Assembly: GCA_024638505.1 (NCBI GenBank)
Contig: JAHEKE010000009.1
Span: forward strand, 12,196 to 76,195
Origin: Gammaproteobacteria bacterium
GTDB taxonomy: Bacteria > Pseudomonadota > Gammaproteobacteria > Arenicellales > JAANXG01
Reading direction: 5' to 3'
Length of the DNA stretch: 64,000 nt
In this document: positions 1 through 64,000 of the stretch, in pieces
Numbering within the stretch: position 1 is the stretch's first letter
Layout of the letters: each line of letters starts with the position of its first letter
The notes under the pieces: model-generated
What the model saw: the letters and a program-made list of their open reading frames with translations, nothing else
Databases searched by the model: none
Told to the model about the DNA's origin: nothing
Translations under genes and position numbers: made by a program

Positions 1-1103
1 TGCAAGGCTATTTAACCGCTTATCTCAATATCGATGAAGTGATCAGAATCATACGTCGGGAAGATAAGCCGAAGCCGGTGCTGATGAAACGTTTTCGACT
101 AAGTGATGATCAGGCTGAGGCTATTCTCGAATTGAAACTGCGCAACCTTGCCAAACTGGAAGAGTTCAGGATAGAGGGGGAGCAAAAAGAATTGAGTAGC
201 GAGCGTGACACGCTGAAGAAAACGCTTGCGTCCGATAGAAAATTGAAACGGCTTATCAGAGAAGAGTTGCTGGCGGACGCGGAGGAGTTCGGGGATAGGC
301 GCCGATCTCCGATCGTAGAGCGTGCGGCGGCTAAAGCCATAGATCATACAAAGCTCATACCAGCCGAGGCGATCACTGTGGTACTGTCAAAAAAAGGTTG
401 GGTGCGCGCCGCAAAGGGGCACGAGATTGATCCCCGCAGTCTGAGCTATCGATCTGGAGATGCTTACCTGCACGCCGCCCATGGGCGCACCAATCAGTCG
501 GTGGTTTGCCTTGATTCAAGCGGCAGAACTTATACCGTACCTGCGCATGGTCTACCTTCCGCGCGCGGGCAAGGTGAACCACTGAGCAGTACGCTAACGC
601 CTCCGAACGGTGCCGCTTTCGCCGGCGTGATGATGGGAGAGGATGAAGATCTTTACCTGTTGAGCACCGCGGCAGGATATGGATTTATAGCGCCCCTGGG
701 GGAGATGCATACTAAAAACAAGAAGGGGAAAAGCACGCTAAAGGTGCCGGCAGATGCCAAGGTATTAACCCCGCAAAGGATATTCGATATGGACAAGGAT
801 TGGCTGGCAATTGTGACAACTGCCGGATATCTCCTGGTCTATATGGTCGGTGAACTGCCGCAAATGAACAGGGGGCGAGGTGTCAAGCTAATCAATATTC
901 CGGCCAAGCGACGTAAGGCAGGCGAAGAGGGTGTGCTTGCGGTAATCACGTTTCAGGAAGACGACGGTCTGTTGATTTATTCAGGTAAACGCTATCTACG
1001 TATGAAGCCGTCGGATATAGACCATTATATCGGTGCCCGCGGTCTGCGCGGACGTAAACTGCCACGAGGATTCCAACAGGTCCGCGGGATGGCTGTTGAG
1101 TAG
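1..1103 (+). CDS. parC: DNA topoisomerase IV subunit A, C-terminal portion (5' end outside window)
   Basis: The frame is open from the window edge to the stop at 1101-1103. The translation ...YLNIDEVIRIIRREDKPKPVLMKRFRLSDDQAEAILELKLRNLAKLEE... matches the ParC-specific segment (ILELKLRxLAKLEE). About 300 aa of C-terminal domain follow. Confidence 0.85.
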   Translation, partial: QGYLTAYLNIDEVIRIIRREDKPKPVLMKRFRLSDDQAEAILELKLRNLAKLEEFRIEGEQKELSSERDTLKKTLASDRKLKRLIREELLADAEEFGDRRRSPIVERAAAKAIDHTKLIPAEAITVVLSKKGWVRAAKGHEIDPRSLSYRSGDAYLHAAHGRTNQSVVCLDSSGRTYTVPAHGLPSARGQGEPLSSTLTPPNGAAFAGVMMGEDEDLYLLSTAAGYGFIAPLGEMHTKNKKGKSTLKVPADAKVLTPQRIFDMDKDWLAIVTTAGYLLVYMVGELPQMNRGRGVKLINIPAKRRKAGEEGVLAVITFQEDDGLLIYSGKRYLRMKPSDIDHYIGARGLRGRKLPRGFQQVRGMAVE

Positions 1104-1160
1104 CCCCGGCGGTCTGGTCGATAGTCGTTATACATCCATCCCGGTAAGAGAAGGCTGAAT

Positions 1161-2327
1161 ATGGCGGGTAAAAAAGCAAAACGAACGCGGGATATACAGC
1201 CGTTTTATGCAATGGAGGTGCTGGCCAAAGCATATCGCATGGAGGCGCAGGGGCGTGACGTCATTCATCTGGAAGTGGGTGAGCCGGATTTTGCAAGCCC
1301 AAATGAGGTAGTGAAAGCTGGGTGCAGCGCTTTGACCGGAGGCCATACGAAATACACGCCAGCGTTGGGTATACCTGAGTTAAGACAGGCCATTGCAGAT
1401 TCGTACGAGGAATCCTGCCGACCCAACATCGCGCGTGTGGCGGTTACACCGGGCTCCTCGGGGGCGCTCATGCTGGCTTTTGGCGTATTGATCGATGAGG
1501 GTGACCAGGTTTTGTTAGCAGACCCCGGCTACCCCTGCAACAGCAACTTTATTCGCCTTTACGGTGGGCAGCCCGTTTTGGTGCCGACGGACGCATCATC
1601 AAACTATCAGTTGTCGGCAGACTTGATACGTCAACACTGGCAGGAAAAGACTGCAGCGGTGTTGCTCGCTTCTCCTTCCAATCCAACCGGTACGGTTATA
1701 ACACCTGCGGAAATGTCGGCCATAGTCACCACAGTGGATGAGTTAGGCGGGGTTTGTATCGTCGATGAAATTTATCATGGATTGACTTACGACATAGAAG
1801 TCAGGTCCGCGTTACATGATTCTGATAATGTTTTTATCGTCAACAGTTTTTCCAAATATTTCGGCATGACAGGGTGGCGAATAGGGTGGTTGGTTTCTCC
1901 CCAAGACTACGTTGCCGAGATAAATAAATTCGCGCAGAATTTATACATTTCCACAAGTGCGCCCGCGCAGTACGCAGCTGTGAGCGCAATGACGGCGCCG
2001 GTTATCGCGGAATGTGAACGAAGACGGTTGGAATTTATGGCGCGTCGGGACTATCTGGTTCCGGCTTTACGCGACATTGGTTTCAAAATTCCGCTGATGC
2101 CGCAGGGGGCTTTTTACGTGTATGCCGACATCAGCGCTTTCAGTGAAGACAGCGAACAGTTTGCCTTGGATGTATTGGAGAATACCGGCGTGGCGTTGAC
2201 GCCGGGACGCGATTTCGGTGAATACAGGCATCTCGCACACGTTCGATTCTCTTACGCCAATACAATGGAACGTTTGCACGATGCGGTAGCGCGTTTGCGT
2301 GATTACCTGGGAACGTTTAATGCGTAA
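1161..2327 (+). CDS. Pyridoxal-phosphate-dependent aminotransferase, class I/II (aspartate/aromatic-type)
   Basis: 388 aa. Fold-type I aminotransferase motifs are present: SPSNPTG, and NSFSKYFGMTGWRIGW with the Schiff-base Lys in SFSK. Confidence 0.85.
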   Translation: MAGKKAKRTRDIQPFYAMEVLAKAYRMEAQGRDVIHLEVGEPDFASPNEVVKAGCSALTGGHTKYTPALGIPELRQAIADSYEESCRPNIARVAVTPGSSGALMLAFGVLIDEGDQVLLADPGYPCNSNFIRLYGGQPVLVPTDASSNYQLSADLIRQHWQEKTAAVLLASPSNPTGTVITPAEMSAIVTTVDELGGVCIVDEIYHGLTYDIEVRSALHDSDNVFIVNSFSKYFGMTGWRIGWLVSPQDYVAEINKFAQNLYISTSAPAQYAAVSAMTAPVIAECERRRLEFMARRDYLVPALRDIGFKIPLMPQGAFYVYADISAFSEDSEQFALDVLENTGVALTPGRDFGEYRHLAHVRFSYANTMERLHDAVARLRDYLGTFNA

Positions 2328-2355
2328 TCTTGCGCGCGCACTGCACGTTCTTGTC

Positions 2356-3372
2356 CTATCGCCGACGGATCGTGTTGCTAGTCGAACTCTGTATTAGATG
2401 CACGCTCTTGCCAGGCGGGAACTTCTTGCCTGGTCGGAACAACATTGCAGCGACGAACAGAGCGATCGCACAAGCCATTATAAATAGCAACAATTGCGTT
2501 GGCACGGCACCAAATAATTTATAAGCCGCTTTAGTAGCGCGGGAACCGGCCTTCAGCGAGGTGACAAGTGCACCGATGTTTCTCCCGTCCTGACTGATCC
2601 GCTTGACACCATTTTTACCCGCCAGCCGGCTCAGAGCATAAGTACCTGTGGCGTTAATCTCAGCTGCTTTGGCGACCTTTTGCAAGTCATCCACGCTGTC
2701 TACCGCATGCATCACTCCGCGCAGCGGCCCTGGCCCCAAATGAGTGCCAGCCTTACCCATGTCTGTAACCACGCCGGATAACCTGCCGTACTTTCCAGTC
2801 TTAAGCGCTTCTTGACTCGTCCGCATTAAACTTTTACTGAAGCGCTTGGTAAAGGCACCACTACGCTTCATCGCTTTGATCAGGGCTGGTGCCCAATCAA
2901 CCTGCGGTGCCAGTGTGGTTGTCAGCCCGATGGCTGAAAGGGCCATAATTAAGGCGTCGCCAGAGCCGTAGTACACTTGTTTCCAGCCTTGTACCGCCAG
3001 ATCTCTAATATCGCCAATTACAAACAGATCCAGTGACAGGCTGCCCAGCATACTCACCCAGTCGGTAGGCTCTCCGCTGAGCGCACCATCGGCGAAGCGC
3101 TGCGTTTGTTTCCAGAAACCTAAGAGTTCGGAATCGGCCTGTTGCGCCAGCTCACCGGTCAGGCGCGGATCTGCCAGGTCAGGTCTTTCAGCCAAGTAGT
3201 CGGTCAGCATCTTAACCTCGGCCCAACGCCCTTCGCTGGCGAGTGCACGCGTGTTTTCGATCGCATCCTCGTGCAGCACTACTTTTTCACTGAAACGATC
3301 AGTTAATTCTTTCGCCGTGAGTAAACAACACAGAGCGGCCACCGCGGCGACTATAATTCTGGTTAATCCCAT
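2356..3372 (-). CDS. Hypothetical membrane-anchored protein
   Basis: 338-aa ORF. It has an N-terminal hydrophobic signal/anchor (IIVAAVAALCCLLTA) and a C-terminal TM helix (LLLFIMACAIALFVAAMLF). I recognise no family motif. Confidence 0.55.
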   Translation of the reverse strand: MGLTRIIVAAVAALCCLLTAKELTDRFSEKVVLHEDAIENTRALASEGRWAEVKMLTDYLAERPDLADPRLTGELAQQADSELLGFWKQTQRFADGALSGEPTDWVSMLGSLSLDLFVIGDIRDLAVQGWKQVYYGSGDALIMALSAIGLTTTLAPQVDWAPALIKAMKRSGAFTKRFSKSLMRTSQEALKTGKYGRLSGVVTDMGKAGTHLGPGPLRGVMHAVDSVDDLQKVAKAAEINATGTYALSRLAGKNGVKRISQDGRNIGALVTSLKAGSRATKAAYKLFGAVPTQLLLFIMACAIALFVAAMLFRPGKKFPPGKSVHLIQSSTSNTIRRR

Positions 3373-3498
3373 GCTTGTTCAACAATGGTCATTGACAGAG
3401 GGTTTGCCATAGCAACAGTTCTTAAATAGAGACGTTGTGCGATCATGGCTCAGCTCCCGTCCCGCGTCGAAATATGGCGGCGACCCTGGGGTTCTGCG

Positions 3499-5322
3499 CT
3501 AAACAACGGGTTCTCCGACTGATCTCAGCTTCCTGTCTTCTGCATACACCCGAACACTCGGAACGTCATACTGGTTGAGTTCGTCCTGAATGCGCAGCCA
3601 GTAGTCGGTAGTCAACAGGTCGCCATGATGATGGCGAAAGACCCGGGTGAGGGAACGGTTGGGTATGCGCAGCCCGGCCTCGATCTCCTCCGGCAAGAAC
3701 ACTACGCCGTCTTCGAAGTACCAGTCAGGGACGTCTTCTTCACCATCATAACGGTTAACGTTTGTCCTGATCTTTACCTCGGTAAAATTTTCGAGTGCAT
3801 CGTAATCAAACAAGTACACTTTTAAGTAGCGGCTGACGCCATAGTTACGCGCATCAAGATCCTTGTTAAAAATGTTAGCGGCCGTATTGTTTTTGATGCA
3901 GTGTCCTAGATTGATAATCGCCGTTGTGGCTTCATCAGGGGATGCATGCTGTAAGAAAAGTGGAAGTGGGAGCATTCTGATTTGGACAATAAGGTGCCTA
4001 AAAATTACGCCGTCTTCATGCTCTGTTATGCTTCCGCCTGCCTCAGCCATAAGCTCTTTGAGCAGGTTTTGGTCAAACCAGCTCTGGTCCAACTTAACGT
4101 TGTAATAAATGATGTTATCCAGCATGCTGCCGGTGCGGTTGATATCATGCACTCTGGAATACTTTTTTAGTACCGCATCTACGCCATCGAAAGTGCCCCA
4201 TTTGTAGCCGGCGGTCGGTTTATCTCTAATTACCTTCAGGTTGAAAGACGATGAGGGAGTAGAAAAGCCAATGGCGACGGTTCCCCTGAAACCGGGTGCA
4301 GTTTGGAAAATTTCGCCCGTTGCGACCACTTCTTTTTTAAGTTCGTTCATCACTGCGACCTTACCGAAATGGTTGTAGCCAATAGTGGTATAGTGCAGAC
4401 CGATGGGTCGCTCTGGCATGATGCTGTGCAGAAAATCTGCCAGTTCGTGATAGTAGGATGTGGTGACGTGGAAATTAGCCAGCGTTGAACTGAACAGATT
4501 GTGCGCGTCTGCTTCTGTGTGCAAAATGGCGTCGACATATACACCCGTCGCATCGTTCAACAAGGCGAATATCAGCGGTATAGCTTGATCGGTATCGTGC
4601 TTTATTTTGCCTACCAGATAAAGACCGCGGTTTCGATAAAACCCGGCGTTAAATAGCTCTATTTCTGATGGATTGACGGTAGGAATGCGGGCGGTGCGCA
4701 TAATCTGGTTGATACGCTCGGCGCACAGTTCAGCATCCTGCTCAATGCTCCTGAATGGAGCGTTCAGTCTTGCTACTCCCAGCATGTCTACAACTTCAGC
4801 CGCAACTATTTGTTTGCCTATCGGAAATTTTCGAATTATGGCTTCAGATTCAAGGGTGTCGACTTCAAAAGAACGGCCAAAAGCGTACGCTACCGGCTTC
4901 CATTCTCCGCGCAATATGTATCTTCTAACCGACTGGATATAAGCCAGTGCAAGATCAGCCTCATAGCGGTGCTCAATGAGGTTCCAGTATTTTGTTTCCA
5001 GGCCGCTCCACAGCTTCTGATCCTCAGCGATCAGGGGTAAGGCTTGCTGCAGCCGTTCACCAAGTTGACACATGCTGTTGCTGTACATAGACAGACGTTT
5101 CTTACTTATTGCTACGGACAGCCCGGGATTACGTTGCTCAAAGGCAAGTTTCGCTACATCGGGAATGGACTGGAATTCAGCGTAATACTTATCAAACTCG
5201 TGCAGTACCCACGCAGCCGAAAGTCCACAGATCTCTTCATCATCAGCTGCCGTCGTTACGGCATCTGCATATTGCTGACCGTCTTCTCCGAATGTATGCT
5301 GGATCATATATGGATAGTGCAA
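3499..5322 (-). CDS. aceK: Bifunctional isocitrate dehydrogenase kinase/phosphatase
   Basis: 607 aa, collinear with E. coli AceK as I recall it. Matching segments include ...APGFRGTVAIGFS..., ...IFRHLIVQIRMLPLPLFL..., AANIFNKDLDARNYGVSRYLKVYLFDYDALE and PDWYFEDGVVFLPEEIE. The start could also be Met6. Confidence 0.9.
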   Translation of the reverse strand: MHYPYMIQHTFGEDGQQYADAVTTAADDEEICGLSAAWVLHEFDKYYAEFQSIPDVAKLAFEQRNPGLSVAISKKRLSMYSNSMCQLGERLQQALPLIAEDQKLWSGLETKYWNLIEHRYEADLALAYIQSVRRYILRGEWKPVAYAFGRSFEVDTLESEAIIRKFPIGKQIVAAEVVDMLGVARLNAPFRSIEQDAELCAERINQIMRTARIPTVNPSEIELFNAGFYRNRGLYLVGKIKHDTDQAIPLIFALLNDATGVYVDAILHTEADAHNLFSSTLANFHVTTSYYHELADFLHSIMPERPIGLHYTTIGYNHFGKVAVMNELKKEVVATGEIFQTAPGFRGTVAIGFSTPSSSFNLKVIRDKPTAGYKWGTFDGVDAVLKKYSRVHDINRTGSMLDNIIYYNVKLDQSWFDQNLLKELMAEAGGSITEHEDGVIFRHLIVQIRMLPLPLFLQHASPDEATTAIINLGHCIKNNTAANIFNKDLDARNYGVSRYLKVYLFDYDALENFTEVKIRTNVNRYDGEEDVPDWYFEDGVVFLPEEIEAGLRIPNRSLTRVFRHHHGDLLTTDYWLRIQDELNQYDVPSVRVYAEDRKLRSVGEPVV

Positions 5323-5418
5323 GGCGTCATCTGCGACATTGATCTAATCATACCAAACAAGGGTTGCGACATTGAAAAAGTCATCGCACCTGAGGGTTAA
5401 CACCGGGCTTGAGGTAAA

Positions 5419-6201
5419 ATGATGAAATTCATACACGTCACTGATCCCCATCTGATCACGCCGGGCGAACTCCTCCACTCTCTGGATCCGCAGAAAAGAT
5501 TCAGTGCCTGCATTCAGTCAATAAACGAACGCGAAGCTGATGCTGAGATAGTTGTTATTACCGGCGATCTGGCTGATCGCGGACAGCTGAGTGCATACCG
5601 CGCGCTGCACAGAGAGCTCAAACGTTTGGTTTTGCCCTATCACCTTTTGATTGGTAATCACGACAATCGTGCAAACTTTTTGTCGATATTCCATGATGCC
5701 TGGGTCGATGACTATGGATTCGTGCAGGGCATATTGCCTACAGCGGCAGGTCGGTTTCTGTTTTTAGATACTGTACAGCCGGGGCAAAGTGCGGGCATTT
5801 ACTGTAGCAAGCGCTGTCAATGGTTAGAACGCGCGCTGTCGGATTCTGCAAGGGAGCAGGTGTTTCTGTTCATGCATCACCCGCCATTCGATGTCAACAT
5901 TCCTTTTTTAGACCGTATTGGACTTGAGAACAAGCAGGATTTTATTGACGTTATAGCGGGCCATAACAATATCCGCCATCTGTTTTTCGGGCACGTGCAT
6001 CGACCGATAAGTGGAAGCTGGCGCGGAATCCCCTTTTCTACTCTAACCAGCACAAATCACCAGGTTGTGCTTGATATGAAAGGCACCGCCCCGGTGAACT
6101 ACTGGAATGAGGCACCGACCTACGGCGTTGTTTTGTTGCATCCACACCATACCATTGTCCACACCTTTCCCTATTTGGATAATGAGCCTCTGCCTGTTTA
6201 G
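5419..6201 (+). CDS. Metallophosphoesterase (CpdA/GpdQ-like phosphodiesterase)
   Basis: 260 aa with the calcineurin-like motif series: HVTDPH, GDLADRG, GNHDN, HHPP, GHVH. Confidence 0.8.
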   Translation: MMKFIHVTDPHLITPGELLHSLDPQKRFSACIQSINEREADAEIVVITGDLADRGQLSAYRALHRELKRLVLPYHLLIGNHDNRANFLSIFHDAWVDDYGFVQGILPTAAGRFLFLDTVQPGQSAGIYCSKRCQWLERALSDSAREQVFLFMHHPPFDVNIPFLDRIGLENKQDFIDVIAGHNNIRHLFFGHVHRPISGSWRGIPFSTLTSTNHQVVLDMKGTAPVNYWNEAPTYGVVLLHPHHTIVHTFPYLDNEPLPV

Positions 6202-6271
6202 CGGCGCGTCTGTGAACTGATCAGCTTCACACTGCCGGCGGCAGCGTGCTGAACGCTGAATCCGCATCTGA

Positions 6272-8035
6272 CTACAGACCAACTTGGCCGTAGTTTCTTT
6301 CAATATCTGTCCGGGTTAGCACGCCATAAACTTTTTGCGCCCTACCGCCTTTCCTCCCGGTTATATAGAGTGCCTGTTTGCCGGACCGTGCGAGTAGCTC
6401 CAGCGCATCCTGCACGGTTGCAACCACGTTCGCTTCTATCAGATCCAAGCGTGTCGCCGGTATCGCCATCAGATCAATGTTGAGCGCCTCCTGTTCGGTC
6501 TTGATGTATCTAGCCAGATCCGGAATAGGCAGCAGCGCGATGGCCTGTTTCTGATCCTGCACCAAAATCCATTCCTTGTTCTGCGCCAGCAGCGCCCGAG
6601 CTGCGCTCTGCTCGATAGTGCGTGGTTGCGCGCTGAAATTCCTGTTCATTATGCTGGCAACACCCGTGCGGCGCATGGTTTGTGCGACCGGGGCATCACC
6701 GTAACTGAGGCCGTGTTCCTCCATGATCAGCTGGTAAATGGATGGGCAGCGGAAAACGACTCGCGTCACCAGAACGGCAGAAACAACGGCGGTCATGCCT
6801 GGCATGATGACTTTTGGATTCGCTGTTAGCTCCATTAGAGCTACCAGCGCGGCCAGCGGAGCCTGCAGGGTTGCAGCCATCATCGCCCCCATTCCCAACA
6901 TGGCGTAAAAACCTGCTGAAACATCTGCGCCATAAAGTGCTATTGATAACCAACCCAGAGCGCCGCCAGCAGTGGCGCCCATGAACAGCGTTGGACCGAT
7001 CAAGCCGCCCGGTGACCCCAGTCCTATGCACACGCTGGTGCCGAGCAATTTGCCTAGGACAATCAGTAAAAGGGTCGCCAGCGCGATTTCGCCGAGCAGA
7101 GCAGTTCTTACCGTGTCATAGCCGATGCCCATGACTTCGGGCGCCGGGAGCGCAATGATTCCGATCACAACACCTGCAATCAACATCTTCAACCAGATCG
7201 GGAGATGCCGAGCGACACGAAATACCCGCAGCGTAAGGCGAATGAAAGCTGCCGCCAAAGCTCCGATCGCGACACCCAAAATCAGCACATAAAGTAATTC
7301 GTGCAGAGTGCTCCACTGATAGGTATAAACGAAGAAAACCACGTCTTCACCGTGCACTACCCGGGTAAGCGCAGTGGCGCTTACTGCAGCCAGGATAATC
7401 GGGACAAAACCCACTATGGTGTACTCCATAAGAACAACTTCCATGGCAAATATGACCCCGGCCAGGGGCGTATTGAAACCCGCCGCAATGGCCGCTGCCA
7501 CGCCGCATCCTACCAGGGTACGCACGCTGTTGTTGGGAAGCCCGAGTTTACGTCCCAGCAGACTGCCGCTGGCCGCACCCAAGTGAATATTAGGACCTTC
7601 TCTCCCGACCGAATGCCCGCATATGATGCTTAAAGCAGCACCGATAAACTGCATTACGGCATTGCCAAGTGGCAGATAACCCTGGTGGCTGTTTAACCTT
7701 GTGACGACATGAACTACCCCAACTTGGCGCATGCTGCTGTGAGCAAAATGAAACATCAGCCCGACCGCCAAGCCCCCAAGCACCGCTATACTAAATCGGA
7801 ACAGGGGTGAAAGGGATTCAAAACCTTCGCTGTTTTCCATCGGGAAAAAGCTTGATGCGCTGATCTCAACAACCCAGCGAAACAAAATTATAACGGCGCC
7901 GGCTAATACACCGCAGGCAATGCTCATGAGTGCTAGCTGGGGCAGCGCGTCATAATGCGCCATGCGCAGCTGCTGTGCTTCAGAGAAGTTGCGCCACGCC
8001 TCAATGGCCCGATGCGTGAAGTTTTTACGCCGCAT
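6272..8035 (-). CDS. ClC-family voltage-gated chloride channel / H+-Cl- antiporter with C-terminal CBS pair
   Basis: 587 aa and polytopic. ClC selectivity-filter motifs are present: GHSVGREGPNIHLG and GSPGGLIGPTLFMG. A soluble C-terminal region of about 140 aa follows. Confidence 0.88.
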   Translation of the reverse strand: MRRKNFTHRAIEAWRNFSEAQQLRMAHYDALPQLALMSIACGVLAGAVIILFRWVVEISASSFFPMENSEGFESLSPLFRFSIAVLGGLAVGLMFHFAHSSMRQVGVVHVVTRLNSHQGYLPLGNAVMQFIGAALSIICGHSVGREGPNIHLGAASGSLLGRKLGLPNNSVRTLVGCGVAAAIAAGFNTPLAGVIFAMEVVLMEYTIVGFVPIILAAVSATALTRVVHGEDVVFFVYTYQWSTLHELLYVLILGVAIGALAAAFIRLTLRVFRVARHLPIWLKMLIAGVVIGIIALPAPEVMGIGYDTVRTALLGEIALATLLLIVLGKLLGTSVCIGLGSPGGLIGPTLFMGATAGGALGWLSIALYGADVSAGFYAMLGMGAMMAATLQAPLAALVALMELTANPKVIMPGMTAVVSAVLVTRVVFRCPSIYQLIMEEHGLSYGDAPVAQTMRRTGVASIMNRNFSAQPRTIEQSAARALLAQNKEWILVQDQKQAIALLPIPDLARYIKTEQEALNIDLMAIPATRLDLIEANVVATVQDALELLARSGKQALYITGRKGGRAQKVYGVLTRTDIERNYGQVGL

Positions 8036-8049
8036 CAGTTGCCGCTGGC

Positions 8050-9426
8050 TTAGAAAGGCAGCGTAACGTCGGGGCGCGTGTCCAGCAGTAAACGGCGAAA
8101 CTGGTCTTGTATTCTTTTCAGTGCGGATTCCGTGTCAGCCTCAAAACGCAAAACTAATATCGGTGTTGTATTAGATGGTCGCACCAATCCAAATCCATCT
8201 TCGAAATCCACACGTAAGCCGTCTATGGTGCTTACCTCTGCGTCGGCGAAATCCGCGTTTTCGATCAGTTCTTTCATGTAAACGAAATGCTGCCCTTCAT
8301 CCATTTCGATGCGCAGTTCCGGCGTATTAATACTGTCCGGTAAGGCAGCAAAGACCTGTTGCGGCGACTCGCTCTGTTTGGATAATAGTTCGACTAGTCT
8401 GGCGCCGGTGTACAATCCATCATCGAAGCCATACCAGCGCTCCTTGAAAAAGATATGCCCGCTCATTTCTCCAGCCAGGGCCGCACCAGATTCTTTTAAT
8501 TTCGCCTTGATAAATGAGTGACCCGTACGCCACATCAACGGCTTACCACCTGCCGCAATGATTGCAGCAGGTAAATTACGCGAGCACTTCACGTCGTAGA
8601 TGATCTGGGCGCCGGGCTGGCGGCGTAAAATATCACGCGCGTAGAGTATCATCTGACGGTCCGGCCAGATGTTTGAGCCATCCGGCGTAACCACGCCCAG
8701 TCTGTCTCCGTCCCCATCAAAAGCGAGCCCCAGGTCCGCTTTATGTTCTTGCACGGCGTGAATAAGGTCCTGCAGGTTTTCTAGTTGGCTAGGATCGGGG
8801 TGGTGGTTGGGAAAGTTACCATCTACATCGCAGTACAGTTCCACAACTTCGCAACCAAGGTCCTTGAACAGTCGCGGCGCCACCGCGCCGGCCACACCGT
8901 TGCCGCAATCGAGCACCAGTTTTAACGGCTTATCCGGCTGGATGTCTTTAACAATACGCGCCACGTACGCATCGACTACCTGTTTTTCGTGGCGCTTTCC
9001 CTTGCCATACCCGTTGGCGAAATCAGCATCAATGATCTTCTGTCTAACGGCCTGGATGCGTTCACCGGCTAGCGTTTCCCCATTCAAAACTATTTTTAGG
9101 CCGTTGTACTGTGGGGGATTGTGACTGCCCGTGACCGCCACAGCAGACTGCGTATTTAGGTGGAATCCGGCAAAATAAATGATAGGTGTGGGCGCCTGAC
9201 CGATATCGATTACGTCGCAACCGCTGTCCATAATGCCCTTTGCCAGGGCATCTGCCATCCTGGGTCCCGATAGCCGCCCGTCTCTTCCAATGATGATTGC
9301 ACGTTGCTTCAGCGCCAGCGCTTCACTGCCCAATGCCCGGCCGATTAATGCAACAGTATTTTCCGTCAGTGTTTTATCAACGATGCCACGTATATCGTAG
9401 GCTTTAAAAATCTCTTTCGGTAACAT
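8050..9426 (-). CDS. algC: Phosphomannomutase/phosphoglucomutase
   Basis: 458 aa with three diagnostic motifs. TGSHNPPQYNGLK carries the active-site Ser, FDGDGDRLG is the Mg2+ loop, and GEMSGH is the sugar-binding loop. Confidence 0.9.
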   Translation of the reverse strand: MLPKEIFKAYDIRGIVDKTLTENTVALIGRALGSEALALKQRAIIIGRDGRLSGPRMADALAKGIMDSGCDVIDIGQAPTPIIYFAGFHLNTQSAVAVTGSHNPPQYNGLKIVLNGETLAGERIQAVRQKIIDADFANGYGKGKRHEKQVVDAYVARIVKDIQPDKPLKLVLDCGNGVAGAVAPRLFKDLGCEVVELYCDVDGNFPNHHPDPSQLENLQDLIHAVQEHKADLGLAFDGDGDRLGVVTPDGSNIWPDRQMILYARDILRRQPGAQIIYDVKCSRNLPAAIIAAGGKPLMWRTGHSFIKAKLKESGAALAGEMSGHIFFKERWYGFDDGLYTGARLVELLSKQSESPQQVFAALPDSINTPELRIEMDEGQHFVYMKELIENADFADAEVSTIDGLRVDFEDGFGLVRPSNTTPILVLRFEADTESALKRIQDQFRRLLLDTRPDVTLPF

Positions 9427-9554
9427 AGTAAGTTAGATGCAGATGTCTTCGATGATCGGTAGCTAAGTAAAGGACCGCTATGCACGGGATGAGTTTTTTT
9501 GCCAGGTGTGATGCCAGATCGGCCGGTGCTGTGGCATTACTGTTTATACACTTG

Positions 9555-12301
<2,747 letters not shown>

Positions 12302-12319
12302 GGCGTTTTCTTTTTTGGT

Positions 12320-15127
12320 TTAACGATCGACTGGAGACAACGCAGCGTTCACCAGTTGTTTTTGCTGCTTGGCGTGCGCGCTATAGTAACCTGCAGCAGA
12401 GGAGGGAGAGGCTTCCCGGCCGGCATAATGAATGGCCTGGTCTTCGCGCGTACAAGCCAATATATGATGTTGAATCTGGTACCAAGCACCCTGGTTGCGC
12501 GGTTCTTCCTGGCACCAAAAGACCTCTGTTGCTGCGCTGAAACGTCCTATTTCTGTTTTCAATATGGCGCGGGGAAATGGATACAGCTGTTCGACCCGAA
12601 TAATTGCAATATCTTGTGCTTTCTTTTTCTTTCTTGCCTCGTACAGATCGAAGTACACTTTTCCGCTACACAGCACAACCCGCTTTACTTTGTGCATATC
12701 GATAGGGTCTATCTCTGGAATGATCAGTTTAAACTTACCCGTCTCCAGGTCGGTAAGGGGTGACGTCGACAACTTGTGGCGTAACAGGCTCTTCGGCGTC
12801 ATTACGATAAGGGGTCGCTTGTATTTTTTGATAGCCTGTCGCCGCAGCAGGTGAAAAAATTGAGCCGGTGTCGTTGGCACGCATACCCGCTGATTATTGT
12901 CGGCGCTGAGCTGCATGTACCGCTCAATCCTGGCGGAGGAGTGTTCAGGCCCCTGACCTTCGTAGCCGTGTGGCAACAGCAGAGTTAAACCGCATAATCT
13001 TCCCCATTTGGTCTCGCCACTGGATATGAACTGGTCTATTACAACTTGCGCGCCGTTGGCAAAGTCACCAAATTGCGCCTCCCAGATGACCAGGGTACTC
13101 GGTTCCGCCGTGGCATAGCCGTACTCAAATGCCAGCACCGCTTCCTCCGACAGAAGCGAGTTAATCACGAGAAATCTTGGTTGAGCCTCGAACAGGTTTC
13201 TCAGCGGCACATACACCTCAAGACTTTTCTGGTCATGCAGGGTTGCGTGTCGATGAAAAAACGTTCCTCGTCCAGAGTCCTGCCCGGACATACGCACCGG
13301 ATAGCCATCGTTGATCAGAGTAGCGTAAGCGAGTGTTTCAGCCATTCCCCAATCGAGATTTTTCTCTTCGGCCAACATTCGCTGGCGATCCTGCATGATT
13401 TTTACCACCCGCGCATGCAGCTCGAAGCCATCCGGGGTTTTTTGCAGGCGATCCGCCAAATCCTTCAGGATCGCTTTCTTGACCCCGGTTTCTACCTCCT
13501 CATCACGCTTACCATTAACGTAAGGAGCCCAGTACACGGCGTATTCGTTTTCAACATCCTGCAGAACATCGCTGGCTACAACTCGTCCTTCGTCGAGCCG
13601 CTTGCGATAGTCAGTGACCATTTGCTCGGCCTGCGCCTGAGTCGCAATGTTTTCGTTAACCAGCTGTTCAGCATAGATCTGGCGTGTGGTCGGAATAGCG
13701 GATATGGCTCTGTACATCAAAGGCTGAGTAACCCGAGGCTCATCCGCTTCATTGTGTCCGTGTCGCCGGTAGCAAACGATATCAATGACGACATCTTTAC
13801 CAAACTCCATTCGGTAATCCAGGGCGAGCTGGGTGATGAACACAACAGCGTCCGGGTCGTCACCGTTGACGTGGAAAATAGGAGCTTGCACCATTTTAGC
13901 CACTTCTGTGCAGTACAGCGTAGAACGGGCATCCAGAGGATTACTGGTAGTGAATCCGATTTGGTTATTTATAATCACATGCACGGTACCACCGGTACCG
14001 TAACCCCGGGTTTTAGAAAGATTTAACGTTTCCATGACCACGCCCTGCCCGGCAAAAGCGGCGTCACCGTGAATCACCACCGGCAGAACAGTTTGCCCGA
14101 GACGGTCGCCGCGGCGCAGTTGTCTGGCTTTAACCGAACCCTCAACCACCGGCGACACAATTTCCAGGTGTGAAGGGTTGAAAGCGAGAGCAAGATGTAC
14201 CGAACCGCCGGGTGTCCGAATATCGGAGGAGAATCCCTGATGGTATTTAACGTCACCCGAAACGGTTAAGGCATCAGCTGAATCATGTTTACCTTCAAAT
14301 TCTGAAAACAGGTCCTCCGGAGACTTGCCCAGAATATTGACCAGTACGTTGAGTCGACCACGATGAGCCATTCCGATAACAAACTCTTTGACATTCTCTG
14401 CTCCACCGCGCTGAACGATTTCTTTTAGCAGCGGAATCAAGCTTTCCCCCCCTTCCAGGGAGAAGCGCTTCTGCCCGACGTACTTTGTATGCAGATATCT
14501 CTCGATTCCCTCCGCTGCCGTAAGGTGCTGCAGTATCTCCAGGCGCTTTTCAGCAGTATGCTGCGATGCCCAGTTACCCAGCAGAGGCTCAATGCGGGCC
14601 TGCAGCCAGCGCCTCTTCTTGGTATTGGTGATGTAGTAGTACTCAATGCCGACGGTGCCGCAGTATATTTTATGCAGCGCATCCACAAGTTCGCCTAACT
14701 GCATGCGTTCTTTTACAGCGAAGGACCCCGTATCGAACTCAAGCCCCATGTCCGCCTTGCTCAGCGAATGGTATTCGGGCTCTAAATCCGGCACCTCGTC
14801 ACGTGCATAGAAATTAAGCGGATCAATATTCGCTCGCTGATGGCCACGCACACGGTAAGCATTAATCAGCCGCAGAACAGCGGACTGCTTGGCTGCCCCT
14901 GACTCGGACATCGGAACCGAGACAGCGGCCTGGGTAACATCATCCGCATCGCCCGGTGCCGTCTGTTCAAGGGTTCTGAAGTAGGCGCGCCATTGTTCAT
15001 CCACCGAGGACGGATCACTCACGTATTGACGATAAATGCCCTCAAGATACGCGGCATTTGCGCCGTTGAGAGGGCTGTTGGGATCAGGAAACAGTTTTAA
15101 TGGGCCAATCATCGTAAACTTTGGCAT
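12320..15127 (-). CDS. sucA: 2-oxoglutarate dehydrogenase E1 component
   Basis: 935 aa, the typical E1o length. The N-terminus is of the ...GANAAYLEGIYRQY... type, a ThDP-binding region is present, and sucB follows immediately downstream. Confidence 0.93.
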   Translation of the reverse strand: MPKFTMIGPLKLFPDPNSPLNGANAAYLEGIYRQYVSDPSSVDEQWRAYFRTLEQTAPGDADDVTQAAVSVPMSESGAAKQSAVLRLINAYRVRGHQRANIDPLNFYARDEVPDLEPEYHSLSKADMGLEFDTGSFAVKERMQLGELVDALHKIYCGTVGIEYYYITNTKKRRWLQARIEPLLGNWASQHTAEKRLEILQHLTAAEGIERYLHTKYVGQKRFSLEGGESLIPLLKEIVQRGGAENVKEFVIGMAHRGRLNVLVNILGKSPEDLFSEFEGKHDSADALTVSGDVKYHQGFSSDIRTPGGSVHLALAFNPSHLEIVSPVVEGSVKARQLRRGDRLGQTVLPVVIHGDAAFAGQGVVMETLNLSKTRGYGTGGTVHVIINNQIGFTTSNPLDARSTLYCTEVAKMVQAPIFHVNGDDPDAVVFITQLALDYRMEFGKDVVIDIVCYRRHGHNEADEPRVTQPLMYRAISAIPTTRQIYAEQLVNENIATQAQAEQMVTDYRKRLDEGRVVASDVLQDVENEYAVYWAPYVNGKRDEEVETGVKKAILKDLADRLQKTPDGFELHARVVKIMQDRQRMLAEEKNLDWGMAETLAYATLINDGYPVRMSGQDSGRGTFFHRHATLHDQKSLEVYVPLRNLFEAQPRFLVINSLLSEEAVLAFEYGYATAEPSTLVIWEAQFGDFANGAQVVIDQFISSGETKWGRLCGLTLLLPHGYEGQGPEHSSARIERYMQLSADNNQRVCVPTTPAQFFHLLRRQAIKKYKRPLIVMTPKSLLRHKLSTSPLTDLETGKFKLIIPEIDPIDMHKVKRVVLCSGKVYFDLYEARKKKKAQDIAIIRVEQLYPFPRAILKTEIGRFSAATEVFWCQEEPRNQGAWYQIQHHILACTREDQAIHYAGREASPSSAAGYYSAHAKQQKQLVNAALSPVDR

Positions 15128-15275
15128 GCAGCCAGCTTATAATTAGTAAATCGTGCCCCCGGTTCGCCTACTCACCTTACCTGAATTATAGGTCTAAAGG
15201 TCGCAGCGCGGTACCCCATTTGCGCAGATTTGGCCACGGCGATCAGCGAGATGTGGGGTACGTCAAGCCGGGCGC

Positions 15276-16565
15276 CTAGCTTGATCTCGCTTCTAGCGGA
15301 ACAAATTCTCTTTTATCACTGCCAATATAGTCCTGGCGTGGGCGCGCAATCTTCTGCTCAGAATCCGTCACCTGTTCCATCCATTGTGCCACCCAACCAG
15401 CAGTCCTCGGTATGGCAAACAGAGCGGTGAAGATGCGGGTTGGAAACTCCATCGCTTCATAAATCAGGCCAGAGTAAAAATCGACGTTCGGGTATAATTT
15501 TCGCTGCACGAAGTATTCATCCTCCAGAGCGATGCGTTCGAGTTCCAGAGCGACATCGATAAGTGGATTTTTTCCAGTAACTTCAAACACTTGGTAAGCC
15601 GTTTGCTTTATGATTTTGGCTCTGGGGTCGTAATTTTTATACACTCGGTGACCGAATCCCATCAATCTCATCTCTCCCGATTTCACTCTTTTAATGTAAT
15701 CCGGTACCGCATTCACCGTCCCAATTTCATTGAGCATGCGCAACACTTCTTCGTTTGCGCCTCCGTGCAATGGACCGGACAGAGCAGCGGCAGCACCGGC
15801 CACGGCCACATAGGGATCGGCTTTGGTACTTCCGATGTTTCGCATTGTGTTCGTGCTGCAGTTCTGCTCGTGGTCTGCGTGCAGGATAAACAGCACATCT
15901 AGGGCATGCTCCAGCACTGGTTCGGGCTGGTAGCGGGGCTCGGACATGCGGTACATCATGTTCAGAAAGTTGCCGGTATAGGTCAAATTTGTATCCGGGT
16001 AAATGTAGGGGTAGCCCATGCTGTTGCGGTAGGTATAAGAAGCGATGGTTGTGATCTTCCCAATCAACCGGTAAACCTGAAGCATGCGTGTCTCGTAATC
16101 GTCTACGTTCTTTGAATCCGGATAAAACGTTGACAACGCGCTTACGGTGCTGATCAGCATGCCCATGGGATGAGCATCGTAGTGAAATCCCTCCATGAAT
16201 TTTTTCGTGTTTTCATGTAACGAGGTGTGGTGCATGACGTTGTGAACCCAGGATGTGAGCTGGGGTTTAGTCGGTAGGTCACCATGCACCAGCAGGTATG
16301 CTACCTCTAAGAATGTACTTTTTTCAGCCAGCTGTTCTATGGGGTAACCGCGATATCTGAGTATGCCCCGTTCGCCGTCGAGTTCAGTGATCGCACTTTT
16401 ACAGGACGCCGTGTTGTCAAAACCGGGGTCATAGGACATCAAGCCGAATTTGTCGGCACCGTCTCTGATTTGTCGTAAATCGCGGGCCCGGATCATGCCG
16501 TGATCCATCTCAACCTCGTAATTGTTACCGGTTCGGTTGTCGGTCACGGTCAGTGTCTCTGCCAT
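15276..16565 (-). CDS. gltA: Citrate synthase (type II, hexameric class)
   Basis: 429 aa with the signature GFGHRVYKNYDPRA and catalytic His residues in HADHEQN. Confidence 0.93.
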   Translation of the reverse strand: MAETLTVTDNRTGNNYEVEMDHGMIRARDLRQIRDGADKFGLMSYDPGFDNTASCKSAITELDGERGILRYRGYPIEQLAEKSTFLEVAYLLVHGDLPTKPQLTSWVHNVMHHTSLHENTKKFMEGFHYDAHPMGMLISTVSALSTFYPDSKNVDDYETRMLQVYRLIGKITTIASYTYRNSMGYPYIYPDTNLTYTGNFLNMMYRMSEPRYQPEPVLEHALDVLFILHADHEQNCSTNTMRNIGSTKADPYVAVAGAAAALSGPLHGGANEEVLRMLNEIGTVNAVPDYIKRVKSGEMRLMGFGHRVYKNYDPRAKIIKQTAYQVFEVTGKNPLIDVALELERIALEDEYFVQRKLYPNVDFYSGLIYEAMEFPTRIFTALFAIPRTAGWVAQWMEQVTDSEQKIARPRQDYIGSDKREFVPLEARSS

Positions 16566-16608
16566 TACTGATCCCTTTTATCGACTGTGGTGGAAATGCA
16601 ACCTGTTT

Positions 16609-17064
16609 TCACTGTCGCCCGGTGTGACCAAAACCTCCCTCACTGCGTTTGCTTTTCTCAAAATCATCTACAACAGCAAAGCTGATTCTGCGTACCGGGA
16701 TAAAAACCAGTTGCGCGATTCTATCTCCAGGTTCAATAACGATATTGTTCTTACTTCGATTCCATACTGACACCATGAGTTGGCCCTGATAATCGGAATC
16801 GATTAATCCCACCAGGTTGCCCAGAACTATCCCCTGCTTGTGTCCAAGCCCAGACCGCGGTAAAACAATCGCCGCCAGCTCTGGGTCGGCAATATGTATG
16901 GCGATACCGGTAGGGACGAGCTGTGCATCACCGGATTCGATACGGATGTGTTCATCGAGGCAGGCACGAAGATCCATTCCAGCCGAACCTTCTGTGGCGT
17001 ACTGCGGCAGGGGGTAGGTCTTACCTATGCGCTCGTCTAGAATCTTGAGCTGGACTTTTTGCAT
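16609..17064 (-). CDS. dut: dUTP diphosphatase
   Basis: 151 aa with motifs [15 protein letters not shown] and GLIDSDYQG. Its 5' end overlaps the 3' end of coaBC by 44 nt. Confidence 0.93.
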
Positions 17065-18244
17065 GGTATCTCTTGCTAATTTCTTGAATTAGGATGCGGG
17101 CGAGCTGTGGTTTGCTCATGGATGGAAGCGATCGCATTTCGCCTCGATCTATCAACAGCAGCGCATTGTCGTCTGCTGTAAAACCCTCTCCGTCGCCGAC
17201 TTTGTTTGCGGCAATGAGGTCTACTCCTTTTTTTTCCAGTTTTTCTCTGGCATGCTTTTCTATACTGCTGGTTTCGGCAGCGAATCCTACGGTAAAACAG
17301 TTATCCCGTTGGGCGACCGCAGACAGGATATCCGGGTTTTTGACCAGTTCTATAGTTAGCGTATCCCTGTGCTTTTTGATTTTTTCTTGTGCTGCCGATA
17401 CCGGCCGGTAGTCGGCAACGGCAGCAACGGCGATGAATATCTGTGCGTCGCCTACCTCAGACATTACCGCATCATACATGTTTTGTGCGGAGCACACGGA
17501 GACCAGGCGTACGTTTTCCGGTGGAGCAAGGCAGGTTGGTCCGGACACCAATACAACCTGAGCACCCGCTTCGGAAGCAGCCTCGGCAACAGCGTATCCC
17601 ATTTTGCCAGAACTGAGATTAGTAATGCCTCGGACTGGGTCAATAGCCTCCCATGTGGGGCCTGCGGTAACGACCACTTTGTCTCCCTCCAGCGCGCCGG
17701 AGGCAAACACCGCGAACACAGCATCGACTAATTCTGCAGGTTCAAGCATTCGACCAGGGCCGGTTTCACCGCACGCCTGGTCGCCAACGCCAGGGCCTAA
17801 AATACCGACGCCTCTATTTTTAAGGGTGGTGATGTTTTCCTGCGTTGCCGGGTCCTGCCACATCTGCTGATTCATCGCCGGCGCCAGCATAACCGGCGCC
17901 TCAGTTGCCAGACACAGAGTATTTAAGAGATCGTCCGCGCTGCCATGCGTCAAGCGGGCAATGAAATTTGCCGTAGCTGGCGCGACCAATACCACATCAG
18001 CCCATCTGGCCAGTTCAATGTGGCCCATACCTGCTTCCGCCGCCGGATCCAATAGACTGAGATGGACCGGCTGTCCACTCACCGCCTGCATGGTCAAGGC
18101 CGTAATAAACTGCTCTGCGTTAGCCGTCATTACAACTTTGACCTGGGCTCCGTGCTCGCGCAGGCGCCGCACCAGGTCGGCGCTTTTGTAGGCAGCGATG
18201 CCTCCGCTCACGCCTAATACTATATGTTTGTTCGATATCCCCAT
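17021..18244 (-). CDS. coaBC: Bifunctional phosphopantothenoylcysteine decarboxylase / phosphopantothenate-cysteine ligase
   Basis: 407 aa. The N-terminal flavoprotein domain carries [10 protein letters not shown] and PAMN. A C-terminal CoaB domain follows. It lies upstream of dut, as in many gammaproteobacteria. Confidence 0.92.
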
Positions 18245-18330
18245 ATAAGCTAGAGTTTAACCGGTTTTGATGGGGGTGTCGGCAAAGCCCCCACTGTACG
18301 GACTACGATGGTCATTAACAAGGAGGTTTT

Positions 18331-19005
18331 ATGTCAAGAATCGACCAGGTGTCGCCTGCGCGGCCGCATGAGAAACTGTTAGCACACGGACCAGAAACGT
18401 TAAGCGACGCCGAGATTCTGGCTATTTTAGTACGTACCGGATCTCGCGGTAGGAGCGCGATCGATGTCGCTAAGAATCTGTTACTCACCTATGGTGGCTT
18501 GCGTGCCTTGCTCAGCGCCGACCAGAACAGCATGTGCTCGCACCAGGGTTTTGGTACGGCGAAATATGTAACCCTGCGGGCCGCCTTGGAACTGGCCCAG
18601 CGATTTTTGGCGGAGAGGATGCGTTACGCAAACGCCTTGACCACGCCCCACGCTGCTCGTGCCTATTTGCGATCCAGGCTGCGCGATCTGCCATACGAAG
18701 CATTCTGCTGTCTTTACCTGGACACCAGGCACCGTCCTATTACTTTTGAGGAATTGTTCCACGGCACAATTGACGGCGCTGCGGTCTACCCGCGGGAGGT
18801 GGTAAGAACAGTGCTGGCTAACAACGCCGCCGCCGTTATTGTCGCCCATAATCACCCTTCCGGCGCGGCGGAACCAAGTGCGGCAGATCAGCGCCTGACG
18901 CAGAGATTGAAGGCTGCGCTGTCCCTTATAGATGTGCGACTGATCGATCACATTATAATCGGGGACACCGAAACCGTATCTTTCAGCGAACGTGGCTTAC
19001 TCTGA
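18331..19005 (+). CDS. radC: RadC-family JAMM-motif protein (UPF0758)
   Basis: 224 aa. It has an N-terminal HhH-like region (LSDAEILAILVRTG) and the C-terminal JAMM motif HNHPSG...PS..D. Confidence 0.9.
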   Translation: MSRIDQVSPARPHEKLLAHGPETLSDAEILAILVRTGSRGRSAIDVAKNLLLTYGGLRALLSADQNSMCSHQGFGTAKYVTLRAALELAQRFLAERMRYANALTTPHAARAYLRSRLRDLPYEAFCCLYLDTRHRPITFEELFHGTIDGAAVYPREVVRTVLANNAAAVIVAHNHPSGAAEPSAADQRLTQRLKAALSLIDVRLIDHIIIGDTETVSFSERGLL

Positions 19006-19182
19006 GCAAAACCGCGGATTGAGCTAGCCGACAGGATTGTTTGGTTGCGCATCGGCGTCGTCGTCCTGACCAGCCAGTCTCGGCGCATTCGGTGTTTCCC
19101 AGTATTCCATAATGCAATCAATTCTGGTATAACGCGCCCTCACTTGGTGCTCGGCCAGCGCATTAATTCGAGGCCTTAAAAC

Positions 19183-19419
19183 ATGTCTAAAGTTTGTCAA
19201 ATCACTGGAAAACATACGGTTCGCGGGAACAACGTATCCCACGCCCATAATAAAAATAAGCGCAGCTTCCAACCTAACTTGCATTATCGACGCTTTTGGG
19301 TGGAAAGTGAAAAAAGATGGGTTCGTCTTCGTATATCAACCAAGGGGCTGCGCATTATTGACAAGCTGGGTATAGACTCAGTGCTGTCGGATTTGCGGGC
19401 CCGTGGTCAGAACCTGTAA
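19183..19419 (+). CDS. rpmB: 50S ribosomal protein L28
   Basis: 78 aa, [33 protein letters not shown]..., the canonical L28 sequence. Confidence 0.95.
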
Positions 19420-19434
19420 AGAGGGGGAAAACAA

Positions 19435-19590
19435 ATGCGAGACAAAATAAAGCTGGTGTCCTCCGCGGGTACCGGGCATTACTACACAACTACCAAGAAC
19501 AAACGAAATACGCCGGATAAATTTGAATTCAAGAAATACGATCCCGTCGTGCGCAAACACGTAATATATAAAGAAGCAAAAATCAAATAG
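19435..19590 (+). CDS. rpmG: 50S ribosomal protein L33
   Basis: This gene is not in the ORF track because it encodes fewer than 60 aa. Read directly, ATG at 19435 to TAG at 19588-19590 gives [51 protein letters not shown] (51 aa). A GGGGGA Shine-Dalgarno sequence lies upstream, and the gene starts 15 nt after rpmB. Confidence 0.93.
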
Positions 19591-19628
19591 ACGCGTTTTT
19601 TACGCTTTTCATTGTGTGACATTTCTTC

Positions 19629-19660
19629 GAAACCCTGGTTCGGTCCAGGGTTTTGCTTTT
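19629..19660 (+). terminator. Rho-independent terminator of rpmB-rpmG
   Basis: The stem is AAACCCTGG (19630-19638) paired with CCAGGGTTT (19645-19653), a perfect 9 bp, with a 6-nt loop. TGCTTTT follows. Confidence 0.75.
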
Positions 19661-19681
19661 ATGCTCCGACTTCCCGGTGAC

Positions 19682-20335
19682 ATGAGTATTCGGCATATAT
19701 ACCGCATCCTTAAAACGATGAGCGTCGGCGTGGTTTGGGGACTGCCCATGGCGCAACAGGGGCGGGATCCGCTCGATATTTTCGAGGATTGGTTTAAAAA
19801 CGCAGACAAATGCGGTCTGTTCCTTGCGGAAGCGGTAGCCCTGGCGACCAGCACGCCGGCCGGGCAACCTTCCGCACGCATGGTGCTGCTGAAAGGCTTC
19901 GATCAGAGAGGTTTCGTGTTTTTTACTAACTATGGAAGCCGTAAATCTGGTGAACTGGACGCAAACCCAAACGCCGCTTTGTTGTTCCACTGGGGGATCC
20001 TACAGCGTCAAATCAGAATTGAGGGCACGGTCGAACGGATCCCAACGGCCGAATCGGCGGCTTATTTCAACACCAGACCGCGCGCTAGCCGTATCGCTGC
20101 CTGGGCATCCCGGCAAAGCGAAGTTCTGCAGAACCGCGAGGAACTTGAGCGCAGGTACAAGACCAAGCTGGCAAAGTTTGCTCAAGGCGAGGTGCCGCTG
20201 CCTGATTTTTGGGGAGGATACCGCTTACAACCCGCTGCTATTGAGTTCTGGCAGGGTCGGGCTAACCGCATGCATGACCGCTTGCGTTTTCGCCGTAGTG
20301 ACGGAGGTTGGGTCGGTGAGTGGCTCTATCCGTGA
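19682..20335 (+). CDS. pdxH: Pyridoxamine 5'-phosphate oxidase
   Basis: PdxH motifs are present: ...RMVLLKGFDQRGFVFFTNYGSRK..., ...RQIRIEG..., FWGGYRLQPAAIEFWQGRANRMHDRLRF. The ORF-track start at 19616 would run through the rpmG terminator, so a later start is more likely. Candidates are 19661, 19682, 19718 and 19748. The start is uncertain; the stop is firm. Confidence 0.85.
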   Translation: MSIRHIYRILKTMSVGVVWGLPMAQQGRDPLDIFEDWFKNADKCGLFLAEAVALATSTPAGQPSARMVLLKGFDQRGFVFFTNYGSRKSGELDANPNAALLFHWGILQRQIRIEGTVERIPTAESAAYFNTRPRASRIAAWASRQSEVLQNREELERRYKTKLAKFAQGEVPLPDFWGGYRLQPAAIEFWQGRANRMHDRLRFRRSDGGWVGEWLYP

Positions 20336-20485
20336 GCGCTACCTAATGTTTTGTTAAATCTATATAATCGGGCAGCATGATGCGATTACGCGTGCTACGG
20401 TGCGCTGGCTGTGACATTGTTAATGCGAATACAGTAAAATCAGCGCACCTAAAAAACAAGAATATCTGCTAGGGAGTCTCACTGT

Positions 20486-21166
20486 TTGAAAAATCTACAC
20501 CGCCTTCGCCTTCAGCCTGACAAAAGGTTGGCTTTCTTACAGGGGTTTCTAAAATACCCACACCTCGTTGGCTCGGTAATCCCAAGTTCCAGATTTTTAG
20601 AAAGACGCCTGATCGGTGGTGCGGATATAAAAAAAGCAAAGCTGGTTGTTGAACTTGGTCCCGGCACCGGCGGCACAACTAGAGCGATAATGGGGGCGCT
20701 TCCCCGGCAATCGAAGCTTCTGGTAATAGAAATCAATCCACAGTTTGCGTCTTTGCTGAAGTCGGAATCGGATCCGCGCCTGAGTGTGTATTGCGGCAGC
20801 GCGGAGAACATAGGTGAAGCGCTAATCGACAACGATCTGCCGCAGCCGGATGTAGTGGTGTCAGGCATTCCGTTTTCGACTATGTCGCGGACTCTGGGTA
20901 AACGAATAATCCGCGCCGTATGGGAAAATCTGTCACCCGGCGGACGCTTCATCGCTTACCAGTTTCGTGACAAAGTGGCGATGTTGGGGCGAGAACTATT
21001 GGGTGAACCCAAAGTCGATGTCGAGTTTTTGAATGTTCCACCCATGCGCTTTTATCGCTGGGATAAACCAGCTGCAAAAGACGGCCAGGTGAAAAAGAAC
21101 GGCAAAAAACATGCTTACGGCAGCACCAGCAAAGATAGCGACACCTCTATTTCTGTGGCGCGATAG
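20486..21166 (+). CDS. Class I SAM-dependent methyltransferase, phospholipid N-methyltransferase-like (COG3963-type)
   Basis: 226 aa. The N-terminal ...FLQGFLKYPHLVGSVIPSSRFLERRL... leader and the SAM motif I VVELGPGTGGTT resemble Rhodobacter-type PmtA-like proteins. The only in-frame start is TTG. Confidence 0.65.
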   Translation: MKNLHRLRLQPDKRLAFLQGFLKYPHLVGSVIPSSRFLERRLIGGADIKKAKLVVELGPGTGGTTRAIMGALPRQSKLLVIEINPQFASLLKSESDPRLSVYCGSAENIGEALIDNDLPQPDVVVSGIPFSTMSRTLGKRIIRAVWENLSPGGRFIAYQFRDKVAMLGRELLGEPKVDVEFLNVPPMRFYRWDKPAAKDGQVKKNGKKHAYGSTSKDSDTSISVAR

Positions 21167-21245
21167 CGATATAAATAGGGGGAAGTAGTTTTACTGGCAC
21201 GGTTGGTTTCGTCCGGGAAGTGTGCCAAATAACTCAACGAGTGAG

Positions 21246-22064
21246 CTAAGTATAACAGTGCTCCGGCGCGGGAAAACGGCTTTGTTTTACTGCGCTGACG
21301 TAGCGGGCAATCGCTGCCTGTACCCCACCCTGTTCGTCCTTTAAGAAGTTCTTGACAAACTTTGCCGGGCGGCCCGGATATAGTCCAAGTAAGTCGTGCC
21401 AGACCATGATCTGGCCGTCCGTGTCTGGACCGGCACCGATTCCAATCACCGGCACCTCCAGCGCCTGCGTTATTTCTGCGCCGAGGGTCGTCGGTACACA
21501 CTCCAGTAAAATTATGCCGGCACCCGCATCCTGTAAAACCAGGGCCTCATCAATCATTTCCTGTGCCTGATCAGGATTGCGTCCCTGTACGCGATAACCG
21601 CCTAAATGGTTAACTGACTGAGGAGTCAGCCCCATATGCGCACAGACCGGAATACCGTGCTGTACCAGCAGCCTGGTGAAATCTGCGAGCCATCCCCCGC
21701 CTTCGAGCTTAACCATCTGCGCACCTTCGCGCATTAAAATAGCGCAATTTTCGAGCGTCTGATGGTCATTGTGGTAGCTCATGAACGGCATGTCGGCCAT
21801 GAGCAGGGAGCCTTGGTTCCCGCGTTTTACGCAGCGCATATGATAAGCAACATCCTCCACCGTTACCGGTAAACTGGAATCGTGGCCTTGGATCACCATA
21901 CCAAGAGAATCACCAACCAGTATTACCTCTACCCCGTTTGCGCTGACGCTGTATGCCGAGCAGTAATCGTAGGCAGTGAGGCAGGTAAACTTCTCACCTT
22001 CCCGCTTCATTTTCTGTAGCGTATTAATAGTAACGGGTGACTTTGGGTGTTTCTGTACCGACAT
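21246..22064 (-). CDS. panB: 3-methyl-2-oxobutanoate hydroxymethyltransferase
   Basis: 272 aa with ...FTCLTAYDY..., ILVGDSLGMV, ...VKLEGG... and the typical PanB length. Confidence 0.92.
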   Translation of the reverse strand: MSVQKHPKSPVTINTLQKMKREGEKFTCLTAYDYCSAYSVSANGVEVILVGDSLGMVIQGHDSSLPVTVEDVAYHMRCVKRGNQGSLLMADMPFMSYHNDHQTLENCAILMREGAQMVKLEGGGWLADFTRLLVQHGIPVCAHMGLTPQSVNHLGGYRVQGRNPDQAQEMIDEALVLQDAGAGIILLECVPTTLGAEITQALEVPVIGIGAGPDTDGQIMVWHDLLGLYPGRPAKFVKNFLKDEQGGVQAAIARYVSAVKQSRFPAPEHCYT

Positions 22065-22109
22065 GGCCCGTGTTCAGCAGCGTGATGGTTTTGGATGTTT
22101 TGCGCTATT

Positions 22110-22631
22110 TTAGCGCGATTCTCCCCGAATGCGCGGCAACAGCTCGGTCAAGTTGCACGGGCGGGTACGGATATCAATTTGTTTGATTATGATTTTATCC
22201 ATGGCAGTGCGGCATGCCCCCGGAGACCCCGGTAAAACAAACATTAGGGTTCCGTTGGCTACACCGGCACAGGCGCGAGATTCTATGGTAGATGAATCAA
22301 TCTCCTCATAGGAGAGCATGCGGAACAGCTCACCAAACCCAGGTATCTGTTTATCAAAAAAGGTCTGCGCGGCCTCCGGAGTAACGTCTCTCTTTGTCAG
22401 GCCTGTTCCTCCGGTGGAAACGATCAAATCTATATCCGGGTCATGTACAAATTCGCGAAAATCAGAACTTAACGCAGCCAGTTCGTCCAGTTGAATCTTC
22501 CGCTGTACGATGCGGTGGCCTGCCTGTTCTAGGCGTTCGACAATCAGATCTCCGGATCTGTCGGTCTCCGGAGTGCGGGTATCGGATACGGTAAGTACAG
22601 CAGTGTTCAGGGCGACAAATTCAGGCGTCAT
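22110..22631 (-). CDS. moaB: Molybdenum cofactor biosynthesis protein B (MogA/MoaB family)
   Basis: 173 aa with ...LTVSDTR..., STGGTGLTKRDVTPEA and LPGSPGA. Confidence 0.88.
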   Translation of the reverse strand: MTPEFVALNTAVLTVSDTRTPETDRSGDLIVERLEQAGHRIVQRKIQLDELAALSSDFREFVHDPDIDLIVSTGGTGLTKRDVTPEAAQTFFDKQIPGFGELFRMLSYEEIDSSTIESRACAGVANGTLMFVLPGSPGACRTAMDKIIIKQIDIRTRPCNLTELLPRIRGESR

Positions 22632-22731
22632 AGTGCGTGGTAATTCCGCTGCTTTTGAGTGTTACAGAATTATACAACGTAACAACGATGATGGTGTGAG
22701 CATTAAAGCGCACCTGGTGCAGTGCGGCTGG

Positions 22732-24117
22732 TTAGATTGCGCTGGAATAATTTTGCTGAATCTTCGGTGCGTCCAGATAACGGTCGAAAACTGAACAGAT
22801 GTTCCGTACCAGCAGCCTTCCTGCATTTTGCACGCGTATCTCCGCATCGTCCAGCTGGATCAAACCATCATCCACCATGTACCTCAATGCTTGCAGCTCC
22901 GGTGCGAAGTAGCGCTTGAATTCGACTTTGAACTTGCGCTCGATGGACCGCGTGCTTAAATAAAAATGACACATGAGCTCGCGTATTATCGTGCGCCGCA
23001 ATTGGTCGTCCGTTTTGAGTTCAAAGCCGCGTGCGACCGGTAGTTCATTGCCTGTGATCGCGTTCTGGTAGGGTTTGAGCTGTCGATGGTTTTGCACGTA
23101 GTTGCCGCCAACCTGCCCAATACTGCTCATACCCATGCCAATTAAGTCGCAGTTCCCATAAGTTGAATAACCCTGGAAGTTCCGATGCAGACCGCCATTT
23201 TCCTGGGCCTTGGCCAAGCTGTCGTCAGGTCGAGCAAAATGATCCATCCCGATGAAGACATAACCGGCGTCGCATAGTTTTTCTATGATCATCCGCAGCA
23301 TATCCAACTTGGATTGCGCCGATGGCAGATCGGACTGCTTGATCTGTCGCTGCACCTTGAAACGCTGCGGTAAATGGGCATAGTTGAAAATCGATAACCG
23401 GTCGGGTCCGAGGTCAATAATTTTATCGAGGGTTGCGCTGAAGCTGTCTAATGTTTGCAGCGGTAACCCATAAATCAAATCTAGATTAGTCGACTTGAAG
23501 CCATAGGTCTGCGCCGCATCGAGTATTTCTCTGGTTTTTGTCAGAGGCTGGATGCGATTGACCGCTGCCTGAACTCGTTGGTCTACATCCTGAACGCCCA
23601 GACTTAGCCGGTTGAATCCCAGCGTGCGTAGAAAATCGATGTCGTCCACATCGACTTGTCGCGGATCCAGTTCTATCGAGTATTCGCCATCCTGGTCGGG
23701 ACAGAAAAGAAAAAACTCTTTCATGGCGGTAATTAGTTGCAGCATTTGTTCCTGCTGGAGAAAAGTCGGTGTGCCACCGCCAAAGTGTATTTGTTTCACT
23801 TGCCTGCCCTCATTGAACAGGCTGCCAAGCAATCTCATCTCAGCCAACAGATTCTGCACGTACGGTATTGCGTGCTTTCGATTTTTCGTAATGATCTTAG
23901 TGCAGGCACAGTAGTAACAAACCGTGCTGCAAAACGGAATATGTATATACAAAGACAGTGGATTAGGCGACTCGTCCTGATTGGATAATCGCACCCACCG
24001 CCGATATTGTGATTGATCGATGGAATAAAATTGCGGCGCGGTTGGGTAGGATGTGTAACGAGGCACGGGCACATCGTAGCGCTTGATTAATTCCTCGTTA
24101 AAAAGTTGGTCCTGCAT
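22732..24117 (-). CDS. hemN: Oxygen-independent coproporphyrinogen III oxidase (radical SAM)
   Basis: From ATG 24117 the protein begins MQDQLFNEELIKRYDVPVPRYTSYPTAPQF, collinear with the E. coli HemN N-terminus. The radical-SAM motif is HIPFCSTVCYYCAC, and GGGTPTFL is present. The ORF-track extension to 24195 uses a TTG and reads through a promoter-region repeat. Confidence 0.92.
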   Translation of the reverse strand: MQDQLFNEELIKRYDVPVPRYTSYPTAPQFYSIDQSQYRRWVRLSNQDESPNPLSLYIHIPFCSTVCYYCACTKIITKNRKHAIPYVQNLLAEMRLLGSLFNEGRQVKQIHFGGGTPTFLQQEQMLQLITAMKEFFLFCPDQDGEYSIELDPRQVDVDDIDFLRTLGFNRLSLGVQDVDQRVQAAVNRIQPLTKTREILDAAQTYGFKSTNLDLIYGLPLQTLDSFSATLDKIIDLGPDRLSIFNYAHLPQRFKVQRQIKQSDLPSAQSKLDMLRMIIEKLCDAGYVFIGMDHFARPDDSLAKAQENGGLHRNFQGYSTYGNCDLIGMGMSSIGQVGGNYVQNHRQLKPYQNAITGNELPVARGFELKTDDQLRRTIIRELMCHFYLSTRSIERKFKVEFKRYFAPELQALRYMVDDGLIQLDDAEIRVQNAGRLLVRNICSVFDRYLDAPKIQQNYSSAI

Positions 24118-24128
24118 AGGTGCCGCTC

Positions 24129-24153
24129 GTGATGACCGTGATGACCGTGATGA
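24129..24153. repeat. 9-bp tandem repeat GTGATGACC x2.8 in the hemN leader
   Basis: Read directly as gtgatgacc gtgatgacc gtgatga. It lies between the predicted hemN -10 hexamer and the ATG at 24117. It accounts for the SSRSSRSSR stretch in the over-extended ORF. Confidence 0.7.
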
Positions 24154-24181
24154 AGAATATATGCCGCGCTGGTTACACAAT

Positions 24182-24195
24182 TTGATCTGGGTCAA
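24182..24195. promoter_or_regulatory. FNR/ANR-type box TTGAT-ctgg-GTCAA (hemN-proximal)
   Basis: 9 of 10 positions match the CRP/FNR-family consensus TTGAT-N4-ATCAA. The box centre is 71 nt upstream of the hemN ATG. A TATTCT hexamer (minus strand, 24159-24154) lies 32 bp downstream, which is class II spacing. Confidence 0.5.
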
Positions 24196-24274
24196 GGAAT
24201 GCGGTGTAGTGACGGCTTGCGCTGTGCTCAGCCGGGACTACCAGTTTACGAGCGTCGAAAGAACAATATTTAAG

Positions 24275-24288
24275 TTGATATGCGTCAA
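24275..24288. promoter_or_regulatory. FNR/ANR-type box TTGAT-atgc-GTCAA (nqrA-proximal / hemN-distal)
   Basis: It has the same half-site pair as box 24182. The centre is 81 nt upstream of the nqrA start, with TAAGCT at 24310-24315. It lies 93 bp from the first box. Confidence 0.4.
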
Positions 24289-24362
24289 TTTGTTCGGTCG
24301 AAACCGGGTTAAGCTTGAGCGCTTTGATTGTAGGTCTGTTAGCCATAGATACGGAGTCTTAA

Positions 24363-25643
24363 GTGCGCATAAAGGTACGGGCAGGGCTGGATCTGCAACT
24401 CGGTGACCGGCCGGCGACAAAAGTGGAGGAGCGCAAAGGCTCGTCCAGGGCAGGCTTGCTTGGTCGGGACTTTTCTGGCGTCAAATTTGACGTCAAAGTT
24501 GAGCCGGGTATGCGAATTCAAGCGGGTGAAGCTGTGGCATGTGACCGACATCGACCCGGCATTATGTTCGTTGCCCCGATGGGGGGCGTGATCAGCGCGG
24601 TCAATCAGGGCAAACGGCGTTCACTTTTATCCGTGATAATCGATGTTGAGCAGGCGGGAGATGAGAGTAAGCGGTTCGATGTACCTGATCGGCTGCACAG
24701 AGACGCGGTACGACAACTCATGCTGAACTCAGGCTTGTGGACCGCCATAAGAAAGCGGCCGTTTGGAGACATCCCCGATTCCGATCGGGATCCGCGGGCC
24801 CTGCTTGTCACGGCTGTGGATACTGATCCACTTGCTCCAGATCCGATACCTATTATCCGCGCTTACGCGCACCAGTTTGCTCTGGGGCTTGAAGCGCTGA
24901 GCGCAATATATGATGGGCCATTGTACCTATGCCAACCGCCAGCAGCGGACATTGCGTCAGGGTCGCCGGATAGAGTGCAGCGCGTAGAGTTTATCGGCCC
25001 GCATCCGGCGGGTCTGCCAGGCACGCACATCCATTTCTTATGCCCAATAGGATTTGACAGAGGTGAGGTCTGGCACATTGGCTATCAAGACGTAATCGCA
25101 CTCGGCCACCTGCTGAATACCGGCAAGCTGTGGTTGCAACGGGTGGTGATGCTCGCCGGTCCGGCGGTAGCTAAACCGCGTGCCCTCACCGTGCCGCTGG
25201 CCGCGGCAACCGGTGATCTGGTGCGCGGGGAATTAGCACCGGGCGCGGTGAGGGTTATTTCTGGTTCCGCACTTTCCGGACATACGGCTGAGGGCGCTGA
25301 AGCGTTTCTGAGTCAACGCCACAGACAAATTACGGTCTTGCCGGAGGTAGACAGCATTCTTACGGAGCCGCAAAGCGGCGGTGTCTGCGACACGGGTCTG
25401 GGGGGCAATCCCGGGCCACTGATTCCAGTTGCCCAATTGCAACGATTGTCACCGCCCGGTATTTTGGCGGTGCCTCTGATGCGGGCGCTGCTGGTCAATG
25501 ACATTGATCTGGCGCGTGACCTCGGCGCCCTCGAATTGGTTGAGGAAGATCTCGCCTTACTCACGTACGGCTGTCCGTCAAAAAGTGATTATGGTCGGCT
25601 TCTACGTACGGTGCTGGAGCAATTACGCAAGGAGATGGCATGA
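24363..25643 (+). CDS. nqrA: Na+-translocating NADH:quinone oxidoreductase subunit A
   Basis: 426 aa starting MRIKVRAGLDL. It is collinear with Vibrio NqrA, including GPHPAGLPGTHIHFL and LGALELVEEDLALLTYGCPSK. It is the first gene of the nqrABCDEF order. Confidence 0.92.
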   Translation: MRIKVRAGLDLQLGDRPATKVEERKGSSRAGLLGRDFSGVKFDVKVEPGMRIQAGEAVACDRHRPGIMFVAPMGGVISAVNQGKRRSLLSVIIDVEQAGDESKRFDVPDRLHRDAVRQLMLNSGLWTAIRKRPFGDIPDSDRDPRALLVTAVDTDPLAPDPIPIIRAYAHQFALGLEALSAIYDGPLYLCQPPAADIASGSPDRVQRVEFIGPHPAGLPGTHIHFLCPIGFDRGEVWHIGYQDVIALGHLLNTGKLWLQRVVMLAGPAVAKPRALTVPLAAATGDLVRGELAPGAVRVISGSALSGHTAEGAEAFLSQRHRQITVLPEVDSILTEPQSGGVCDTGLGGNPGPLIPVAQLQRLSPPGILAVPLMRALLVNDIDLARDLGALELVEEDLALLTYGCPSKSDYGRLLRTVLEQLRKEMA

Positions 25644-26737
25644 GTAGCAGCCGCCCTACACGGGGTGCACCGCACGTACGCGCCGCAACTAGTCTGTCTC
25701 ATATTCAGAAAACCCAGGTCTTCGCACTGGTTCCGGTTGTGGTCGCAGCCGTGCTCAATACGGGATACCAATATCTGCTGGCACTGGATTCGGCGGGAGA
25801 CAAGATCTACTGGGATTGGAGTGACAGAACAATATACTTTTTCGGCCTTGACTATCAAAACCCATCTTTTTTTGCTGCGCTAATAGCTGGTTTAGTGCAC
25901 ATCATTCCTATTTTGGCCGTCGCGATACTGTCCGCCGGATTGTGTGAGCGTGCGTTTTCCACCAAACGCAATCTACCCATGCAAAAAAGTTTTTTATTGA
26001 GCGCCCTGGTATTTAGCTTGCTCATGCCGCCCGCAGCGTCACTGCTGCACGTCGCGCTGGGCATGATATTCGCGATGGTTTTTGGTAAATGCGTGTTTGG
26101 CGGTGACGGCAAGACCTTTCTGAACCCGGCTCTGCTAGGCGTGGCCGTAGTGCAGATTTCCTTTCCCACTGCGCTGAGCGGTCATCCTTTGTGGACGGGC
26201 ATCGAGGGATACAATGGCAGTAACATTTTATCGGCCTACCATCGTGAAGGCAGCGCTGCCCTTGACTGGTGGGGCATAAGCTGGTGGTCAGCCTTTATCG
26301 GAACCACCCAGGGTATGATGGGCACGACGTCGGTGCTGGCTACAATGCTAGGTGCGGTGGTGCTGGTTTGGAGGCAAATCGCCTCCTGGCGCCTAATAAT
26401 CGGGCAGGTGCTTGGCCTAATTCTGATCGCCTCGGTGTGTAACACGCTGGGAGGAGGTATTCTCGATATGTCCTGGTACTGGCACCTGGTACTGGGGAGC
26501 TTTGCCTTTGGTGCCGTCTTTGTGGCTACCGACCCGGCCAGTTCAGCCTGCACCGATACCGGGCGCTGGGTGCAGGGTGCTGTCATGGGCGGAATGGTAG
26601 TCATGATTCGCGTTGTCAACGAATCCCATCCCGATGGCGTGATTACTGCTCTGCTTCTGGGCTCCGTGTTAGCGCCGCTGATCGACCATGTTGTGGTCTG
26701 GTTCAACATCAGGCAGAGGGCAAGACGTTATGGTTGA
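25640..26737 (+). CDS. nqrB: Na+-NQR subunit B (divergent: short N-terminus, SGAT motif replaced)
   Basis: 365 aa. NqrB/RnfD-family motifs are present: FGGDGKTFLNPAL, WHLVLGSFAFGAVFVATDP and APLIDHVVV. There is a 4-nt overlap with nqrA. Confidence 0.9.
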   Translation: MSSSRPTRGAPHVRAATSLSHIQKTQVFALVPVVVAAVLNTGYQYLLALDSAGDKIYWDWSDRTIYFFGLDYQNPSFFAALIAGLVHIIPILAVAILSAGLCERAFSTKRNLPMQKSFLLSALVFSLLMPPAASLLHVALGMIFAMVFGKCVFGGDGKTFLNPALLGVAVVQISFPTALSGHPLWTGIEGYNGSNILSAYHREGSAALDWWGISWWSAFIGTTQGMMGTTSVLATMLGAVVLVWRQIASWRLIIGQVLGLILIASVCNTLGGGILDMSWYWHLVLGSFAFGAVFVATDPASSACTDTGRWVQGAVMGGMVVMIRVVNESHPDGVITALLLGSVLAPLIDHVVVWFNIRQRARRYG

Positions 26738-27521
26738 AAAGATCGCCGCAGACAGCTCGCTGAAAGTTATGCTCACCGCCGTGGCCGTAGCGGTGATCTG
26801 TGCCTTGCTGGTGTCCTATAGCGCGGTGACGCTTCGCCCTTATTACCTGGCCAACCTGAAGGCAGAAAGACAGGCCAGGCTGGAATCTATCCTCAACGCC
26901 CTGCCCCGGACTATGGATGAAATCGGAGTTGACGTGGTCGAATCTCATACGGTCGACCTCGACACGGGCGAGTATTCGGAACGCGTCGATCCGGCTACCT
27001 ACAACGTGCGGCAAGCGGTTACCGATCCTAATCAAAGCATCGCTATTCCACCCGAGCGGGACGCGGCCGGCATTAAACGCCGTGCCCATTACGCGGTGGT
27101 GTATATCCTGCGTGATGCGGACAAAGCAGTCCGCGCTTTTATACTGCCGGTCTATGGCAGCGGTTATCAATCCACTTTGTACGGCTTCCTCGCTTTGAGT
27201 GCGGATACCAAAACGGTGCTGGGCCTTAAGTTCTACGAACAGAAGGATACGCCGGGAATCGGCGCGCGCATACAGGATCCGGAGTGGGAAGCGTTATGGC
27301 CCGGTAAATCAGTATATGACGCCAGCGGCATGCTTAGACTGGGCGTGGCCCGCGGCAAGGTAGCGTCTGGTTCGGAGGAGGCCGACTTCCTAGTGGACGG
27401 TGTGTCAGGCGCGACTCGCACCAGTCTGGGCGTTCATGACTTACTGCGGTTCTGGCTGGGTGATCTCGGCTTCGGCCCGTATCTCAAACGCATGCGCGGT
27501 GGGAAGGCAAATGTCCAGTAA
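26730..27521 (+). CDS. nqrC: Na+-NQR subunit C
   Basis: The start at ATG 26730 ([13 protein letters not shown]...) overlaps the nqrB stop. It has a single TM helix and an intact flavinylation motif, [11 protein letters not shown]. Confidence 0.92.
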
Positions 27522-28173
27522 ACTGTGGCAGACTTTTAAGACCCCGTGGATCGATGACAACCCGATCACGCTGCAGATTCTCGGGATTTGTTCGGCGCTG
27601 GCGGTAACAACATCGCTGGATACGGCCCTGGTAATGGCTGCCGCGGTTATTTGCGTTCTGGCTTTGTCGGGGGCGGCAGTGAGCCTGATCCGACAGCATT
27701 TGCCGCGCTCGATCCGCATTATTGTGCAGATTACCATCATCGCTTCCCTGGTCATCGTGGTCGACCAGGTTTTAAAGGCGTTTGCCTTTGAGATCAGTAA
27801 GCGATTATCCGTGTTTGTCGGATTAATCGTGACCAACTGCATTGTTCTTGGCCGGGCCGAAGGATTTGCCATGCGCAACGGTGTACTGGCCAGCACGTTT
27901 GACGGTATCGGCAACGGTATCGGCTACGGATTGATCTTAGTGTTGGTGGGGGCCCTGCGCGAATTTTTCGGAAAAGGAAGCTTACTCGGTAAGCAGATAT
28001 TAATTACCACCGCTCAGGGTGGCGCATTTGAACCTCTGCATTTAATGCTGCTGCCGCCGAGCGCGTTTTTCATTATCGGCGTAATAATCTGGGTAATCAG
28101 GAATAAGAAACCCGAGCAGATTGAGCAGTCCGAATTCGAAGTGCGTAGCGAAACAGAGGTAGGCCAACAGTGA
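27511..28173 (+). CDS. nqrD: Na+-NQR subunit D
   Basis: The start at ATG 27511 ([32 protein letters not shown]) overlaps the nqrC stop. The conserved Cys residues are present ([16 protein letters not shown]). Confidence 0.92.
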
Positions 28174-28775
28174 CTGACCTGACCGGCTTGTTTCTGCGTT
28201 CGGTGTTTATTGAGAATCTGGCGCTGTCTTTTTTCCTGGGAATGTGCACCTTTCTAGCTGTATCCAAGCGAGTCGAAACAGCATTCGGTGTTGGCCTGGC
28301 CATGATTGCGGTACAAACGGTGACGGTACCGGTTAATAACCTTATATACACCTTTGTTCTTGCGCCAGGGGCGCTGTCCTGGGCCGGTCTGGATGACGTG
28401 GACCTGTCGTTTTTAAGCTTAATCGCGTTCATAGGAGTCATCGCGGCCATGGTGCAGGTACTGGAGATGACGGTCGAGTTTCACGCGCCGAAACTGTATC
28501 GCGCACTCGGTATCTTTCTGCCATTGATCACGGTCAACTGCGCCATACTTGGCGGCACGCTGTTTATGGTCGAGCGTTCCTACAGCTTCACGCAAAGTGT
28601 GGTCTACGGATTTGGCACCGGCGTTGGTTGGGCACTCGCTATCGTAATGCTGGCGTCAATTCGCGAGAGGCTGAAATACTCTGATATCCCCGATGGGCTA
28701 AAAGGACTAGGTATTAGCTTCATCGTGGTCGGAATCATGTCACTCGCATTCATGGGTTTTTCGGGCATAGGCTGA
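28170..28775 (+). CDS. nqrE: Na+-NQR subunit E
   Basis: 201 aa with a GTG start overlapping the nqrD stop. Motifs include [17 protein letters not shown] and [10 protein letters not shown]. Confidence 0.92.
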
Positions 28776-28776
28776 T

Positions 28777-29994
28777 ATGGCGGAAATCACCTTCGGGGTT
28801 GTGTTTTTTACCGGCATTGTATTAATTCTGGTCCTGTTTGTGTTGGGCGCGAGACGAGTACTGGTTCCGACTGGTGATTGCATGATTACTATTAATCAGC
28901 GTCAGTCAGCGAGCGCAGCGGTAGGTCAACGCCTGCTCGAGGTTCTGGTAAAAGCAGGAGTCAATCTGCCCAGCGCGTGTGGTGGTGCCGGGACCTGCGG
29001 TTTATGCAAAGTTAAGGTGACGGGTGCGGGCGATGCCGGTCCGCAGGAGCTGGCACATCTGAGTCGTCTAGAGGCGGCGAAAAACACCCGGCTGGCCTGT
29101 CAGGTGTCGGTGTATACCGACATTAAGGTTGAAGTCGATGAAGCCTATTTCGGCGTGGGTACCTGGCTATGCACGGTGAAGCGTGCGCGTAACGTGTCCA
29201 CGTTGATTCGTGAGATCGAGCTGGATTTGCCTCCGAATGAGCGCATGGATTTTCGCGCCGGTGGATTTGTCCAGATAACGTGCCCGCCTTTTCACCTGCG
29301 CTATTCTGATTTCCAAATTGAAAACGAATACCGCGACGCTTGGGATAAACTGGACCTGTGGCGGTTGGAGGCGAGTAGCGACGAGGCGGTGACGCGGGCG
29401 TATTCCATGGCGAACCATCCAGCTGAAGCGGGGAAGATTCTGTTGAACATTCGTATCGCGCTGCCGCCTCCGGGATCCCGGGATATCCCTCCGGGGCTAA
29501 TGTCGAGCTGGCTGTTCGCGCTCAAGCCCGGAGATCAGGTCCAGGTGATGGGTCCCTATGGCCATTTTTTTGTACAGGATTCCGACAAGGAGGTCGTGTT
29601 CGTCGGTGGCGGAGCAGGCATGGCGCCGTTACGCGCGCAAATCCTAGATCTACTCGAGGTCCGCGGTTCTAAACGAAAGATCACTTACTGGTATGGCGCA
29701 AGATCCAGGCGAGAATTGTTTTACACTGAGTTGTTTGAACGACTCGCAGCGGAACACGATAACTTTGATTGGTATGTCGCCTTGTCCGAGCCCGAAGCGG
29801 AAGACAAATGGCAGGGTTACACCGGATTTATTCATCGGTTACTGCTGGAAAATTATCTCGCCGTGCATGAGGCGCCAGAAAACTGCGAATACTATCTCTG
29901 TGGCCCGCCTCTGATGGTCAAGGCAGTACTCGCTACTTTGGATGATCTTGGGGTTGATAGGGAAAGCATTTACTTTGATGATTTTGGAGGCTAG
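28777..29994 (+). CDS. nqrF: Na+-NQR subunit F (2Fe-2S ferredoxin / FAD / NADH domains)
   Basis: 405 aa. It has an N-terminal TM helix, CGGAGTCGLCKV...C (2Fe-2S), RAYSMAN (FAD) and GGGAGMAP (NADH). Confidence 0.93.
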   Translation: MAEITFGVVFFTGIVLILVLFVLGARRVLVPTGDCMITINQRQSASAAVGQRLLEVLVKAGVNLPSACGGAGTCGLCKVKVTGAGDAGPQELAHLSRLEAAKNTRLACQVSVYTDIKVEVDEAYFGVGTWLCTVKRARNVSTLIREIELDLPPNERMDFRAGGFVQITCPPFHLRYSDFQIENEYRDAWDKLDLWRLEASSDEAVTRAYSMANHPAEAGKILLNIRIALPPPGSRDIPPGLMSSWLFALKPGDQVQVMGPYGHFFVQDSDKEVVFVGGGAGMAPLRAQILDLLEVRGSKRKITYWYGARSRRELFYTELFERLAAEHDNFDWYVALSEPEAEDKWQGYTGFIHRLLLENYLAVHEAPENCEYYLCGPPLMVKAVLATLDDLGVDRESIYFDDFGG

Positions 29995-30000
29995 CTGATA

Positions 30001-31020
30001 ATGAGTGAGCCCTGGAGCAGGCGGACGGTACTTAAAACGGCGGGAGCACTGGTGCTGCTGCCGTGGTGCGCGAAGGCCTCGCCCGCGAACACCCTTGGAC
30101 TCAACGGCGCAACAATGGGAACGCATTATCGCGTGCGCATCCAGAAGTGGCCAGTTGATCTCTATTTACCCAAGCTTAAGCGCGCCATCGAACAGGTATT
30201 AGCGCAAACGGAGGACTTGATGTCCACCTACAAGAAGGATAGCGAACTATCTCGTTTCAACCGTTCGACCTCAACCGCGTGGCAGAAAGTCTCTACGGTA
30301 ACCACTCGAATAGTGACGGCGGGCCTGGGCGTGCAGCAGCTCAGTGCCGGTGCGTTTAATCCTGCAGCCTCGCCGCTGGTCGACTACTGGGGTTTTGGCG
30401 CCAATCCCGTTCCTGTTGAGCACTATCCAGCGAACGTACCAGCGCGGCTGATGGATCGGGTTCGTGCCGCCGGTATTGAAACGAAACCGGGCGTTATGCG
30501 CAAAGCGCATGCCGCAGCCGCGCTGGATCTTAATGGCATTGCCAAGGGCGATGCGCTCGATTGCATTGCCGACCTTTTGCAGCAGAACGGCATCATCGAT
30601 TACCTGATCGAAATCGGCGGTGAGATCCGCGTGGCCGGTACCGGTCCGGGCGGGCGTAATTGGCGCATCGGCATTGATCATCCTGCTGGTAAAGACTGGG
30701 TACTGCACCTGAACCGCGGTGCGGTGGCAACCTCGGGCGACTATGTGGATTACTATGTAAGAGATGGCAAGCGAATCTGCCACATTGTGGATCCCCGCCT
30801 CGGCATCCCGGTGGAGCATGCCTTAAGCATGGTCAGCGTGGTGTCTCATAGCGCCATGCATGCAGATGCCTGGGCGACAGCGCTGTTTGTAATGGGCCCG
30901 CAAGAGGGATGGTCCCGTGCCGTCAAGCACGATATGGCGGCGATGTTTCTAGTGCGAAACGGATCAGGGTTTGTGCCGCGCATGACCCCGCGGTTCAAGC
31001 AACTGGCTTTGCAAATCTAA
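30001..31020 (+). CDS. apbE: FAD:protein FMN transferase
   Basis: 339 aa with a Tat/Sec-like leader (RRTVLKTAGALVLLP). ApbE motifs are present: MGTHYRV, LNGIAKG, ATSGDY and DPR.G.P. It sits in the canonical position after nqrF. Confidence 0.9.
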   Translation: MSEPWSRRTVLKTAGALVLLPWCAKASPANTLGLNGATMGTHYRVRIQKWPVDLYLPKLKRAIEQVLAQTEDLMSTYKKDSELSRFNRSTSTAWQKVSTVTTRIVTAGLGVQQLSAGAFNPAASPLVDYWGFGANPVPVEHYPANVPARLMDRVRAAGIETKPGVMRKAHAAAALDLNGIAKGDALDCIADLLQQNGIIDYLIEIGGEIRVAGTGPGGRNWRIGIDHPAGKDWVLHLNRGAVATSGDYVDYYVRDGKRICHIVDPRLGIPVEHALSMVSVVSHSAMHADAWATALFVMGPQEGWSRAVKHDMAAMFLVRNGSGFVPRMTPRFKQLALQI

Positions 31021-31040
31021 ACTTTGACGAGGGCGGTTGA

Positions 31041-31181
31041 ATGCTAACTGTATTGATGGCTGTGGCAGTGTTCTTGCTGGCGGCGCTTGGGCTGGGCTTA
31101 GGTATCGTTTTTGGCAGGGGGCCGATTAAGGGCAGCTGCGCAGGCTGCGCCCGCTGTTTGTGTCGGAGGTCTCGTTCGTGA
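31041..31181 (+). CDS. nqrM: (Na+)-NQR maturation factor NqrM-like small protein
   Basis: This gene is not in the ORF track. Read directly, ATG 31041 to TGA 31179-31181 gives MLTVLMAVAVFLLAALGLGLGIVFGRGPIKGSCAGCARCLCRRSRS (46 aa). It has one TM helix followed by a GSC..C..C.C cysteine cluster, as in NqrM/DUF539. It occupies the position after apbE. Confidence 0.7.
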   Translation: MLTVLMAVAVFLLAALGLGLGIVFGRGPIKGSCAGCARCLCRRSRS

Positions 31182-31600
31182 GCGCGTCGCTGCCCACGGT
31201 CGATGATTACATGAGTCGTGATCTGATCACTTTTACGCCTGACGACGATATCCATACAGCGGTAAAAGTGCTGCTTGATAAACGCATATCCGGCGCACCT
31301 GTAGTAGATGAAAATGGTCGTCTGTTGGCGATACTGTCGAAGAAAGATTGTCTAAAGGTGGTCTATGGCGCCAGCTACCACCAGGACTGGAGTGGCCGAG
31401 TGCGGGATTACATGAGCTCCGAAGTCGAGACTATCCCGTCCGGCACTGATGTAATCAGCGCGGCTGATCGTTTTATGCAGTCCAGCTACCGCCGATTTCC
31501 GATCGTCAGTAACGACCACATGATCGGCCTGCTCTGCCGACACGATATTCTGCGCGCGCTGGAGGACCTGTGGCCGCATACGGTGCGCGGCGGACCATAG
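31160..31600 (+). CDS. CBS-pair domain protein
   Basis: 146 aa with two CBS repeats (VDDYMSRDLITFTP...ISGAPVVDENGRLLAILSKKD; VRDYMSSEVETIP...YRRFPIVSNDHMIGLLCRHD). The start is uncertain: GTG 31160, GTG 31178 or ATG 31211. The two GTG starts overlap nqrM; ATG 31211 does not. Confidence 0.8.
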   Translation: MSEVSFVSASLPTVDDYMSRDLITFTPDDDIHTAVKVLLDKRISGAPVVDENGRLLAILSKKDCLKVVYGASYHQDWSGRVRDYMSSEVETIPSGTDVISAADRFMQSSYRRFPIVSNDHMIGLLCRHDILRALEDLWPHTVRGGP

Positions 31601-31798
31601 ACTACTCTTTGCCCAGGATCCCGGCACTGCCCTCACTACAGCATAGGATGGACACTTGAAGCATAGATAAACGGCGTCGCCTGCGCAATGGAGGTTACCG
31701 AGCGCCGCTGAATAGGATAGCTGTATCTATGTTTTTCCGGATTTGAATCGTAGGCGCTAACTAAGATGTTTGCTGCGGCGGCGCATTCGCGGGTTAGA

Positions 31799-32632
31799 TC
31801 AATGCGACATGAGGACAGGAATCGTCATGTGTTCAAACAAGTGGCGGGTGACGCCGCCCAAGATTTTCTCCCGCAGGCGATTGTGTCCATAAGCGCCAGT
31901 GACCAGTAAATCCGCGGAGATATCCGCTGCATGGGACAGTAATACATCGCCGGCGGCAATTTGTTTGTTATGAATGACGTGTGATTCTATCTCAACACCG
32001 TGCCTGGCCAGATAAGCAGCGACGTCGGCACCCGGAATGTCGCCTTCGTTCAATTCATTGCTCTCAGGATTGATCAACAGTACTTCTACGCGCGTGGCAC
32101 GTTTTAATAGCGGCAGGGCATCCCTTACCGCGCGAGCGGACTCAATACTGCCATTCCAGGCTACCAGGATAGTGTCACTCAGCGTATCTTTCGGTCCGAT
32201 GTAAGGCACGATCAGGCACGGTGTGCCGCACTCCGTCACGACATGGTCTGCCACGTCGGCACTGGTGTCGCTCGGGTCGGTAGGGTCGGACTGTCCCAGG
32301 ACCAGTAAATCGCAGTAGCGTCCGTGCTCGTTCAAAATGCTTACCACCTCTCCTTCCACCGCGCGCCACTCAACCGCCATGCCGGCCTCCTGCACGATTG
32401 CGCTGCAGGTTTTTTCGGTCTCAGCCGCGCGCTCCCACATCGCCTCCCGTGCGGCTTCAATCACCTCCTGTCCAATGGAGGATTCCACGTAAACAGGGAC
32501 ATTGTAATGTGCCACGACATAGACTGCGATCAGGTGGGCGTTAAATTCTCTGCTTAGCTTTACGGCGGTTTTCAATCTGGTTTCAAAGGCCAGGCCATTG
32601 TCTGCATGCACCAGTATGGTCGCGATTGACAT
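31799..32632 (-). CDS. Universal stress protein, tandem UspA-domain type
   Basis: From ATG 32632 the protein begins MSIATILVHADN.... It has two Usp domains, and the second carries the ATP-binding-like motif GAYGHNRLREKILGGVT. The ORF-track start at 32713 would lie inside the promoter/FNR box. Confidence 0.85.
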   Translation of the reverse strand: MSIATILVHADNGLAFETRLKTAVKLSREFNAHLIAVYVVAHYNVPVYVESSIGQEVIEAAREAMWERAAETEKTCSAIVQEAGMAVEWRAVEGEVVSILNEHGRYCDLLVLGQSDPTDPSDTSADVADHVVTECGTPCLIVPYIGPKDTLSDTILVAWNGSIESARAVRDALPLLKRATRVEVLLINPESNELNEGDIPGADVAAYLARHGVEIESHVIHNKQIAAGDVLLSHAADISADLLVTGAYGHNRLREKILGGVTRHLFEHMTIPVLMSH

Positions 32633-32645
32633 TACAGCACCTATT

Positions 32646-32669
32646 ATTAAGTTTTTTATTAAGTTTTTT
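32646..32669. repeat. 12-bp perfect tandem duplication ATTAAGTTTTTT x2 in the usp leader
   Basis: Read directly at 32646-32657 and 32658-32669. It lies between the predicted usp -10 hexamer and the ATG. Confidence 0.7.
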
Positions 32670-32699
32670 GCATCATACTGGCCTTGGTGAAGTAGGTTG

Positions 32700-32713
32700 T
32701 TGATCCAAATCAA
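32700..32713. promoter_or_regulatory. Perfect FNR-consensus box TTGAT-ccaa-ATCAA upstream of usp
   Basis: All 10 positions match the consensus. The centre is 74 nt upstream of the usp ATG at 32632. A TATGAT hexamer (minus strand, 32677-32672) is centred exactly 32 bp downstream, which is class II FNR-promoter geometry. Confidence 0.6.
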
Positions 32714-32935
32714 TCCCGCGAGGTGACGCTGATCTGTTGATAGCCATAACGCTTTTCACCTAATATGATTTGATCAAAGACGAAGCTGATAAAACATGGA
32801 TCAAACACAAACGCTCAAAACAATATGTCACCATTGGCAAAGCGAGCAGTGCATTAGCGGACGAGGGTTGGAATCTTTGCCTATGGTCCAGCAATGCGAC
32901 CGCGCACAAACCACGGCTGCGGATTGGTGAGCGCG

Positions 32936-33349
32936 ATGAATCCGGCCTTAAGCCTGCGTAATTCCTGCCTTTTGATTTGTTGTCTTTGCCTCTTCTCCAT
33001 CTGGGCATGGGCTCAGCCCTCGGGGGACATCATTCAGCAGATTGAAAACTCCACGCCCCTGGAGCGGGCGCTGGCGCAGGCTGAAGTGTTGACCGACGTG
33101 CTGGGGCTGAGCCCGGAGCAGACCGAGAAGCTGATAAAGATCAATCTTAAATATTCAAATCGAGTACAACGATTGATCGAAAAAGGTGTCGAAGATACTG
33201 TTATGCTCATCAGCGCGCAGGAATTTGCTCAGGAAAAAGACGAAGAAATCAAGAATTTGTTAACAAAAGAGCAGCTGCGTCGTTACGAGAGACATAAGGC
33301 GAAGCTCAGAAAAATCGTCAGGGACGTGATACAAGAACGCAATCGGTAG
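32936..33349 (+). CDS. Small secreted helical protein with LTxxQ-like motifs (Spy/CpxP-like?)
   Basis: From ATG 32936 the protein begins MNPALSLRNSCLLICCLCLFSIWAWA|QP, a signal peptide. The remainder is charged and helical, with LSPEQTEKL and LTKEQLRRY motifs. Confidence 0.6.
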   Translation: MNPALSLRNSCLLICCLCLFSIWAWAQPSGDIIQQIENSTPLERALAQAEVLTDVLGLSPEQTEKLIKINLKYSNRVQRLIEKGVEDTVMLISAQEFAQEKDEEIKNLLTKEQLRRYERHKAKLRKIVRDVIQERNR

Positions 33350-33358
33350 GCGGGTAAG

Positions 33359-34231
33359 ATGACGATACGGCTAGGGCATCCTGTGTGCGCCGCACGTGTT
33401 TTGGCGGCGGCTGTGCTGTATTGTCTTAGCCTTTCCGCGCCGGCGACGACGGTGGGCGATCTGCAGGCGGCCCGGGATAACCTGGGCGCTGCGCGCGCCG
33501 CGCTGGCCAGCGCGGCGGGGGAGTTTACCACTTTGCTCGCCGACAATAGCCTTAGCCAGACCGAGAAAAAGGATTTCCTGTTTTATCTGGACCGGCTAAA
33601 GCAGGTGGTGCAGGAGAAATGCCGAGAGGTGCTGACTGTAAAAGCAGCGCTTGAGGACAATACGCCAGAGCGGGGATGCAACCAAGTCGTCATGTCACCG
33701 CCTGAGGTTTCATTCCCCAGCGAGCAAACCGAGGACGAACGAGTGGCCGCACTCGAAAATCAGCTTAGATCCTCCATGTCAGAATTCGACGAGCTATTGT
33801 TACGTCAGATGGAGGAGCTAGAGCGCCAGCGGTCCACGGCGTCTAGTGGATCGGCCGGAACGGATGCGGCGGAAGACGGCGGCCAGCAGGGCGGTACGAG
33901 CGGCGGAGCGGGAGAGAAACCGGCGCAAGATGAGTCTGCGCAGGAGGGTACGAAGGAGGAAGGCGGCGGCGAAGCGCAAGGCCAGCAGCAGACTGCGGCT
34001 AGAGACGCACCGGGGGAACAGCAGCAAGGTGGAACCCGCGGTGGTCAGAGTAAGGAACAGGCCGGTAGCGCGGTCAGGCGAGATGATCCTCCTGCTGCGG
34101 GAGATGACGATATTGTGGCGCGGCAGCTGCGGGAGGCGGCCGAAAACGAGGCCGATCCGGAGCTACGCGAGAAGCTGTGGGAAGAGTATCGACGTTACAA
34201 AGAGGATAATGCGGTATCCAAGTCCAATTGA
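33359..34231 (+). CDS. Secreted protein with acidic Gly/Gln/Glu-rich disordered region
   Basis: 290 aa. It has a signal peptide (...LYCLSLSAPA) and a helical N-terminal half. A low-complexity region of about 80 aa (SGSAGTDAAEDGGQQGGTSGGAGEKPAQDE...) follows, then a conserved-looking tail DDDIVARQLREAAENEADPELREKLWEEYRRYK. Confidence 0.6.
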   Translation: MTIRLGHPVCAARVLAAAVLYCLSLSAPATTVGDLQAARDNLGAARAALASAAGEFTTLLADNSLSQTEKKDFLFYLDRLKQVVQEKCREVLTVKAALEDNTPERGCNQVVMSPPEVSFPSEQTEDERVAALENQLRSSMSEFDELLLRQMEELERQRSTASSGSAGTDAAEDGGQQGGTSGGAGEKPAQDESAQEGTKEEGGGEAQGQQQTAARDAPGEQQQGGTRGGQSKEQAGSAVRRDDPPAAGDDDIVARQLREAAENEADPELREKLWEEYRRYKEDNAVSKSN

Positions 34232-34239
34232 TTAATGCG

Positions 34240-35547
34240 ATGAACTGCTGCTTGAGATTGCGCTTTAGATTACTCTGCTTGTTGGCTATCTTATTGACCG
34301 CCTGTCAGACGCTGCCACCGGCAACAACGCTGGATACGCCGATCAACAACGCGCAAACGGAGGTTGCAGAAGACGAACTGCTTGATGTGGGTATCCACGT
34401 TCTAGCGCAAGGCCCGATCAGCGATGATGCCAGGGAGAGGGGCATAAACGAGGATGTGCGCGGGGCAGAGGGGCGCTTCATGGCGGTGCACTTGCGCAAA
34501 ACCATCCAGCAAACGGGCCACTGGGGCGCAGTGCGCGTAATCCCAGCGCAAACGGAGGCCGTGGAAGTGGTGGTTAATGGAGAAATCGAGAAGTCTGACG
34601 GTGAATTCCTCACTCTCCGAATCGAGGCGGTTGACGCTACCGGCGTGACTTGGTTTAGTAAAGTTTATGAGAAAAGGGTGCCACCGTCGGCTTACAACGG
34701 AATGAAAGAAGAAGAGATTTTTCAGGATGTGTACAACCGCATAGCAAATGATTTACATCTGTCTAAATCGAAACTCTCTGCTTCGGAAATCGAAAAAATA
34801 CGTCGCGTGGCTGCCCTGCGCTTCGCTAGCTCCCTGGCGCCAGACGCGTTCAGTGACTATCTCGGCTCGGATGGAGGAATGTACAACGTTCAGCGTTTGC
34901 CCGCGGCTGAAGACCCCATGTTCGATCGGGTGTTGCGCATTCGCGAACGCGAATATCTGATGGTTGATGTAATCAACGGGTACTACGACAATCTTTATGC
35001 AGAGATGGAAACACCCTATTTTGACTGGCGTCGGCTCAGCGTTGAAGAGGCAGCGGCCTTGCAGGAGTTAAAGCGCAAAAGTACGCAGCGGTATCTGCTG
35101 GGCAGCGCCTTGATTCTGGGTGCCATTGCGGTTGAAGTGCTGGGTGGTGATAGCAATACTTCGACCTTGCGAGACGTAATGGTAATAGGCGGTGCGACTG
35201 CGGTAAAAAGCGGCGTAGATTTGGGTGCGCAGAAGAAGATGCACAAAGAGGCCATCCGCGAAATGGGCGAATCGTTTCAAGCGGAAGTGTCGCCAATGAT
35301 CGTAGACATCGAGGGCCAGACGACGGAGTTAACCGGGTCGGCAGAAGAGCAGTTCATCAAATGGCGAGAGCTGCTGCGGCAGATCTACCAATCGGAGACT
35401 GGTCTCCCGGTGCCGACGATCCGCGGCGAAGAGCTACCGCAACCTGAAGCAGAACCAGAACCCGCACCAAGTCCTCTGCCCCGAGCCGATGAGACGATCT
35501 CGCTGGTTCCATTCACTACTGCATCCAAGCATTCCGTTCAGGCATAA
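34240..35547 (+). CDS. Putative lipoprotein, unknown function
   Basis: ATG 34240 lies 8 nt after the upstream stop. The lipobox is LLAILLTAC|Q. About 435 aa, with an internal hydrophobic segment (YLLGSALILGAIAVEVLGG) and a Pro/Glu-rich tail. A TTG at 34228 is an alternative start. Confidence 0.6.
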   Translation: MNCCLRLRFRLLCLLAILLTACQTLPPATTLDTPINNAQTEVAEDELLDVGIHVLAQGPISDDARERGINEDVRGAEGRFMAVHLRKTIQQTGHWGAVRVIPAQTEAVEVVVNGEIEKSDGEFLTLRIEAVDATGVTWFSKVYEKRVPPSAYNGMKEEEIFQDVYNRIANDLHLSKSKLSASEIEKIRRVAALRFASSLAPDAFSDYLGSDGGMYNVQRLPAAEDPMFDRVLRIREREYLMVDVINGYYDNLYAEMETPYFDWRRLSVEEAAALQELKRKSTQRYLLGSALILGAIAVEVLGGDSNTSTLRDVMVIGGATAVKSGVDLGAQKKMHKEAIREMGESFQAEVSPMIVDIEGQTTELTGSAEEQFIKWRELLRQIYQSETGLPVPTIRGEELPQPEAEPEPAPSPLPRADETISLVPFTTASKHSVQA

Positions 35548-35652
35548 ATCGGAAATTGCGTTGTTTTAACGAAACGGACTTTGGCGTTTGCAGTCTGTGG
35601 CATTTTTGCCCTCCGCAATTGCCTGCATAATCAAACGTGAGAGCGGCTGTAT

Positions 35653-37134
35653 ATGATCGGAGATCAAAGCGCTACGGCAGGTGGGCACACGTCTTCAGGG
35701 CCGAAACCGCCTGAAGCAAAATCAACTTCCAACCTCGCCGTCCGCATCACTTTGCTGATAGCGCTGGTTGTTCTGGTGCTGGTAATGATTAGCGTGATCT
35801 GGGTTTTACCGCGTTATATCGACGAAGCCACTGTTCCGCTGGTCGAAGCACCAACCGCTCAAATCAGATCCACTGCGCCGCCGCCAACAGAAGCGCAAAC
35901 TCTCCTGGCCAGAGAGAAGCGTCAAGCAGAGCGGGCGCTGGGAGAATTTCTGCAAAGACAGGCATTGTGGGAAGGAAAAGAGATCGCGACATGGGGAGGT
36001 GAGCAATACGAACAAGTGTTGCGCACCCTTGCCGCAGCGGACGCCGCCTTCGCCAATGGTGACTTTGAGCTGGCTAAAACTAAATACACTACGGCCAGCG
36101 CGATGTTAAGCGAGCTCGAAGCTTCCAGACCCGAGCGCCTGCAGGCAAGTCTGCAGGCCGCTGCGACGGCGCTTACAGACTTCGACGCGGCTAAGGTACA
36201 GCACCATTATCAAATAGCGCTCGCGCTGGAACCACAGAATGAAGAGGCGCTAAAGGGTTTGAAACGTGCTGCCACTCTGCCACAACTCGCGGCACTGCTT
36301 GCTCAGGCGGGGGAGGCGGAGCGGCTGAGTGACTGGCCTGCCGCGCAAGAATTCTATGAGCAGGCTGTTACCCTGGATCCGCAATCAAACGAGGCTCGCC
36401 AGGGCTTGGCACAGGTCAGCGCCCAGCTCGAGGATGTACGCTTTCGTACGCTAATGTCTAATGCCCTGGCGGCGACGCAAAATGGGCAGTTTGAGTCAGC
36501 GCGTGAGGCATTGTCTGATGCGGGTAAGCTTAGGCCGGATGCGCCGGATGTGCGCGACGCTGAACAGCGTCTGCGCTTAGCCATCCAGCAGTCCAGAATT
36601 TCTGCTCATCGACGCCGCGCTGAGACTTTTGTACAGCAGGAGCGCTGGCAAGAGGCGGCAGAAGAATATGATGCGGCACTGGCCATCGATGCCCAGGCGC
36701 AGTTTGCACTACACGGTCGCAGGCACAGTAAAAATCTGGCAGCGCTGCATGGTCAGCTAGGCCAATACCTCATGCAGCCGGAACGCTTACATTCAGTGGA
36801 GCCTCGCGCTAACGCTCGAGCGCTTCTCCAGACGCTGCGGGGAATGGCAGATAAAGGGCCCCGGCTTGCGCAAAAGGAGCAAGATCTGGAGAGAATAATG
36901 GAATTAGCGGAAACCCCGGTTATGGTGCAGCTGCTGTCAGATGAAGAAACTGAGGTGCGCATAGATCGCGTCGGCGAGCTCGGACGCTTCAAGCAATCAA
37001 CCGTTGCGCTGCTGCCAGGAAACTATGTCGTTCGAGGCAACCGGGTAGGTTATCGGGACGTACGACTTGAACTGGTTGTGCAACCAGGAGCGACCGCATC
37101 ACCCCTGGTTGTAAAGTGTAGGGAAAAGATTTGA
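35653..37134 (+). CDS. Membrane-anchored TPR-repeat protein with C-terminal PEGA-like beta module
   Basis: 493 aa with one N-terminal TM helix (ITLLIALVVLVLVMISVIWVL). Repeated TPR-like units follow (...YQIALALEPQNEEALKGL..., ...YEQAVTLDPQSNEARQGL..., ...YDAALAIDAQAQFAL...). The C-terminal ...LLPGNYVVRGNRVGYRDVRLELVV resembles a PEGA module. Confidence 0.7.
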   Translation: MIGDQSATAGGHTSSGPKPPEAKSTSNLAVRITLLIALVVLVLVMISVIWVLPRYIDEATVPLVEAPTAQIRSTAPPPTEAQTLLAREKRQAERALGEFLQRQALWEGKEIATWGGEQYEQVLRTLAAADAAFANGDFELAKTKYTTASAMLSELEASRPERLQASLQAAATALTDFDAAKVQHHYQIALALEPQNEEALKGLKRAATLPQLAALLAQAGEAERLSDWPAAQEFYEQAVTLDPQSNEARQGLAQVSAQLEDVRFRTLMSNALAATQNGQFESAREALSDAGKLRPDAPDVRDAEQRLRLAIQQSRISAHRRRAETFVQQERWQEAAEEYDAALAIDAQAQFALHGRRHSKNLAALHGQLGQYLMQPERLHSVEPRANARALLQTLRGMADKGPRLAQKEQDLERIMELAETPVMVQLLSDEETEVRIDRVGELGRFKQSTVALLPGNYVVRGNRVGYRDVRLELVVQPGATASPLVVKCREKI

Positions 37135-39470
37135 ATTCAATAACGGTGATTACCGACGACGGTCAGGCTACGCGCTGCGCCGAATCGGAGTTCATAGTAA
37201 TTGGCGGCAGTACAGCCAGGGTTTCGCTGCCGGGGGATTCGAGCAGTAATGAATACGCTTATATTGAGAATCGTCAGGGTCACCCGTGGCTGGTACCTTT
37301 AATCCCAACCATTACCGCGCAGATAAACGGAAAAATAATTACGCAGGCAAGCCCGCTTAGAGACGGGGATGTGGTAACCGTTGGTGAGGCCGCTTTCTCA
37401 ATCAGTACGGCACCGCAGTTACTTACAATCACAACCATCGATGCCCAGCGATCGCTGCCGGAGGTGGCGGCAAGCAGTGCTGCGTCCGCTGGAAGAATGC
37501 GCCTGTTCAAGCTGGCGCTGTATGCGACATTCTTGCTCCTTGTTATGGTCGTATTGTTTGTATTCTTCGCAACCCCTGTTTCACTGGTGATCACACCAGA
37601 TCCCGAGAGCACGCAGTTTAGGGGTTTTCCTCCTCCGGTCAGGGTGAAGGATCGATACCTGGTTTTGCCCGGACAGTATGAGGTGCGTGCGTCGAAAAAC
37701 GGCTATGAGTCGTTAAAGGTAACGGTGTCCGTTACGCGTGGCGACTTCCAGGAGCTGAGTTATGCGCTGCAAAAGCTGCCGGGCCGAGTTAGCATATATT
37801 CACAACCGGCAGACGCTGTCGTCACGCTGGATGGTCGAACTATCGGGTTGACTCCCCTGGTGCACAGCAAGATTCCAGCCGGACGCCACGAGGTAATCGT
37901 ATCTGCTCCGCGCTACCAGGCGCAGCAGCTGGACTTGAATGTGGAGGGTCTGGATAGAGAGCAGATTATCCGCATTGATCTTGCCCCAGATTGGGCGCCA
38001 GTGACGGTTCGTTCACAGCCTGCAGGTGCGGATATCTTTATCGATGGTGAACGACTTGGTGTATCACCCTTAACGACGGAACTTTTGTCCGGCAAACACG
38101 TTGTATCGATCGAACTCGAGCGACATCTGCCGGAAAAGGTAGAGGTGGAAGTCGAGGCAGGCATGGCTCTGGTTTTACCGGCGGTTGCGCTTACGCCTAC
38201 ACCCGGCAGGTTAAGGATAACCAGCAAACCGGCGGATGCAACGGTTACCCTTGATGGCACTTACCAGGGTAGTACGCCGCTTGATTTGACGCTGACTCCA
38301 GATGTGGATCACGCCATTACGCTGACCAAAGCCGGTTATGTTGAGAAGAAGCGCACGGTCAACATGAAGGCGGCAGCGGAAGAAACGATAATGGTAGACT
38401 TACAGGCGGAGTATGGCGTGATATTCATTGCCAGTGATCCGGTTGACGCAACGCTGTATGTGGACGGTGAACAGCGCGGAAGTGCGAGTCAGCGACTGCG
38501 CCTGACAACGCGCCCGCACACGCTGGAGTTCCGTAAACCTGGGTATAAGACGTACCGCACGACGCTTACTCCCCGAGCGGGCGTGAGCAAGGAACTTTCT
38601 GTCAACTTGTTGCCGGATAGCGCAAATGTCGGATCACCGGCTGGATCCGATAGGATTCGAACCGCCGAGGGTCAGGAGTTAAAGCTGGTCACACCCGGCC
38701 AATTTACCATGGGTGCGTCAAGACGGGAGCAGGGACGCCGTGCCAATGAAAATCTGCGCCGCATAGAACTTACCCGTCACTACTATATGGGGACGAAGGA
38801 GGTTACGAACGCAGAGTTCCGTCGGTTTAAACCGGGGCATAGTTCTGGCGCCGCTTATGGCCGCAGCCTAGATCTGGATAATCAGCCGGTGGTGAACGTG
38901 AGCTGGGAAGACGCCGTTGCCTATTTGAATTGGCTCAGTAAAAGAGAAGGTTTGCCGGTTGTTTACCAGCAGCGTGGTGATAAATGGGAGGCAGTCTCCC
39001 CTCTTGGCCCGGGTTATCGATTACCCACGGAGGCAGAATGGGCGAATGCCGCGCGTTTTTCGGGAGCGGAACCCAGGAAGTATGCCTGGAATGGCTCCTA
39101 TCCACCGCGTGAAAGCACGGAGAACTTCGGCGACCAATCTGCGGCTGGCTTGCTTCCATACACTCTGGCGTCATACAGCGACGGTTTTGCTGTCAGTGCG
39201 CCGGTGGGCAGCTTTGCACCGAATGAATCCGGGTTCTATGATCTGGGTGGTAACGTGGCAGAATGGATGCACGATTATTATGAAATACAACCCGCTCAGA
39301 CCAATGCGCTGGCGAAAGATCCGGTCGGACTCACATCAGGCAGGCATCACGTAATACGCGGTGCGGGGTGGAAAGACTCCACTATCAGCGAGCTGCGGTT
39401 AAGTTTTCGTGACTACGCGGATGGTCCACGCGATGACCTAGGTTTCAGGATTGCTCGTTATGCGGATTAG
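37131..39470 (+). CDS. FHA - TM - PEGA-repeat array - FGE/sulfatase-modifying-factor-fold protein (cysteine-free, probably non-catalytic)
   Basis: 779 aa, overlapping the upstream gene by 4 nt. Residues 1-95 are FHA-like (FIVIGGSTARVSL...INGKII...LRDGDVVTVGEAAFSI). Residues 124-148 form a TM helix. Four clear PEGA units plus one degenerate unit follow (SQPADAVVTLDGRTIGLTPL, SQPAGADIFIDGERLGVSPL, SKPADATVTLDGTYQGSTPL, SDPVDATLYVDGEQRGSAS). The C-terminal roughly 265 aa carry FGE-sulfatase-family motifs: GYRLPTEAEWANAAR, DLGGNVAEWMHDYY, RGAGW and GFRIAR. Confidence 0.8.
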   Translation: MNSITVITDDGQATRCAESEFIVIGGSTARVSLPGDSSSNEYAYIENRQGHPWLVPLIPTITAQINGKIITQASPLRDGDVVTVGEAAFSISTAPQLLTITTIDAQRSLPEVAASSAASAGRMRLFKLALYATFLLLVMVVLFVFFATPVSLVITPDPESTQFRGFPPPVRVKDRYLVLPGQYEVRASKNGYESLKVTVSVTRGDFQELSYALQKLPGRVSIYSQPADAVVTLDGRTIGLTPLVHSKIPAGRHEVIVSAPRYQAQQLDLNVEGLDREQIIRIDLAPDWAPVTVRSQPAGADIFIDGERLGVSPLTTELLSGKHVVSIELERHLPEKVEVEVEAGMALVLPAVALTPTPGRLRITSKPADATVTLDGTYQGSTPLDLTLTPDVDHAITLTKAGYVEKKRTVNMKAAAEETIMVDLQAEYGVIFIASDPVDATLYVDGEQRGSASQRLRLTTRPHTLEFRKPGYKTYRTTLTPRAGVSKELSVNLLPDSANVGSPAGSDRIRTAEGQELKLVTPGQFTMGASRREQGRRANENLRRIELTRHYYMGTKEVTNAEFRRFKPGHSSGAAYGRSLDLDNQPVVNVSWEDAVAYLNWLSKREGLPVVYQQRGDKWEAVSPLGPGYRLPTEAEWANAARFSGAEPRKYAWNGSYPPRESTENFGDQSAAGLLPYTLASYSDGFAVSAPVGSFAPNESGFYDLGGNVAEWMHDYYEIQPAQTNALAKDPVGLTSGRHHVIRGAGWKDSTISELRLSFRDYADGPRDDLGFRIARYAD

Positions 39471-39666
39471 CTTATTACTCGCGGTGCTTATGCTTTTCCT
39501 GACCGCGGGCGCGATAGGTCAAGAGAAAAGCACGGGCGATGTCAGCGCGGACGCACCAGGCGAAAACCAGGAGCAGAGAGTCGAGACCAAAGACATACCC
39601 TCTCAGTTTGTCCCCAAAGAAAAAATTTCACCTGATCAAGTAATTTCTTTTCCCGCTGATATATAG
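39460..39666 (+). CDS. Small secreted protein (68 aa)
   Basis: ATG 39460 overlaps the upstream stop by 11 nt. The signal peptide is MRISLLLAVLMLFLTAGAIG|Q, and the mature part is acidic and polar. No motif is recognised. Confidence 0.5.
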   Translation: MRISLLLAVLMLFLTAGAIGQEKSTGDVSADAPGENQEQRVETKDIPSQFVPKEKISPDQVISFPADI

Positions 39667-39682
39667 GTTAACAACAAGCGTT

Positions 39683-40504
39683 ATGAACAAAGCCATTCCC
39701 GTTGAATTTTTCTACCAGGTTTTTTCTCTGCTGATCGCCATAATTATCGTGCACGCGGTATACGTAGCGGTTATCCGGCCTAATGCTGATGCCTTTATTG
39801 AGCATGAAGTGGCACAGATGAAAGCCGATCCTGAGTACGTACAGAGACGGTCGATTTTCGTTGTGATCCGCGATTTTGAGCAGGAAGCCTGCTTTGTTTT
39901 AGCGCTGTGGGCATTCAGCATCATGGGTTATAAAGGTGTCACAACTTATCGTGAGCGCAAGCTGCTTGATAGTGATCCTCTGGGCGGCAATAGTGACAGG
40001 TCGGGTGGCGGATTGAATATTGCCGGGCTAGCAAAGCGCCTGGATACACTGCCACGCCGCGCACGGGAAATGCTGCTGCCGAGGGCACTGGACGCGGCGC
40101 TGTCACGATTCTCTGCAACAGGAAGTGTGCACGATGCATCTGCAGCGGCAAGAGAGATCTCGCAAACCGAGGCCGAACGACTTGAATCTGAGCTATCCAT
40201 CATACGCTACATTGCATGGGCCATCCCCTCTATAGGATTCATCGGCACCGTTCGGGGTATTAGTGACGCGCTGGCGCAGGCTCATCGCGCAGTAGAAGGG
40301 GACATCACGGGAGTCACGCAGAGTCTGGGCGTTGCATTCAACTCTACATTCGTCGCGCTGGCGATCAGCATTGTCGTTATGTTCTTTGTGCACCAGTTGC
40401 AGTTAGCGCAGGAGCGAGTGGTGTTAGACACGGAAACTTATTGTGACCGCAACCTGATTCGTCAGCTGACGAAAACCGGGAGCAAAGCCTCGCTCGATCC
40501 GTAG
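39683..40504 (+). CDS. MotA/TolQ/ExbB-family proton-channel protein
   Basis: 273 aa. The C-terminal region IAWAIPSIGFIGTVRGISDALAQ...GVAFNSTFVALAISIVVMFFV matches the MotA_ExbB channel core (...P.lGllGTV.G...AL.tT..Gl...). N-terminal TM helices are separated by a cytoplasmic insert of about 100 aa. Confidence 0.8.
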   Translation: MNKAIPVEFFYQVFSLLIAIIIVHAVYVAVIRPNADAFIEHEVAQMKADPEYVQRRSIFVVIRDFEQEACFVLALWAFSIMGYKGVTTYRERKLLDSDPLGGNSDRSGGGLNIAGLAKRLDTLPRRAREMLLPRALDAALSRFSATGSVHDASAAAREISQTEAERLESELSIIRYIAWAIPSIGFIGTVRGISDALAQAHRAVEGDITGVTQSLGVAFNSTFVALAISIVVMFFVHQLQLAQERVVLDTETYCDRNLIRQLTKTGSKASLDP

Positions 40505-40571
40505 ATATGTCAACAAGTCTATTGCAAGTGAAAATCTATCCAGGGATGCGCAGAATAGCGGCTTGCTTACC

Positions 40572-41657
40572 GTGAAGCGGCGCAGAGAAGTCAACGTTTT
40601 CGGGCTGTCCTTCCTGGACGTCATGTTTTGCGGTTTTGGTTCGGTCATTCTGCTGGTAATGATCATCAACTCGGAAACGCTGGCACAACGTAAAGAGGTA
40701 CATGAAGATCTTAGGGGCGAAGTGAAGCGTCTGCAGACGGAGGTTAATGTGGGGCAGGATTACCTGGTGCAGGTGCGTAATACCCTGACTCTGGTTAATC
40801 AGCAGAGCGCTGTGGCACAGGGTCGCGCACGTGAAGCGTTAGAGCAGATCAACCAGATCAAAATAGAACTGGCTGATCTGACCCGGCAGGCGCAGTCACA
40901 GATCGAGCATGTCAACCGTCTGAAATCAGATCTCAAGCAGGCGGAGGCCGACCGGCAGCAGCTGGCGAGCGAGAGGGAGCAGGCCGAGCAGCAGGGGCGC
41001 AACGTGCGCCGCTTCGTCGGGGAAGGGGACCGCCAGTACCTGACTGGCCTGAAGATTGGTGGAAAAAGAATCCTGATTCTGCTCGACGCATCAGCCAGCA
41101 TGCTCGACGAGACGATAGTCAACATACTGCGTTTACGTAACCTCCCGGCAAGCACTAGACGGAATGCGGAAAAATGGCAGCGTGCGTTAAGAACAGTGGA
41201 GTGGTTGCTGAGCCAGATACCGAGCACCAGCAGCTTTCAAGTACTGGTGTTCAACGCAGAAACCAGCGCTGTGCATAGCGAGAAGCAGTGGCTTCAACCC
41301 GTTGCAAACAATCTCGATCAGGTCATCGCCGGCCTGAGTCTAATGGCCCCATCAGGCGGAACCAGTCTGTTTAATGCATTTGACACCATTAAACAGATTG
41401 CCCCCAAACCTGACAACGTCATTTTGGTAACCGACGGTTTACCGACGCAAGGAAAATCGAAGCACAGCGGGGGGCGGGTTTCGGGCAAGCAGCGCCTTGA
41501 GTATTTCAAGCAGGCTACCAGAAGATTGCCAAAAAACGTCCCGGTCAACACCATCTTGTTTCCCATTGAAGGCGATCCGCTGGCGGCCAGTGAATTTTGG
41601 AAGCTGGCGGTCGACAGCGGCGGATCATTCATGAGTCCATCGAGTGACTGGCCATGA
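40572..41657 (+). CDS. Bitopic protein: ExbD/TolR-like N-terminal TM helix + coiled coil + vWA domain (paralog 1)
   Basis: The GTG 40572 start was chosen by analogy with the paralog (MKRRREVNVFGLSFLDVMFCGFGSVILLVMII versus MKRHRRGLQVFSISFLDVVCSAFGAIILVLVL). An Asp lies in the TM helix at 40617-40619. A heptad-rich segment of about 110 aa follows. The vWA domain has a complete MIDAS motif (LLDASASM ... GGTSL ... VTDGLP). Confidence 0.75.
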   Translation: MKRRREVNVFGLSFLDVMFCGFGSVILLVMIINSETLAQRKEVHEDLRGEVKRLQTEVNVGQDYLVQVRNTLTLVNQQSAVAQGRAREALEQINQIKIELADLTRQAQSQIEHVNRLKSDLKQAEADRQQLASEREQAEQQGRNVRRFVGEGDRQYLTGLKIGGKRILILLDASASMLDETIVNILRLRNLPASTRRNAEKWQRALRTVEWLLSQIPSTSSFQVLVFNAETSAVHSEKQWLQPVANNLDQVIAGLSLMAPSGGTSLFNAFDTIKQIAPKPDNVILVTDGLPTQGKSKHSGGRVSGKQRLEYFKQATRRLPKNVPVNTILFPIEGDPLAASEFWKLAVDSGGSFMSPSSDWP

Positions 41658-42661
41658 AGCGACACCGACGGGGGTTGCAGGTTTTCAGTATCTCTTTCCT
41701 GGATGTAGTGTGTTCAGCCTTCGGCGCCATCATTCTAGTATTGGTTCTGTCAAAGACTGGGGAACCGCGGGTTTTGGAAAAGCTGGGCGCTGATTTGCAG
41801 GGCGTCGTAGCGGATTTACAGCAGAAGCTGTATGAAATCCGTGGTGAGACGCAGGTTTTGAATCGAGACCTGGAAAGAAAGCAACCTCAACTCTCACAGT
41901 CCCGAGAGAATCTGGCCCGCCTGCTGCAGGATTTGTCGGTAAAGCGTGGAGAATATGAAGACACGTCGGAGCAATTGGAGACGCAGCGCCTCATAGCGGG
42001 CAAGTTGGCGTCGGCTCGCCAGTCTCTCAGCGAGGAGATGAGGCGTTTACTTGGTAGTGATTACCGGCGTAAGGCCGATGACACCACGGTCGGCGGTATT
42101 CCTGCAGACAGTCAGTACATCATATTCATAATTGATACTTCTGCCAGCATGTTTAATTACAGTTGGGGCCTTATGCAGAAAAAAGTTGAAGAAACGCTGG
42201 ATATTTATCCCGCTGTCAAGGGTATACAGGTTATGAATGACATGGGACAGTATATGTATTCGCAGTACTCAGGCAGATGGATTCCCGACACGCCAGCTCG
42301 TCGGAAGGCCATTCTGCGACGGTTGGCAAGCTGGAATCCTTTCAGCAATAGCAGTCCGGTGGAGGGAATCACGGTTGCCATTCGCACCTTTTATGAGCCC
42401 GGCAAGCCTATCAGTCTTTATGTGCTGGGCGATGAATTCTCGACCGGCTCTATCGAACAAGTAGTAAAAACCGTGGATAGATTCAACCGGGCGGACAAAG
42501 ATGGCAAGCGCCTGGTGCGCATTCACGCCGTTGGCTTTCCCGTTCAGTTTCAGCGTGGGGATGGACAAGATGCGACCGGTGTACGCTTCGCTGCACTGAT
42601 GCGTATACTGTGCGCACGCAACGGAGGCACTTTTGTTGGACTGAATCGCATTAGCCCTTAA
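41654..42661 (+). CDS. Bitopic protein: ExbD/TolR-like N-terminal TM helix + coiled coil + vWA domain (paralog 2)
   Basis: 335 aa with a 4-nt ATGA overlap with paralog 1. It has the same N-terminal SFLDV TM motif, with Asp at 41702-41704. A coiled coil follows. The vWA domain carries IIDTSASM (DxSxS) and VLGDEFS. Confidence 0.75.
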   Translation: MKRHRRGLQVFSISFLDVVCSAFGAIILVLVLSKTGEPRVLEKLGADLQGVVADLQQKLYEIRGETQVLNRDLERKQPQLSQSRENLARLLQDLSVKRGEYEDTSEQLETQRLIAGKLASARQSLSEEMRRLLGSDYRRKADDTTVGGIPADSQYIIFIIDTSASMFNYSWGLMQKKVEETLDIYPAVKGIQVMNDMGQYMYSQYSGRWIPDTPARRKAILRRLASWNPFSNSSPVEGITVAIRTFYEPGKPISLYVLGDEFSTGSIEQVVKTVDRFNRADKDGKRLVRIHAVGFPVQFQRGDGQDATGVRFAALMRILCARNGGTFVGLNRISP

Positions 42662-42696
42662 GACCCGCCCACACGGCTTTGCTTTTGATCACGACT

Positions 42697-42710
42697 TTGA
42701 CTTGAATCAA
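42697..42710. promoter_or_regulatory. FNR/ANR-type box TTGAC-ttga-ATCAA (reverse complement of TTGAT-N4-GTCAA)
   Basis: 9 of 10 positions match the consensus. A TATGCT hexamer at 42732-42737 lies 31 bp downstream. The box centre is about 170 nt upstream of the DksA/TraR-like gene, so a long leader would be required. Confidence 0.35.
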
Positions 42711-42873
42711 TGCCGTCAGCGCCGCTGGCTATATGCTATGAAGCAATCATCTGAGCTCATGCGCAAAAGCAGAAGGTTGACATGAATCGGATGGGGTGAC
42801 GCCTATTGCAACGGATAGTAAGATGCCAACCCCATCGACGCGGATTTAGGTAAAGTGATATACGGTAAAGAAA

Positions 42874-43281
42874 ATGGCGACTGAGATACCACTAAAGGCC
42901 GAAGATATTGTGCTTCTGCAAAAGCGTCTGGCTGGCGAGCTTGAGCAGTTAAAAAAGGAGATTAACGCAGAGCTGGAGCGGGATGATCTCTCAAGATACA
43001 CCTCCATAATCGACGAAGTCAGGGACCGCGGTGACCAGTCAGTCGCAGATCTTTATTCCGATTTGGAGCTGCATCTGGTCGAGCGGCAAGTTGAAAGGCT
43101 GGGGGATGTGGAGCGTGCTCTGCAGCGCATCGAAGATAAAGCCTTCGGTATCTGTGAAGATTGTTCGCTAGCGATAAGTAAGCCGAGGCTCGAGGCCGAC
43201 CCAACAGTGCGCCGTTGTGTAAGCTGTCAAACTCGGGTGGAAAATGTGCCCAGCGCGAAAGATGTTACTCCCTCTCTCTAG
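42874..43281 (+). CDS. DksA/TraR-family C4-type zinc-finger protein
   Basis: 135 aa. It has a coiled-coil N-terminal region with a DRGDQS tip-like motif and the C-terminal zinc finger CEDC...(17 aa)...CVSC. Confidence 0.8.
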   Translation: MATEIPLKAEDIVLLQKRLAGELEQLKKEINAELERDDLSRYTSIIDEVRDRGDQSVADLYSDLELHLVERQVERLGDVERALQRIEDKAFGICEDCSLAISKPRLEADPTVRRCVSCQTRVENVPSAKDVTPSL

Positions 43282-43291
43282 AGTCTTGTTC

Positions 43292-43714
43292 CTAGCGGCG
43301 AATGTGACAAGCAATACAGCTGCCTGACAAGCGTCCGGCGAGATAATAGTTTGGCGGTTCTGCTGCCACTGCTTTGCGTGCGGCCTCGACGTTGTATTTG
43401 AACTGGTCGATGTTTTCATCAATAAAAAGGTGGTTAGTTTTTTGCGTCCCTGCTCCGAGCTCAATTGCCTCCTGCTCGATTTGCTGCAGCAAGCTGATTA
43501 TTCTTTCTCTCTGGTAACCGCTGATGTGCTCGTTGCTGTCAAATATATCGTTGATGGTCCACATGCTGGTATTTAATTTCTGCATGGTACCTTTAATCTT
43601 ACTGTCATCAAGATAAACCATATTCGGCGGGTATGTTCTCATTCCCACCTGTACGCAGCCGAAGAGGAAGGCCAGGGCGATGCAACAAGCTAGGGCGATT
43701 CGAAGGGCGTGCAT
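43292..43714 (-). CDS. Class II (cytochrome c'-like four-helix-bundle) c-type cytochrome, lipoprotein
   Basis: 140 aa with the lipobox ALAFLFGC. It is predicted to be all-helical. A single heme-binding CxxCH (CIACH) lies 3 residues from the C-terminus, the arrangement diagnostic of class II cytochromes c. Confidence 0.6.
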   Translation of the reverse strand: MHALRIALACCIALAFLFGCVQVGMRTYPPNMVYLDDSKIKGTMQKLNTSMWTINDIFDSNEHISGYQRERIISLLQQIEQEAIELGAGTQKTNHLFIDENIDQFKYNVEAARKAVAAEPPNYYLAGRLSGSCIACHIRR

Positions 43715-43804
43715 GACAGAGTTACTCCTGTGACAAACTTATGACGGGATTTCGCTATGCTTGTGGTTTCAAGCTAATGCTACCTGTCGTAAGATTGAGC
43801 AATG

Positions 43805-43818
43805 TTGATTTAAGTCAA
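43805..43818. promoter_or_regulatory. FNR/ANR-type box TTGAT-ttaa-GTCAA in the divergent cytochrome c'-like / hemerythrin promoter region
   Basis: 9 of 10 positions match the consensus. A TAATTT hexamer at 43841-43846 is centred exactly 32 bp downstream toward the hemerythrin gene (ATG 43872). TAGCAT (minus strand, 43782-43777) lies 32 bp away on the other side, toward the cytochrome gene. Confidence 0.5.
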
Positions 43819-43871
43819 TACGAATCGTGTGCGAACACGGTAATTTTTATCAATCTGTAGGATCGATAGGC

Positions 43872-44453
43872 ATGAGTAATCTAATCTCGCAAATTTATCA
43901 AGATCACCTGCACATGGCGCGGATCTTGAAACTGATAAAAAGTGAAATCGATGCCTTAATCGCTGAGGAACCGAGGGACCTTGAAGTACTGGATGATGCA
44001 TTGCGTTACTTAATCAACTACGCCGATAAAATTCATCATGCCAAGGAAGATATTATCTTTCACCGACTGCAACAAGTTGACCCAGCCAGCAGAGAGGTAC
44101 TAAACGATATTTTCAGCGAACACCAGGAGCTGTTCACCAAAGGCACTGAGTTTCAGCATCTTGTGCGGGCAGTGGAAATAGGTGATTTTGTCTTGCGCAA
44201 AGAGATCGTGGCGAAAGGAAAAGCGTATACTGATGCGCTGTTTTCGCACATGCGAAAGGAAGAAGAAAACATACTAAAAAGGGCGCAAGAGAAGCTGTCG
44301 GAGGAGGATCTCGCAGAACTTGATTTGGATCATCTCACCGCTACCGATCCTCTTTTCGGCGAAGAGGTGCAGAAAGAATACCAAGATTTATACAATTACA
44401 TCTTGGATCAATATGGCGAAGACTGGCGTCACCCAGCACATCGCGTAGTTTGA
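43872..44453 (+). CDS. Hemerythrin-like (HHE cation-binding) domain protein
   Basis: From ATG 43872 the protein begins MSNLISQIYQDHLHM.... It has the spaced His/Glu ligand motifs of hemerythrin-like domains: DHLH, HHAKED, EHQE and HMRKEE. Confidence 0.75.
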   Translation: MSNLISQIYQDHLHMARILKLIKSEIDALIAEEPRDLEVLDDALRYLINYADKIHHAKEDIIFHRLQQVDPASREVLNDIFSEHQELFTKGTEFQHLVRAVEIGDFVLRKEIVAKGKAYTDALFSHMRKEEENILKRAQEKLSEEDLAELDLDHLTATDPLFGEEVQKEYQDLYNYILDQYGEDWRHPAHRVV

Positions 44454-44493
44454 TAACGTTCCCGTGGGTGCTGCCTGTCAGCCGGTATCGGTA

Positions 44494-46053
44494 ATGGCAG
44501 ATAGCGCTGTCGCCCGATTTCCCCCGCTGGTGCGGTCGCTGTGTGAGCGCTCGCTTTATGACCACCCGGTTAATGATATACAAGTCCTGGAGACCCACAT
44601 TTCGTACGTCATTCTCACCGGCCCCTACGCTTATAAGCTGAAAAAACCCGTGCAGTTGCCTTTCCTCGACTTCAGCAGCGTCGAATTGCGCAGATTCTAT
44701 TGTAAGGAGGAGCTGCGCTTGAACCAGCGCCTGGCCCCTGACTTGTATCTGGCTGTGGTCCCTGTTACCGGTAGTGACAGGGCTCCTCAGCTGAGCGGGA
44801 GCGGCGACGTCATCGACTATCTAGTGAAGATGATTCAGTTCGACACCAGCCAGGAATTAGATGCAGTGCTGCGGCATAGCGATCTCGACCGCGGGCTGGT
44901 ATTGACGCTGGCAGAGCGACTGGCGGCATTTCATCAGAGTGTCGATTCGAGCACCGATCAGGACTTCGGATCGCACCAGATCGTAGGGCGCTGCATCAGG
45001 GACAATTTCAAAGCGATCCTGCCATGCGTGAAGTCGAATAACCGCGATAAAGTGAGTCCGTTGCGGCAATGGGTTGATGCACAGCTGCGTGCGCATAGAA
45101 ATACTATAGCCAGGAGAAAACAGGACGGTTTTGTCCGCGAATGCCATGGTGATTTGCATCTGGGCAACATGGTGATTATAGGCGGCAGTATCCGCATGTT
45201 TGATTGTCTGGAATTCAACGCACATCTGAGATGGATAGATGTAATCAGCGAGATTGCGTTCTTAGTAATGGACTTCGATCATCAGCGACGCAGCGATCTT
45301 GGTTATTTATTGTTGAATCGCTATTTACAGGTGACCGGAGACTATGCCGGACTTGAAATGTTGCCTTTGTACTTAGTGTATCGCGCTATGGTGCGGGCTA
45401 AAGTCGTATGCATCAAATCGCTGCAATCGATGGATCGATCCGCCACGCCTCCATCACTGCTGGCCTACTTCGAGTTAGCGCAGGGCTACACGCGTCTCCC
45501 GCCTCCTCGATTATTTATTACCCACGGAGTGTCTGGCTCTGGTAAAAGCTGGTTATCGGAGCGCGTCACGGCGCTGCTCCCCGCCATCCACATACGATCG
45601 GACATCGAAAGACGCCGTTCTGCATCTCTCACGGCTGACGAATCCATGGATGATTCATCCGTTCGATACGATACGGAAAACGTCGAGCTTATTTATGACG
45701 AGTTATGGCGCTTAGCGCAAGTAATACTTAGCGCCGGTTTTACCGTGGTGGTTGATGCAACATTCTTGCTTGCTGCGCGGCGGGAACGATTTCGGCAGCT
45801 GGCAGTCAACATGAAAGCATCGTTTAGAATTCTAGATTTCCAGTGCGCGCAAACTGTGCTGTATGAACGTGTCGCCAAGCGCAAGCGGGAAGGAAAGGAT
45901 CCATCCGAGGCAACGGTGGAAGTTCTCAACAAGCAGCTGCAACATGCGCAGGCGCTGAGCACTGCGGAGCAAAAAGACTCTATATCAATACATAGTGATG
46001 AGGAAATTGATGTCTCGGCCCTGGCCAAACGTATATTGCGCAGCGTCGCATAA
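44494..46053 (+). CDS. Bifunctional aminoglycoside-phosphotransferase-like kinase domain / P-loop (AAA_33-type) kinase domain protein
   Basis: About 519 aa from ATG 44494; a GTG at 44464 is also possible. The N-terminal APH/protein-kinase-like fold carries HGDLHLGNM and ...FDCLEFN.... The C-terminal P-loop is GVSGSGKS. Confidence 0.75.
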   Translation: MADSAVARFPPLVRSLCERSLYDHPVNDIQVLETHISYVILTGPYAYKLKKPVQLPFLDFSSVELRRFYCKEELRLNQRLAPDLYLAVVPVTGSDRAPQLSGSGDVIDYLVKMIQFDTSQELDAVLRHSDLDRGLVLTLAERLAAFHQSVDSSTDQDFGSHQIVGRCIRDNFKAILPCVKSNNRDKVSPLRQWVDAQLRAHRNTIARRKQDGFVRECHGDLHLGNMVIIGGSIRMFDCLEFNAHLRWIDVISEIAFLVMDFDHQRRSDLGYLLLNRYLQVTGDYAGLEMLPLYLVYRAMVRAKVVCIKSLQSMDRSATPPSLLAYFELAQGYTRLPPPRLFITHGVSGSGKSWLSERVTALLPAIHIRSDIERRRSASLTADESMDDSSVRYDTENVELIYDELWRLAQVILSAGFTVVVDATFLLAARRERFRQLAVNMKASFRILDFQCAQTVLYERVAKRKREGKDPSEATVEVLNKQLQHAQALSTAEQKDSISIHSDEEIDVSALAKRILRSVA

Positions 46054-46227
46054 AGGTCAGACCACCATCCACTCAACTTGATTCGATTGTATAATGAGGC
46101 TAACGACTTGCAGTCTTCTTGAAGTCGAGACAACAAGCACAGAACATCCAAAAATCTTTTGGCCGGGTGCGGATCGTTGTCTAAATAGTGCAGTAACCGA
46201 CATCACAGCGATAATGCCAACGGAAAC

Positions 46228-46848
46228 GTGGAGTTAAAAGTAGAAAATCTTGGCTGCGAAAGAAACGACCGATGGCTATTTTCAAAAATGAGTTTTGAGC
46301 TCAAGTCGGGAGAGCTGCTGCAGATTGACGGAGCAAACGGCAGCGGGAAAACTACGCTGCTTCGCACCGTGTGTGGGTTGGTGCCGGCTGATGAGGGAAA
46401 TGTCTACTGGTGCAACCGGCCTATCCAGCAAAATCGTCAAGGCTACTTTTCGCAACTGGCTTTCGTTGGCCACAAACACGGCATAAAGGATGAGTTGACC
46501 GCCGCAGAGAATCTGGAAATTGATCAGATCCTGGCCGCCAACCCTTCCAGTGTTTCTGTGCGGGAGGCCCTCGGTCGATTGGGCATTGGCGAATGCCGGC
46601 ACCAGCTGTGCCGTGAGCTGTCAGCGGGCCAGCGCCAGCGAGTTGCTCTGGCTCGTTTGCTGGTCTCTATCGCGCATTTTTGGGTGCTGGATGAGCCGTT
46701 GACCGCGCTTGACCAGGAAGCGCAGCGGACCGTGTGCGACCTGGTTGGTCAACATATTGCTGCCGGTGGCATGGTGCTGCTGACCAGTCATCAAAAATTG
46801 GATTGGAGCGGTCAGGCGCACCGGATCATTAAGTTGGGAAATGCGTAA
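46228..46848 (+). CDS. ccmA: Cytochrome c biogenesis heme exporter, ATP-binding subunit
   Basis: 206 aa with a GTG start. It has Walker A GANGSGKTTLLR, the signature LSAGQRQR and Walker B WVLDEP. It is the first gene of the ccm order. Confidence 0.92.
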   Translation: MELKVENLGCERNDRWLFSKMSFELKSGELLQIDGANGSGKTTLLRTVCGLVPADEGNVYWCNRPIQQNRQGYFSQLAFVGHKHGIKDELTAAENLEIDQILAANPSSVSVREALGRLGIGECRHQLCRELSAGQRQRVALARLLVSIAHFWVLDEPLTALDQEAQRTVCDLVGQHIAAGGMVLLTSHQKLDWSGQAHRIIKLGNA

Positions 46849-47530
46849 ACAGCAGACTTTCAGCATATTCACCGGGATTTTACGACGCGACCTCAAGCTG
46901 GCGGTACGGGCGCCCAGCCAATGGATCAATCCTCTGCTGTTCTTCTTAATCGCCGTAAGTTTGTTTCCGCTGGGCGTAGGGCCGGAGCAGAATATGCTCA
47001 GGGAGATTGCTCCCGGCGTCATTTGGGTAGCCGCCTTGTTGGCGGCCATGCTGGCGCAGGACAGCCTTTTTCGAGCGGATTTTGAAGACGGTTCTTTAGA
47101 ACAGATGTTAATCAGCTCTCGCCCGATGAGTATGATCATCATGGCGAAGGTGCTGGCACACTGGCTGGTTACCGGCCTGCCGCTGATTGTGTTATCCCCA
47201 GTTTTGTCTATTCTCATGGGCTTATCGCTAGTCGGCTGGTGGGCCTTACTCTTGACCTTGCTGCTCGGTACCCCCATCTTAAGCCTGTTGGGGGCAGTTG
47301 GTGCTGCTCTAGTGGTTAGCGTAAAGCGAGGCGGGGTATTGTTGTCGCTACTTGTTTTGCCTTTGTGCATCCCGGTTCTTATATTCGCCACCGCCGTGGT
47401 GCAAACCGCCGGTGTCGGTCTGGCTATTGAAGGTCAGGTTTCCTTGCTCGGGGCGCTGTTGGCGTTAAGCGTCACCCTGTCTCCTATTGCAATAGCCGGC
47501 GCGCTGCGCGTCACGGGTGGGGCGGCGTAA
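46841..47530 (+). CDS. ccmB: Heme exporter permease CcmB
   Basis: 229 aa and polytopic, with ...FEDGSLEQML.... It overlaps ccmA by 8 nt. Confidence 0.92.
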   Translation: MRKQQTFSIFTGILRRDLKLAVRAPSQWINPLLFFLIAVSLFPLGVGPEQNMLREIAPGVIWVAALLAAMLAQDSLFRADFEDGSLEQMLISSRPMSMIIMAKVLAHWLVTGLPLIVLSPVLSILMGLSLVGWWALLLTLLLGTPILSLLGAVGAALVVSVKRGGVLLSLLVLPLCIPVLIFATAVVQTAGVGLAIEGQVSLLGALLALSVTLSPIAIAGALRVTGGAA

Positions 47531-48273
47531 TGTGGACCTGGGCGCATAAGTTCGGTTCGCCGGGTTATTTTTATGCGTTAGCTGGCAAAGTGAATCCGTG
47601 GCTGACTGCTCTGTATATCGCACTTTTTGCGACAGGACTTTACCTTGGTCTGGTGGTAGCACCAACTGATTACCAGCAGGGCGACAGCTATCGAATAATT
47701 TTTGTACACGTTCCCTCTGCGTGGATGTCAATGTTCGTTTACGTGGTTATGGCGGTATTTGCTGCCATCGGGCTGATATGGCGGCTCAAACTGACCGCCG
47801 TACTGGCCAAGGCGTCGGCTCCGCTGGGCGCATCCTTTACCTTTTTGGCGCTGGCCACCGGCTCAATATGGGGTAAACCTATGTGGGGCACGTGGTGGGT
47901 ATGGGACGCACGCCTGACTTCAGAGTTGATACTGCTGTTTTTGTATCTTGGGTTCATGGCGCTGCAGGCGGCCATGCCCGATCGGCAGACGGCGTGGCGC
48001 GCGGGCGCCATCTTGTTACTGGTGGGAGTGGTCAATATTCCAATCATTCACTTCTCCGTGGATTGGTGGTATACACTGCATCAGCCGGCGACCATAACCA
48101 AGCTCGGCGCGCCTTCTATCCACCCCAGCATGCTGGTGCCGCTGCTCATTATGGCGGTTGCGTTCAAGGTGTTTTACCTATCGCTGCTGTTGTCCAGGGC
48201 GCGGGCGGAGATCCTTCATCGAGAGCGCAGAACCCGCTGGGTGCAGGAGCTGGCGAGGAGCGGACAGCTGTGA
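47530..48273 (+). CDS. ccmC: Heme exporter protein CcmC
   Basis: 247 aa with the WWD motif WGKPMWGTWWVWDARLT. Confidence 0.92.
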   Translation: MWTWAHKFGSPGYFYALAGKVNPWLTALYIALFATGLYLGLVVAPTDYQQGDSYRIIFVHVPSAWMSMFVYVVMAVFAAIGLIWRLKLTAVLAKASAPLGASFTFLALATGSIWGKPMWGTWWVWDARLTSELILLFLYLGFMALQAAMPDRQTAWRAGAILLLVGVVNIPIIHFSVDWWYTLHQPATITKLGAPSIHPSMLVPLLIMAVAFKVFYLSLLLSRARAEILHRERRTRWVQELARSGQL

Positions 48274-48425
48274 CCGAATTTTTATATATGGGAGGTTATG
48301 GTGGATACGTGTGGAGCGCCTATGGCTTGTGTCTGTTGGTTCTGCTGGCGAATGTGATTGCGGCACGCCTGCGCAACCACAACGCCAGACGGGAAGTCAA
48401 GAAGTATACGGGTAGAGAGCAATGA
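48270..48425 (+). CDS. ccmD: Heme exporter protein CcmD
   Basis: This small gene is hidden in the 3' end of an out-of-frame track ORF. It encodes (V)TEFLYMGGYGGYVWSAYGLCLLVLLANVIAARLRNHNARREVKKYTGREQ. A GTG at 48270 overlaps the ccmC stop, and ATG 48288 is an alternative start. The stop overlaps the ccmE ATG. Confidence 0.85.
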   Translation: MTEFLYMGGYGGYVWSAYGLCLLVLLANVIAARLRNHNARREVKKYTGREQ

Positions 48426-48871
48426 GAGCACAGCGCAGAAATCGTTTGTTTATGGTTATCTTTATCCTCATCGGCATAGGCATCGCAACCGCGCTGACGC
48501 TCAACGCGTTCAGGCAGAATATTCTCTTTTTTTTCACGCCGACTCAGGTTGTGGCGGGAGAAGCGCCCAGCGGGCATCCTTTTCGCATTGGAGGCCTGGT
48601 CGCCGTAGACAGCGTTGAACGTGCTGCCGGCAGCCTCAAAGTCCACTTTGATGTGACCGACACGGTCAATTCGGTCAGCGTAACCTATGAAGGCATCCTG
48701 CCTGATTTGTTCAAGGAAGGACAAGGTATCGTCACCAAAGGCATACTGGATGGTAAGGGTGTATTCGTGGCATCGGAAGTTCTGGCCAAGCATGATGAGA
48801 ACTACATGCCGCCGGAAGCAGAGCATGCGCTGAGAGCAGCGCAGACGCTGCAGAATAACTCGGATAAGTAA
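48422..48871 (+). CDS. ccmE: Cytochrome c-type biogenesis heme chaperone CcmE
   Basis: 149 aa with an N-terminal anchor and the heme-binding His in the VLAKHDENYMPPE motif. Confidence 0.93.
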   Translation: MRAQRRNRLFMVIFILIGIGIATALTLNAFRQNILFFFTPTQVVAGEAPSGHPFRIGGLVAVDSVERAAGSLKVHFDVTDTVNSVSVTYEGILPDLFKEGQGIVTKGILDGKGVFVASEVLAKHDENYMPPEAEHALRAAQTLQNNSDK

Positions 48872-50851
48872 ATGATTCCTGAGATTGGGCATTTCGCACT
48901 GATACTCGCACTCTGTGTCTCTCTGGTGCAGACAATAGTTCCCGCGGTGGGTGCGGCCCGAGGAATACCCGGATGGGTGGCGGTAGCGCGACCGTCTGCT
49001 TACGCGCAGTTAGCCTGCGTAATGGTCGCATACCTCTGCCTGACGTGGGCCTTCGTCACTCACGATTTTTCCGTGCACTACGTGGCGGTTAATTCTAACA
49101 GTGCACTGCCGTTGATCTATAGAATCTCGGGAGTGTGGGGTGCGCATGAGGGTTCCCTGTTGCTGTGGGCACTGGTGCTGGCGGTTTGGACCGGTGCGGT
49201 ATGTTTTTATAGTCGCAGCATCCCACAAGCCATGCTGGCCCGCGTAGTCAGCGTTATGGGGATGATCAGCGTTGGCTTTCTTCTGTTCATGCTGTTTACC
49301 TCCAATCCGTTTGAACGCCTGTTGCCCGCGGCAGCAGAAGGCCGCGACCTCAATCCGCTGTTACAGGATATAGGTTTAGCGATTCACCCACCGATGTTAT
49401 ACATGGGCTATGTGGGGTTCTCCGTTCCTTTTGCGTTTGCCATAGCCGCCCTGCTGCATGGCAGATTGGATGCCGCTTGGACCAGGTGGTCGCGCCCGTG
49501 GACCAACCTGGCCTGGTTATTTCTGACCTTAGGTATTGCGCTCGGCAGCTGGTGGGCCTACTACGAACTAGGTTGGGGGGGATGGTGGTTCTGGGACCCG
49601 GTGGAAAACGCATCCTTCATGCCCTGGCTGGTAGGAACAGCCCTGATCCACTCCCTCGCGGTGACAGAGAAGCGGGGCGCCTTCAAGGCATGGACCATAC
49701 TGCTTGCCGTATTTGCTTTCTCTCTCAGCCTGTTAGGTACTTTTCTCGTGCGTTCCGGCGTATTGACCTCCGTGCATGCTTTTGCCACCGATCCGGCGAG
49801 AGGAGTATTTATCCTCGTTTTCCTTGGGCTGGTCGTCGGCGGGTCGCTGGTCTTATACGCCTGGAGGGCGCCCACCATACGTTCCGCCGCCAGTTTTGAG
49901 CTGGTGTCCAGAGAAGCCGGGTTATTGTTGAACAACGTGCTGCTGGTGGTAGTAGCCGCAACGGTACTATTAGGTACGCTCTATCCATTGATACTAGACG
50001 CCCTGAATTTAGGCAAAATATCGGTGGGCCCGCCTTATTTCAATAGCGTTTTCATACCGCTGACTATTCCGCTGGCTGTGGTGGTTGGGGTCGGCGCCAT
50101 GGCGCATTGGAAGAAAGATGATTTCAAGCGTCTGATGCGACCGATGTGGTGGATACTGGTTGTGAGCGTGCTCTTAGGTTTGCTTATTCCTCGCACTCTG
50201 GGCGAGTTCGATTGGCGTGCCGCACTGGGCATTACGCTGGCAGCGTGGGTGATGTTGTCAACATTTAGGGCGCTAGTCGAGCGGGTGCGCAATAAACCTA
50301 ATAAGCTAAGAGCTCTGGCTGGAATACCCAGTGGGTTCTACGGTATGTTTTTTGCCCATCTTGGTATTGCTATATTCACCGTTGGCATTACTCTAGTCAG
50401 TGTTTATGAGTTTGAGAAAGACGTGCGGCTGGCGCCTGGAGAGAGTTTCACCCTGGGTGATTACGAATTTCACTTCGATGACGTCAGGCGGGTGGCGGGA
50501 CCCAACTATATCGCCAACGTTGGTACGATTACCGTAAGCAGGGACGGTGAGTCCGCGGTTGTGTTGCATCCGGAGAAGCGGAACTATCCAATGCAGACCC
50601 AGCCGATGACCGAGGCCGCCATCGATGCAGGTCTGACGCGTGATTTGTACGTATCTTTGGGCGAACCTTTAGACAACCGTAATAGCTGGAGCGTGCGGCT
50701 GTACTATAAACCATTTATCCGCTGGATCTGGTTGGGAGCCATCTTTATGGCGGTGGGTGCGTTGCTGGGTGCGATGGACCCGCGCTACCGGATGGCCAGG
50801 GCATCTGTAAAGGAAGCAAGCGCGGTGGCGCCTGTAGCTGAGAGGGCTTAA
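48872..50851 (+). CDS. ccmF: Cytochrome c heme lyase subunit CcmF
   Basis: 659 aa and polytopic, with the WWD motif GWGGWWFWDPVENAS. Confidence 0.93.
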   Translation: MIPEIGHFALILALCVSLVQTIVPAVGAARGIPGWVAVARPSAYAQLACVMVAYLCLTWAFVTHDFSVHYVAVNSNSALPLIYRISGVWGAHEGSLLLWALVLAVWTGAVCFYSRSIPQAMLARVVSVMGMISVGFLLFMLFTSNPFERLLPAAAEGRDLNPLLQDIGLAIHPPMLYMGYVGFSVPFAFAIAALLHGRLDAAWTRWSRPWTNLAWLFLTLGIALGSWWAYYELGWGGWWFWDPVENASFMPWLVGTALIHSLAVTEKRGAFKAWTILLAVFAFSLSLLGTFLVRSGVLTSVHAFATDPARGVFILVFLGLVVGGSLVLYAWRAPTIRSAASFELVSREAGLLLNNVLLVVVAATVLLGTLYPLILDALNLGKISVGPPYFNSVFIPLTIPLAVVVGVGAMAHWKKDDFKRLMRPMWWILVVSVLLGLLIPRTLGEFDWRAALGITLAAWVMLSTFRALVERVRNKPNKLRALAGIPSGFYGMFFAHLGIAIFTVGITLVSVYEFEKDVRLAPGESFTLGDYEFHFDDVRRVAGPNYIANVGTITVSRDGESAVVLHPEKRNYPMQTQPMTEAAIDAGLTRDLYVSLGEPLDNRNSWSVRLYYKPFIRWIWLGAIFMAVGALLGAMDPRYRMARASVKEASAVAPVAERA

Positions 50852-51397
50852 GTGACAACCAAGGCGCTGCGTTTTTACGTTCCACTCTTAATTTTTATTA
50901 CGCTAGGAGTTTTTCTTGCGGCGGGACTCAAGCTGGACCCTCGGCATGTGCCATCACCGCTGGTTGATAAGCCGGTGCCAAATTTTTCTCTCCCGCGCCT
51001 GCATCAACCGAACGAAGTCTTTACACCGGATCAAATGAACGGCAGGGTGTGGCTGCTGAACGTCTGGGCATCATGGTGCGTGGCCTGCCGGCAGGAACAT
51101 GAAGTGATAAAGCGATTGGCTGAAATCGAGCAAATAGTTGTTATCGGTTTGAACTACAAAGATGCTGCGGCTGACGCCAAAAGATGGCTTGAGCAACTGG
51201 GTAATCCCTATGAGCTTTCGGCAGTGGATGATGCCGGCCAGGTTGGAATTGATTGGGGTGTATACGGCGTGCCTGAAACATTCATAATCGATCAATACGG
51301 CATCATTCGCCATAAACATATCGGTCCGATCAGTACGCAAGATGTTGAAACAACTATTCTGCCGCTAATAAAAAGTCTGGAGCAGGCATCTTCATGA
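50852..51397 (+). CDS. ccmG: Thiol:disulfide interchange protein CcmG/DsbE
   Basis: 181 aa with a GTG start. It has an N-terminal anchor, the thioredoxin active site WASWCVACRQEH and GVYGVPETF. Confidence 0.92.
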   Translation: MTTKALRFYVPLLIFITLGVFLAAGLKLDPRHVPSPLVDKPVPNFSLPRLHQPNEVFTPDQMNGRVWLLNVWASWCVACRQEHEVIKRLAEIEQIVVIGLNYKDAAADAKRWLEQLGNPYELSAVDDAGQVGIDWGVYGVPETFIIDQYGIIRHKHIGPISTQDVETTILPLIKSLEQASS

Positions 51398-51858
51398 GCA
51401 GGATCGTAGGTGCAGTGCTGTGCCTGTTTGTTGTTGTATGCTCCGGCTGGGCCAATGTCGAGGTGCTGAAGTTTGAAAGCGCTGAGCAGGAACAGCGTTA
51501 CCACTCACTGATAAAGGAACTTCGATGCCTAGTTTGTCAGAATCAGAATTTGGCCGACTCGAACGCCGATTTGGCCAGGGACTTGAGAAATAAAACCTAT
51601 CAAATGATTGTTGCCGGGTCAGCCGATCGTGAAATAGTGGAATACATGGTGCAGCGTTATGGTGATTTCGTGTTGTACCGCCCACCGGTTAAGGCCAGCA
51701 CGATTTTCCTATGGACAGGTCCCTTCGTTATTCTGTTAGTCGGCTTGCTAATTATTACGCGGGTTATCCGAAACCGTCATAAGCAGGCCGCAGAAACTCT
51801 CAGCCAGCAGCAGCACGAGCAGGCACAACGCTTGCTACGCGGGAATTTTTCCGAATAG
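51394..51858 (+). CDS. ccmH: Cytochrome c-type biogenesis protein CcmH
   Basis: 154 aa with the LRCLVCQNQNLADSNA motif (CxxC) and a C-terminal TM helix. Confidence 0.92.
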   Translation: MSRIVGAVLCLFVVVCSGWANVEVLKFESAEQEQRYHSLIKELRCLVCQNQNLADSNADLARDLRNKTYQMIVAGSADREIVEYMVQRYGDFVLYRPPVKASTIFLWTGPFVILLVGLLIITRVIRNRHKQAAETLSQQQHEQAQRLLRGNFSE

Positions 51859-51948
51859 CAACTGTGTTCACCATCAGTGCGCACACAGATCGGATGAAAA
51901 GAGCTCTAGAGCGTCTCTGCTATCGTGTTTTAGGTTAGGTTACCAATC

Positions 51949-53208
51949 ATGGTTTGGTTTTTCATCGTCGCCGCATTGTTAGCAGTCACAATAGTAGCCT
52001 TGATTGTATGGCCGATTTTGCGCACGCATTCAATACCACAGGATCAGCGCGCTCAGCAAAATGTGACCATCGCCCGTGACCGGCTGCGGCAGCTGCAGGA
52101 GGAAGTGGACAGGGGGTTGGTGGCGCCAGATCAGGTACAACTAGAACAATCAGAAATTGAAGCGGAATTGCTGGAAGACGTATCCGCGCCACACAGTGCA
52201 GCCGTTATCGAACCTACTCGACAGGGTTGGTGGGGAGGTATTGTGGTGGCCGTGGCCGTACCTTTGCTTACCGGCACGCTCTATCTCTCGTTAGGAGAGC
52301 CGGCAGCGGTCAGTACACCGACCACCATCGAAGCGCAAGAGCAGGCCGGTCATTCTGAAGCGGATATTTTGAACATGGTGCGTGCCCTGGAGCAAAGACT
52401 GGCTGAGTCACCGGATGATTCTGCAGGCTGGTACATGCTTGGAAACAGCTATATGACATTGCAGCAGTTCGACAAAGCGGCAAGCGTGTTCGGTAAACTA
52501 CGTGAACTAACGGGAGATGACCCGGATTTAATGGTACGCCAGGCGGATGCCCTGGCAATGACTCAGGGAGGGGTGCTGGCGGGCGAGCCCGAGCAGCTTA
52601 TACTGGCTGTTCTCGAGCAGCGGCCAGACCATCCGGTGGCATTGTGGTTAGCTGGTATATCGGCCCAGCGCAAAGGCGATACGCGCGTGGCGCTGCAGTA
52701 CTGGCAGCGCGCGGAGCCATTGTTCCAACAGAATCCCGAATCCCAGGCGGAACTGCAGGGGCTCATTACTCAGGCGAAACAACGGCTGGCGCGGGAGAAT
52801 GAACAGGCGTCAGCGTCAGAGTCGATTTCGACCGCACCCGAAGCGGACGTTGATGGCGCGGCGGGGCAGATAAAACTGCAGGTATCCCTGGATGAAACGC
52901 TTAAGAACGAGGTAACCGATGGTGATACGCTGTTTGTCCTGGCGCGGGCGATTGACGGCCCGCCTATGCCCCTGGCGGTTGTGCGCAGGCAGGCCGGCGA
53001 CTTGCCGCTACTCGTTATTTTGGATGATTCGATGGCAATGGTACCGAACATGAAGCTGTCGCAGTTCGATCAGGTCTCAGTCGTTGCCAAGATATCTAAA
53101 TCCGGTCAAGCCAAAACCGCAAGCGGTGATCTGCAAGGAAAAGTGCCCGCAGTCGTGCCAGGCACTGATACACTGGTGCGCGTGGTGATCTCACAACGAG
53201 TTCCGTAA
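51949..53208 (+). CDS. ccmI: Cytochrome c-type biogenesis protein CcmI (TPR)
   Basis: 419 aa with two N-terminal TM helices and a periplasmic TPR region (...GWYMLGNSYMTLQQFDKAASVF...). It is the last gene of the ccm cluster. Confidence 0.85.
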   Translation: MVWFFIVAALLAVTIVALIVWPILRTHSIPQDQRAQQNVTIARDRLRQLQEEVDRGLVAPDQVQLEQSEIEAELLEDVSAPHSAAVIEPTRQGWWGGIVVAVAVPLLTGTLYLSLGEPAAVSTPTTIEAQEQAGHSEADILNMVRALEQRLAESPDDSAGWYMLGNSYMTLQQFDKAASVFGKLRELTGDDPDLMVRQADALAMTQGGVLAGEPEQLILAVLEQRPDHPVALWLAGISAQRKGDTRVALQYWQRAEPLFQQNPESQAELQGLITQAKQRLARENEQASASESISTAPEADVDGAAGQIKLQVSLDETLKNEVTDGDTLFVLARAIDGPPMPLAVVRRQAGDLPLLVILDDSMAMVPNMKLSQFDQVSVVAKISKSGQAKTASGDLQGKVPAVVPGTDTLVRVVISQRVP

Positions 53209-53331
53209 AACTTCGCTGGAGCTCACGCAGCGCTAGAGCAGGCCCCCTGCAGGTGGTCGCATGAAGCGAACTGATCTTAAGCAAACAGGTAGTCAACGAG
53301 AACCCGATCTCCGTTTGCAGAAACGAATTTT

Positions 53332-54369
53332 TTGATGCAAGCAATTAAGTTAGCTACGGTAGGGTGCGGTTATTTTAGCCAGTATCATCATGCTGCCTGG
53401 CAGCGCCTAGACATAGACCACATCGCAATTTGTGATCGCGATGTGCGTAAAGCCGAGCAGTTCAGCCAGCGATACGGCGGGGCAAAGGTGTTCGATGATT
53501 TCGAAGAGATGCTTATACGAGCCCGCCCAGATTTGGTAGATCTAATTTTACCACCGACTGAACACTACGGTCTTATTCAACAGGCTATAGCGCACGGGGT
53601 AAACGTGGTTTGCCAAAAGCCTTTCACCAGTAGCTTTGAGCAGGCCAAGCAGATAGCGCAGGCAGCTGCAGCGGCCGGAATCAAAGTTATCGTTCATGAG
53701 AATTTTCGATTTCAGCCCTGGTATCGAGAGATTAAACGTTTGATCGAGCGGGACAAGCTTGGTCAGCTTTATCAGGTTCGCTTTGATCTGCGGCCGGGTG
53801 ATGGCCAGGGCGAAAATGCTTATCAGGATCGACAGCCTTACTTTCGAGACATGCCCGAATTCCTGATAAAGGAGACGGGCATTCATTTTGTAGATGTGTT
53901 CCGCTATCTGTGTGGTGAGGTATTGTACGTGTGGAGCGATTTGCGCCGGCTTAATCCAGCGATTCAGGGAGAGGACGCGGGGATATTCGTGCTCGCTTTC
54001 GATAACAACCTGCGCGCTGTCTTCGATGCTAACCGCCTGAGCGACCATGTGGCAGACAACAGGCGCCTGACTATGGGGGAGATGTTGCTAGAAGGTAGCC
54101 GCGGCAAGCTTCGTTTGAACGGTTTTGGTCAATTGCTGTGGCGAGCGCATGGCTGCAACACCGAGTTCGAAATCACCTATGAATGGGGCAACACGGGGTT
54201 TGCTGGAGATTGCGTCTACCGCTTACAGCAGCATGTGCTAAACCACCTGCAGCATGGCTCCGTGCTGGAAAACAGTGCCGCTGATTATTTACAGAATCTT
54301 GCGGTGCAGCAAGCCATCTATTGCGCGAATAGCATGGGGTGCAGACAGAGCCTGCCGGCAAAAATCTGA
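53332..54369 (+). CDS. Gfo/Idh/MocA-family NAD(P)-dependent oxidoreductase
   Basis: 345 aa. It has an N-terminal Rossmann motif (KLATVGCGYFSQ) and the EKP-like motif as CQKPF. Confidence 0.75.
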   Translation: MMQAIKLATVGCGYFSQYHHAAWQRLDIDHIAICDRDVRKAEQFSQRYGGAKVFDDFEEMLIRARPDLVDLILPPTEHYGLIQQAIAHGVNVVCQKPFTSSFEQAKQIAQAAAAAGIKVIVHENFRFQPWYREIKRLIERDKLGQLYQVRFDLRPGDGQGENAYQDRQPYFRDMPEFLIKETGIHFVDVFRYLCGEVLYVWSDLRRLNPAIQGEDAGIFVLAFDNNLRAVFDANRLSDHVADNRRLTMGEMLLEGSRGKLRLNGFGQLLWRAHGCNTEFEITYEWGNTGFAGDCVYRLQQHVLNHLQHGSVLENSAADYLQNLAVQQAIYCANSMGCRQSLPAKI

Positions 54370-54453
54370 GTTGAGCAGGACGCTCCCTCGCTGGCAAAAA
54401 AGTCTCTTGGCAGACGCGCTGACAGGCTTGCGGCAAACTCACAGTTATGCGAG

Positions 54454-55566
54454 TCAGCTGGGCTGCTTCTCGTGAATCAACTTTTGCAGTGCACGGGTCA
54501 ACGCCTTTGTACCTTGATCTCCACCTAACTCCTTGGGCCGAATTCGCTTGGCAGTGAAACCATACTCAACCGCTGATTCGATCAAGGACGCGGCATCGGT
54601 CAATGCCTGAACGCCAGACCGATCGCCCAGGTATTCCAGCATCAGCGCTGCGCTCAGAACTGCCGCTAACGGATTGGCGAGATCCTGTCCCAGTATGTCG
54701 GGAGCACTACCGTGGGCGGGTTGAAACAACCCATGCTGGTCTCCAATCTCCGCGCATGACGCCATGCCCATGCCGCCAACCAGTCCGCCCGCCAGATCTG
54801 ATAAAATATCGCCAAACATATTCTCCATAACCAGAACATCGAAGTCCCAGGGTTTACGCACCAAATCCAGGGCCTGGGCATCTACGTAACTGTAGCCCGT
54901 ATCGATATCAGGAAAATGTCTAGCGCGCTCATCAAATATTTTTCTGAAGAACGCCATTGATCTAAACACGTTGGCTTTATCCACACAGGTAACCAGGCCT
55001 TTGCCACCACGGGCTTTGCGTTTTCGCGCCAGTTTGAAAGCAAAATCGTGCAGTTTTTCAGTCACAGACCTGCTGATACGAAGAGTTTCACAGATTTCCT
55101 GATCATCCGTAACGACGCTTCTCTGGTGTATGGCGGCAGAATAGAATAGGCCTTCGGTGGATTCGCGCAGAACAATCAGATCTATGTCAGCCGCACGGGC
55201 ATCGGCTAGGCATTGCGGCGTATTCGGATAGGCTTTTACGGGACGGACGCCGGCATACAGCTGGTATTGTTCTCTTAGCCTTAGGTGAGGAGATATCTCT
55301 GTGCCATCCTGATGGCGTACATTTGGCAGGCCGATTGCACCCAGGAAGATGGCATCTGCGCTGCCTGCGGATTTTTCAGCACCCGGCGCGATGTCCAAAC
55401 CTGTTTCAAGAAAATATGCCGCACCGGCATCCAGCTTGTCGTAACGAAGTTTGAATCCACCGATGCGGCGGCAAACCGTCTCCACTACAGCCAGAGCAGC
55501 ATCCGTTACGTCGGTGCCGATTCCATCCCCTCGAATTACCGCAATCTGGAAAACTGCTTTGCTCAT
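54454..55566 (-). CDS. Isocitrate/isopropylmalate dehydrogenase-family enzyme (tartrate dehydrogenase/decarboxylase-like)
   Basis: 370 aa with IAVIRGDGIGTDV, VLRESTEGLFY and ENMFGDILSDLAGGLVGGMGMA (metal/substrate motif). Confidence 0.8.
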   Translation of the reverse strand: MSKAVFQIAVIRGDGIGTDVTDAALAVVETVCRRIGGFKLRYDKLDAGAAYFLETGLDIAPGAEKSAGSADAIFLGAIGLPNVRHQDGTEISPHLRLREQYQLYAGVRPVKAYPNTPQCLADARAADIDLIVLRESTEGLFYSAAIHQRSVVTDDQEICETLRISRSVTEKLHDFAFKLARKRKARGGKGLVTCVDKANVFRSMAFFRKIFDERARHFPDIDTGYSYVDAQALDLVRKPWDFDVLVMENMFGDILSDLAGGLVGGMGMASCAEIGDQHGLFQPAHGSAPDILGQDLANPLAAVLSAALMLEYLGDRSGVQALTDAASLIESAVEYGFTAKRIRPKELGGDQGTKALTRALQKLIHEKQPS

Positions 55567-55773
55567 ATTCCCGTACCAGGCTCTCGCGGCTTAAGTTGCC
55601 CGAACTCGAATGGTTTTAGCATAGACACATGTCAGCGGGTTGATTCCAGCCTTGTGAAACACAAAAAAAACGTGGTTTTACTACAATTTCTTTGGTTTAA
55701 TTCTGATCAATGTTTTGTAATCTCTTAATTAGCTGCGCCCGTTTTGACGCAACATAAATATGCTCAGATATAC

Positions 55774-56409
55774 ATGATGTACTCACTGGATCATCAAGTA
55801 CTCAGAACCGACATTGCCGGCATGCCGCTAGAGTGGATCAACTATAGGGATGCAGTCCGACTGTACTACCTGGAACAGGTCGAATATACCTGCGGCGCAT
55901 TACTCTATCGCGTGCACGGTGGCTTCAACTCGGTCGCCAAAAGACAGAGCGTCATCGACGTTAACTCTATCATCGCCACCCGTGGAGATCGATATGCCTC
56001 GATCAAAGCCAATCGAAAGTACACACCACCTTTGAGTAACGAAGCTCTATTCGCCAGAGATGGCCACCTTTGCATGTATTGCGGGGGGAAGTTCAGGGCC
56101 AGAGACTTGTCTCGAGATCACGTTACTCCGATGAGCCAGGGCGGGACGGATGACTGGAAAAACGTGGTTACCGCTTGTAAGCGATGCAACAATCACAAAG
56201 CCGGAAGCACGCCAGAGCAGGCAAATATGAAGCTGTTGGCAGTTCCTTTTGTACCCACTCACGCCGAATATGTTTACCTGCGAGGCCGGAGAGTGCTGGC
56301 TGACCAAATGAAGTTTCTGTTGGCGCATTTTCCCAGAACCAGTCCGCTGCACGAGCGAATCCAGCTGAAAGAACAGAGCAAGCGGAGCGGCGGATTACCG
56401 TTACGGTAG
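55774..56409 (+). CDS. HNH endonuclease-family protein
   Basis: About 211 aa from ATG 55774; the track start at 55744 is a TTG. The HNH/zinc motif is CMYCGGKF...DHVTPMSQGG...WKNVVTACKRCNNHK. The N-terminal ...DIAGMPLEWINYRDAVRLY... is typical of a widespread stand-alone HNH family. Confidence 0.8.
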   Translation: MMYSLDHQVLRTDIAGMPLEWINYRDAVRLYYLEQVEYTCGALLYRVHGGFNSVAKRQSVIDVNSIIATRGDRYASIKANRKYTPPLSNEALFARDGHLCMYCGGKFRARDLSRDHVTPMSQGGTDDWKNVVTACKRCNNHKAGSTPEQANMKLLAVPFVPTHAEYVYLRGRRVLADQMKFLLAHFPRTSPLHERIQLKEQSKRSGGLPLR

Positions 56410-56491
56410 AGTTGGCGGGTGAAGCTGGATTAGACGCCGCGTACTATCAAGGTCAAGCAGGAGGCTGCCGCGCCGATTATTTCAGGCGGGT

Positions 56492-57697
56492 TCAGGCTGG
56501 TGCTACCTCGTAGTGCTTTAAACGGGCTGAAAATTCTCTTAACGCCTCAATGCCGGAGGCCTCGGCCGCGCGGCACCACTCCTCTAGCGCCTGCAGCAAT
56601 CCGTCATGACTGTTGGATTTTATCCATATGGACTGTAGTTTTTCCTTCATGGCATATGCTCTTTCCAGCGTCGGACTCAAATCCAGCGCTCGTCTAAGCT
56701 GTTCTTTCGCATTTTCGCTAAGTAGTGTGTGCTCCTTACACATGAGTTTTCGCGCACGTTTGAGCAGAGCTTTCTGCCTTTTGTTTACTCCCAGCCGCTG
56801 CAGTTCCTCTGCGTGAACGCTGTTTAGAACTTCTTTTGCAAAATTCGACATCACCTGAAATCGGCTGTTTATCAGAGCTTTAACAGTGGCCAAGTCAAAC
56901 TGATTTTTATCCTGTTTCAGAACTAGTTTGGGTGCTACTTTCTTTACCCGGGCGAGGCCCAGGCCGCGCAGCAGCCGAACGTACTGCCAGCCCAGATCGA
57001 ATTCCCACTTTTTAACGGAAAACTTGGCGGAGCTGGCATAAGCGTGATGATTGTTATGTAGTTCTTCTCCACCGACGATGAATGCCCACGGCACAATGTT
57101 TTTGCTGGCGTCCTTGACTTCAAAGTTACGATACCCCCAGTAGTGACCGATACCGTTTATGACCCCGGCCGCCCAGAATGGTATCCATATCATTTGCGTC
57201 ATCCATATCAGACCACCGGCTATATAGCCAAACAACAGGACATCGATCACCAGCATCAATAAAATACTGAGGTTGGTGAAACGGGCATAAATTTTTCGTT
57301 CCAACCAGTCATCGGGAGTGCCCCCACCGTACTTATCGAGCGTCTCCTGATTCATCGCCTCATTACGATACAAAAACCAACCGCCCCACAGCACGGTGCT
57401 GATTCCTTTTACTACAGGGCTGTGCGGGTCATGCTCCGTTTCTACATTCGCATGGTGTTTGCGGTGGATCGCAACCCACTCTTTTGTTTTCATGCCGGTA
57501 GTTAGCCACAACCAGAAACGAAAGAAGTGAGCTACGGGTGGACTTAGTTCTAATGCCAGGTGAGATTGGCTGCGGTGTAAATAAAGGGTGACGGCTGCTA
57601 TTGTGATGTGGGTTAGGCCAAGAGCGACGAGTACGTATCCCCACCAGGGGAGCTGCAGTATTCCGCTAAACACCAAATGTTCCTCTACCAACGCCAT
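56492..57697 (-). CDS. Membrane fatty-acid (delta-9-type) desaturase
   Basis: 401 aa with three His boxes (HRSQSH, HRKHH, HNNHH) and N-terminal TM helices. A helical C-terminal extension of about 110 aa is present, as in DesA-type enzymes. Confidence 0.85.
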   Translation of the reverse strand: MALVEEHLVFSGILQLPWWGYVLVALGLTHITIAAVTLYLHRSQSHLALELSPPVAHFFRFWLWLTTGMKTKEWVAIHRKHHANVETEHDPHSPVVKGISTVLWGGWFLYRNEAMNQETLDKYGGGTPDDWLERKIYARFTNLSILLMLVIDVLLFGYIAGGLIWMTQMIWIPFWAAGVINGIGHYWGYRNFEVKDASKNIVPWAFIVGGEELHNNHHAYASSAKFSVKKWEFDLGWQYVRLLRGLGLARVKKVAPKLVLKQDKNQFDLATVKALINSRFQVMSNFAKEVLNSVHAEELQRLGVNKRQKALLKRARKLMCKEHTLLSENAKEQLRRALDLSPTLERAYAMKEKLQSIWIKSNSHDGLLQALEEWCRAAEASGIEALREFSARLKHYEVAPA

Positions 57698-57977
57698 ATA
57701 TGTATGACGATAGCATGAAGCGGCAGATGAGTGAATATAATTTCATGTTCTCTATAAATTTCAATTATTTACTGATGACTCAGTCCAAGCCAATCGATCT
57801 TACGCCGGCACACGCGAATTGATATGTGAACGGTAAAAATTTCGTCTCCGCTTACGCTCGATTCTGCTGGGTGCTTTGGCCTTATGTATTGCTTAACTTG
57901 CCTGGGTTGTTATTCGCTGTCGACGCCAGTACTATCCTCCCCATACCACCAAACCAGATTCTTAAGGCTACATTCCC

Positions 57978-58856
57978 ATGTTTCAAGGCAGTATGGTTGC
58001 GCTGGTAACCCCCATGCTGGAGGATGGCGCGGTTGACTATGATGCCCTCAAGCGCTTAGTTGATTTTCACGTTAACAGCAATACCGACGCAATAATAGCA
58101 GTCGGCACCACCGGTGAGTCGGCCACGTTGGATCCAGACGAGCATTGCGAAGTGATTGCGCGCACGGTGGAATTTGCTAACGGCGGCATTCCTGTTATCG
58201 CGGGCACCGGTGCCAATTCGACCCGCGAAGCCATATATTTCACGCGCCGGGCGGAAGAGCTGGGGGCCGATGCCTGCCTTCTGGTTACGCCTTATTATAA
58301 CAAGCCTACACAGGAAGGCTTGTATCAGCATTTCAAGGCAATCGCAGAGGCAGTGCCGATCCGGCAGATTCTGTACAACGTCCCAGGGCGCACCGCCTGC
58401 GATCTGTTAACCTCGACGGTAAACCTTCTGGCTGACATTGAGAATATAGTCGGCATCAAGGATGCCAGTGCCGACATAAACAGAGCTACGGAATTGATAC
58501 AGACTTGTGCGGATCGTATGCCGGTAATCGTCTCTGGTGAGGATGGCAATGCATGCGAACACATGCACCTTGGGGGGAGAGGGATCATTTCAGTTACCGC
58601 CAACGTGGCCCCCAAGCAGATGAGTGAGATGTGTATTGCTGCCTTGGCCGGGGATTTTGCCCGCGCACGCGAGTTAAACGCTAAACTGGATGATCTGCAC
58701 AAAGCGTTGTTTGTTGAATCTAACCCAATCCCGGTCAAATGGGCGGTGCACGAGCTGGGTTTGATTGGTGAGCACATCCGATTACCATTAACGCCGCTGT
58801 CCGCTCAGTATTATGATCAAGTGCGGGCGGCAATGACCAAGGCGGGTGTGCTGTAA
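57978..58856 (+). CDS. dapA: 4-hydroxy-tetrahydrodipicolinate synthase
   Basis: 292 aa with MFQGSMVALVTPM, GTTGESATL, YYNKPTQEG and the active-site Lys in VGIKDAS. Confidence 0.93.
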   Translation: MFQGSMVALVTPMLEDGAVDYDALKRLVDFHVNSNTDAIIAVGTTGESATLDPDEHCEVIARTVEFANGGIPVIAGTGANSTREAIYFTRRAEELGADACLLVTPYYNKPTQEGLYQHFKAIAEAVPIRQILYNVPGRTACDLLTSTVNLLADIENIVGIKDASADINRATELIQTCADRMPVIVSGEDGNACEHMHLGGRGIISVTANVAPKQMSEMCIAALAGDFARARELNAKLDDLHKALFVESNPIPVKWAVHELGLIGEHIRLPLTPLSAQYYDQVRAAMTKAGVL

Positions 58857-58960
58857 ACGGCCGTGCCTTCCGGTGCGTGGGCAATACGGCGCCCCTGGGC
58901 ACGCTAACCAACGTAGGGCTGCGCTGGAGCACGGCGCCGTCCTCGAGCTTTAGGTGAACT

Positions 58961-59674
58961 ATGCAACGTGGTGAACATCTCTATGCAGGTAAAGCCAAAT
59001 CTGTTTATCTGACAGACGTACCTAACCTGTTGATCATGCACTTTCGAAACGATACCTCGGCCTTCGATGGGGAAAAAGTAGCTCAGCTCGAACGAAAGGG
59101 CATGGTCAACAATAAGTTCAATGCGTTCATCATGCAGAAGCTTGAAGAACAGGGGATTAAAACTCACTTTGAGAAACTGCTGACTGAGGACGAGTCGGTT
59201 GTTAAAAGGTTGGAAATGATACCGGTTGAGTGCGTAGTTAGAAACATCGCTACCGGTTCATTATGTAAACGACTAGGGATCACAGACGGTATAGATTTGA
59301 ACCCACCAGTATTCGAGTTTTTTTTAAAAGACGACGCCCGCCACGATCCCATGGTCAATGAATACCATATCCGTTCATTTGGATGGGCCGAGGATCGTGA
59401 AATAGAATTCATGAAGACAACAACGTTTAAGGTAAACGACATTCTGCAAGGGCTGTTCATGCAGCATGGTATGTTGTTGGTGGACTTCAAACTGGAGTTT
59501 GGCCGTTACCAAGGAGAGCTTTTGCTGGGGGATGAATTTACTCCTGACGGGTGCAGAATCTGGGATGCAACAACGCGGGAGAAGCTGGACAAGGACCGGT
59601 TCCGGCGTAACTTAGGTGGAGTGGTGGAAGCATACGAAGAAGTCGCACACCGTATTGGTGTGCATCTTGACTGA
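58961..59674 (+). CDS. purC: Phosphoribosylaminoimidazole-succinocarboxamide synthase
   Basis: 237 aa with [19 protein letters not shown] and [10 protein letters not shown]. Confidence 0.93.
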
Positions 59675-59696
59675 TTAATCCGCTTATAGCTGGTAA

Positions 59697-62600
59697 ATGC
59701 TGCAGCTACGCGGCAACATCGCCCGCTCCGCCTCCCGCCTGCGGCGGATTCTAGCTGAACTGCACCCCGCGCTGCCGCAGGTCCGCGCGATGACCGCTGA
59801 GTATTGGCACTTCATTGATCTGGCAGATACGCTCGATCCCGCTCAGGACCTGGCTCTCAAACGTTTGCTGCACTACGGACCCAATACACCGCCGAATACA
59901 AGTGAGGGGCAGCCGTTCATCGTTGTCCCGAGATTGGGCACTGTTTCTCCGTGGTCCACCAAGGCGACCGATATCGCTCATCGCTGCGGGCTGGCACAGA
60001 TAAAGCGTATAGAGCGAGGGCTCGCCTGGTACGTTGATACGGAACAGGACGAGCTGAATCAAGCCGAGTGTACGCAGATATGCAAACATATTCACGACCC
60101 CATGACAGAGTCGGTTCTATTGGAATTTTCACAAACAGAGAGGCTGTTTCAAACTTTTACACCGCAACCTCTGACCCATGTGGATGTCTTGCATGAAGGT
60201 AAGGCAGCCTTGGTTACGGCGAATCAGACGTGGGGTTTGGCCTTATCGAACGAAGAGATCGAATACCTGTTTCGTCAGTTTTGGAGTATGAATCGGAACC
60301 CGACTGATGTTGAGCTGATGATGTTCGCGCAAATCAACTCAGAGCACTGCCGGCATAAGATTTTCAACGCGCAATGGGTGATTGATGACGAGCCCCTGGC
60401 CGAAACGCTGTTTGCGATGATTCGTTCAACACATGAGCTGAATCAAGCGGGTACGCTTGTTGCTTACAGTGACAACGCTGCGGTGCTGGAAGGGTCGACC
60501 GCGGATCGTCTGTGCATCAACCCGCTAAGCAGGGAGTACGAATTCTGCGCAGAACCTGCACATATTGTGTGTAAAGTCGAAACACACAACCATCCAACCG
60601 GGATCTCGCCATTTCCCGGCGCGGCGACTGGATCGGGGGGTGAAATAAGAGATGAGGGGGCGACGGGCAGAGGTGCCAAACCCAAGGCGGGGCTGACGGG
60701 ATTCGCCGTGTCCAATCTGCGTCTGCCCGGCGCTGTTCAGCCGTGGGAGGGCCCTGAACTTCGGCCGGATCGAATTGCTACGCCGCTGCAGATTATATTG
60801 CAGGGCCCTGTGGGAGGGGCTTCTTTCAACAATGAATTCGGTCGCCCCAACGTTGCCGGATATTTTAGAACTTATGAACAGACAATAAAGCGCGCTGGCG
60901 ATACACCTGAGATCCGCGGATATCATAAGCCGATCATGCTGGCGGGCGGTCTTGGCAATATCCGGTCTAAGCACGTGCATAAGCAGCCTATTCCAGCCTC
61001 GGCCTGCATTCTCGTCCTGGGAGGGCCGGCTATGATGATCGGCCTCGGCGGAGGGGCGGCTTCCAGCGTGGCCGCCGGGGTGGGTGATGAAACTCTAGAC
61101 TTCAGCTCCGTGCAGCGCGGGAACGCCGAGATGCAGCGACGATGCCAAGAGGTTGTAGATCGCTGTGCAGAGCTGGGGGAGGACAATCCAATCCTGTCGA
61201 TTCATGACATTGGAGCTGGCGGTCTGTCCAATGCTTTACCTGAGTTAGTACACGCTTCCGGTAAAGGTGCGCATCTTCAGCTGCGAGATATCCTAAATGA
61301 TGACCCCGGCATGACGCCGATGCAGATTTGGTGTAACGAAGCACAAGAGCGTTACGCTATCGCTGTCGCGGCGGACCGGCTGCATGCAATGATTGACATA
61401 TGTCGCCGTGAGCGCTGCCTCTACTGCGTCATCGGGCATGCAACAGACGATGGTCTGCTGCTTGTCAAAGACAGGTATTTCGATAGCAGCAAAACCTTAA
61501 CCACACCAATTCGAATGCCGATGTCGACTTTGTTCGGTAATACGCCGACCATGACACGTCGTGCAACCAGGCATACAGTAGACTTTAGCGAGACTGGTTT
61601 TTCTCAAGTCGACTTAACGGAAGCACTCGATCGTGTTTTGCACCTACCTACAGTTGCAGACAAAACTTTTCTCATTACCATCGGCGACCGTAGCGTAGGG
61701 GGGTTGGTATGCCGTGATCAAATGGTCGGGCCGTGGCAGGTGCCGGTGGCCGATGTGGCGGTGACGGCGAGCGGGTTTAAGGCCTACACGGGTGAAGCGA
61801 TGGCCATCGGCGAACGCGCCCCCTTGGCCGTCATCAACCCTCCAACCAGTGGACGCATGGCGGTGGCGGAGGCTTTACTGAACATCGCGGCGGCAGATGT
61901 GGCCGGTATAAACAAGGTGAAGCTCTCCGCCAACTGGATGGCGGCGGCGGGTTACAAGGGCGAGGACGCGGCGCTGTTCGATACGGTCCGTTCCGTTACT
62001 CAGGAGCTGTGTCCTCAACTCGGAATCTCTATCCCAGTTGGTAAAGATTCAATGTCCATGCGTACCGTCTGGCAAAACAACTCGGCAGAACATGAGGTTG
62101 TCGCTCCGTTGTCACTCATCATTAGCGCCTTTGCGCCAGTGAACGACGTGCGCAAGACTATGACTCCTCAGCTTGTGCCGAATGTGACCCATGAGCTGTG
62201 GTTGATTGATCTGGGTGAAGGTCGCAGCCGACTTGGAGGTTCGGCCTTAGCGCAGGTATTTGAGCAGGTAGGTGGCATGCCCGCGGATGTGGTCGATTCG
62301 AGTCTGTTGAAGAACGCTTTTATGGCTATCCAGCTTATGATCAAGAACGAGTGGATAACGGCCTACCACGATAGATCGGATGGTGGTCTGATAGTCACCC
62401 TGCTGGAGATGGCCTTCGCCGGCAGGGTTGGACTGGATATTAATCTGTCGACGTTGCCTAACCCAGATGCCTTGCCCGCATTGTTCAGTGAGGAGCTTGG
62501 AGCCGTGATTCAAATCGTCCCACAATGCCGTGCACAAATTGTTGCGGCGCTGCGAGCACATGGCTTAGACAAGATCACCTGTCCAATTGCAACAGTGCGC

Positions 62601-63599
62601 CCAGATGAGTCTATCCGCATCGTCAATCAGGGTGACGTTCTATTGAACGCAGAGCGATCGAGTTTGCATCGGGCGTGGTCGGAGACAACCTGGCGGCTGC
62701 AGGCGCTGCGCGACAATGAGCAGTGTGCCGATGAGGAATACGATAGGCTGCTGGATACGCAAGACGGGGGGCTGCACGTCTCTCTCAGCTTTGACCACGC
62801 AAACATTGCCGCCCCTGCTACCGTGACGACGCTGCCGAGGATCGCCGTGCTGCGCGAACAGGGAGTAAATGGGCAGAACGAAATGGCGGCAGCGTTCGAT
62901 CGAGCGGGATTCAAGGCGGTGGACGTGCATATGCACGATTTGGCCCACAATGCTGCTGCTCTTTCTGACTTTCAGGGTCTGGCGGTGTGCGGCGGTTTTT
63001 CTTTTGGTGATGTGCTTGGCGCCGGAGGTGGGTGGGCGAAATCGATCCTGTTCCACGACAGGATGCGTGAACATTTTGCTAATTTTTTTGCGCGTAAGGA
63101 AACCTTCACGCTGGGCGTGTGTAATGGTTGTCAGATGCTGGCCGAATTGAAGGAACTCATACCCGGTGCAGAATACTGGCCCCGGTTCGTGCGTAACCGC
63201 TCGGAGCAATTTGAAGCTCGTTACGTAATGGTCGAAGTTCCTCCCAGCCAGTCGGTTCTGTTATCCGATATGCAGGGATCCCGATTGCCGGTTGTGGTGT
63301 CCCATGGTGAAGGTCGAGTGGAAATGGAGAGTGAAGCCCAGCTAGAAAAGCTTGAAAAAATGGTGGCGCTGAAGTTTGTCGATAACCGCGGCAAGGTAAC
63401 CCAGACCTACCCATATAATCCTAATGGATCTCCGCAGGGCATAACCGGGCTGACCAATAGCGATGGCCGCATCACCATTATGATGCCACATCCGGAGCGG
63501 GTGTTTCGCACCGTGCAATGCTCCTGGGCACCGGATTACTGGCGCGAAGACGGAGGGTGGATGCAGCTGTTCAGGACGGCTCGGGCCTTCGTTGCCTGA
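59697..63599 (+). CDS. purL: Phosphoribosylformylglycinamidine synthase (large single-chain type)
   Basis: 1300 aa with QINSEHCRHKIF and VETHNHPTGISPFPGAATGSGGEIRD. The C-terminal glutaminase domain carries GVCNGCQML and MMPHPER. Confidence 0.94.
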   Translation: MLQLRGNIARSASRLRRILAELHPALPQVRAMTAEYWHFIDLADTLDPAQDLALKRLLHYGPNTPPNTSEGQPFIVVPRLGTVSPWSTKATDIAHRCGLAQIKRIERGLAWYVDTEQDELNQAECTQICKHIHDPMTESVLLEFSQTERLFQTFTPQPLTHVDVLHEGKAALVTANQTWGLALSNEEIEYLFRQFWSMNRNPTDVELMMFAQINSEHCRHKIFNAQWVIDDEPLAETLFAMIRSTHELNQAGTLVAYSDNAAVLEGSTADRLCINPLSREYEFCAEPAHIVCKVETHNHPTGISPFPGAATGSGGEIRDEGATGRGAKPKAGLTGFAVSNLRLPGAVQPWEGPELRPDRIATPLQIILQGPVGGASFNNEFGRPNVAGYFRTYEQTIKRAGDTPEIRGYHKPIMLAGGLGNIRSKHVHKQPIPASACILVLGGPAMMIGLGGGAASSVAAGVGDETLDFSSVQRGNAEMQRRCQEVVDRCAELGEDNPILSIHDIGAGGLSNALPELVHASGKGAHLQLRDILNDDPGMTPMQIWCNEAQERYAIAVAADRLHAMIDICRRERCLYCVIGHATDDGLLLVKDRYFDSSKTLTTPIRMPMSTLFGNTPTMTRRATRHTVDFSETGFSQVDLTEALDRVLHLPTVADKTFLITIGDRSVGGLVCRDQMVGPWQVPVADVAVTASGFKAYTGEAMAIGERAPLAVINPPTSGRMAVAEALLNIAAADVAGINKVKLSANWMAAAGYKGEDAALFDTVRSVTQELCPQLGISIPVGKDSMSMRTVWQNNSAEHEVVAPLSLIISAFAPVNDVRKTMTPQLVPNVTHELWLIDLGEGRSRLGGSALAQVFEQVGGMPADVVDSSLLKNAFMAIQLMIKNEWITAYHDRSDGGLIVTLLEMAFAGRVGLDINLSTLPNPDALPALFSEELGAVIQIVPQCRAQIVAALRAHGLDKITCPIATVRPDESIRIVNQGDVLLNAERSSLHRAWSETTWRLQALRDNEQCADEEYDRLLDTQDGGLHVSLSFDHANIAAPATVTTLPRIAVLREQGVNGQNEMAAAFDRAGFKAVDVHMHDLAHNAAALSDFQGLAVCGGFSFGDVLGAGGGWAKSILFHDRMREHFANFFARKETFTLGVCNGCQMLAELKELIPGAEYWPRFVRNRSEQFEARYVMVEVPPSQSVLLSDMQGSRLPVVVSHGEGRVEMESEAQLEKLEKMVALKFVDNRGKVTQTYPYNPNGSPQGITGLTNSDGRITIMMPHPERVFRTVQCSWAPDYWREDGGWMQLFRTARAFVA

Positions 63600-63718
63600 A
63601 ACATATAGGCATTCTTTCTTTGAGGGCAGCGGACAGAACGAATAGACTAACGAAGGCGCCATTACAGCGAGCGCCGGTATTCGTTTCGGTCAGGGATTTT
63701 GTAGTATAGCGAGGTCTA

Positions 63719-64000
63719 ATGGCAGCAAGAAAAGTAAAATTTACCTGGACCAATTACCTAATTCGTTTGGTATTTGCACTTGTTTTGGTCTTTGCCACAT
63801 ACAACCCCTCGGATTGGTCTTATTACCATTGGGTAACTGCGCACAGCCGGTTCGACGTCTATGTTGCCTTGTGTGGTGTGGTGTTACTGATCGGTTGGGC
63901 AATCTTTTTACGTGCTACAGCCCGCTCTCTCGGCTTCATCGGCACTATTCTCGCTGTGTCTTTCTTTGCTCTGTTGATCTGGTTGATTATCGACTTATTC
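63719..64000 (+). CDS. Small integral membrane protein, N-terminal part (runs off the window)
   Basis: The frame is open from ATG 63719 to the window end (94 codons). The translation is MAARKVKFTWTNYLIRLVFALVLVFATYNPSDWSYYHW..., with at least three hydrophobic helices. It resembles DUF6524-type proteins from memory only. Confidence 0.5.
   Translation, partial: MAARKVKFTWTNYLIRLVFALVLVFATYNPSDWSYYHWVTAHSRFDVYVALCGVVLLIGWAIFLRATARSLGFIGTILAVSFFALLIWLIIDLF

Follow-up and report, generated by a model that had tools for sequence, protein, structure and literature searches.

The window analysed, 64,000 nt of DNA from a Gammaproteobacteria bacterium, carries on its + strand an operon of eight genes at 33359-42661 (Table 1). 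The first-pass annotation had described six co-directional ORFs (35653-42661) as the unit. An ORF check of the window confirmed all six, including the predicted 68-residue protein with a signal peptide; comparison of loci, however, showed that the conserved block consists of eight genes and starts at 33359, two upstream genes (33359-35547) being part of it. Four of the junctions are as first described: TPR493 and FGE779 overlap by 4 nt, FGE779 and the gene of the small secreted protein by 11 nt, and vWA364 and vWB335 by 4 nt, and 16 nt separate the small gene from MotA273. The fifth, a gap of 67 nt between MotA273 and vWA364, holds only with a GTG start of vWA364 at 40572, since the gap measured from the TTG at 40563 is 58 nt. 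The GTG start agrees with the 'MKRRR' N-termini of homologues. The flanks of the operon in the window are housekeeping genes (nqr, ccm, sucAB and purL) and not a defence island.

Table 1. Genes of the operon, with positions counted from the first nucleotide of the window
Gene	Position	Strand	Product and remarks
g290	33359..34231	+	Secreted protein with signal peptide; outside the interval 35653-42661 described at first
g439	34228..35547	+	Lipoprotein; 4-nt overlap with g290
TPR493	35653..37134	+	493 aa; TM helix, periplasmic TPR repeats, C-terminal beta-sandwich
FGE779	37131..39470	+	779 aa; FHA-like domain, TM helix, five PEGA, FGE fold; alternative start GTG 37146
Small secreted protein	39460..39666	+	68 aa from ATG; longest ORF from TTG 39451
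MotA273	39683..40504	+	273 aa; MotA/TolQ/ExbB-family channel subunit
vWA364 (TPH-vWA paralogue A)	40563/40572..41657	+	364 or 361 aa; GTG 40572 probable start
vWB335 (TPH-vWA paralogue B)	41654..42661	+	335 aa; TM helix, coiled-coil stalk, divergent vWA domain

Relatives occur in at least 594 species, and the genome scan retained the 80 best out of at least 594 loci. Forty-five loci with complete flanks span Gammaproteobacteria, Desulfobacterota and Acidobacteriota. Each of the seven components that BLAST can detect was present in 43-45 of these 45 loci, in constant order: g290 and g439 in 43 each, TPR493 and FGE779 in 44 each, and MotA273 and the two vWA genes in all 45, with vWB335 always directly after vWA364 and g290 always the first gene of the block. 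The small secreted protein is too short for BLAST detection and hence stands outside this count. Because the gene set and its order recur in this way in three phyla, the operon is not a chance grouping, and the neighbourhood that had been taken for an operon from a single sequence is found outside this genome as well. Five further envelope proteins thus accompany the motor genes in fixed order in three phyla, with flanking genes that differ between the conserved loci. Among aligned orthologues, sequence conservation across phyla was high, ranging from 47 to 81% for the MotA-like protein and from 52 to 83% for vWB335.

MotA273 is a divergent TolQ-like channel subunit. Its assignment to the MotA/TolQ/ExbB family, made at first sight of the sequence, is borne out by a match to MotA_ExbB (PF01618) above the curated Pfam threshold (residues 136-250, E 6e-15, 55.5 bits against a cut-off of 22.9). 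The equivalog models of NCBIfam were matched only far below their cut-offs, with 28 bits against 221 for TolQ (TIGR02796) and 20 bits against 135 for ExbB. The closest solved relative is TolQ (8odt), which the family profile matched in the PDB at no better than E 0.14, although the match in Pfam is significant. In the alignment with 8odt, T189 (40247-40249) and T222 (40346-40348), located in the last two TM helices, correspond to the threonines of the TolQ segments GTVWGI and ATAIGL, and neither varies among 12 orthologues that represent three phyla. MotA273 is presumed to form a pentameric stator ring.

The two genes that follow encode paralogous bitopic proteins, each with a basic, positive-inside N-terminus and a single TM helix. 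The helices read LSFLDVMFCGFGSVILLV and ISFLDVVCSAFGAIILVL and contain no SHLS motif. Each contains an Asp that is invariant in three phyla, D19 of vWA364 (40617-40619) and D17 of vWB335 (41702-41704). In vWA364, a continuous helix of ~107 residues is followed by the invariant linker GEGDRQYLTGLK and by a vWA domain whose MIDAS motif is complete (D175/S177/S179 at 41085-41099, T267 and D291). This domain matches VWA_2 in Pfam with 28.5 bits against 27. The AF2 model of vWA364 has a helix at residues 15-142 and the vWA domain at 169-360, with a pLDDT of about 90, and a Foldseek search with the model returned 137 PDB matches at E<=1e-3, of which all 50 that were listed are vWA-domain proteins. 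The structural matches include 4jdu, a membrane vWA protein of Bacteroides related to aerotolerance. No vWA family of Pfam was matched by vWB335, whose vWA domain is divergent, with an invariant DxSxS (D161/S163/S165, 42134-42148) and D260. We count it as a vWA protein because of this motif and because it matches the vWA364 family over its full length in a profile-profile comparison (hhalign, 318 columns, probability 99.4%, E 1.2e-21); BLASTP also relates the two proteins (5e-11). Both combine a periplasmic helix of about 107 residues with a vWA domain that has an intact MIDAS motif.

Of the first description of these proteins, the paralogy, the membrane Asp and the long helix stand. A profile of the TM helix retrieved no ExbD, TolR or MotB from the PDB or Pfam. 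The label 'ExbD-like' rests for this reason on pattern resemblance and on context. The pattern is an 'F-L-D-V' motif at the Asp together with the basic N-terminus, which we take to be reminiscent of ExbD/TolR.

A motor core of this kind has already been predicted. The second vWA family described in 'Origin and Evolution of Bacterial Periplasmic Force Transducers' (Mol Biol Evol 2025) consists of a TolQ-like motor and TPH-vWA proteins, in which a heterologous pair of "transpore-helix-vWA" genes stays in close linkage with a tolQ-like gene, and tolR, exbD and motB are absent (PMC12204202). That family, with Idiomarina loihiensis as its seed, was reported from Proteobacteria; its TM helix has a conserved Asp and no SHLS motif, its channel has conserved threonines, and it was predicted, with AF3 models, to be a 5:2 motor in which the vWA proteins are a dimeric axle (PMC12204202). 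The locus presented here shares with it the tolQ-like gene, the vWA pair, the helix Asp, the channel threonines and the lack of tolR, exbD and motB, and differs in its taxa, which also include Desulfobacterota and Acidobacteriota. Idiomarina is not represented among the 80 best loci, out of at least 594. Judged from matching features rather than from a sequence comparison, the motor core appears to be of the published TolQ-like + TPH-vWA kind. The statement of the first-pass annotation that no characterised system has this composition is therefore correct as regards experiments, whereas computationally the core had been recognised as TolQ-like with paired TPH-vWA proteins (PMC12204202). What is new is the accessory gene set around this core: the text and two supplementary files of PMC12204202 contain no mention of the FHA-PEGA-FGE protein, the TPR protein, the lipoprotein, the two secreted acidic proteins or the Hsp70-like-FHA accessory gene, and a TPR gene is mentioned there only for the other vWA family.

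This other, first family of vWA force transducers has a TolA/TonB-like topology and an SHLS motif, is encoded beside tolQ and tolR-like genes in the PVC group and others, and docks to the side of its motor with an SHLS/His motor-docking helix, which is combined with a proline-rich linker (PMC12204202). The proteins of our locus resemble it in the inner-membrane tether of a periplasmic vWA domain, in the TolQ-like motor and in the TPR gene, and differ from it in the absence of tolR, in a helix that has an Asp and no SHLS, and in a linker that is a long alpha-helix. It is improbable that vWA364 and vWB335 are not the axle but either independent inner-membrane vWA proteins of the Bat/aerotolerance-like kind or TolA/TonB-like transducers docked on the outside of a motor that has its true B subunit encoded elsewhere. 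Bat-type operons combine vWA with TPR proteins, and this fits such a reading, as do the structural match to 4jdu and the lack of detectable homology between the helix profile and ExbD, TolR or MotB; neither MoxR nor DUF58 is present, however, and the vWA pair is linked with the MotA gene in 45 of 45 loci. Nor was a tolR or exbD gene found in any locus whose genes were listed. The invariance of the TM Asp in both paralogues across three phyla also argues for an axle, and the helices are without the SHLS/His motif of the published side-docking family (PMC12204202).

Searches with Pfam, NCBIfam and PADLOC detected no TolR/ExbD/MotB, TonB, TolA/B/Pal, flagellar or Zorya partner in the operon, as had been noticed from the sequence. 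Tol-Pal (TolQ-TolR-TolA-TolB-Pal-CpoB) has the same overall logic, in which an inner-membrane motor draws on the PMF to act on partners in the envelope: TolQ is the nearest solved relative of MotA273, the periplasmic TPR protein may be compared with CpoB, and an alpha/beta domain of g439 weakly resembles the N-terminal domain of TolB. Membership in Tol-Pal was rejected on the low TolQ score and on the lack of TolR, TolA, a TolB beta-propeller and an OmpA-like Pal. In contrast to Tol-Pal, the functions of axle and transducer would be fused in the vWA proteins, and nothing in Tol corresponds to the PEGA, FGE and FHA modules. ExbB-ExbD-TonB shares the MotA/TolQ/ExbB family membership, but the ExbB score is below its cut-off, and the block contains no ExbD periplasmic domain, TonB or TonB-dependent receptor.

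Zorya ZorAB, too, is a MotAB-like complex that is not flagellar and has an unusual output. A Zorya-type anti-phage defence, in which such a complex senses envelope perturbation and signals inward via FHA, would agree with a weak PADLOC match to ZorA (E 1e-3, 16 bits) and with the frequency of FHA and vWA domains in conflict systems (PMC7159879). We nevertheless consider it highly improbable, as no PADLOC family is matched significantly and the operon has no long ZorA tail, no ZorB with its peptidoglycan-binding domain, and no ZorC, ZorD, ZorE, nuclease or other effector. The housekeeping surroundings, with synteny retained in related genomes, the high conservation across phyla, and a tblastn search of 72,556 plasmids and 50,697 phage records that gave no match also speak against defence.

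The domains proposed for FGE779 were all recovered, the FHA through a PDB profile: an FHA-like domain on the cytoplasmic side (residues 1-95), a TM helix at 128-146, and in the periplasm five PEGA stretches (Pfam, E 1e-53) and an FGE fold (519-776; Pfam FGE-sulfatase, E 1.9e-44). In Pfam, the FHA match is sub-threshold (E 0.0075, 17.1 bits against 20.7), and only 4 of 28 orthologues match the family. A profile built from 21 N-terminal domains, however, matched almost exclusively FHA domains in the PDB (EmbR 1.5e-4, EssC 2.8e-4, KIF13B 8e-4, GarA and Ki-67); the FHA fold is real. The consensus reads IGG, with Gly in place of the Arg of GR, and ..AYI; complete or almost complete conservation is confined to G25, A43, N66, G79 and D80. 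Since the pThr-binding Arg, Ser and His are not conserved, the phospho-Thr input that had been suggested for this domain is doubtful even though the fold is present, and the FHA-type domain is probably a protein-protein scaffold or regulator at the cytoplasmic face of the motor and not a pThr reader.

The FGE fold is the part of the operon that recalls the T9SS/gliding motor of Bacteroidota. The best PDB sequence matches of this domain were PorK/GldK (1e-15), about equal to those of true FGE enzymes (3e-15), and its best NCBIfam match was the GldK equivalog (E 9.5e-34), over GldK positions 216-404 only and with 117.4 bits against a cut-off of 350. The stretch that matches the catalytic Cys region of FGE reads ...RGAGWKDSTISELRLSFRDY... 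and has no Cys; 61 of 63 orthologues have no Cys in their last 60 residues, so that the catalytic pair is absent, as it is in PorK, with which FGE779 also has an 'RG.(S/G)WKD' stretch in common. Judged from these features, the FGE-fold domain appears to be non-catalytic and PorK-like. The order of genes, an FGE-fold protein, then the stator, then bitopic periplasm-spanning proteins, is similar too, and GldLM/PorLM with GldK/PorK-GldN/PorN share with the present proteins a 5:2-type motor and a long B-subunit stalk towards a non-catalytic FGE-fold protein. Yet a homologue of the GldK-L-M-N core, transferred to or retained in Proteobacteria and driving secretion or gliding, is very unlikely. The stator is TolQ-like (PF01618) and not GldL, the stalk is a coiled coil with a vWA domain in place of GldM domains, and neither Pfam nor NCBIfam gave a match to GldL, GldM or GldN in nine proteins (the cluster and its upstream flank). 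FGE779 itself, with an FHA-like domain and no lipobox, would be held in the inner membrane by its internal TM helix and a PEGA array, whereas PorK/GldK is an outer-membrane-associated lipoprotein. No SprA/PorV-type outer-membrane translocon or other T9SS component was detected in the operon or among the ~30 other window ORFs that were scanned. Of the resemblance to gldK-gldL-gldM-gldN pointed out in the first-pass annotation, the PorK-like fold is thus what remains. That FGE779 is instead an active formylglycine-generating or EgtB/PvdO-type enzyme, in an operon for periplasmic protein or metabolite modification, can hardly be maintained, as the strong FGE-sulfatase match in Pfam and the weaker NCBIfam matches to PvdO, SenA, EgtB and OvoA stand against NCBIfam scores that are all far under cut-off, the missing Cys pair, and the lack of sulfatase or pyoverdine genes nearby.

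The remaining proteins also belong to the envelope. TPR493 was correctly described as a TM-anchored periplasmic TPR protein: a short cytoplasmic N-terminus precedes a TM helix at residues 34-52, and the periplasmic repeats match TPR_11 (E 1.6e-9) and TPR_2 (E 6e-9) in Pfam. Its C-terminus, a beta-sandwich of ~70 residues with the conserved pattern ..PG.YT..G.R.GYRDVR.., resembles PEGA/CarboxypepD_reg, but the PEGA-like assignment is sub-threshold (best score 20.7 bits against 20.8, in an orthologue). The lipobox Cys26 of g439 (34303-34305) is invariant in 26 homologues. The protein matches no Pfam family; its AF2 model (pLDDT 80.7, pTM 0.74) comprises an alpha/beta domain, a long hairpin of helices whose tip (289-335) is hydrophobic and rich in Gly, and, at the C-terminus, a small beta/alpha unit, and Foldseek gave only weak matches, to the N-terminal domain of TolB (E 5e-3, probability 0.99), LptE and PqiC.

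Two proteins are secreted and acidic. In g290, which matches no Pfam family, a signal-peptide-like N-terminus is followed by a helical region, an acidic linker rich in Gly, Gln and Glu, and a C-terminal motif, DDD[IV]VARQLREAA..E.DP.L..KLW.EYR.YK, with at least 80% conservation in 50 orthologues. In the small secreted protein, the signal peptide and a variable, acidic linker precede a conserved C-terminus that ends in F-P-x-D-I-COOH and in the window reads ...QFVPKEKISPDQVISFPADI. In 61 of 71 loci the FGE gene is separated from the MotA gene by a small ORF; 50 of 62 such ORFs end in the invariant FP.DI, with Glu at -15 in 48 and Asp at -10 in 49 of these 50.

Taken together, these data make it likely that the eight genes encode a self-contained envelope machine powered by a proton-driven 5:2 motor with a vWA heterodimer as its axle. 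The PMF-powered trans-envelope machine with MIDAS heads as output, put forward as a working hypothesis for the six ORFs, is still the best reading, and we infer that the vWA proteins insert into the MotA273 pentamer. In such an arrangement, five MotA273 subunits would encircle the vWA364/vWB335 heterodimer, with D19 and D17 facing a ring of T189 and T222 residues. The flow of protons would turn or pull the heterodimeric coiled-coil axle, which would reach about 16 nm into the periplasm, where the paired MIDAS heads could exert mechanical work on a co-encoded partner. Candidates for the partner or scaffold are the inner-membrane-anchored PEGA stalk with its presumably non-catalytic, PorK-like FGE-fold head, the TPR/PEGA-like protein TPR493 and the lipoprotein g439; the secreted acidic C-terminal motifs, ..FPxDI-COOH and DDDIVARQL.., may be ligands of the MIDAS heads, which is a guess. 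Envelope tethering or homeostasis, movement of a surface structure, and adhesion are candidate outputs.

More tentatively, and with a probability that we consider rather low, the operon may represent a separate, self-contained and hitherto unrecognised class of diderm trans-envelope machine beside Ton, Tol-Pal, the flagellar stators and the gliding/T9SS motors. In a machine of that class, a rotating axle with two MIDAS heads would engage the PEGA stalk/FGE-fold head and the outer-membrane lipoprotein, the secreted FPxDI-COOH peptide or the acidic motif of g290 could be a metal-bridged coupling ligand, and the cytoplasmic FHA or Hsp70-like module might gate the motor. If so, a T9SS-like mechanical architecture that serves a new physiological role would have evolved separately in Proteobacteria, Desulfobacterota and Acidobacteriota.

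Most versions of the locus include a cytoplasmic FHA-type domain. This module occurs in cis, as in the FGE protein here, or in trans, the extra gene of many other lineages encoding an Hsp70-like accessory protein with an FHA domain. A long FGE protein without the extra gene was found in 27 loci, a short one together with the extra gene in 20, both in 10 and neither in 11; in 37 of 80 loci the accessory gene separates the MotA gene from the first vWA gene.

All six co-directional ORFs of the first-pass annotation were confirmed on the window sequence, as were overlaps of 4 nt at 37131/37134 and 41654/41657, an 11-nt overlap at 39460/39470 (the ATG of the 68-aa ORF) and a 16-nt gap before 39683. 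Three system genes have ambiguous starts (TTG versus a downstream GTG or ATG); only with the TTG start do the genes overlap at 37131/37134, and in a public contig identical to the window (locus L086) the gene callers took 34240 and 37146. The 67-nt gap described before gene 5 (vWA364, here vWA-A) holds with the GTG start at 40572, which agrees with the N-termini of homologues, whereas the longest ORF begins at the TTG at 40563. Promoter and terminator consensus scans of the window gave no excess over shuffled expectation and so do not help to set the operon boundaries.

The proposed extent of six genes had to be revised. The window proteins were compared by BLAST with all ORFs of 85 loci, and genes were counted in the 45 loci with flanks of at least 9 kb on the upstream side and 1.2 kb on the downstream side. 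The homologue neighbourhoods share a block of fixed order: g290, g439, the TPR gene, the FHA/PEGA/FGE gene, the small ORF, the MotA gene, an optional gene, vWA-A and vWA-B. In the window, 105 nt (35548-35652) separate g439 from the TPR gene. The eight genes are co-inherited, the seven that BLAST can detect each being present in 43-45 of the 45 loci in constant order, and the small ORF, which is below the detectable length, being found by position. The genes flanking the block vary between lineages; those for the DUF4890-like protein and, downstream, DksA/TraR are common only to the closest relatives. Since the block is conserved while its flanks differ, we take the functional unit to be two genes longer than first described. 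Recurrence of the neighbourhood in other genomes, which had been put forward as a check, was thus observed.

Positions of the system and of associated features, with their occurrence among loci (window coordinates unless a locus in another genome, L number, is named)
Feature	Position	Strand	Loci
Complete system	33359-42661		
g290	33359-34231		43/45
g439	34228/34240-35547		43/45
TPR493			44/45
FGE779	start 37131/37146		44/45
Small 68-aa ORF			61/71
MotA273			45/45
vWA-A (vWA364)	40563/40572-41657		45/45
vWA-B (vWB335)	41654-42661		45/45
Optional Hsp70-like/FHA gene	e.g. L003:10798-11841; L068:8572-10014; L078:8682-9992		37/80
DUF4890-like 151-aa protein	32894-33349	+	
140-aa ORF	43292-43714	-	
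401-aa ORF	56492-57697	-	
Genes 3' of vWB335	L003:14019-15782; L051:4597-5259; L058:11322-12023		
Degenerate or rearranged system	L004:5642-12084		

The assignment of MotA273 to the MotA/TolQ/ExbB channels was upheld by Pfam (MotA_ExbB, 55.5 bits versus a cut-off of 22.9). It is a divergent PF01618 member that scores far under the TolQ and ExbB equivalog cut-offs, and TolQ structures were the only matches of its family profile in the PDB (E = 0.14). Its invariant T189 and T222 align with the Thr residues of the TolQ segments GTVWGI and ATAIGL. Its family is large: scoring covered over 8000 clusters at 90% identity, and the best 120 listed all share at least 61% identity.

Pfam confirmed a VWA_2 domain in gene 5 and found no vWA domain in gene 6 (vWB335, here vWA-B). 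The two proteins are nevertheless paralogous, as had been proposed: BLASTP of gene 6 against gene 5 gave 5e-11, and profile-profile comparison of the two orthologue families with hhalign gave 99.4%, E = 1.2e-21, over 318 columns, i.e. the full length. Because the vWB335-family profile retrieved only coiled-coil noise from the PDB by sequence, its vWA assignment is taken from hhalign. In cross-phylum alignments each paralogue has one invariant Asp in the TM helix (D19 in gene 5, D17 in gene 6), and the MIDAS motif DxSxS is invariant in both (D175/S177/S179 and D161/S163/S165, respectively); gene 5 also keeps the downstream MIDAS Thr and Asp invariant. Further family-specific invariants are GEGDRQYLTGLK ahead of the gene 5 vWA domain and a C-terminal DWP. 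The AlphaFold2 (AF2) model of the gene 5 product (pLDDT 77.5) has an unbroken helix of residues 15-142, comprising the TM segment and about 107 periplasmic residues (about 16 nm if straight), followed by a low-confidence linker and a confident alpha/beta domain. Foldseek returned 137 PDB matches for this model with E<=1e-3, of which the best 50 were all vWA-domain proteins; the vWA matches include ITIH1, CLCA1, PilB pilin, the Bacteroides aerotolerance protein, the anthrax receptor and LapA.

The N-terminal helices of both proteins had been called ExbD/TolR-like, and this description stands only in part. Simple hydropathy indicates a single TM anchor in each, preceded by basic residues, and the helices resemble the 'xxDV' motif of ExbD/TolR, but a profile of the TM helix alone found no ExbD, TolR or MotB in the PDB or Pfam. 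The label is thus one of resemblance, drawn from the membrane Asp, the basic residues at the N-terminus, the gene context and the motif likeness rather than from homology.

Ion-driven 5:2 motors power flagella, Ton-dependent uptake, envelope maintenance by Tol-Pal, gliding and the T9SS, and Zorya defence. The locus is not a member of the Tol-Pal, Ton, T9SS or Zorya systems, the defining components of which were absent or far below threshold; the earlier statement that the usual motor partners are missing was therefore correct, and the likeness drawn to GldKLMN is confined to a non-catalytic PorK-like FGE module. An NCBIfam scan returned no family at its cut-off. An anti-phage role was rejected, since a PADLOC scan of nine proteins gave only a 16-bit ZorA match and coiled-coil noise (LmuB, JetC).

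A closer match is the second vWA family, transpore-helix-vWA (TPH-vWA), of a recent study (Mol Biol Evol 2025, PMC12204202). TPH-vWA proteins co-occur tightly with tolQ homologues in the absence of tolR/exbD, mostly form heterologous pairs and occur for the most part in Proteobacteria and Verrucomicrobia, no phenotypes being reported; AlphaFold3 (AF3) places them inside a TolQ-like pentamer, surrounded by a ring of conserved Thr residues (PMC12204202). In a comparison by features, the window locus shows all those described for these motors. FGE, PEGA and sulfatase are not mentioned, and the lipoprotein and secreted proteins are not described, in the text and text-form supplements of PMC12204202. 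Within the literature searched on MotA/ExbB/TolQ proteins with vWA, FGE, PEGA or FHA domains, only this study bears on the operon: a conflict-systems paper from the Aravind laboratory has FGS and PEGA only in other contexts (PMC7159879), and a 2025 mBio survey of MotAB does not mention vWA. The claim that no characterised system has this composition holds insofar as all work has been purely computational so far, but this kind of system has been predicted since 2025; what the present analysis adds is a definition of its conserved accessory genes.

In FGE779, which has a TM anchor at residues 128-146 (simple hydropathy), Pfam recovered the five PEGA domains and the FGE-sulfatase domain reported earlier. 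In the PDB the latter matched PorK/GldK chains (1e-15) by a slight margin over true FGEs (3e-15). Its catalytic Cys pair is missing, and 61 of 63 orthologues lack Cys in the last 60 residues; judged from its sequence, the domain is therefore a C-type-lectin-like module of the non-catalytic kind seen in PorK. The N-domain profile (21 sequences) matched the FHA domains of EmbR, EssC, KIF13B, GarA, Ki-67 and Rv1747. The predicted FHA fold was thus recovered, but the proposed phospho-Thr input is doubtful, as conservation does not extend to the Arg, Ser and His that contact pThr. The optional gene between MotA and vWA-A, absent from the window, specifies a cytoplasmic protein whose N-terminal region weakly resembles Hsp70 and whose C-terminal domain is a genuine FHA domain (in some loci PF00498 matches at E about 1e-10). 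A short FGE protein lacking the N-domain occurs with this gene in 20 loci and a long one without it in 27; ten loci have both the N-domain and the gene, and 11 have neither, some of these truncated. This complementary distribution suggests that the cytoplasmic face usually has an FHA-type module, whether in cis or in trans.

Pfam confirmed the TPR repeats of TPR493 (TM anchor at residues 34-52 by hydropathy); its C-terminus, described as PEGA-like, is a conserved beta-sandwich, but similarity to PEGA and CarboxypepD_reg is sub-threshold. Hydropathy indicates signal peptides on the small 68-aa protein and on g290. Of 62 small ORFs, 50 end in an invariant F-P-x-D-I-COOH that follows conserved acidic positions, and the C-terminal motif DDD[IV]VARQLREAA..E.DP.L..KLW.EYR.YK of g290 is conserved at >=80%. 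The lipobox Cys of g439 is invariant, and its confident AF2 model (pLDDT 80.7) comprises an alpha/beta domain, a helical hairpin of 74 + 40 residues with a hydrophobic, Gly-rich tip, and a small C-terminal unit. Foldseek matched this model weakly to the TolB N-terminal domain (E = 5e-3), then to LptE and PqiC, none with E<=1e-3, and we treat these likenesses as tentative leads only.

With the vWA-A alignment as query, at least 594 species genomes yielded a relative. Among the matches listed, carriers are Arenicellales, Halieaceae and other Pseudomonadales, Lysobacterales and Chromatiales, as well as Desulfuromonadales, Desulfobacterales, Desulfobulbales and several Acidobacteriota classes, and the vWA-motor family spans three phyla or more. 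In plasmid and phage records tblastn with vWA364 gave no match. The Arenicellales MAG L005 is syntenic with the window, its cluster proteins being 47-83% identical (57-83% once the poorly conserved small protein and g290 are left out), which makes an Arenicellales-like gammaproteobacterium the probable source of the window.

In the proposed mechanism, MotA273 would form a 5:2 complex with a vWA-A/vWA-B heterodimer, proton flow via the Asp/Thr site would rotate or pull the coiled-coil axle of about 16 nm, and the MIDAS heads would pass the force to a partner near the height of the five-PEGA stalk of the FGE protein. Speculatively, the MIDAS ligands could be the conserved acidic C-termini of both secreted proteins, g439 is a candidate outer-membrane anchor, and the FHA-type module might scaffold or regulate the motor from the cytoplasm. 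To our knowledge, every new output module of a 5:2 motor has revealed new biology, and here a heterodimer of vWA/MIDAS proteins would stand in for the usual peptidoglycan-binding B subunit. With the full conserved parts list now defined as eight genes plus an FHA module swappable between cis and trans, with both FGE and FHA domains non-canonical, and with cultured carriers named for genetic work (Kineobactrum sediminis F02, Pseudohaliea rubra DSM 19751, Desulfogranum marinum), what the vWA-tipped motor pulls on is directly testable, and a large, cross-phylum and mechanistically unusual family becomes approachable experimentally.

Several loci depart from the common pattern. In L004 (CP070776, a 'Deltaproteobacteria' MAG) no more than a 129-aa fragment of the FGE gene is called, SpoIIAA-like and Gate-domain genes lie between it and the TPR gene, and g290 and g439 were not detected. 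L054 (CAMAXE010000004.1), labelled 'MAG: Klebsiella pneumoniae', has the complete system, its proteins sharing 31-57% identity with those of the window; the label probably reflects a mistake in binning or naming, as the remaining carriers all belong to environmental Gammaproteobacteria, Desulfobacterota or Acidobacteriota. In one sublineage of about 7-13 Pseudomonadales/Halieaceae-type loci, co-directional genes recur 3' of vWB335, encoding an M48 peptidase (13 loci) and unknown proteins of 220 aa (10) and 233 aa (7), with a PG_binding_1 + SH3 protein additionally in L003; these may be lineage-specific accessories that point to the cell wall.

The window is core chromosome, with gyrA/parC-like, aceK, sucAB-lpd, gltA, coaBC, panB, hemN and nqr operon genes among those scanned upstream and DksA/TraR, hemerythrin, ccm and purL downstream; no features turned up when it was scanned for Rfam families and tRNAs. 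The secreted helical protein with weak similarity to DUF4890, encoded 9 nt 5' of the first system gene, is shared by the closest relatives alone (L005, L006 and L086) and is thus a lineage-specific neighbour, not a core part. The 140-aa ORF, which has a lipoprotein-like N-terminus (..LAFLFGC) and no Pfam family, sits between the DksA/TraR-type zinc-finger gene and the hemerythrin gene, and L005 has a 144-aa gene at the equivalent position. In the 401-aa ORF a fatty-acid desaturase domain at the N-terminus is joined to a C-terminal ISL3 transposase piece (DDE_Tnp_ISL3 positions 89-197), as if an IS remnant had disrupted the gene or become fused to it.

Follow-up and report, generated by a model that had tools for sequence, protein, structure and literature searches.

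Paired vWA Proteins With an Asp-Bearing Membrane Helix as the Probable Inner Axle of a TolQ-Like Proton Channel

Introduction

Can the inner axle of an ion-driven membrane motor be assembled from two unlike proteins, each of which carries a vWA head of its own? Such motors, of the 5:2 type, drive flagella, TonB-dependent uptake, the Tol-Pal system, gliding and Zorya defence, and the question is raised by two overlapping genes, here called p1 and p2, within a 64,000-nucleotide stretch of gammaproteobacterial DNA (the window; GenBank assembly GCA_024638505.1). The original prediction described their products as paralogs in which a plug-type helix is followed by heptads and a vWA domain, and regarded this as a new variation on 5:2 motors. 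The observation itself is real, and we conclude that the p1/p2 pair probably forms the inner axle of a TolQ-like proton channel. The novelty has been lost, as this type of motor was predicted computationally in 2025: paired "transpore-helix vWA" (TPH-vWA) genes beside tolQ-like genes have been described from an Idiomarina loihiensis seed protein, and the same architecture and the same inference, with AlphaFold 3 models, are given in section 8 and Figure 4c,d of that work (Williams-Jones et al., 2025; Mol Biol Evol msaf138, PMC12204202). What is added here is a seven-gene core, fusions of p1 and p2 heads on one chain, and a lineage in which the Asp of p2 is replaced by Ser. If the model is true, it would describe the first proton-binding axle to end in adhesion heads of an integrin-like, metal-dependent type, borne on a rigid stalk of its own, and the co-conserved genes provide a concrete list of candidate partners.

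Two Paralogs With One Plan

The features of the locus are collected in Table 1. The p1 reading frame starts with GTG at 40572, while a TTG at 40563 is open too, and homologs start with MKRRR; the p2 start codon overlaps the p1 stop (ATGA). The sequence reads MKRRREVNVFGLSFLDVMFCGFGSVILLVMII in p1 and MKRHRRGLQVFSISFLDVVCSAFGAIILVLVL in p2. Both the reading frames and their motifs have been found where they were predicted, and the paralogy extends over the full length, the two families being homologous across 318 columns (HHalign probability 99.5%, E 2.7e-23, 20% identity). The order of basic N-terminus, Asp-bearing TM helix, heptads and vWA domain is seen in both proteins. They differ consistently in stalk length and in a proline, Pro38, which follows the TM helix in 82/82 p2 sequences.

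Table 1. Coordinates of the p1/p2 genes, their parts and the conserved neighbouring genes within the window.
Feature	Position	Strand	Description
Secreted protein, conserved neighbour	33359..34231	+	290 aa, acidic Gly/Gln-rich region
Predicted lipoprotein, conserved neighbour	34228..35547	+	439 aa; LLTAC lipobox read from sequence
TM-anchored TPR protein, conserved neighbour	35653..37134	+	493 aa
PEGA/FGE-sulfatase protein, conserved neighbour	37131..39470	+	779 aa: FHA-like N-terminus, TM, five PEGA, FGE-sulfatase-type domain
Small protein with hydrophobic N-terminus	39451..39666	+	71 aa, immediately ahead of the TolQ-like gene
TolQ/ExbB-like channel subunit, candidate pentameric A subunit	39683..40504	+	273 aa, directly upstream of p1
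Paralog 1 (p1)	40572..41657	+	361 aa: basic N-terminus, Asp TM helix, coiled-coil stalk, vWA head
p1 TM ("transpore") helix	40599..40667	+	residues 10-32; Asp16 (GAC) at 40617-40619, CGFG invariant
p1 stalk	40668..40997	+	residues 33-142, continuous heptad coiled coil
p1 vWA domain	41043..41645	+	residues 158-358; MIDAS D172-x-S174-x-S176 (41085-41099), T264, D288
Paralog 2 (p2)	41654..42661	+	335 aa, plan as p1; stalk ~21 aa shorter
p2 TM helix	41684..41749	+	residues 11-32; Asp17 (GAT) at 41702-41704
p2 vWA-type domain	42086..42658	+	residues ~145-335; D161-T-S163-x-S165 (42134-42148), S233/S234, D260

The Asp-Bearing Helix

Both helices share an SFLD-V motif, in which the Asp lies six residues past the start of the hydrophobic stretch (hydropathy peak 2.48 in p1). 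The Asp has proven to be conserved among homologs, as predicted: in p1, D16 together with C20, G21 and G23 is present in 84/84 orthologs, and in p2, D17 is found in 81 of the 82 called ORFs, the lone exception being a frame-shifted ORF call. Among the full-length representatives of the wider family, 122/123 have kept the helix Asp. One lineage departs from this rule, with Ser in place of the p2 Asp on more than 20 contigs, and the p1 of this lineage retains its Asp; two carboxylates are thus not strictly required. The net charge is +3/+4 ahead of the helix and +1/0 behind it (p1/p2), from which, by the positive-inside rule alone, the N-terminus is predicted to be cytoplasmic and the vWA heads periplasmic, in line with the earlier expectation that the heads lie outside the cytoplasm.

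The original prediction had also staked itself beforehand on a profile similarity of the helix to ExbD/TolR, and on this point it did not stand, as no significant similarity has been found. Neither p1 nor p2 matches ExbD/TolR (PF02472) in Pfam or NCBIfam, and a profile of 48 N-termini, compared with all PDB chains and Pfam (HMMER), gave no ExbD, TolR, MotB or GldM match; its only matches were to NDUFB4 and have been judged to be chance. When helix profiles were aligned by HHalign with 16 ExbD/TolR sequences taken from records of E. coli and of plasmids, Asp was placed on Asp (SFLDVM on PLIDVM, P = 0.008-0.2), and equal scores were reached by decoys, which comprised reversed ExbD and three further TM helices encoded in the cluster (reversed ExbD 15.2; ExbD versus TM1 of the TolQ-like protein 14.9). 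A scan of viral contigs for diverse ExbD/TolR sequences yielded none. Since a helix of 23 residues gives a profile test little power, homology to ExbD/TolR/MotB is unshown rather than excluded.

Stalk and vWA Heads

A heptad-rich stretch of about 110 residues had been proposed to follow the helix, and a power of the period-3.5 hydrophobicity signal far above that of shuffled sequences has been obtained for both paralogs: 58 versus 6.6 +/- 6.7 for p1 residues 36-142, a signal matched by 0.05% of the shuffles, and 42 versus 7.4 +/- 7.3 for p2 residues 40-128. In each protein the heptads keep a single register and run unbroken over ~90-110 aa, and AlphaFold2 models p1 residues 14-142 as one helix. 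The view that the canonical periplasmic domain is replaced agrees with these data, for there is no C-terminal domain of the ExbD/TolR type in p1 or p2, and coiled coil and vWA fold occupy its place.

The vWA assignment of p1 is borne out by Pfam VWA_2 (2.4e-6, narrowly above the cut-off) and by the structural matches of its model, which include ITIH1, CLCA1-VWA, BatB and alpha2delta (Foldseek E ~1e-8). For p2, no match has been found in Pfam, and the assignment follows from its HHalign homology to p1. The full MIDAS claimed for p1 is confirmed by its five residues, with D172, S174, S176 and D288 in 84/84 orthologs and T264 in 83/84. The claim that the p2 MIDAS is degenerate is wrong, as D161, S163 and S165 of the DxSxS motif are invariant (82/82 ORFs) and the Ser-Ser and Asp positions are kept (S233 and D260 in 81/82, S234 in 78/82), so that Ser for Thr is the sole change. 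Judged by these residues, both heads are candidate metal-binding MIDAS sites.

The TolQ-Like Channel Subunit

The product of the gene upstream of p1 matches Pfam MotA_ExbB (6.1e-15, 55.5 bits, cut-off 22.9) and lies below the equivalog cut-offs for TolQ and for ExbB. TolQ is the best Foldseek match of its AlphaFold2 model (TM 0.6-0.75). A MotA-like channel of four TM helices, considered on account of the hydrophobic residues 68-84, has been rejected, as the model superposes far better on TolQ/ExbB than on MotA. The motifs GTVRG (T189) and FNST (T222), which align with the TolQ threonines T145 and T178, are invariant in 76/76 channel orthologs. The position of TolQ E173 is occupied by Val217, and the proton path may therefore differ from that of TolQ. 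A reading as a defence system has been dismissed as well; PADLOC gave no more than a weak match of the channel subunit to ZorA (1e-3) and coiled-coil noise for p1.

Gene Neighbourhood and Distribution

The arrangement around p1 is highly regular. A MotA/TolQ-like gene precedes p1 in 65/65 loci with enough sequence, so that the adjacency of a TM, coiled-coil and vWA architecture to MotA-family genes, for which the original prediction had suggested a search, is recurrent; p2 follows p1 in 76/77 loci, the exception being L061, where p2 is missing next to p1. The complete set of seven core genes occurs in 43 of the 44 loci with enough sequence, and the core is conserved from Gammaproteobacteria to Acidobacteriota and partly in Verrucomicrobiota. 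Of the conserved neighbours, the PEGA/FGE-sulfatase protein, which is found in related loci, matches PEGA (1e-53), FGE-sulfatase (1.9e-44) and, weakly, FHA (0.0075) in Pfam. Its FGE-sulfatase domain is generic, and a specific relationship to PorK/GldK has been discarded, as the domain scores 117 bits with the GldK model, whose cut-off is 350, and matches true FGEs as well as it does PorK. The predicted lipoprotein matched no known domain. A gene of the size of the 71-aa one is found at the same position in loci L001-L003, L099 and L101, with a poorly conserved sequence. A 151-aa gene at 32894-33349 (DUF4890 in L001) does not count as core, as it recurs in only two related loci, L001 and L004. 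Scans for promoters and terminators over 32000-44000 gave counts not above those of shuffled sequences.

A classical B subunit is absent near p1 and p2. An ExbD/TolR HMM found nothing in the window and 83 related loci, and with E. coli MotB as the query the same set yielded a single weak match (E 0.0027); this is an ORF on the minus strand of locus L022 (8173-8847), inside the PEGA/FGE-sulfatase coding region of the opposite strand. In at least 8 clusters, vWA heads of p1 type and p2 type occur on a single chain (BlaR1/M56-p1-p2 or signal peptide-p2-p1), which lends support to a 1:1 heterodimer. At 50% identity the family falls into at least 764 clusters (E <= 1e-30), and relatives of p1/p2 occur in at least 593 GTDB species, mostly uncultured marine and sediment bacteria; a tblastn search of 72,556 plasmids with p2 gave no match. 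Named or cultured members (Puniceicoccaceae K14 and strain IMCC39146), along with the published Idiomarina, offer a route to testing the model.

A Proposed Motor and Its Alternatives

We consider it likely that the genes at 39683-42661 encode a proton-driven inner-membrane motor of the 5:2 type, for which a plausible but unproven mechanism can be outlined. A ring of five TolQ-like subunits would enclose a single helix from each paralog, with p1 D16 and p2 D17 level with the threonine ring, where the two carboxylates would bind and free protons alternately, like TolR D23 and ExbD D25. Each helix would run unbroken into a parallel coiled coil in place of the TolR/ExbD/MotB periplasmic domain, and the periplasmic part may be ~13-16 nm long. 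The MIDAS metal of each head could bind an acidic residue of a partner near the cell wall or the outer membrane, and a turning or pulling force might be passed from the motor to a larger assembly in the envelope, whose presumed parts are the co-conserved secreted protein, lipoprotein, TPR protein and FHA-TM-PEGA-FGE-sulfatase protein.

The conserved Asp in the predicted N-in helix of both paralogs supports the axle role, and the missing classical B subunit supports p1/p2 as the inner axle. The motor is further supported by the TolQ-like neighbour with its two pore threonines and TolQ-closest fold, by the tight linkage with overlapping p1 stop and p2 start, and by the continuous helix with its heptads and the MIDAS residues conserved in both heads. 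The head fusions and the consistent contrasts between p1 and p2, namely Pro38 and stalk length, argue for a heterodimer. A like model has been reached independently with AlphaFold 3 for such gene pairs (Williams-Jones et al., 2025). Against the motor stand the helix without significant similarity to ExbD/TolR/MotB, the Val that stands in for TolQ E173, the p2 lineage with Ser for Asp, and the locus without p2.

Instead of pairing with each other, p1 and p2 might form homodimers each and thus build two kinds of motor that share one TolQ-like pentamer. Their TM helices are very similar, the B subunits of solved structure are, to our knowledge, homodimers, and one locus has p1 without p2. Such an arrangement has to be reconciled with the 1:1 co-occurrence of the two genes in 76/77 loci and the overlap of the p1 stop with the p2 start, with single chains that carry one head of each type, and with a Ser-for-Asp change confined to p2 while the p1 there keeps its Asp, and we hold it to be decidedly unlikely.

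Both proteins could alternatively stand outside the channel, as anchored vWA scaffold or adhesion proteins of the BatA/BatB kind; Asp and CGFG would then serve helix packing, and the TolQ-like protein would either need no partner or use a B subunit from another part of the genome. BatB is indeed among the structural matches of the p1 head, the cluster contains a TPR protein, as bat operons do, and the homology of the helix to ExbD/TolR is undetected. Packing alone can hardly explain a TM charge that is invariant in both paralogs across phyla, every one of the 65 loci with enough sequence has the MotA/TolQ-like gene ahead of p1, no B subunit lies nearby, and neither the MoxR ATPase nor the DUF58 gene that bat operons carry is present in the Pfam listings of loci L001-L003 and L099-L101; overall, this role appears unlikely. 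A placement on the exterior of the pentamer, as force transducers like TolA/TonB rather than as the axle, is very improbable. It finds a parallel in a separate TolA-like vWA family, which has an SHLS/His motif and tolR-like genes (Williams-Jones et al., 2025). In p1/p2, this motif is missing from the N-terminal alignment and tolR-like genes are absent, and the pentamer would be left without any axle.

Comparison With Known Systems

The proposed p1/p2 motor has features in common with several known machines. With TolQ-TolR and ExbB-ExbD it shares the fold of the A subunit and both pore threonines, and with TolR/ExbD a single, predicted N-in TM helix with an Asp at similar depth and the local pattern [FL][LI]D[VI]M in register. 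It differs from TolR/ExbD in its helix profile, which has no significant similarity to theirs, and in having no TolR/ExbD periplasmic domain; whereas TolR and ExbD have a flexible linker, the helix of p1/p2 passes straight into a long coiled coil. Unlike in Tol-Pal and Ton, there is no TolA- or TonB-like third protein here, and Val takes the place of TolQ E173. Two unlike B-type subunits beside one A subunit are not unusual, being found in AglR-AglQ-AglS and in tandem ExbD1/ExbD2 paralogs, as in loci L091 and L097. AglQ/AglS and the tandem ExbD proteins are ordinary members of the TolR/ExbD family, without stalk or vWA head. BatA/BatB share the N-terminal membrane anchor and the vWA head, also by the structural match to BatB, and differ in that neither a TolQ-like partner nor a conserved TM Asp is known for them.

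GldLM/PorLM of the T9SS resemble the p1/p2 system in a bitopic B subunit with a long, rigid periplasmic dimer that extends towards an outer complex, and in an FGE-sulfatase-fold protein within the machine (PorK/GldK there). In GldLM the protonatable residue is located on the A subunit, and p1/p2 have no sequence relationship to GldM. A further, speculative and rather improbable reading would see in the cluster an envelope-spanning rotary machine whose drive train is analogous to the one in type 9 secretion without being related to it. In this picture, the TolQ-like pentamer rotates a stiff coiled-coil shaft made of the p1/p2 heterodimer, much as happens with GldM/PorM in the T9SS. Close to the cell wall, the two MIDAS heads would take hold of either the lipoprotein or the PEGA/FGE-sulfatase protein, and cytoplasmic FHA-like modules would regulate assembly; such a machine would have a wide distribution, covering Gammaproteobacteria, Desulfobacterota, Acidobacteriota and Verrucomicrobiota.

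The closest correspondence is with the TPH-vWA proteins (Williams-Jones et al., 2025). Shared are the TM-tethered vWA domain, the helix Asp, the unlike pairs directly beside a tolQ-like gene, the absence of tolR/exbD/motB and of an SHLS/His motif, the retained Thr ring of the channel, and a distribution over Proteobacteria and Verrucomicrobia. The coiled-coil stalk, the seven-gene core, the head fusions and the Ser variant are not reported there. Matched by these published features rather than by sequence, p1 and p2 belong to the TPH-vWA kind as a new member.

Architecture and Conservation of the p1/p2 Pair

Eight ORFs have been found on one strand between 33359 and 42661 of the window, among them those of the TolQ-like channel subunit and the paralogs p1 and p2 (Table). 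The start of p1 has been placed at GTG 40572 rather than TTG 40563 because its homologs begin with MKRRR. HHalign matches the alignments of 84 p1 and 82 p2 ORFs to one another across 318 columns (99.5%, E 2.7e-23). Residues 14-142 of p1 form a single unbroken helix in the AlphaFold2 model (mean pLDDT 81), followed by a low-confidence linker and an alpha/beta domain (158-358) that resembles the vWA structures of ITIH1, CLCA1, BatB and alpha2delta with E about 1e-8, and the stalks of both paralogs have each shown a heptad signal in one register, well over shuffled sequences. The predicted plan of a paralogous pair with helix, coiled coil and vWA head has thus been borne out. The p1 metal-ion site (MIDAS) is kept in 84/84 orthologs at D172, S174, S176 and D288 and in 83/84 at T264. 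The p2 site had been described as degenerate; all 82 ORFs keep D161, S163 and S165, 81 keep S233 and D260, and 78 keep S234, and the description fails because the motif is conserved with Ser replacing Thr.

The membrane Asp has been located at the predicted codons (p1 GAC 40617-40619, p2 GAT 41702-41704), and its expected conservation has been observed in 84/84 p1 and 81/82 p2 ORFs from 83 loci, the lone p2 exception being a frame-shifted ORF call. Relatives occur in at least 593 species, scanned as one genome per GTDB species, from Gammaproteobacteria, Desulfuromonadales/Desulfobacterales, Acidobacteriota and others, and a HMMER search of 1.84 billion representatives has yielded at least 764 clusters at E <= 1e-30. 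Among the best 150 of these, 122 carry the Asp, and in one p2-type cluster Ser takes its place; the remainder are N-terminally truncated or of different architecture. The helix of this Ser variant (P0498; 8928-10999 of related loci L099/L100) reads MAFLSVITCCFG; the type is present on more than 20 contigs, its operon is complete, and the adjoining p1 retains SFLDIM. From this lineage, one carboxylate per p1/p2 pair may perhaps be sufficient.

Coordinates of features in the window and of the extra gene in related loci
Feature	Position	Remark
MotA/TolQ/ExbB-family protein (channel subunit), 273 aa	39683-40504	Pfam 6.1e-15
p1, 361 aa	40572-41657	GTG start
p2, 335 aa	41654-42661	ATG overlaps p1 stop as ATGA
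DksA/TraR zinc-finger protein	42874-43281	downstream of cluster
Hemerythrin-like protein	43827-44453	downstream of cluster
AAA/APH-type kinase-like protein	44464-46053	downstream of cluster
ccmA to ccmF	from 46228	downstream of cluster, in stretch 42874-50851
Extra gene, without Pfam family	L002 8673-10004; L100 7631-8938; L101 8474-9973	also in L017, L055, L065, L074, L076

Relation of the Helix to ExbD/TolR and Topology

The original prediction had assigned the helix to the ExbD/TolR type. Neither p1 nor p2 matches Pfam ExbD, and a profile of 48 N-termini, run against all PDB sequences at E <= 10, has retrieved no ExbD, TolR, MotB, GldM or ZorB chain. HHalign places Asp on Asp (SFLDVM / PLIDVM; 29 columns with p2), at scores of 9-14 that decoys equal (reversed ExbD 15.2, ExbD against the first TM helix of the TolQ-like protein 14.9). 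Because these scores lie at decoy level, the significant profile similarity anticipated for the helix has, formally, not been detected. As a 23-residue helix leaves such a comparison little power, the outcome is read as membership by sequence "not shown" rather than as a helix that "does not work like one".

The N-terminal flank has a net charge of +3 in p1 and +4 in p2, falling to +1 and 0 beyond the helix, a bias that predicts an inside N-terminus and outside vWA heads, as originally proposed. Heads of the p1/p2 type are also found C-terminally in BlaR1/M56-domain proteins and behind apparent signal peptides, as judged from N-terminal sequences; both contexts would fit extracytoplasmic heads. 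At least eight representative clusters contain both head types on the same polypeptide, one of each, and the E-values of each domain with its own type range from 1e-38 to 1e-98. In P0483, a BlaR1/M56 domain (Pfam 1.2e-18) precedes p1-p2 heads, with the same length and layout in P0489, P0499 and P0504; P0467 and P0486 are shorter tandem-head proteins, and in P0361 and P0509 an apparent signal peptide precedes the reverse order, p2-p1. These fusions argue that the heads function as a 1:1 unit. The two chains are not interchangeable, since Pro38, just beyond the membrane, is invariant in p2, whose stalk is also 21 residues shorter than that of p1.

Channel Subunit and Gene Neighborhood

In the channel subunit, GTVRG (T189), FNST (T222) and Asn220-Ser221-Thr222 are invariant among 76 orthologs, and T189 and T222 align with the pore threonines T145 and T178 of TolQ (HHalign). 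The position of TolQ E173 is taken by Val217, with Val in 74/76 orthologs. For the AF2 model (pLDDT 74), TolQ gives the best superposition (TM 0.6-0.75), ExbB the next best and MotA a poor one. The expected adjacency to a MotA-family gene has been confirmed, a MotA/TolQ-like gene lying upstream of p1 in all 65 loci with enough sequence, and p2 follows p1 in 76 of 77 loci. At the exception (L061, 11090-12300), a small Gly/Tyr-rich opposite-strand ORF and two short ORFs stand in place of p2, which may reflect a deletion or an assembly join. An HMM of 16 ExbD/TolR sequences has found no match on either strand of the window or 83 loci. E. coli MotB has given one weak match only (E 0.0027), a minus-strand ORF (8173-8847 of locus L022) overlapping a plus-strand PEGA/FGE-sulfatase coding stretch (6334-8781).

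In 43 of the 44 loci that extend 9 kb or more upstream, seven genes co-occur, encoding a secreted acidic protein, a lipoprotein, a TM-TPR protein, an FHA-like/TM/5xPEGA/FGE-sulfatase protein, the TolQ-like protein, p1 and p2. The verrucomicrobial locus L101 has the last four together with an extra gene (Table), which in 30 of 78 loci, the window not among them, encodes ∼435-500 aa and separates p1 from the channel gene. The C-terminal part of its product shares homology with the FHA-like N-terminus of the PEGA/FGE-sulfatase protein (HHalign 93%, E 2.4e-7). In the window, this N-terminus (37131-37460, in a 779-aa protein) matches FHA weakly (E 0.0075) and is predicted to be cytoplasmic, the bulk of the protein with five PEGA domains and the FGE-sulfatase domain being periplasmic, and it hints at a possible phospho-threonine-dependent control of the machine. 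Among NCBIfam models, PorK/GldK, a ring lipoprotein of the T9SS, fits the FGE-sulfatase domain (38875-39470) best (9.5e-34, under its cut-off); PorK chains head the PDB list, and true formylglycine-generating enzymes score nearly equal. The 151-aa gene directly upstream of the cluster (32894-33349; DUF4890 in L001) lies outside the conserved core because it is present in only two related loci, L001 and L004. Defence-system models have given no convincing match to the cluster. Downstream of p2, the gene order (42874-50851) is the same as in the Arenicellales MAG locus L001, and the window is therefore likely to derive from a relative.

Comparison With Known Motors

Conservation, linkage and folds have been shown. 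We consider it fairly probable that the p1:p2 pair serves a TolQ-like pentamer as its Asp-bearing axle, and we infer insertion of the pair into the pentamer, the stoichiometry, the proton coupling and a ligand. Such an axle would either be held still by its heads, as MotB, or turn as a shaft, as GldM. Our literature search has found no experimental study of such vWA pairs, and vWA partners are absent from two recent surveys of 5:2 motors. The p1/p2 family is large and wholly uncharacterised; the central idea, though, put forward originally as a new variation on 5:2 motors, is already in print (Williams-Jones et al., 2025; PMC12204202). There, the family genes are mostly in "heterologous pairs" and are found in Proteobacteria and Verrucomicrobia. 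The p1/p2 pair shows all features listed in the published description of that family, whose seed is an Idiomarina protein, and the system belongs to a type already predicted computationally.
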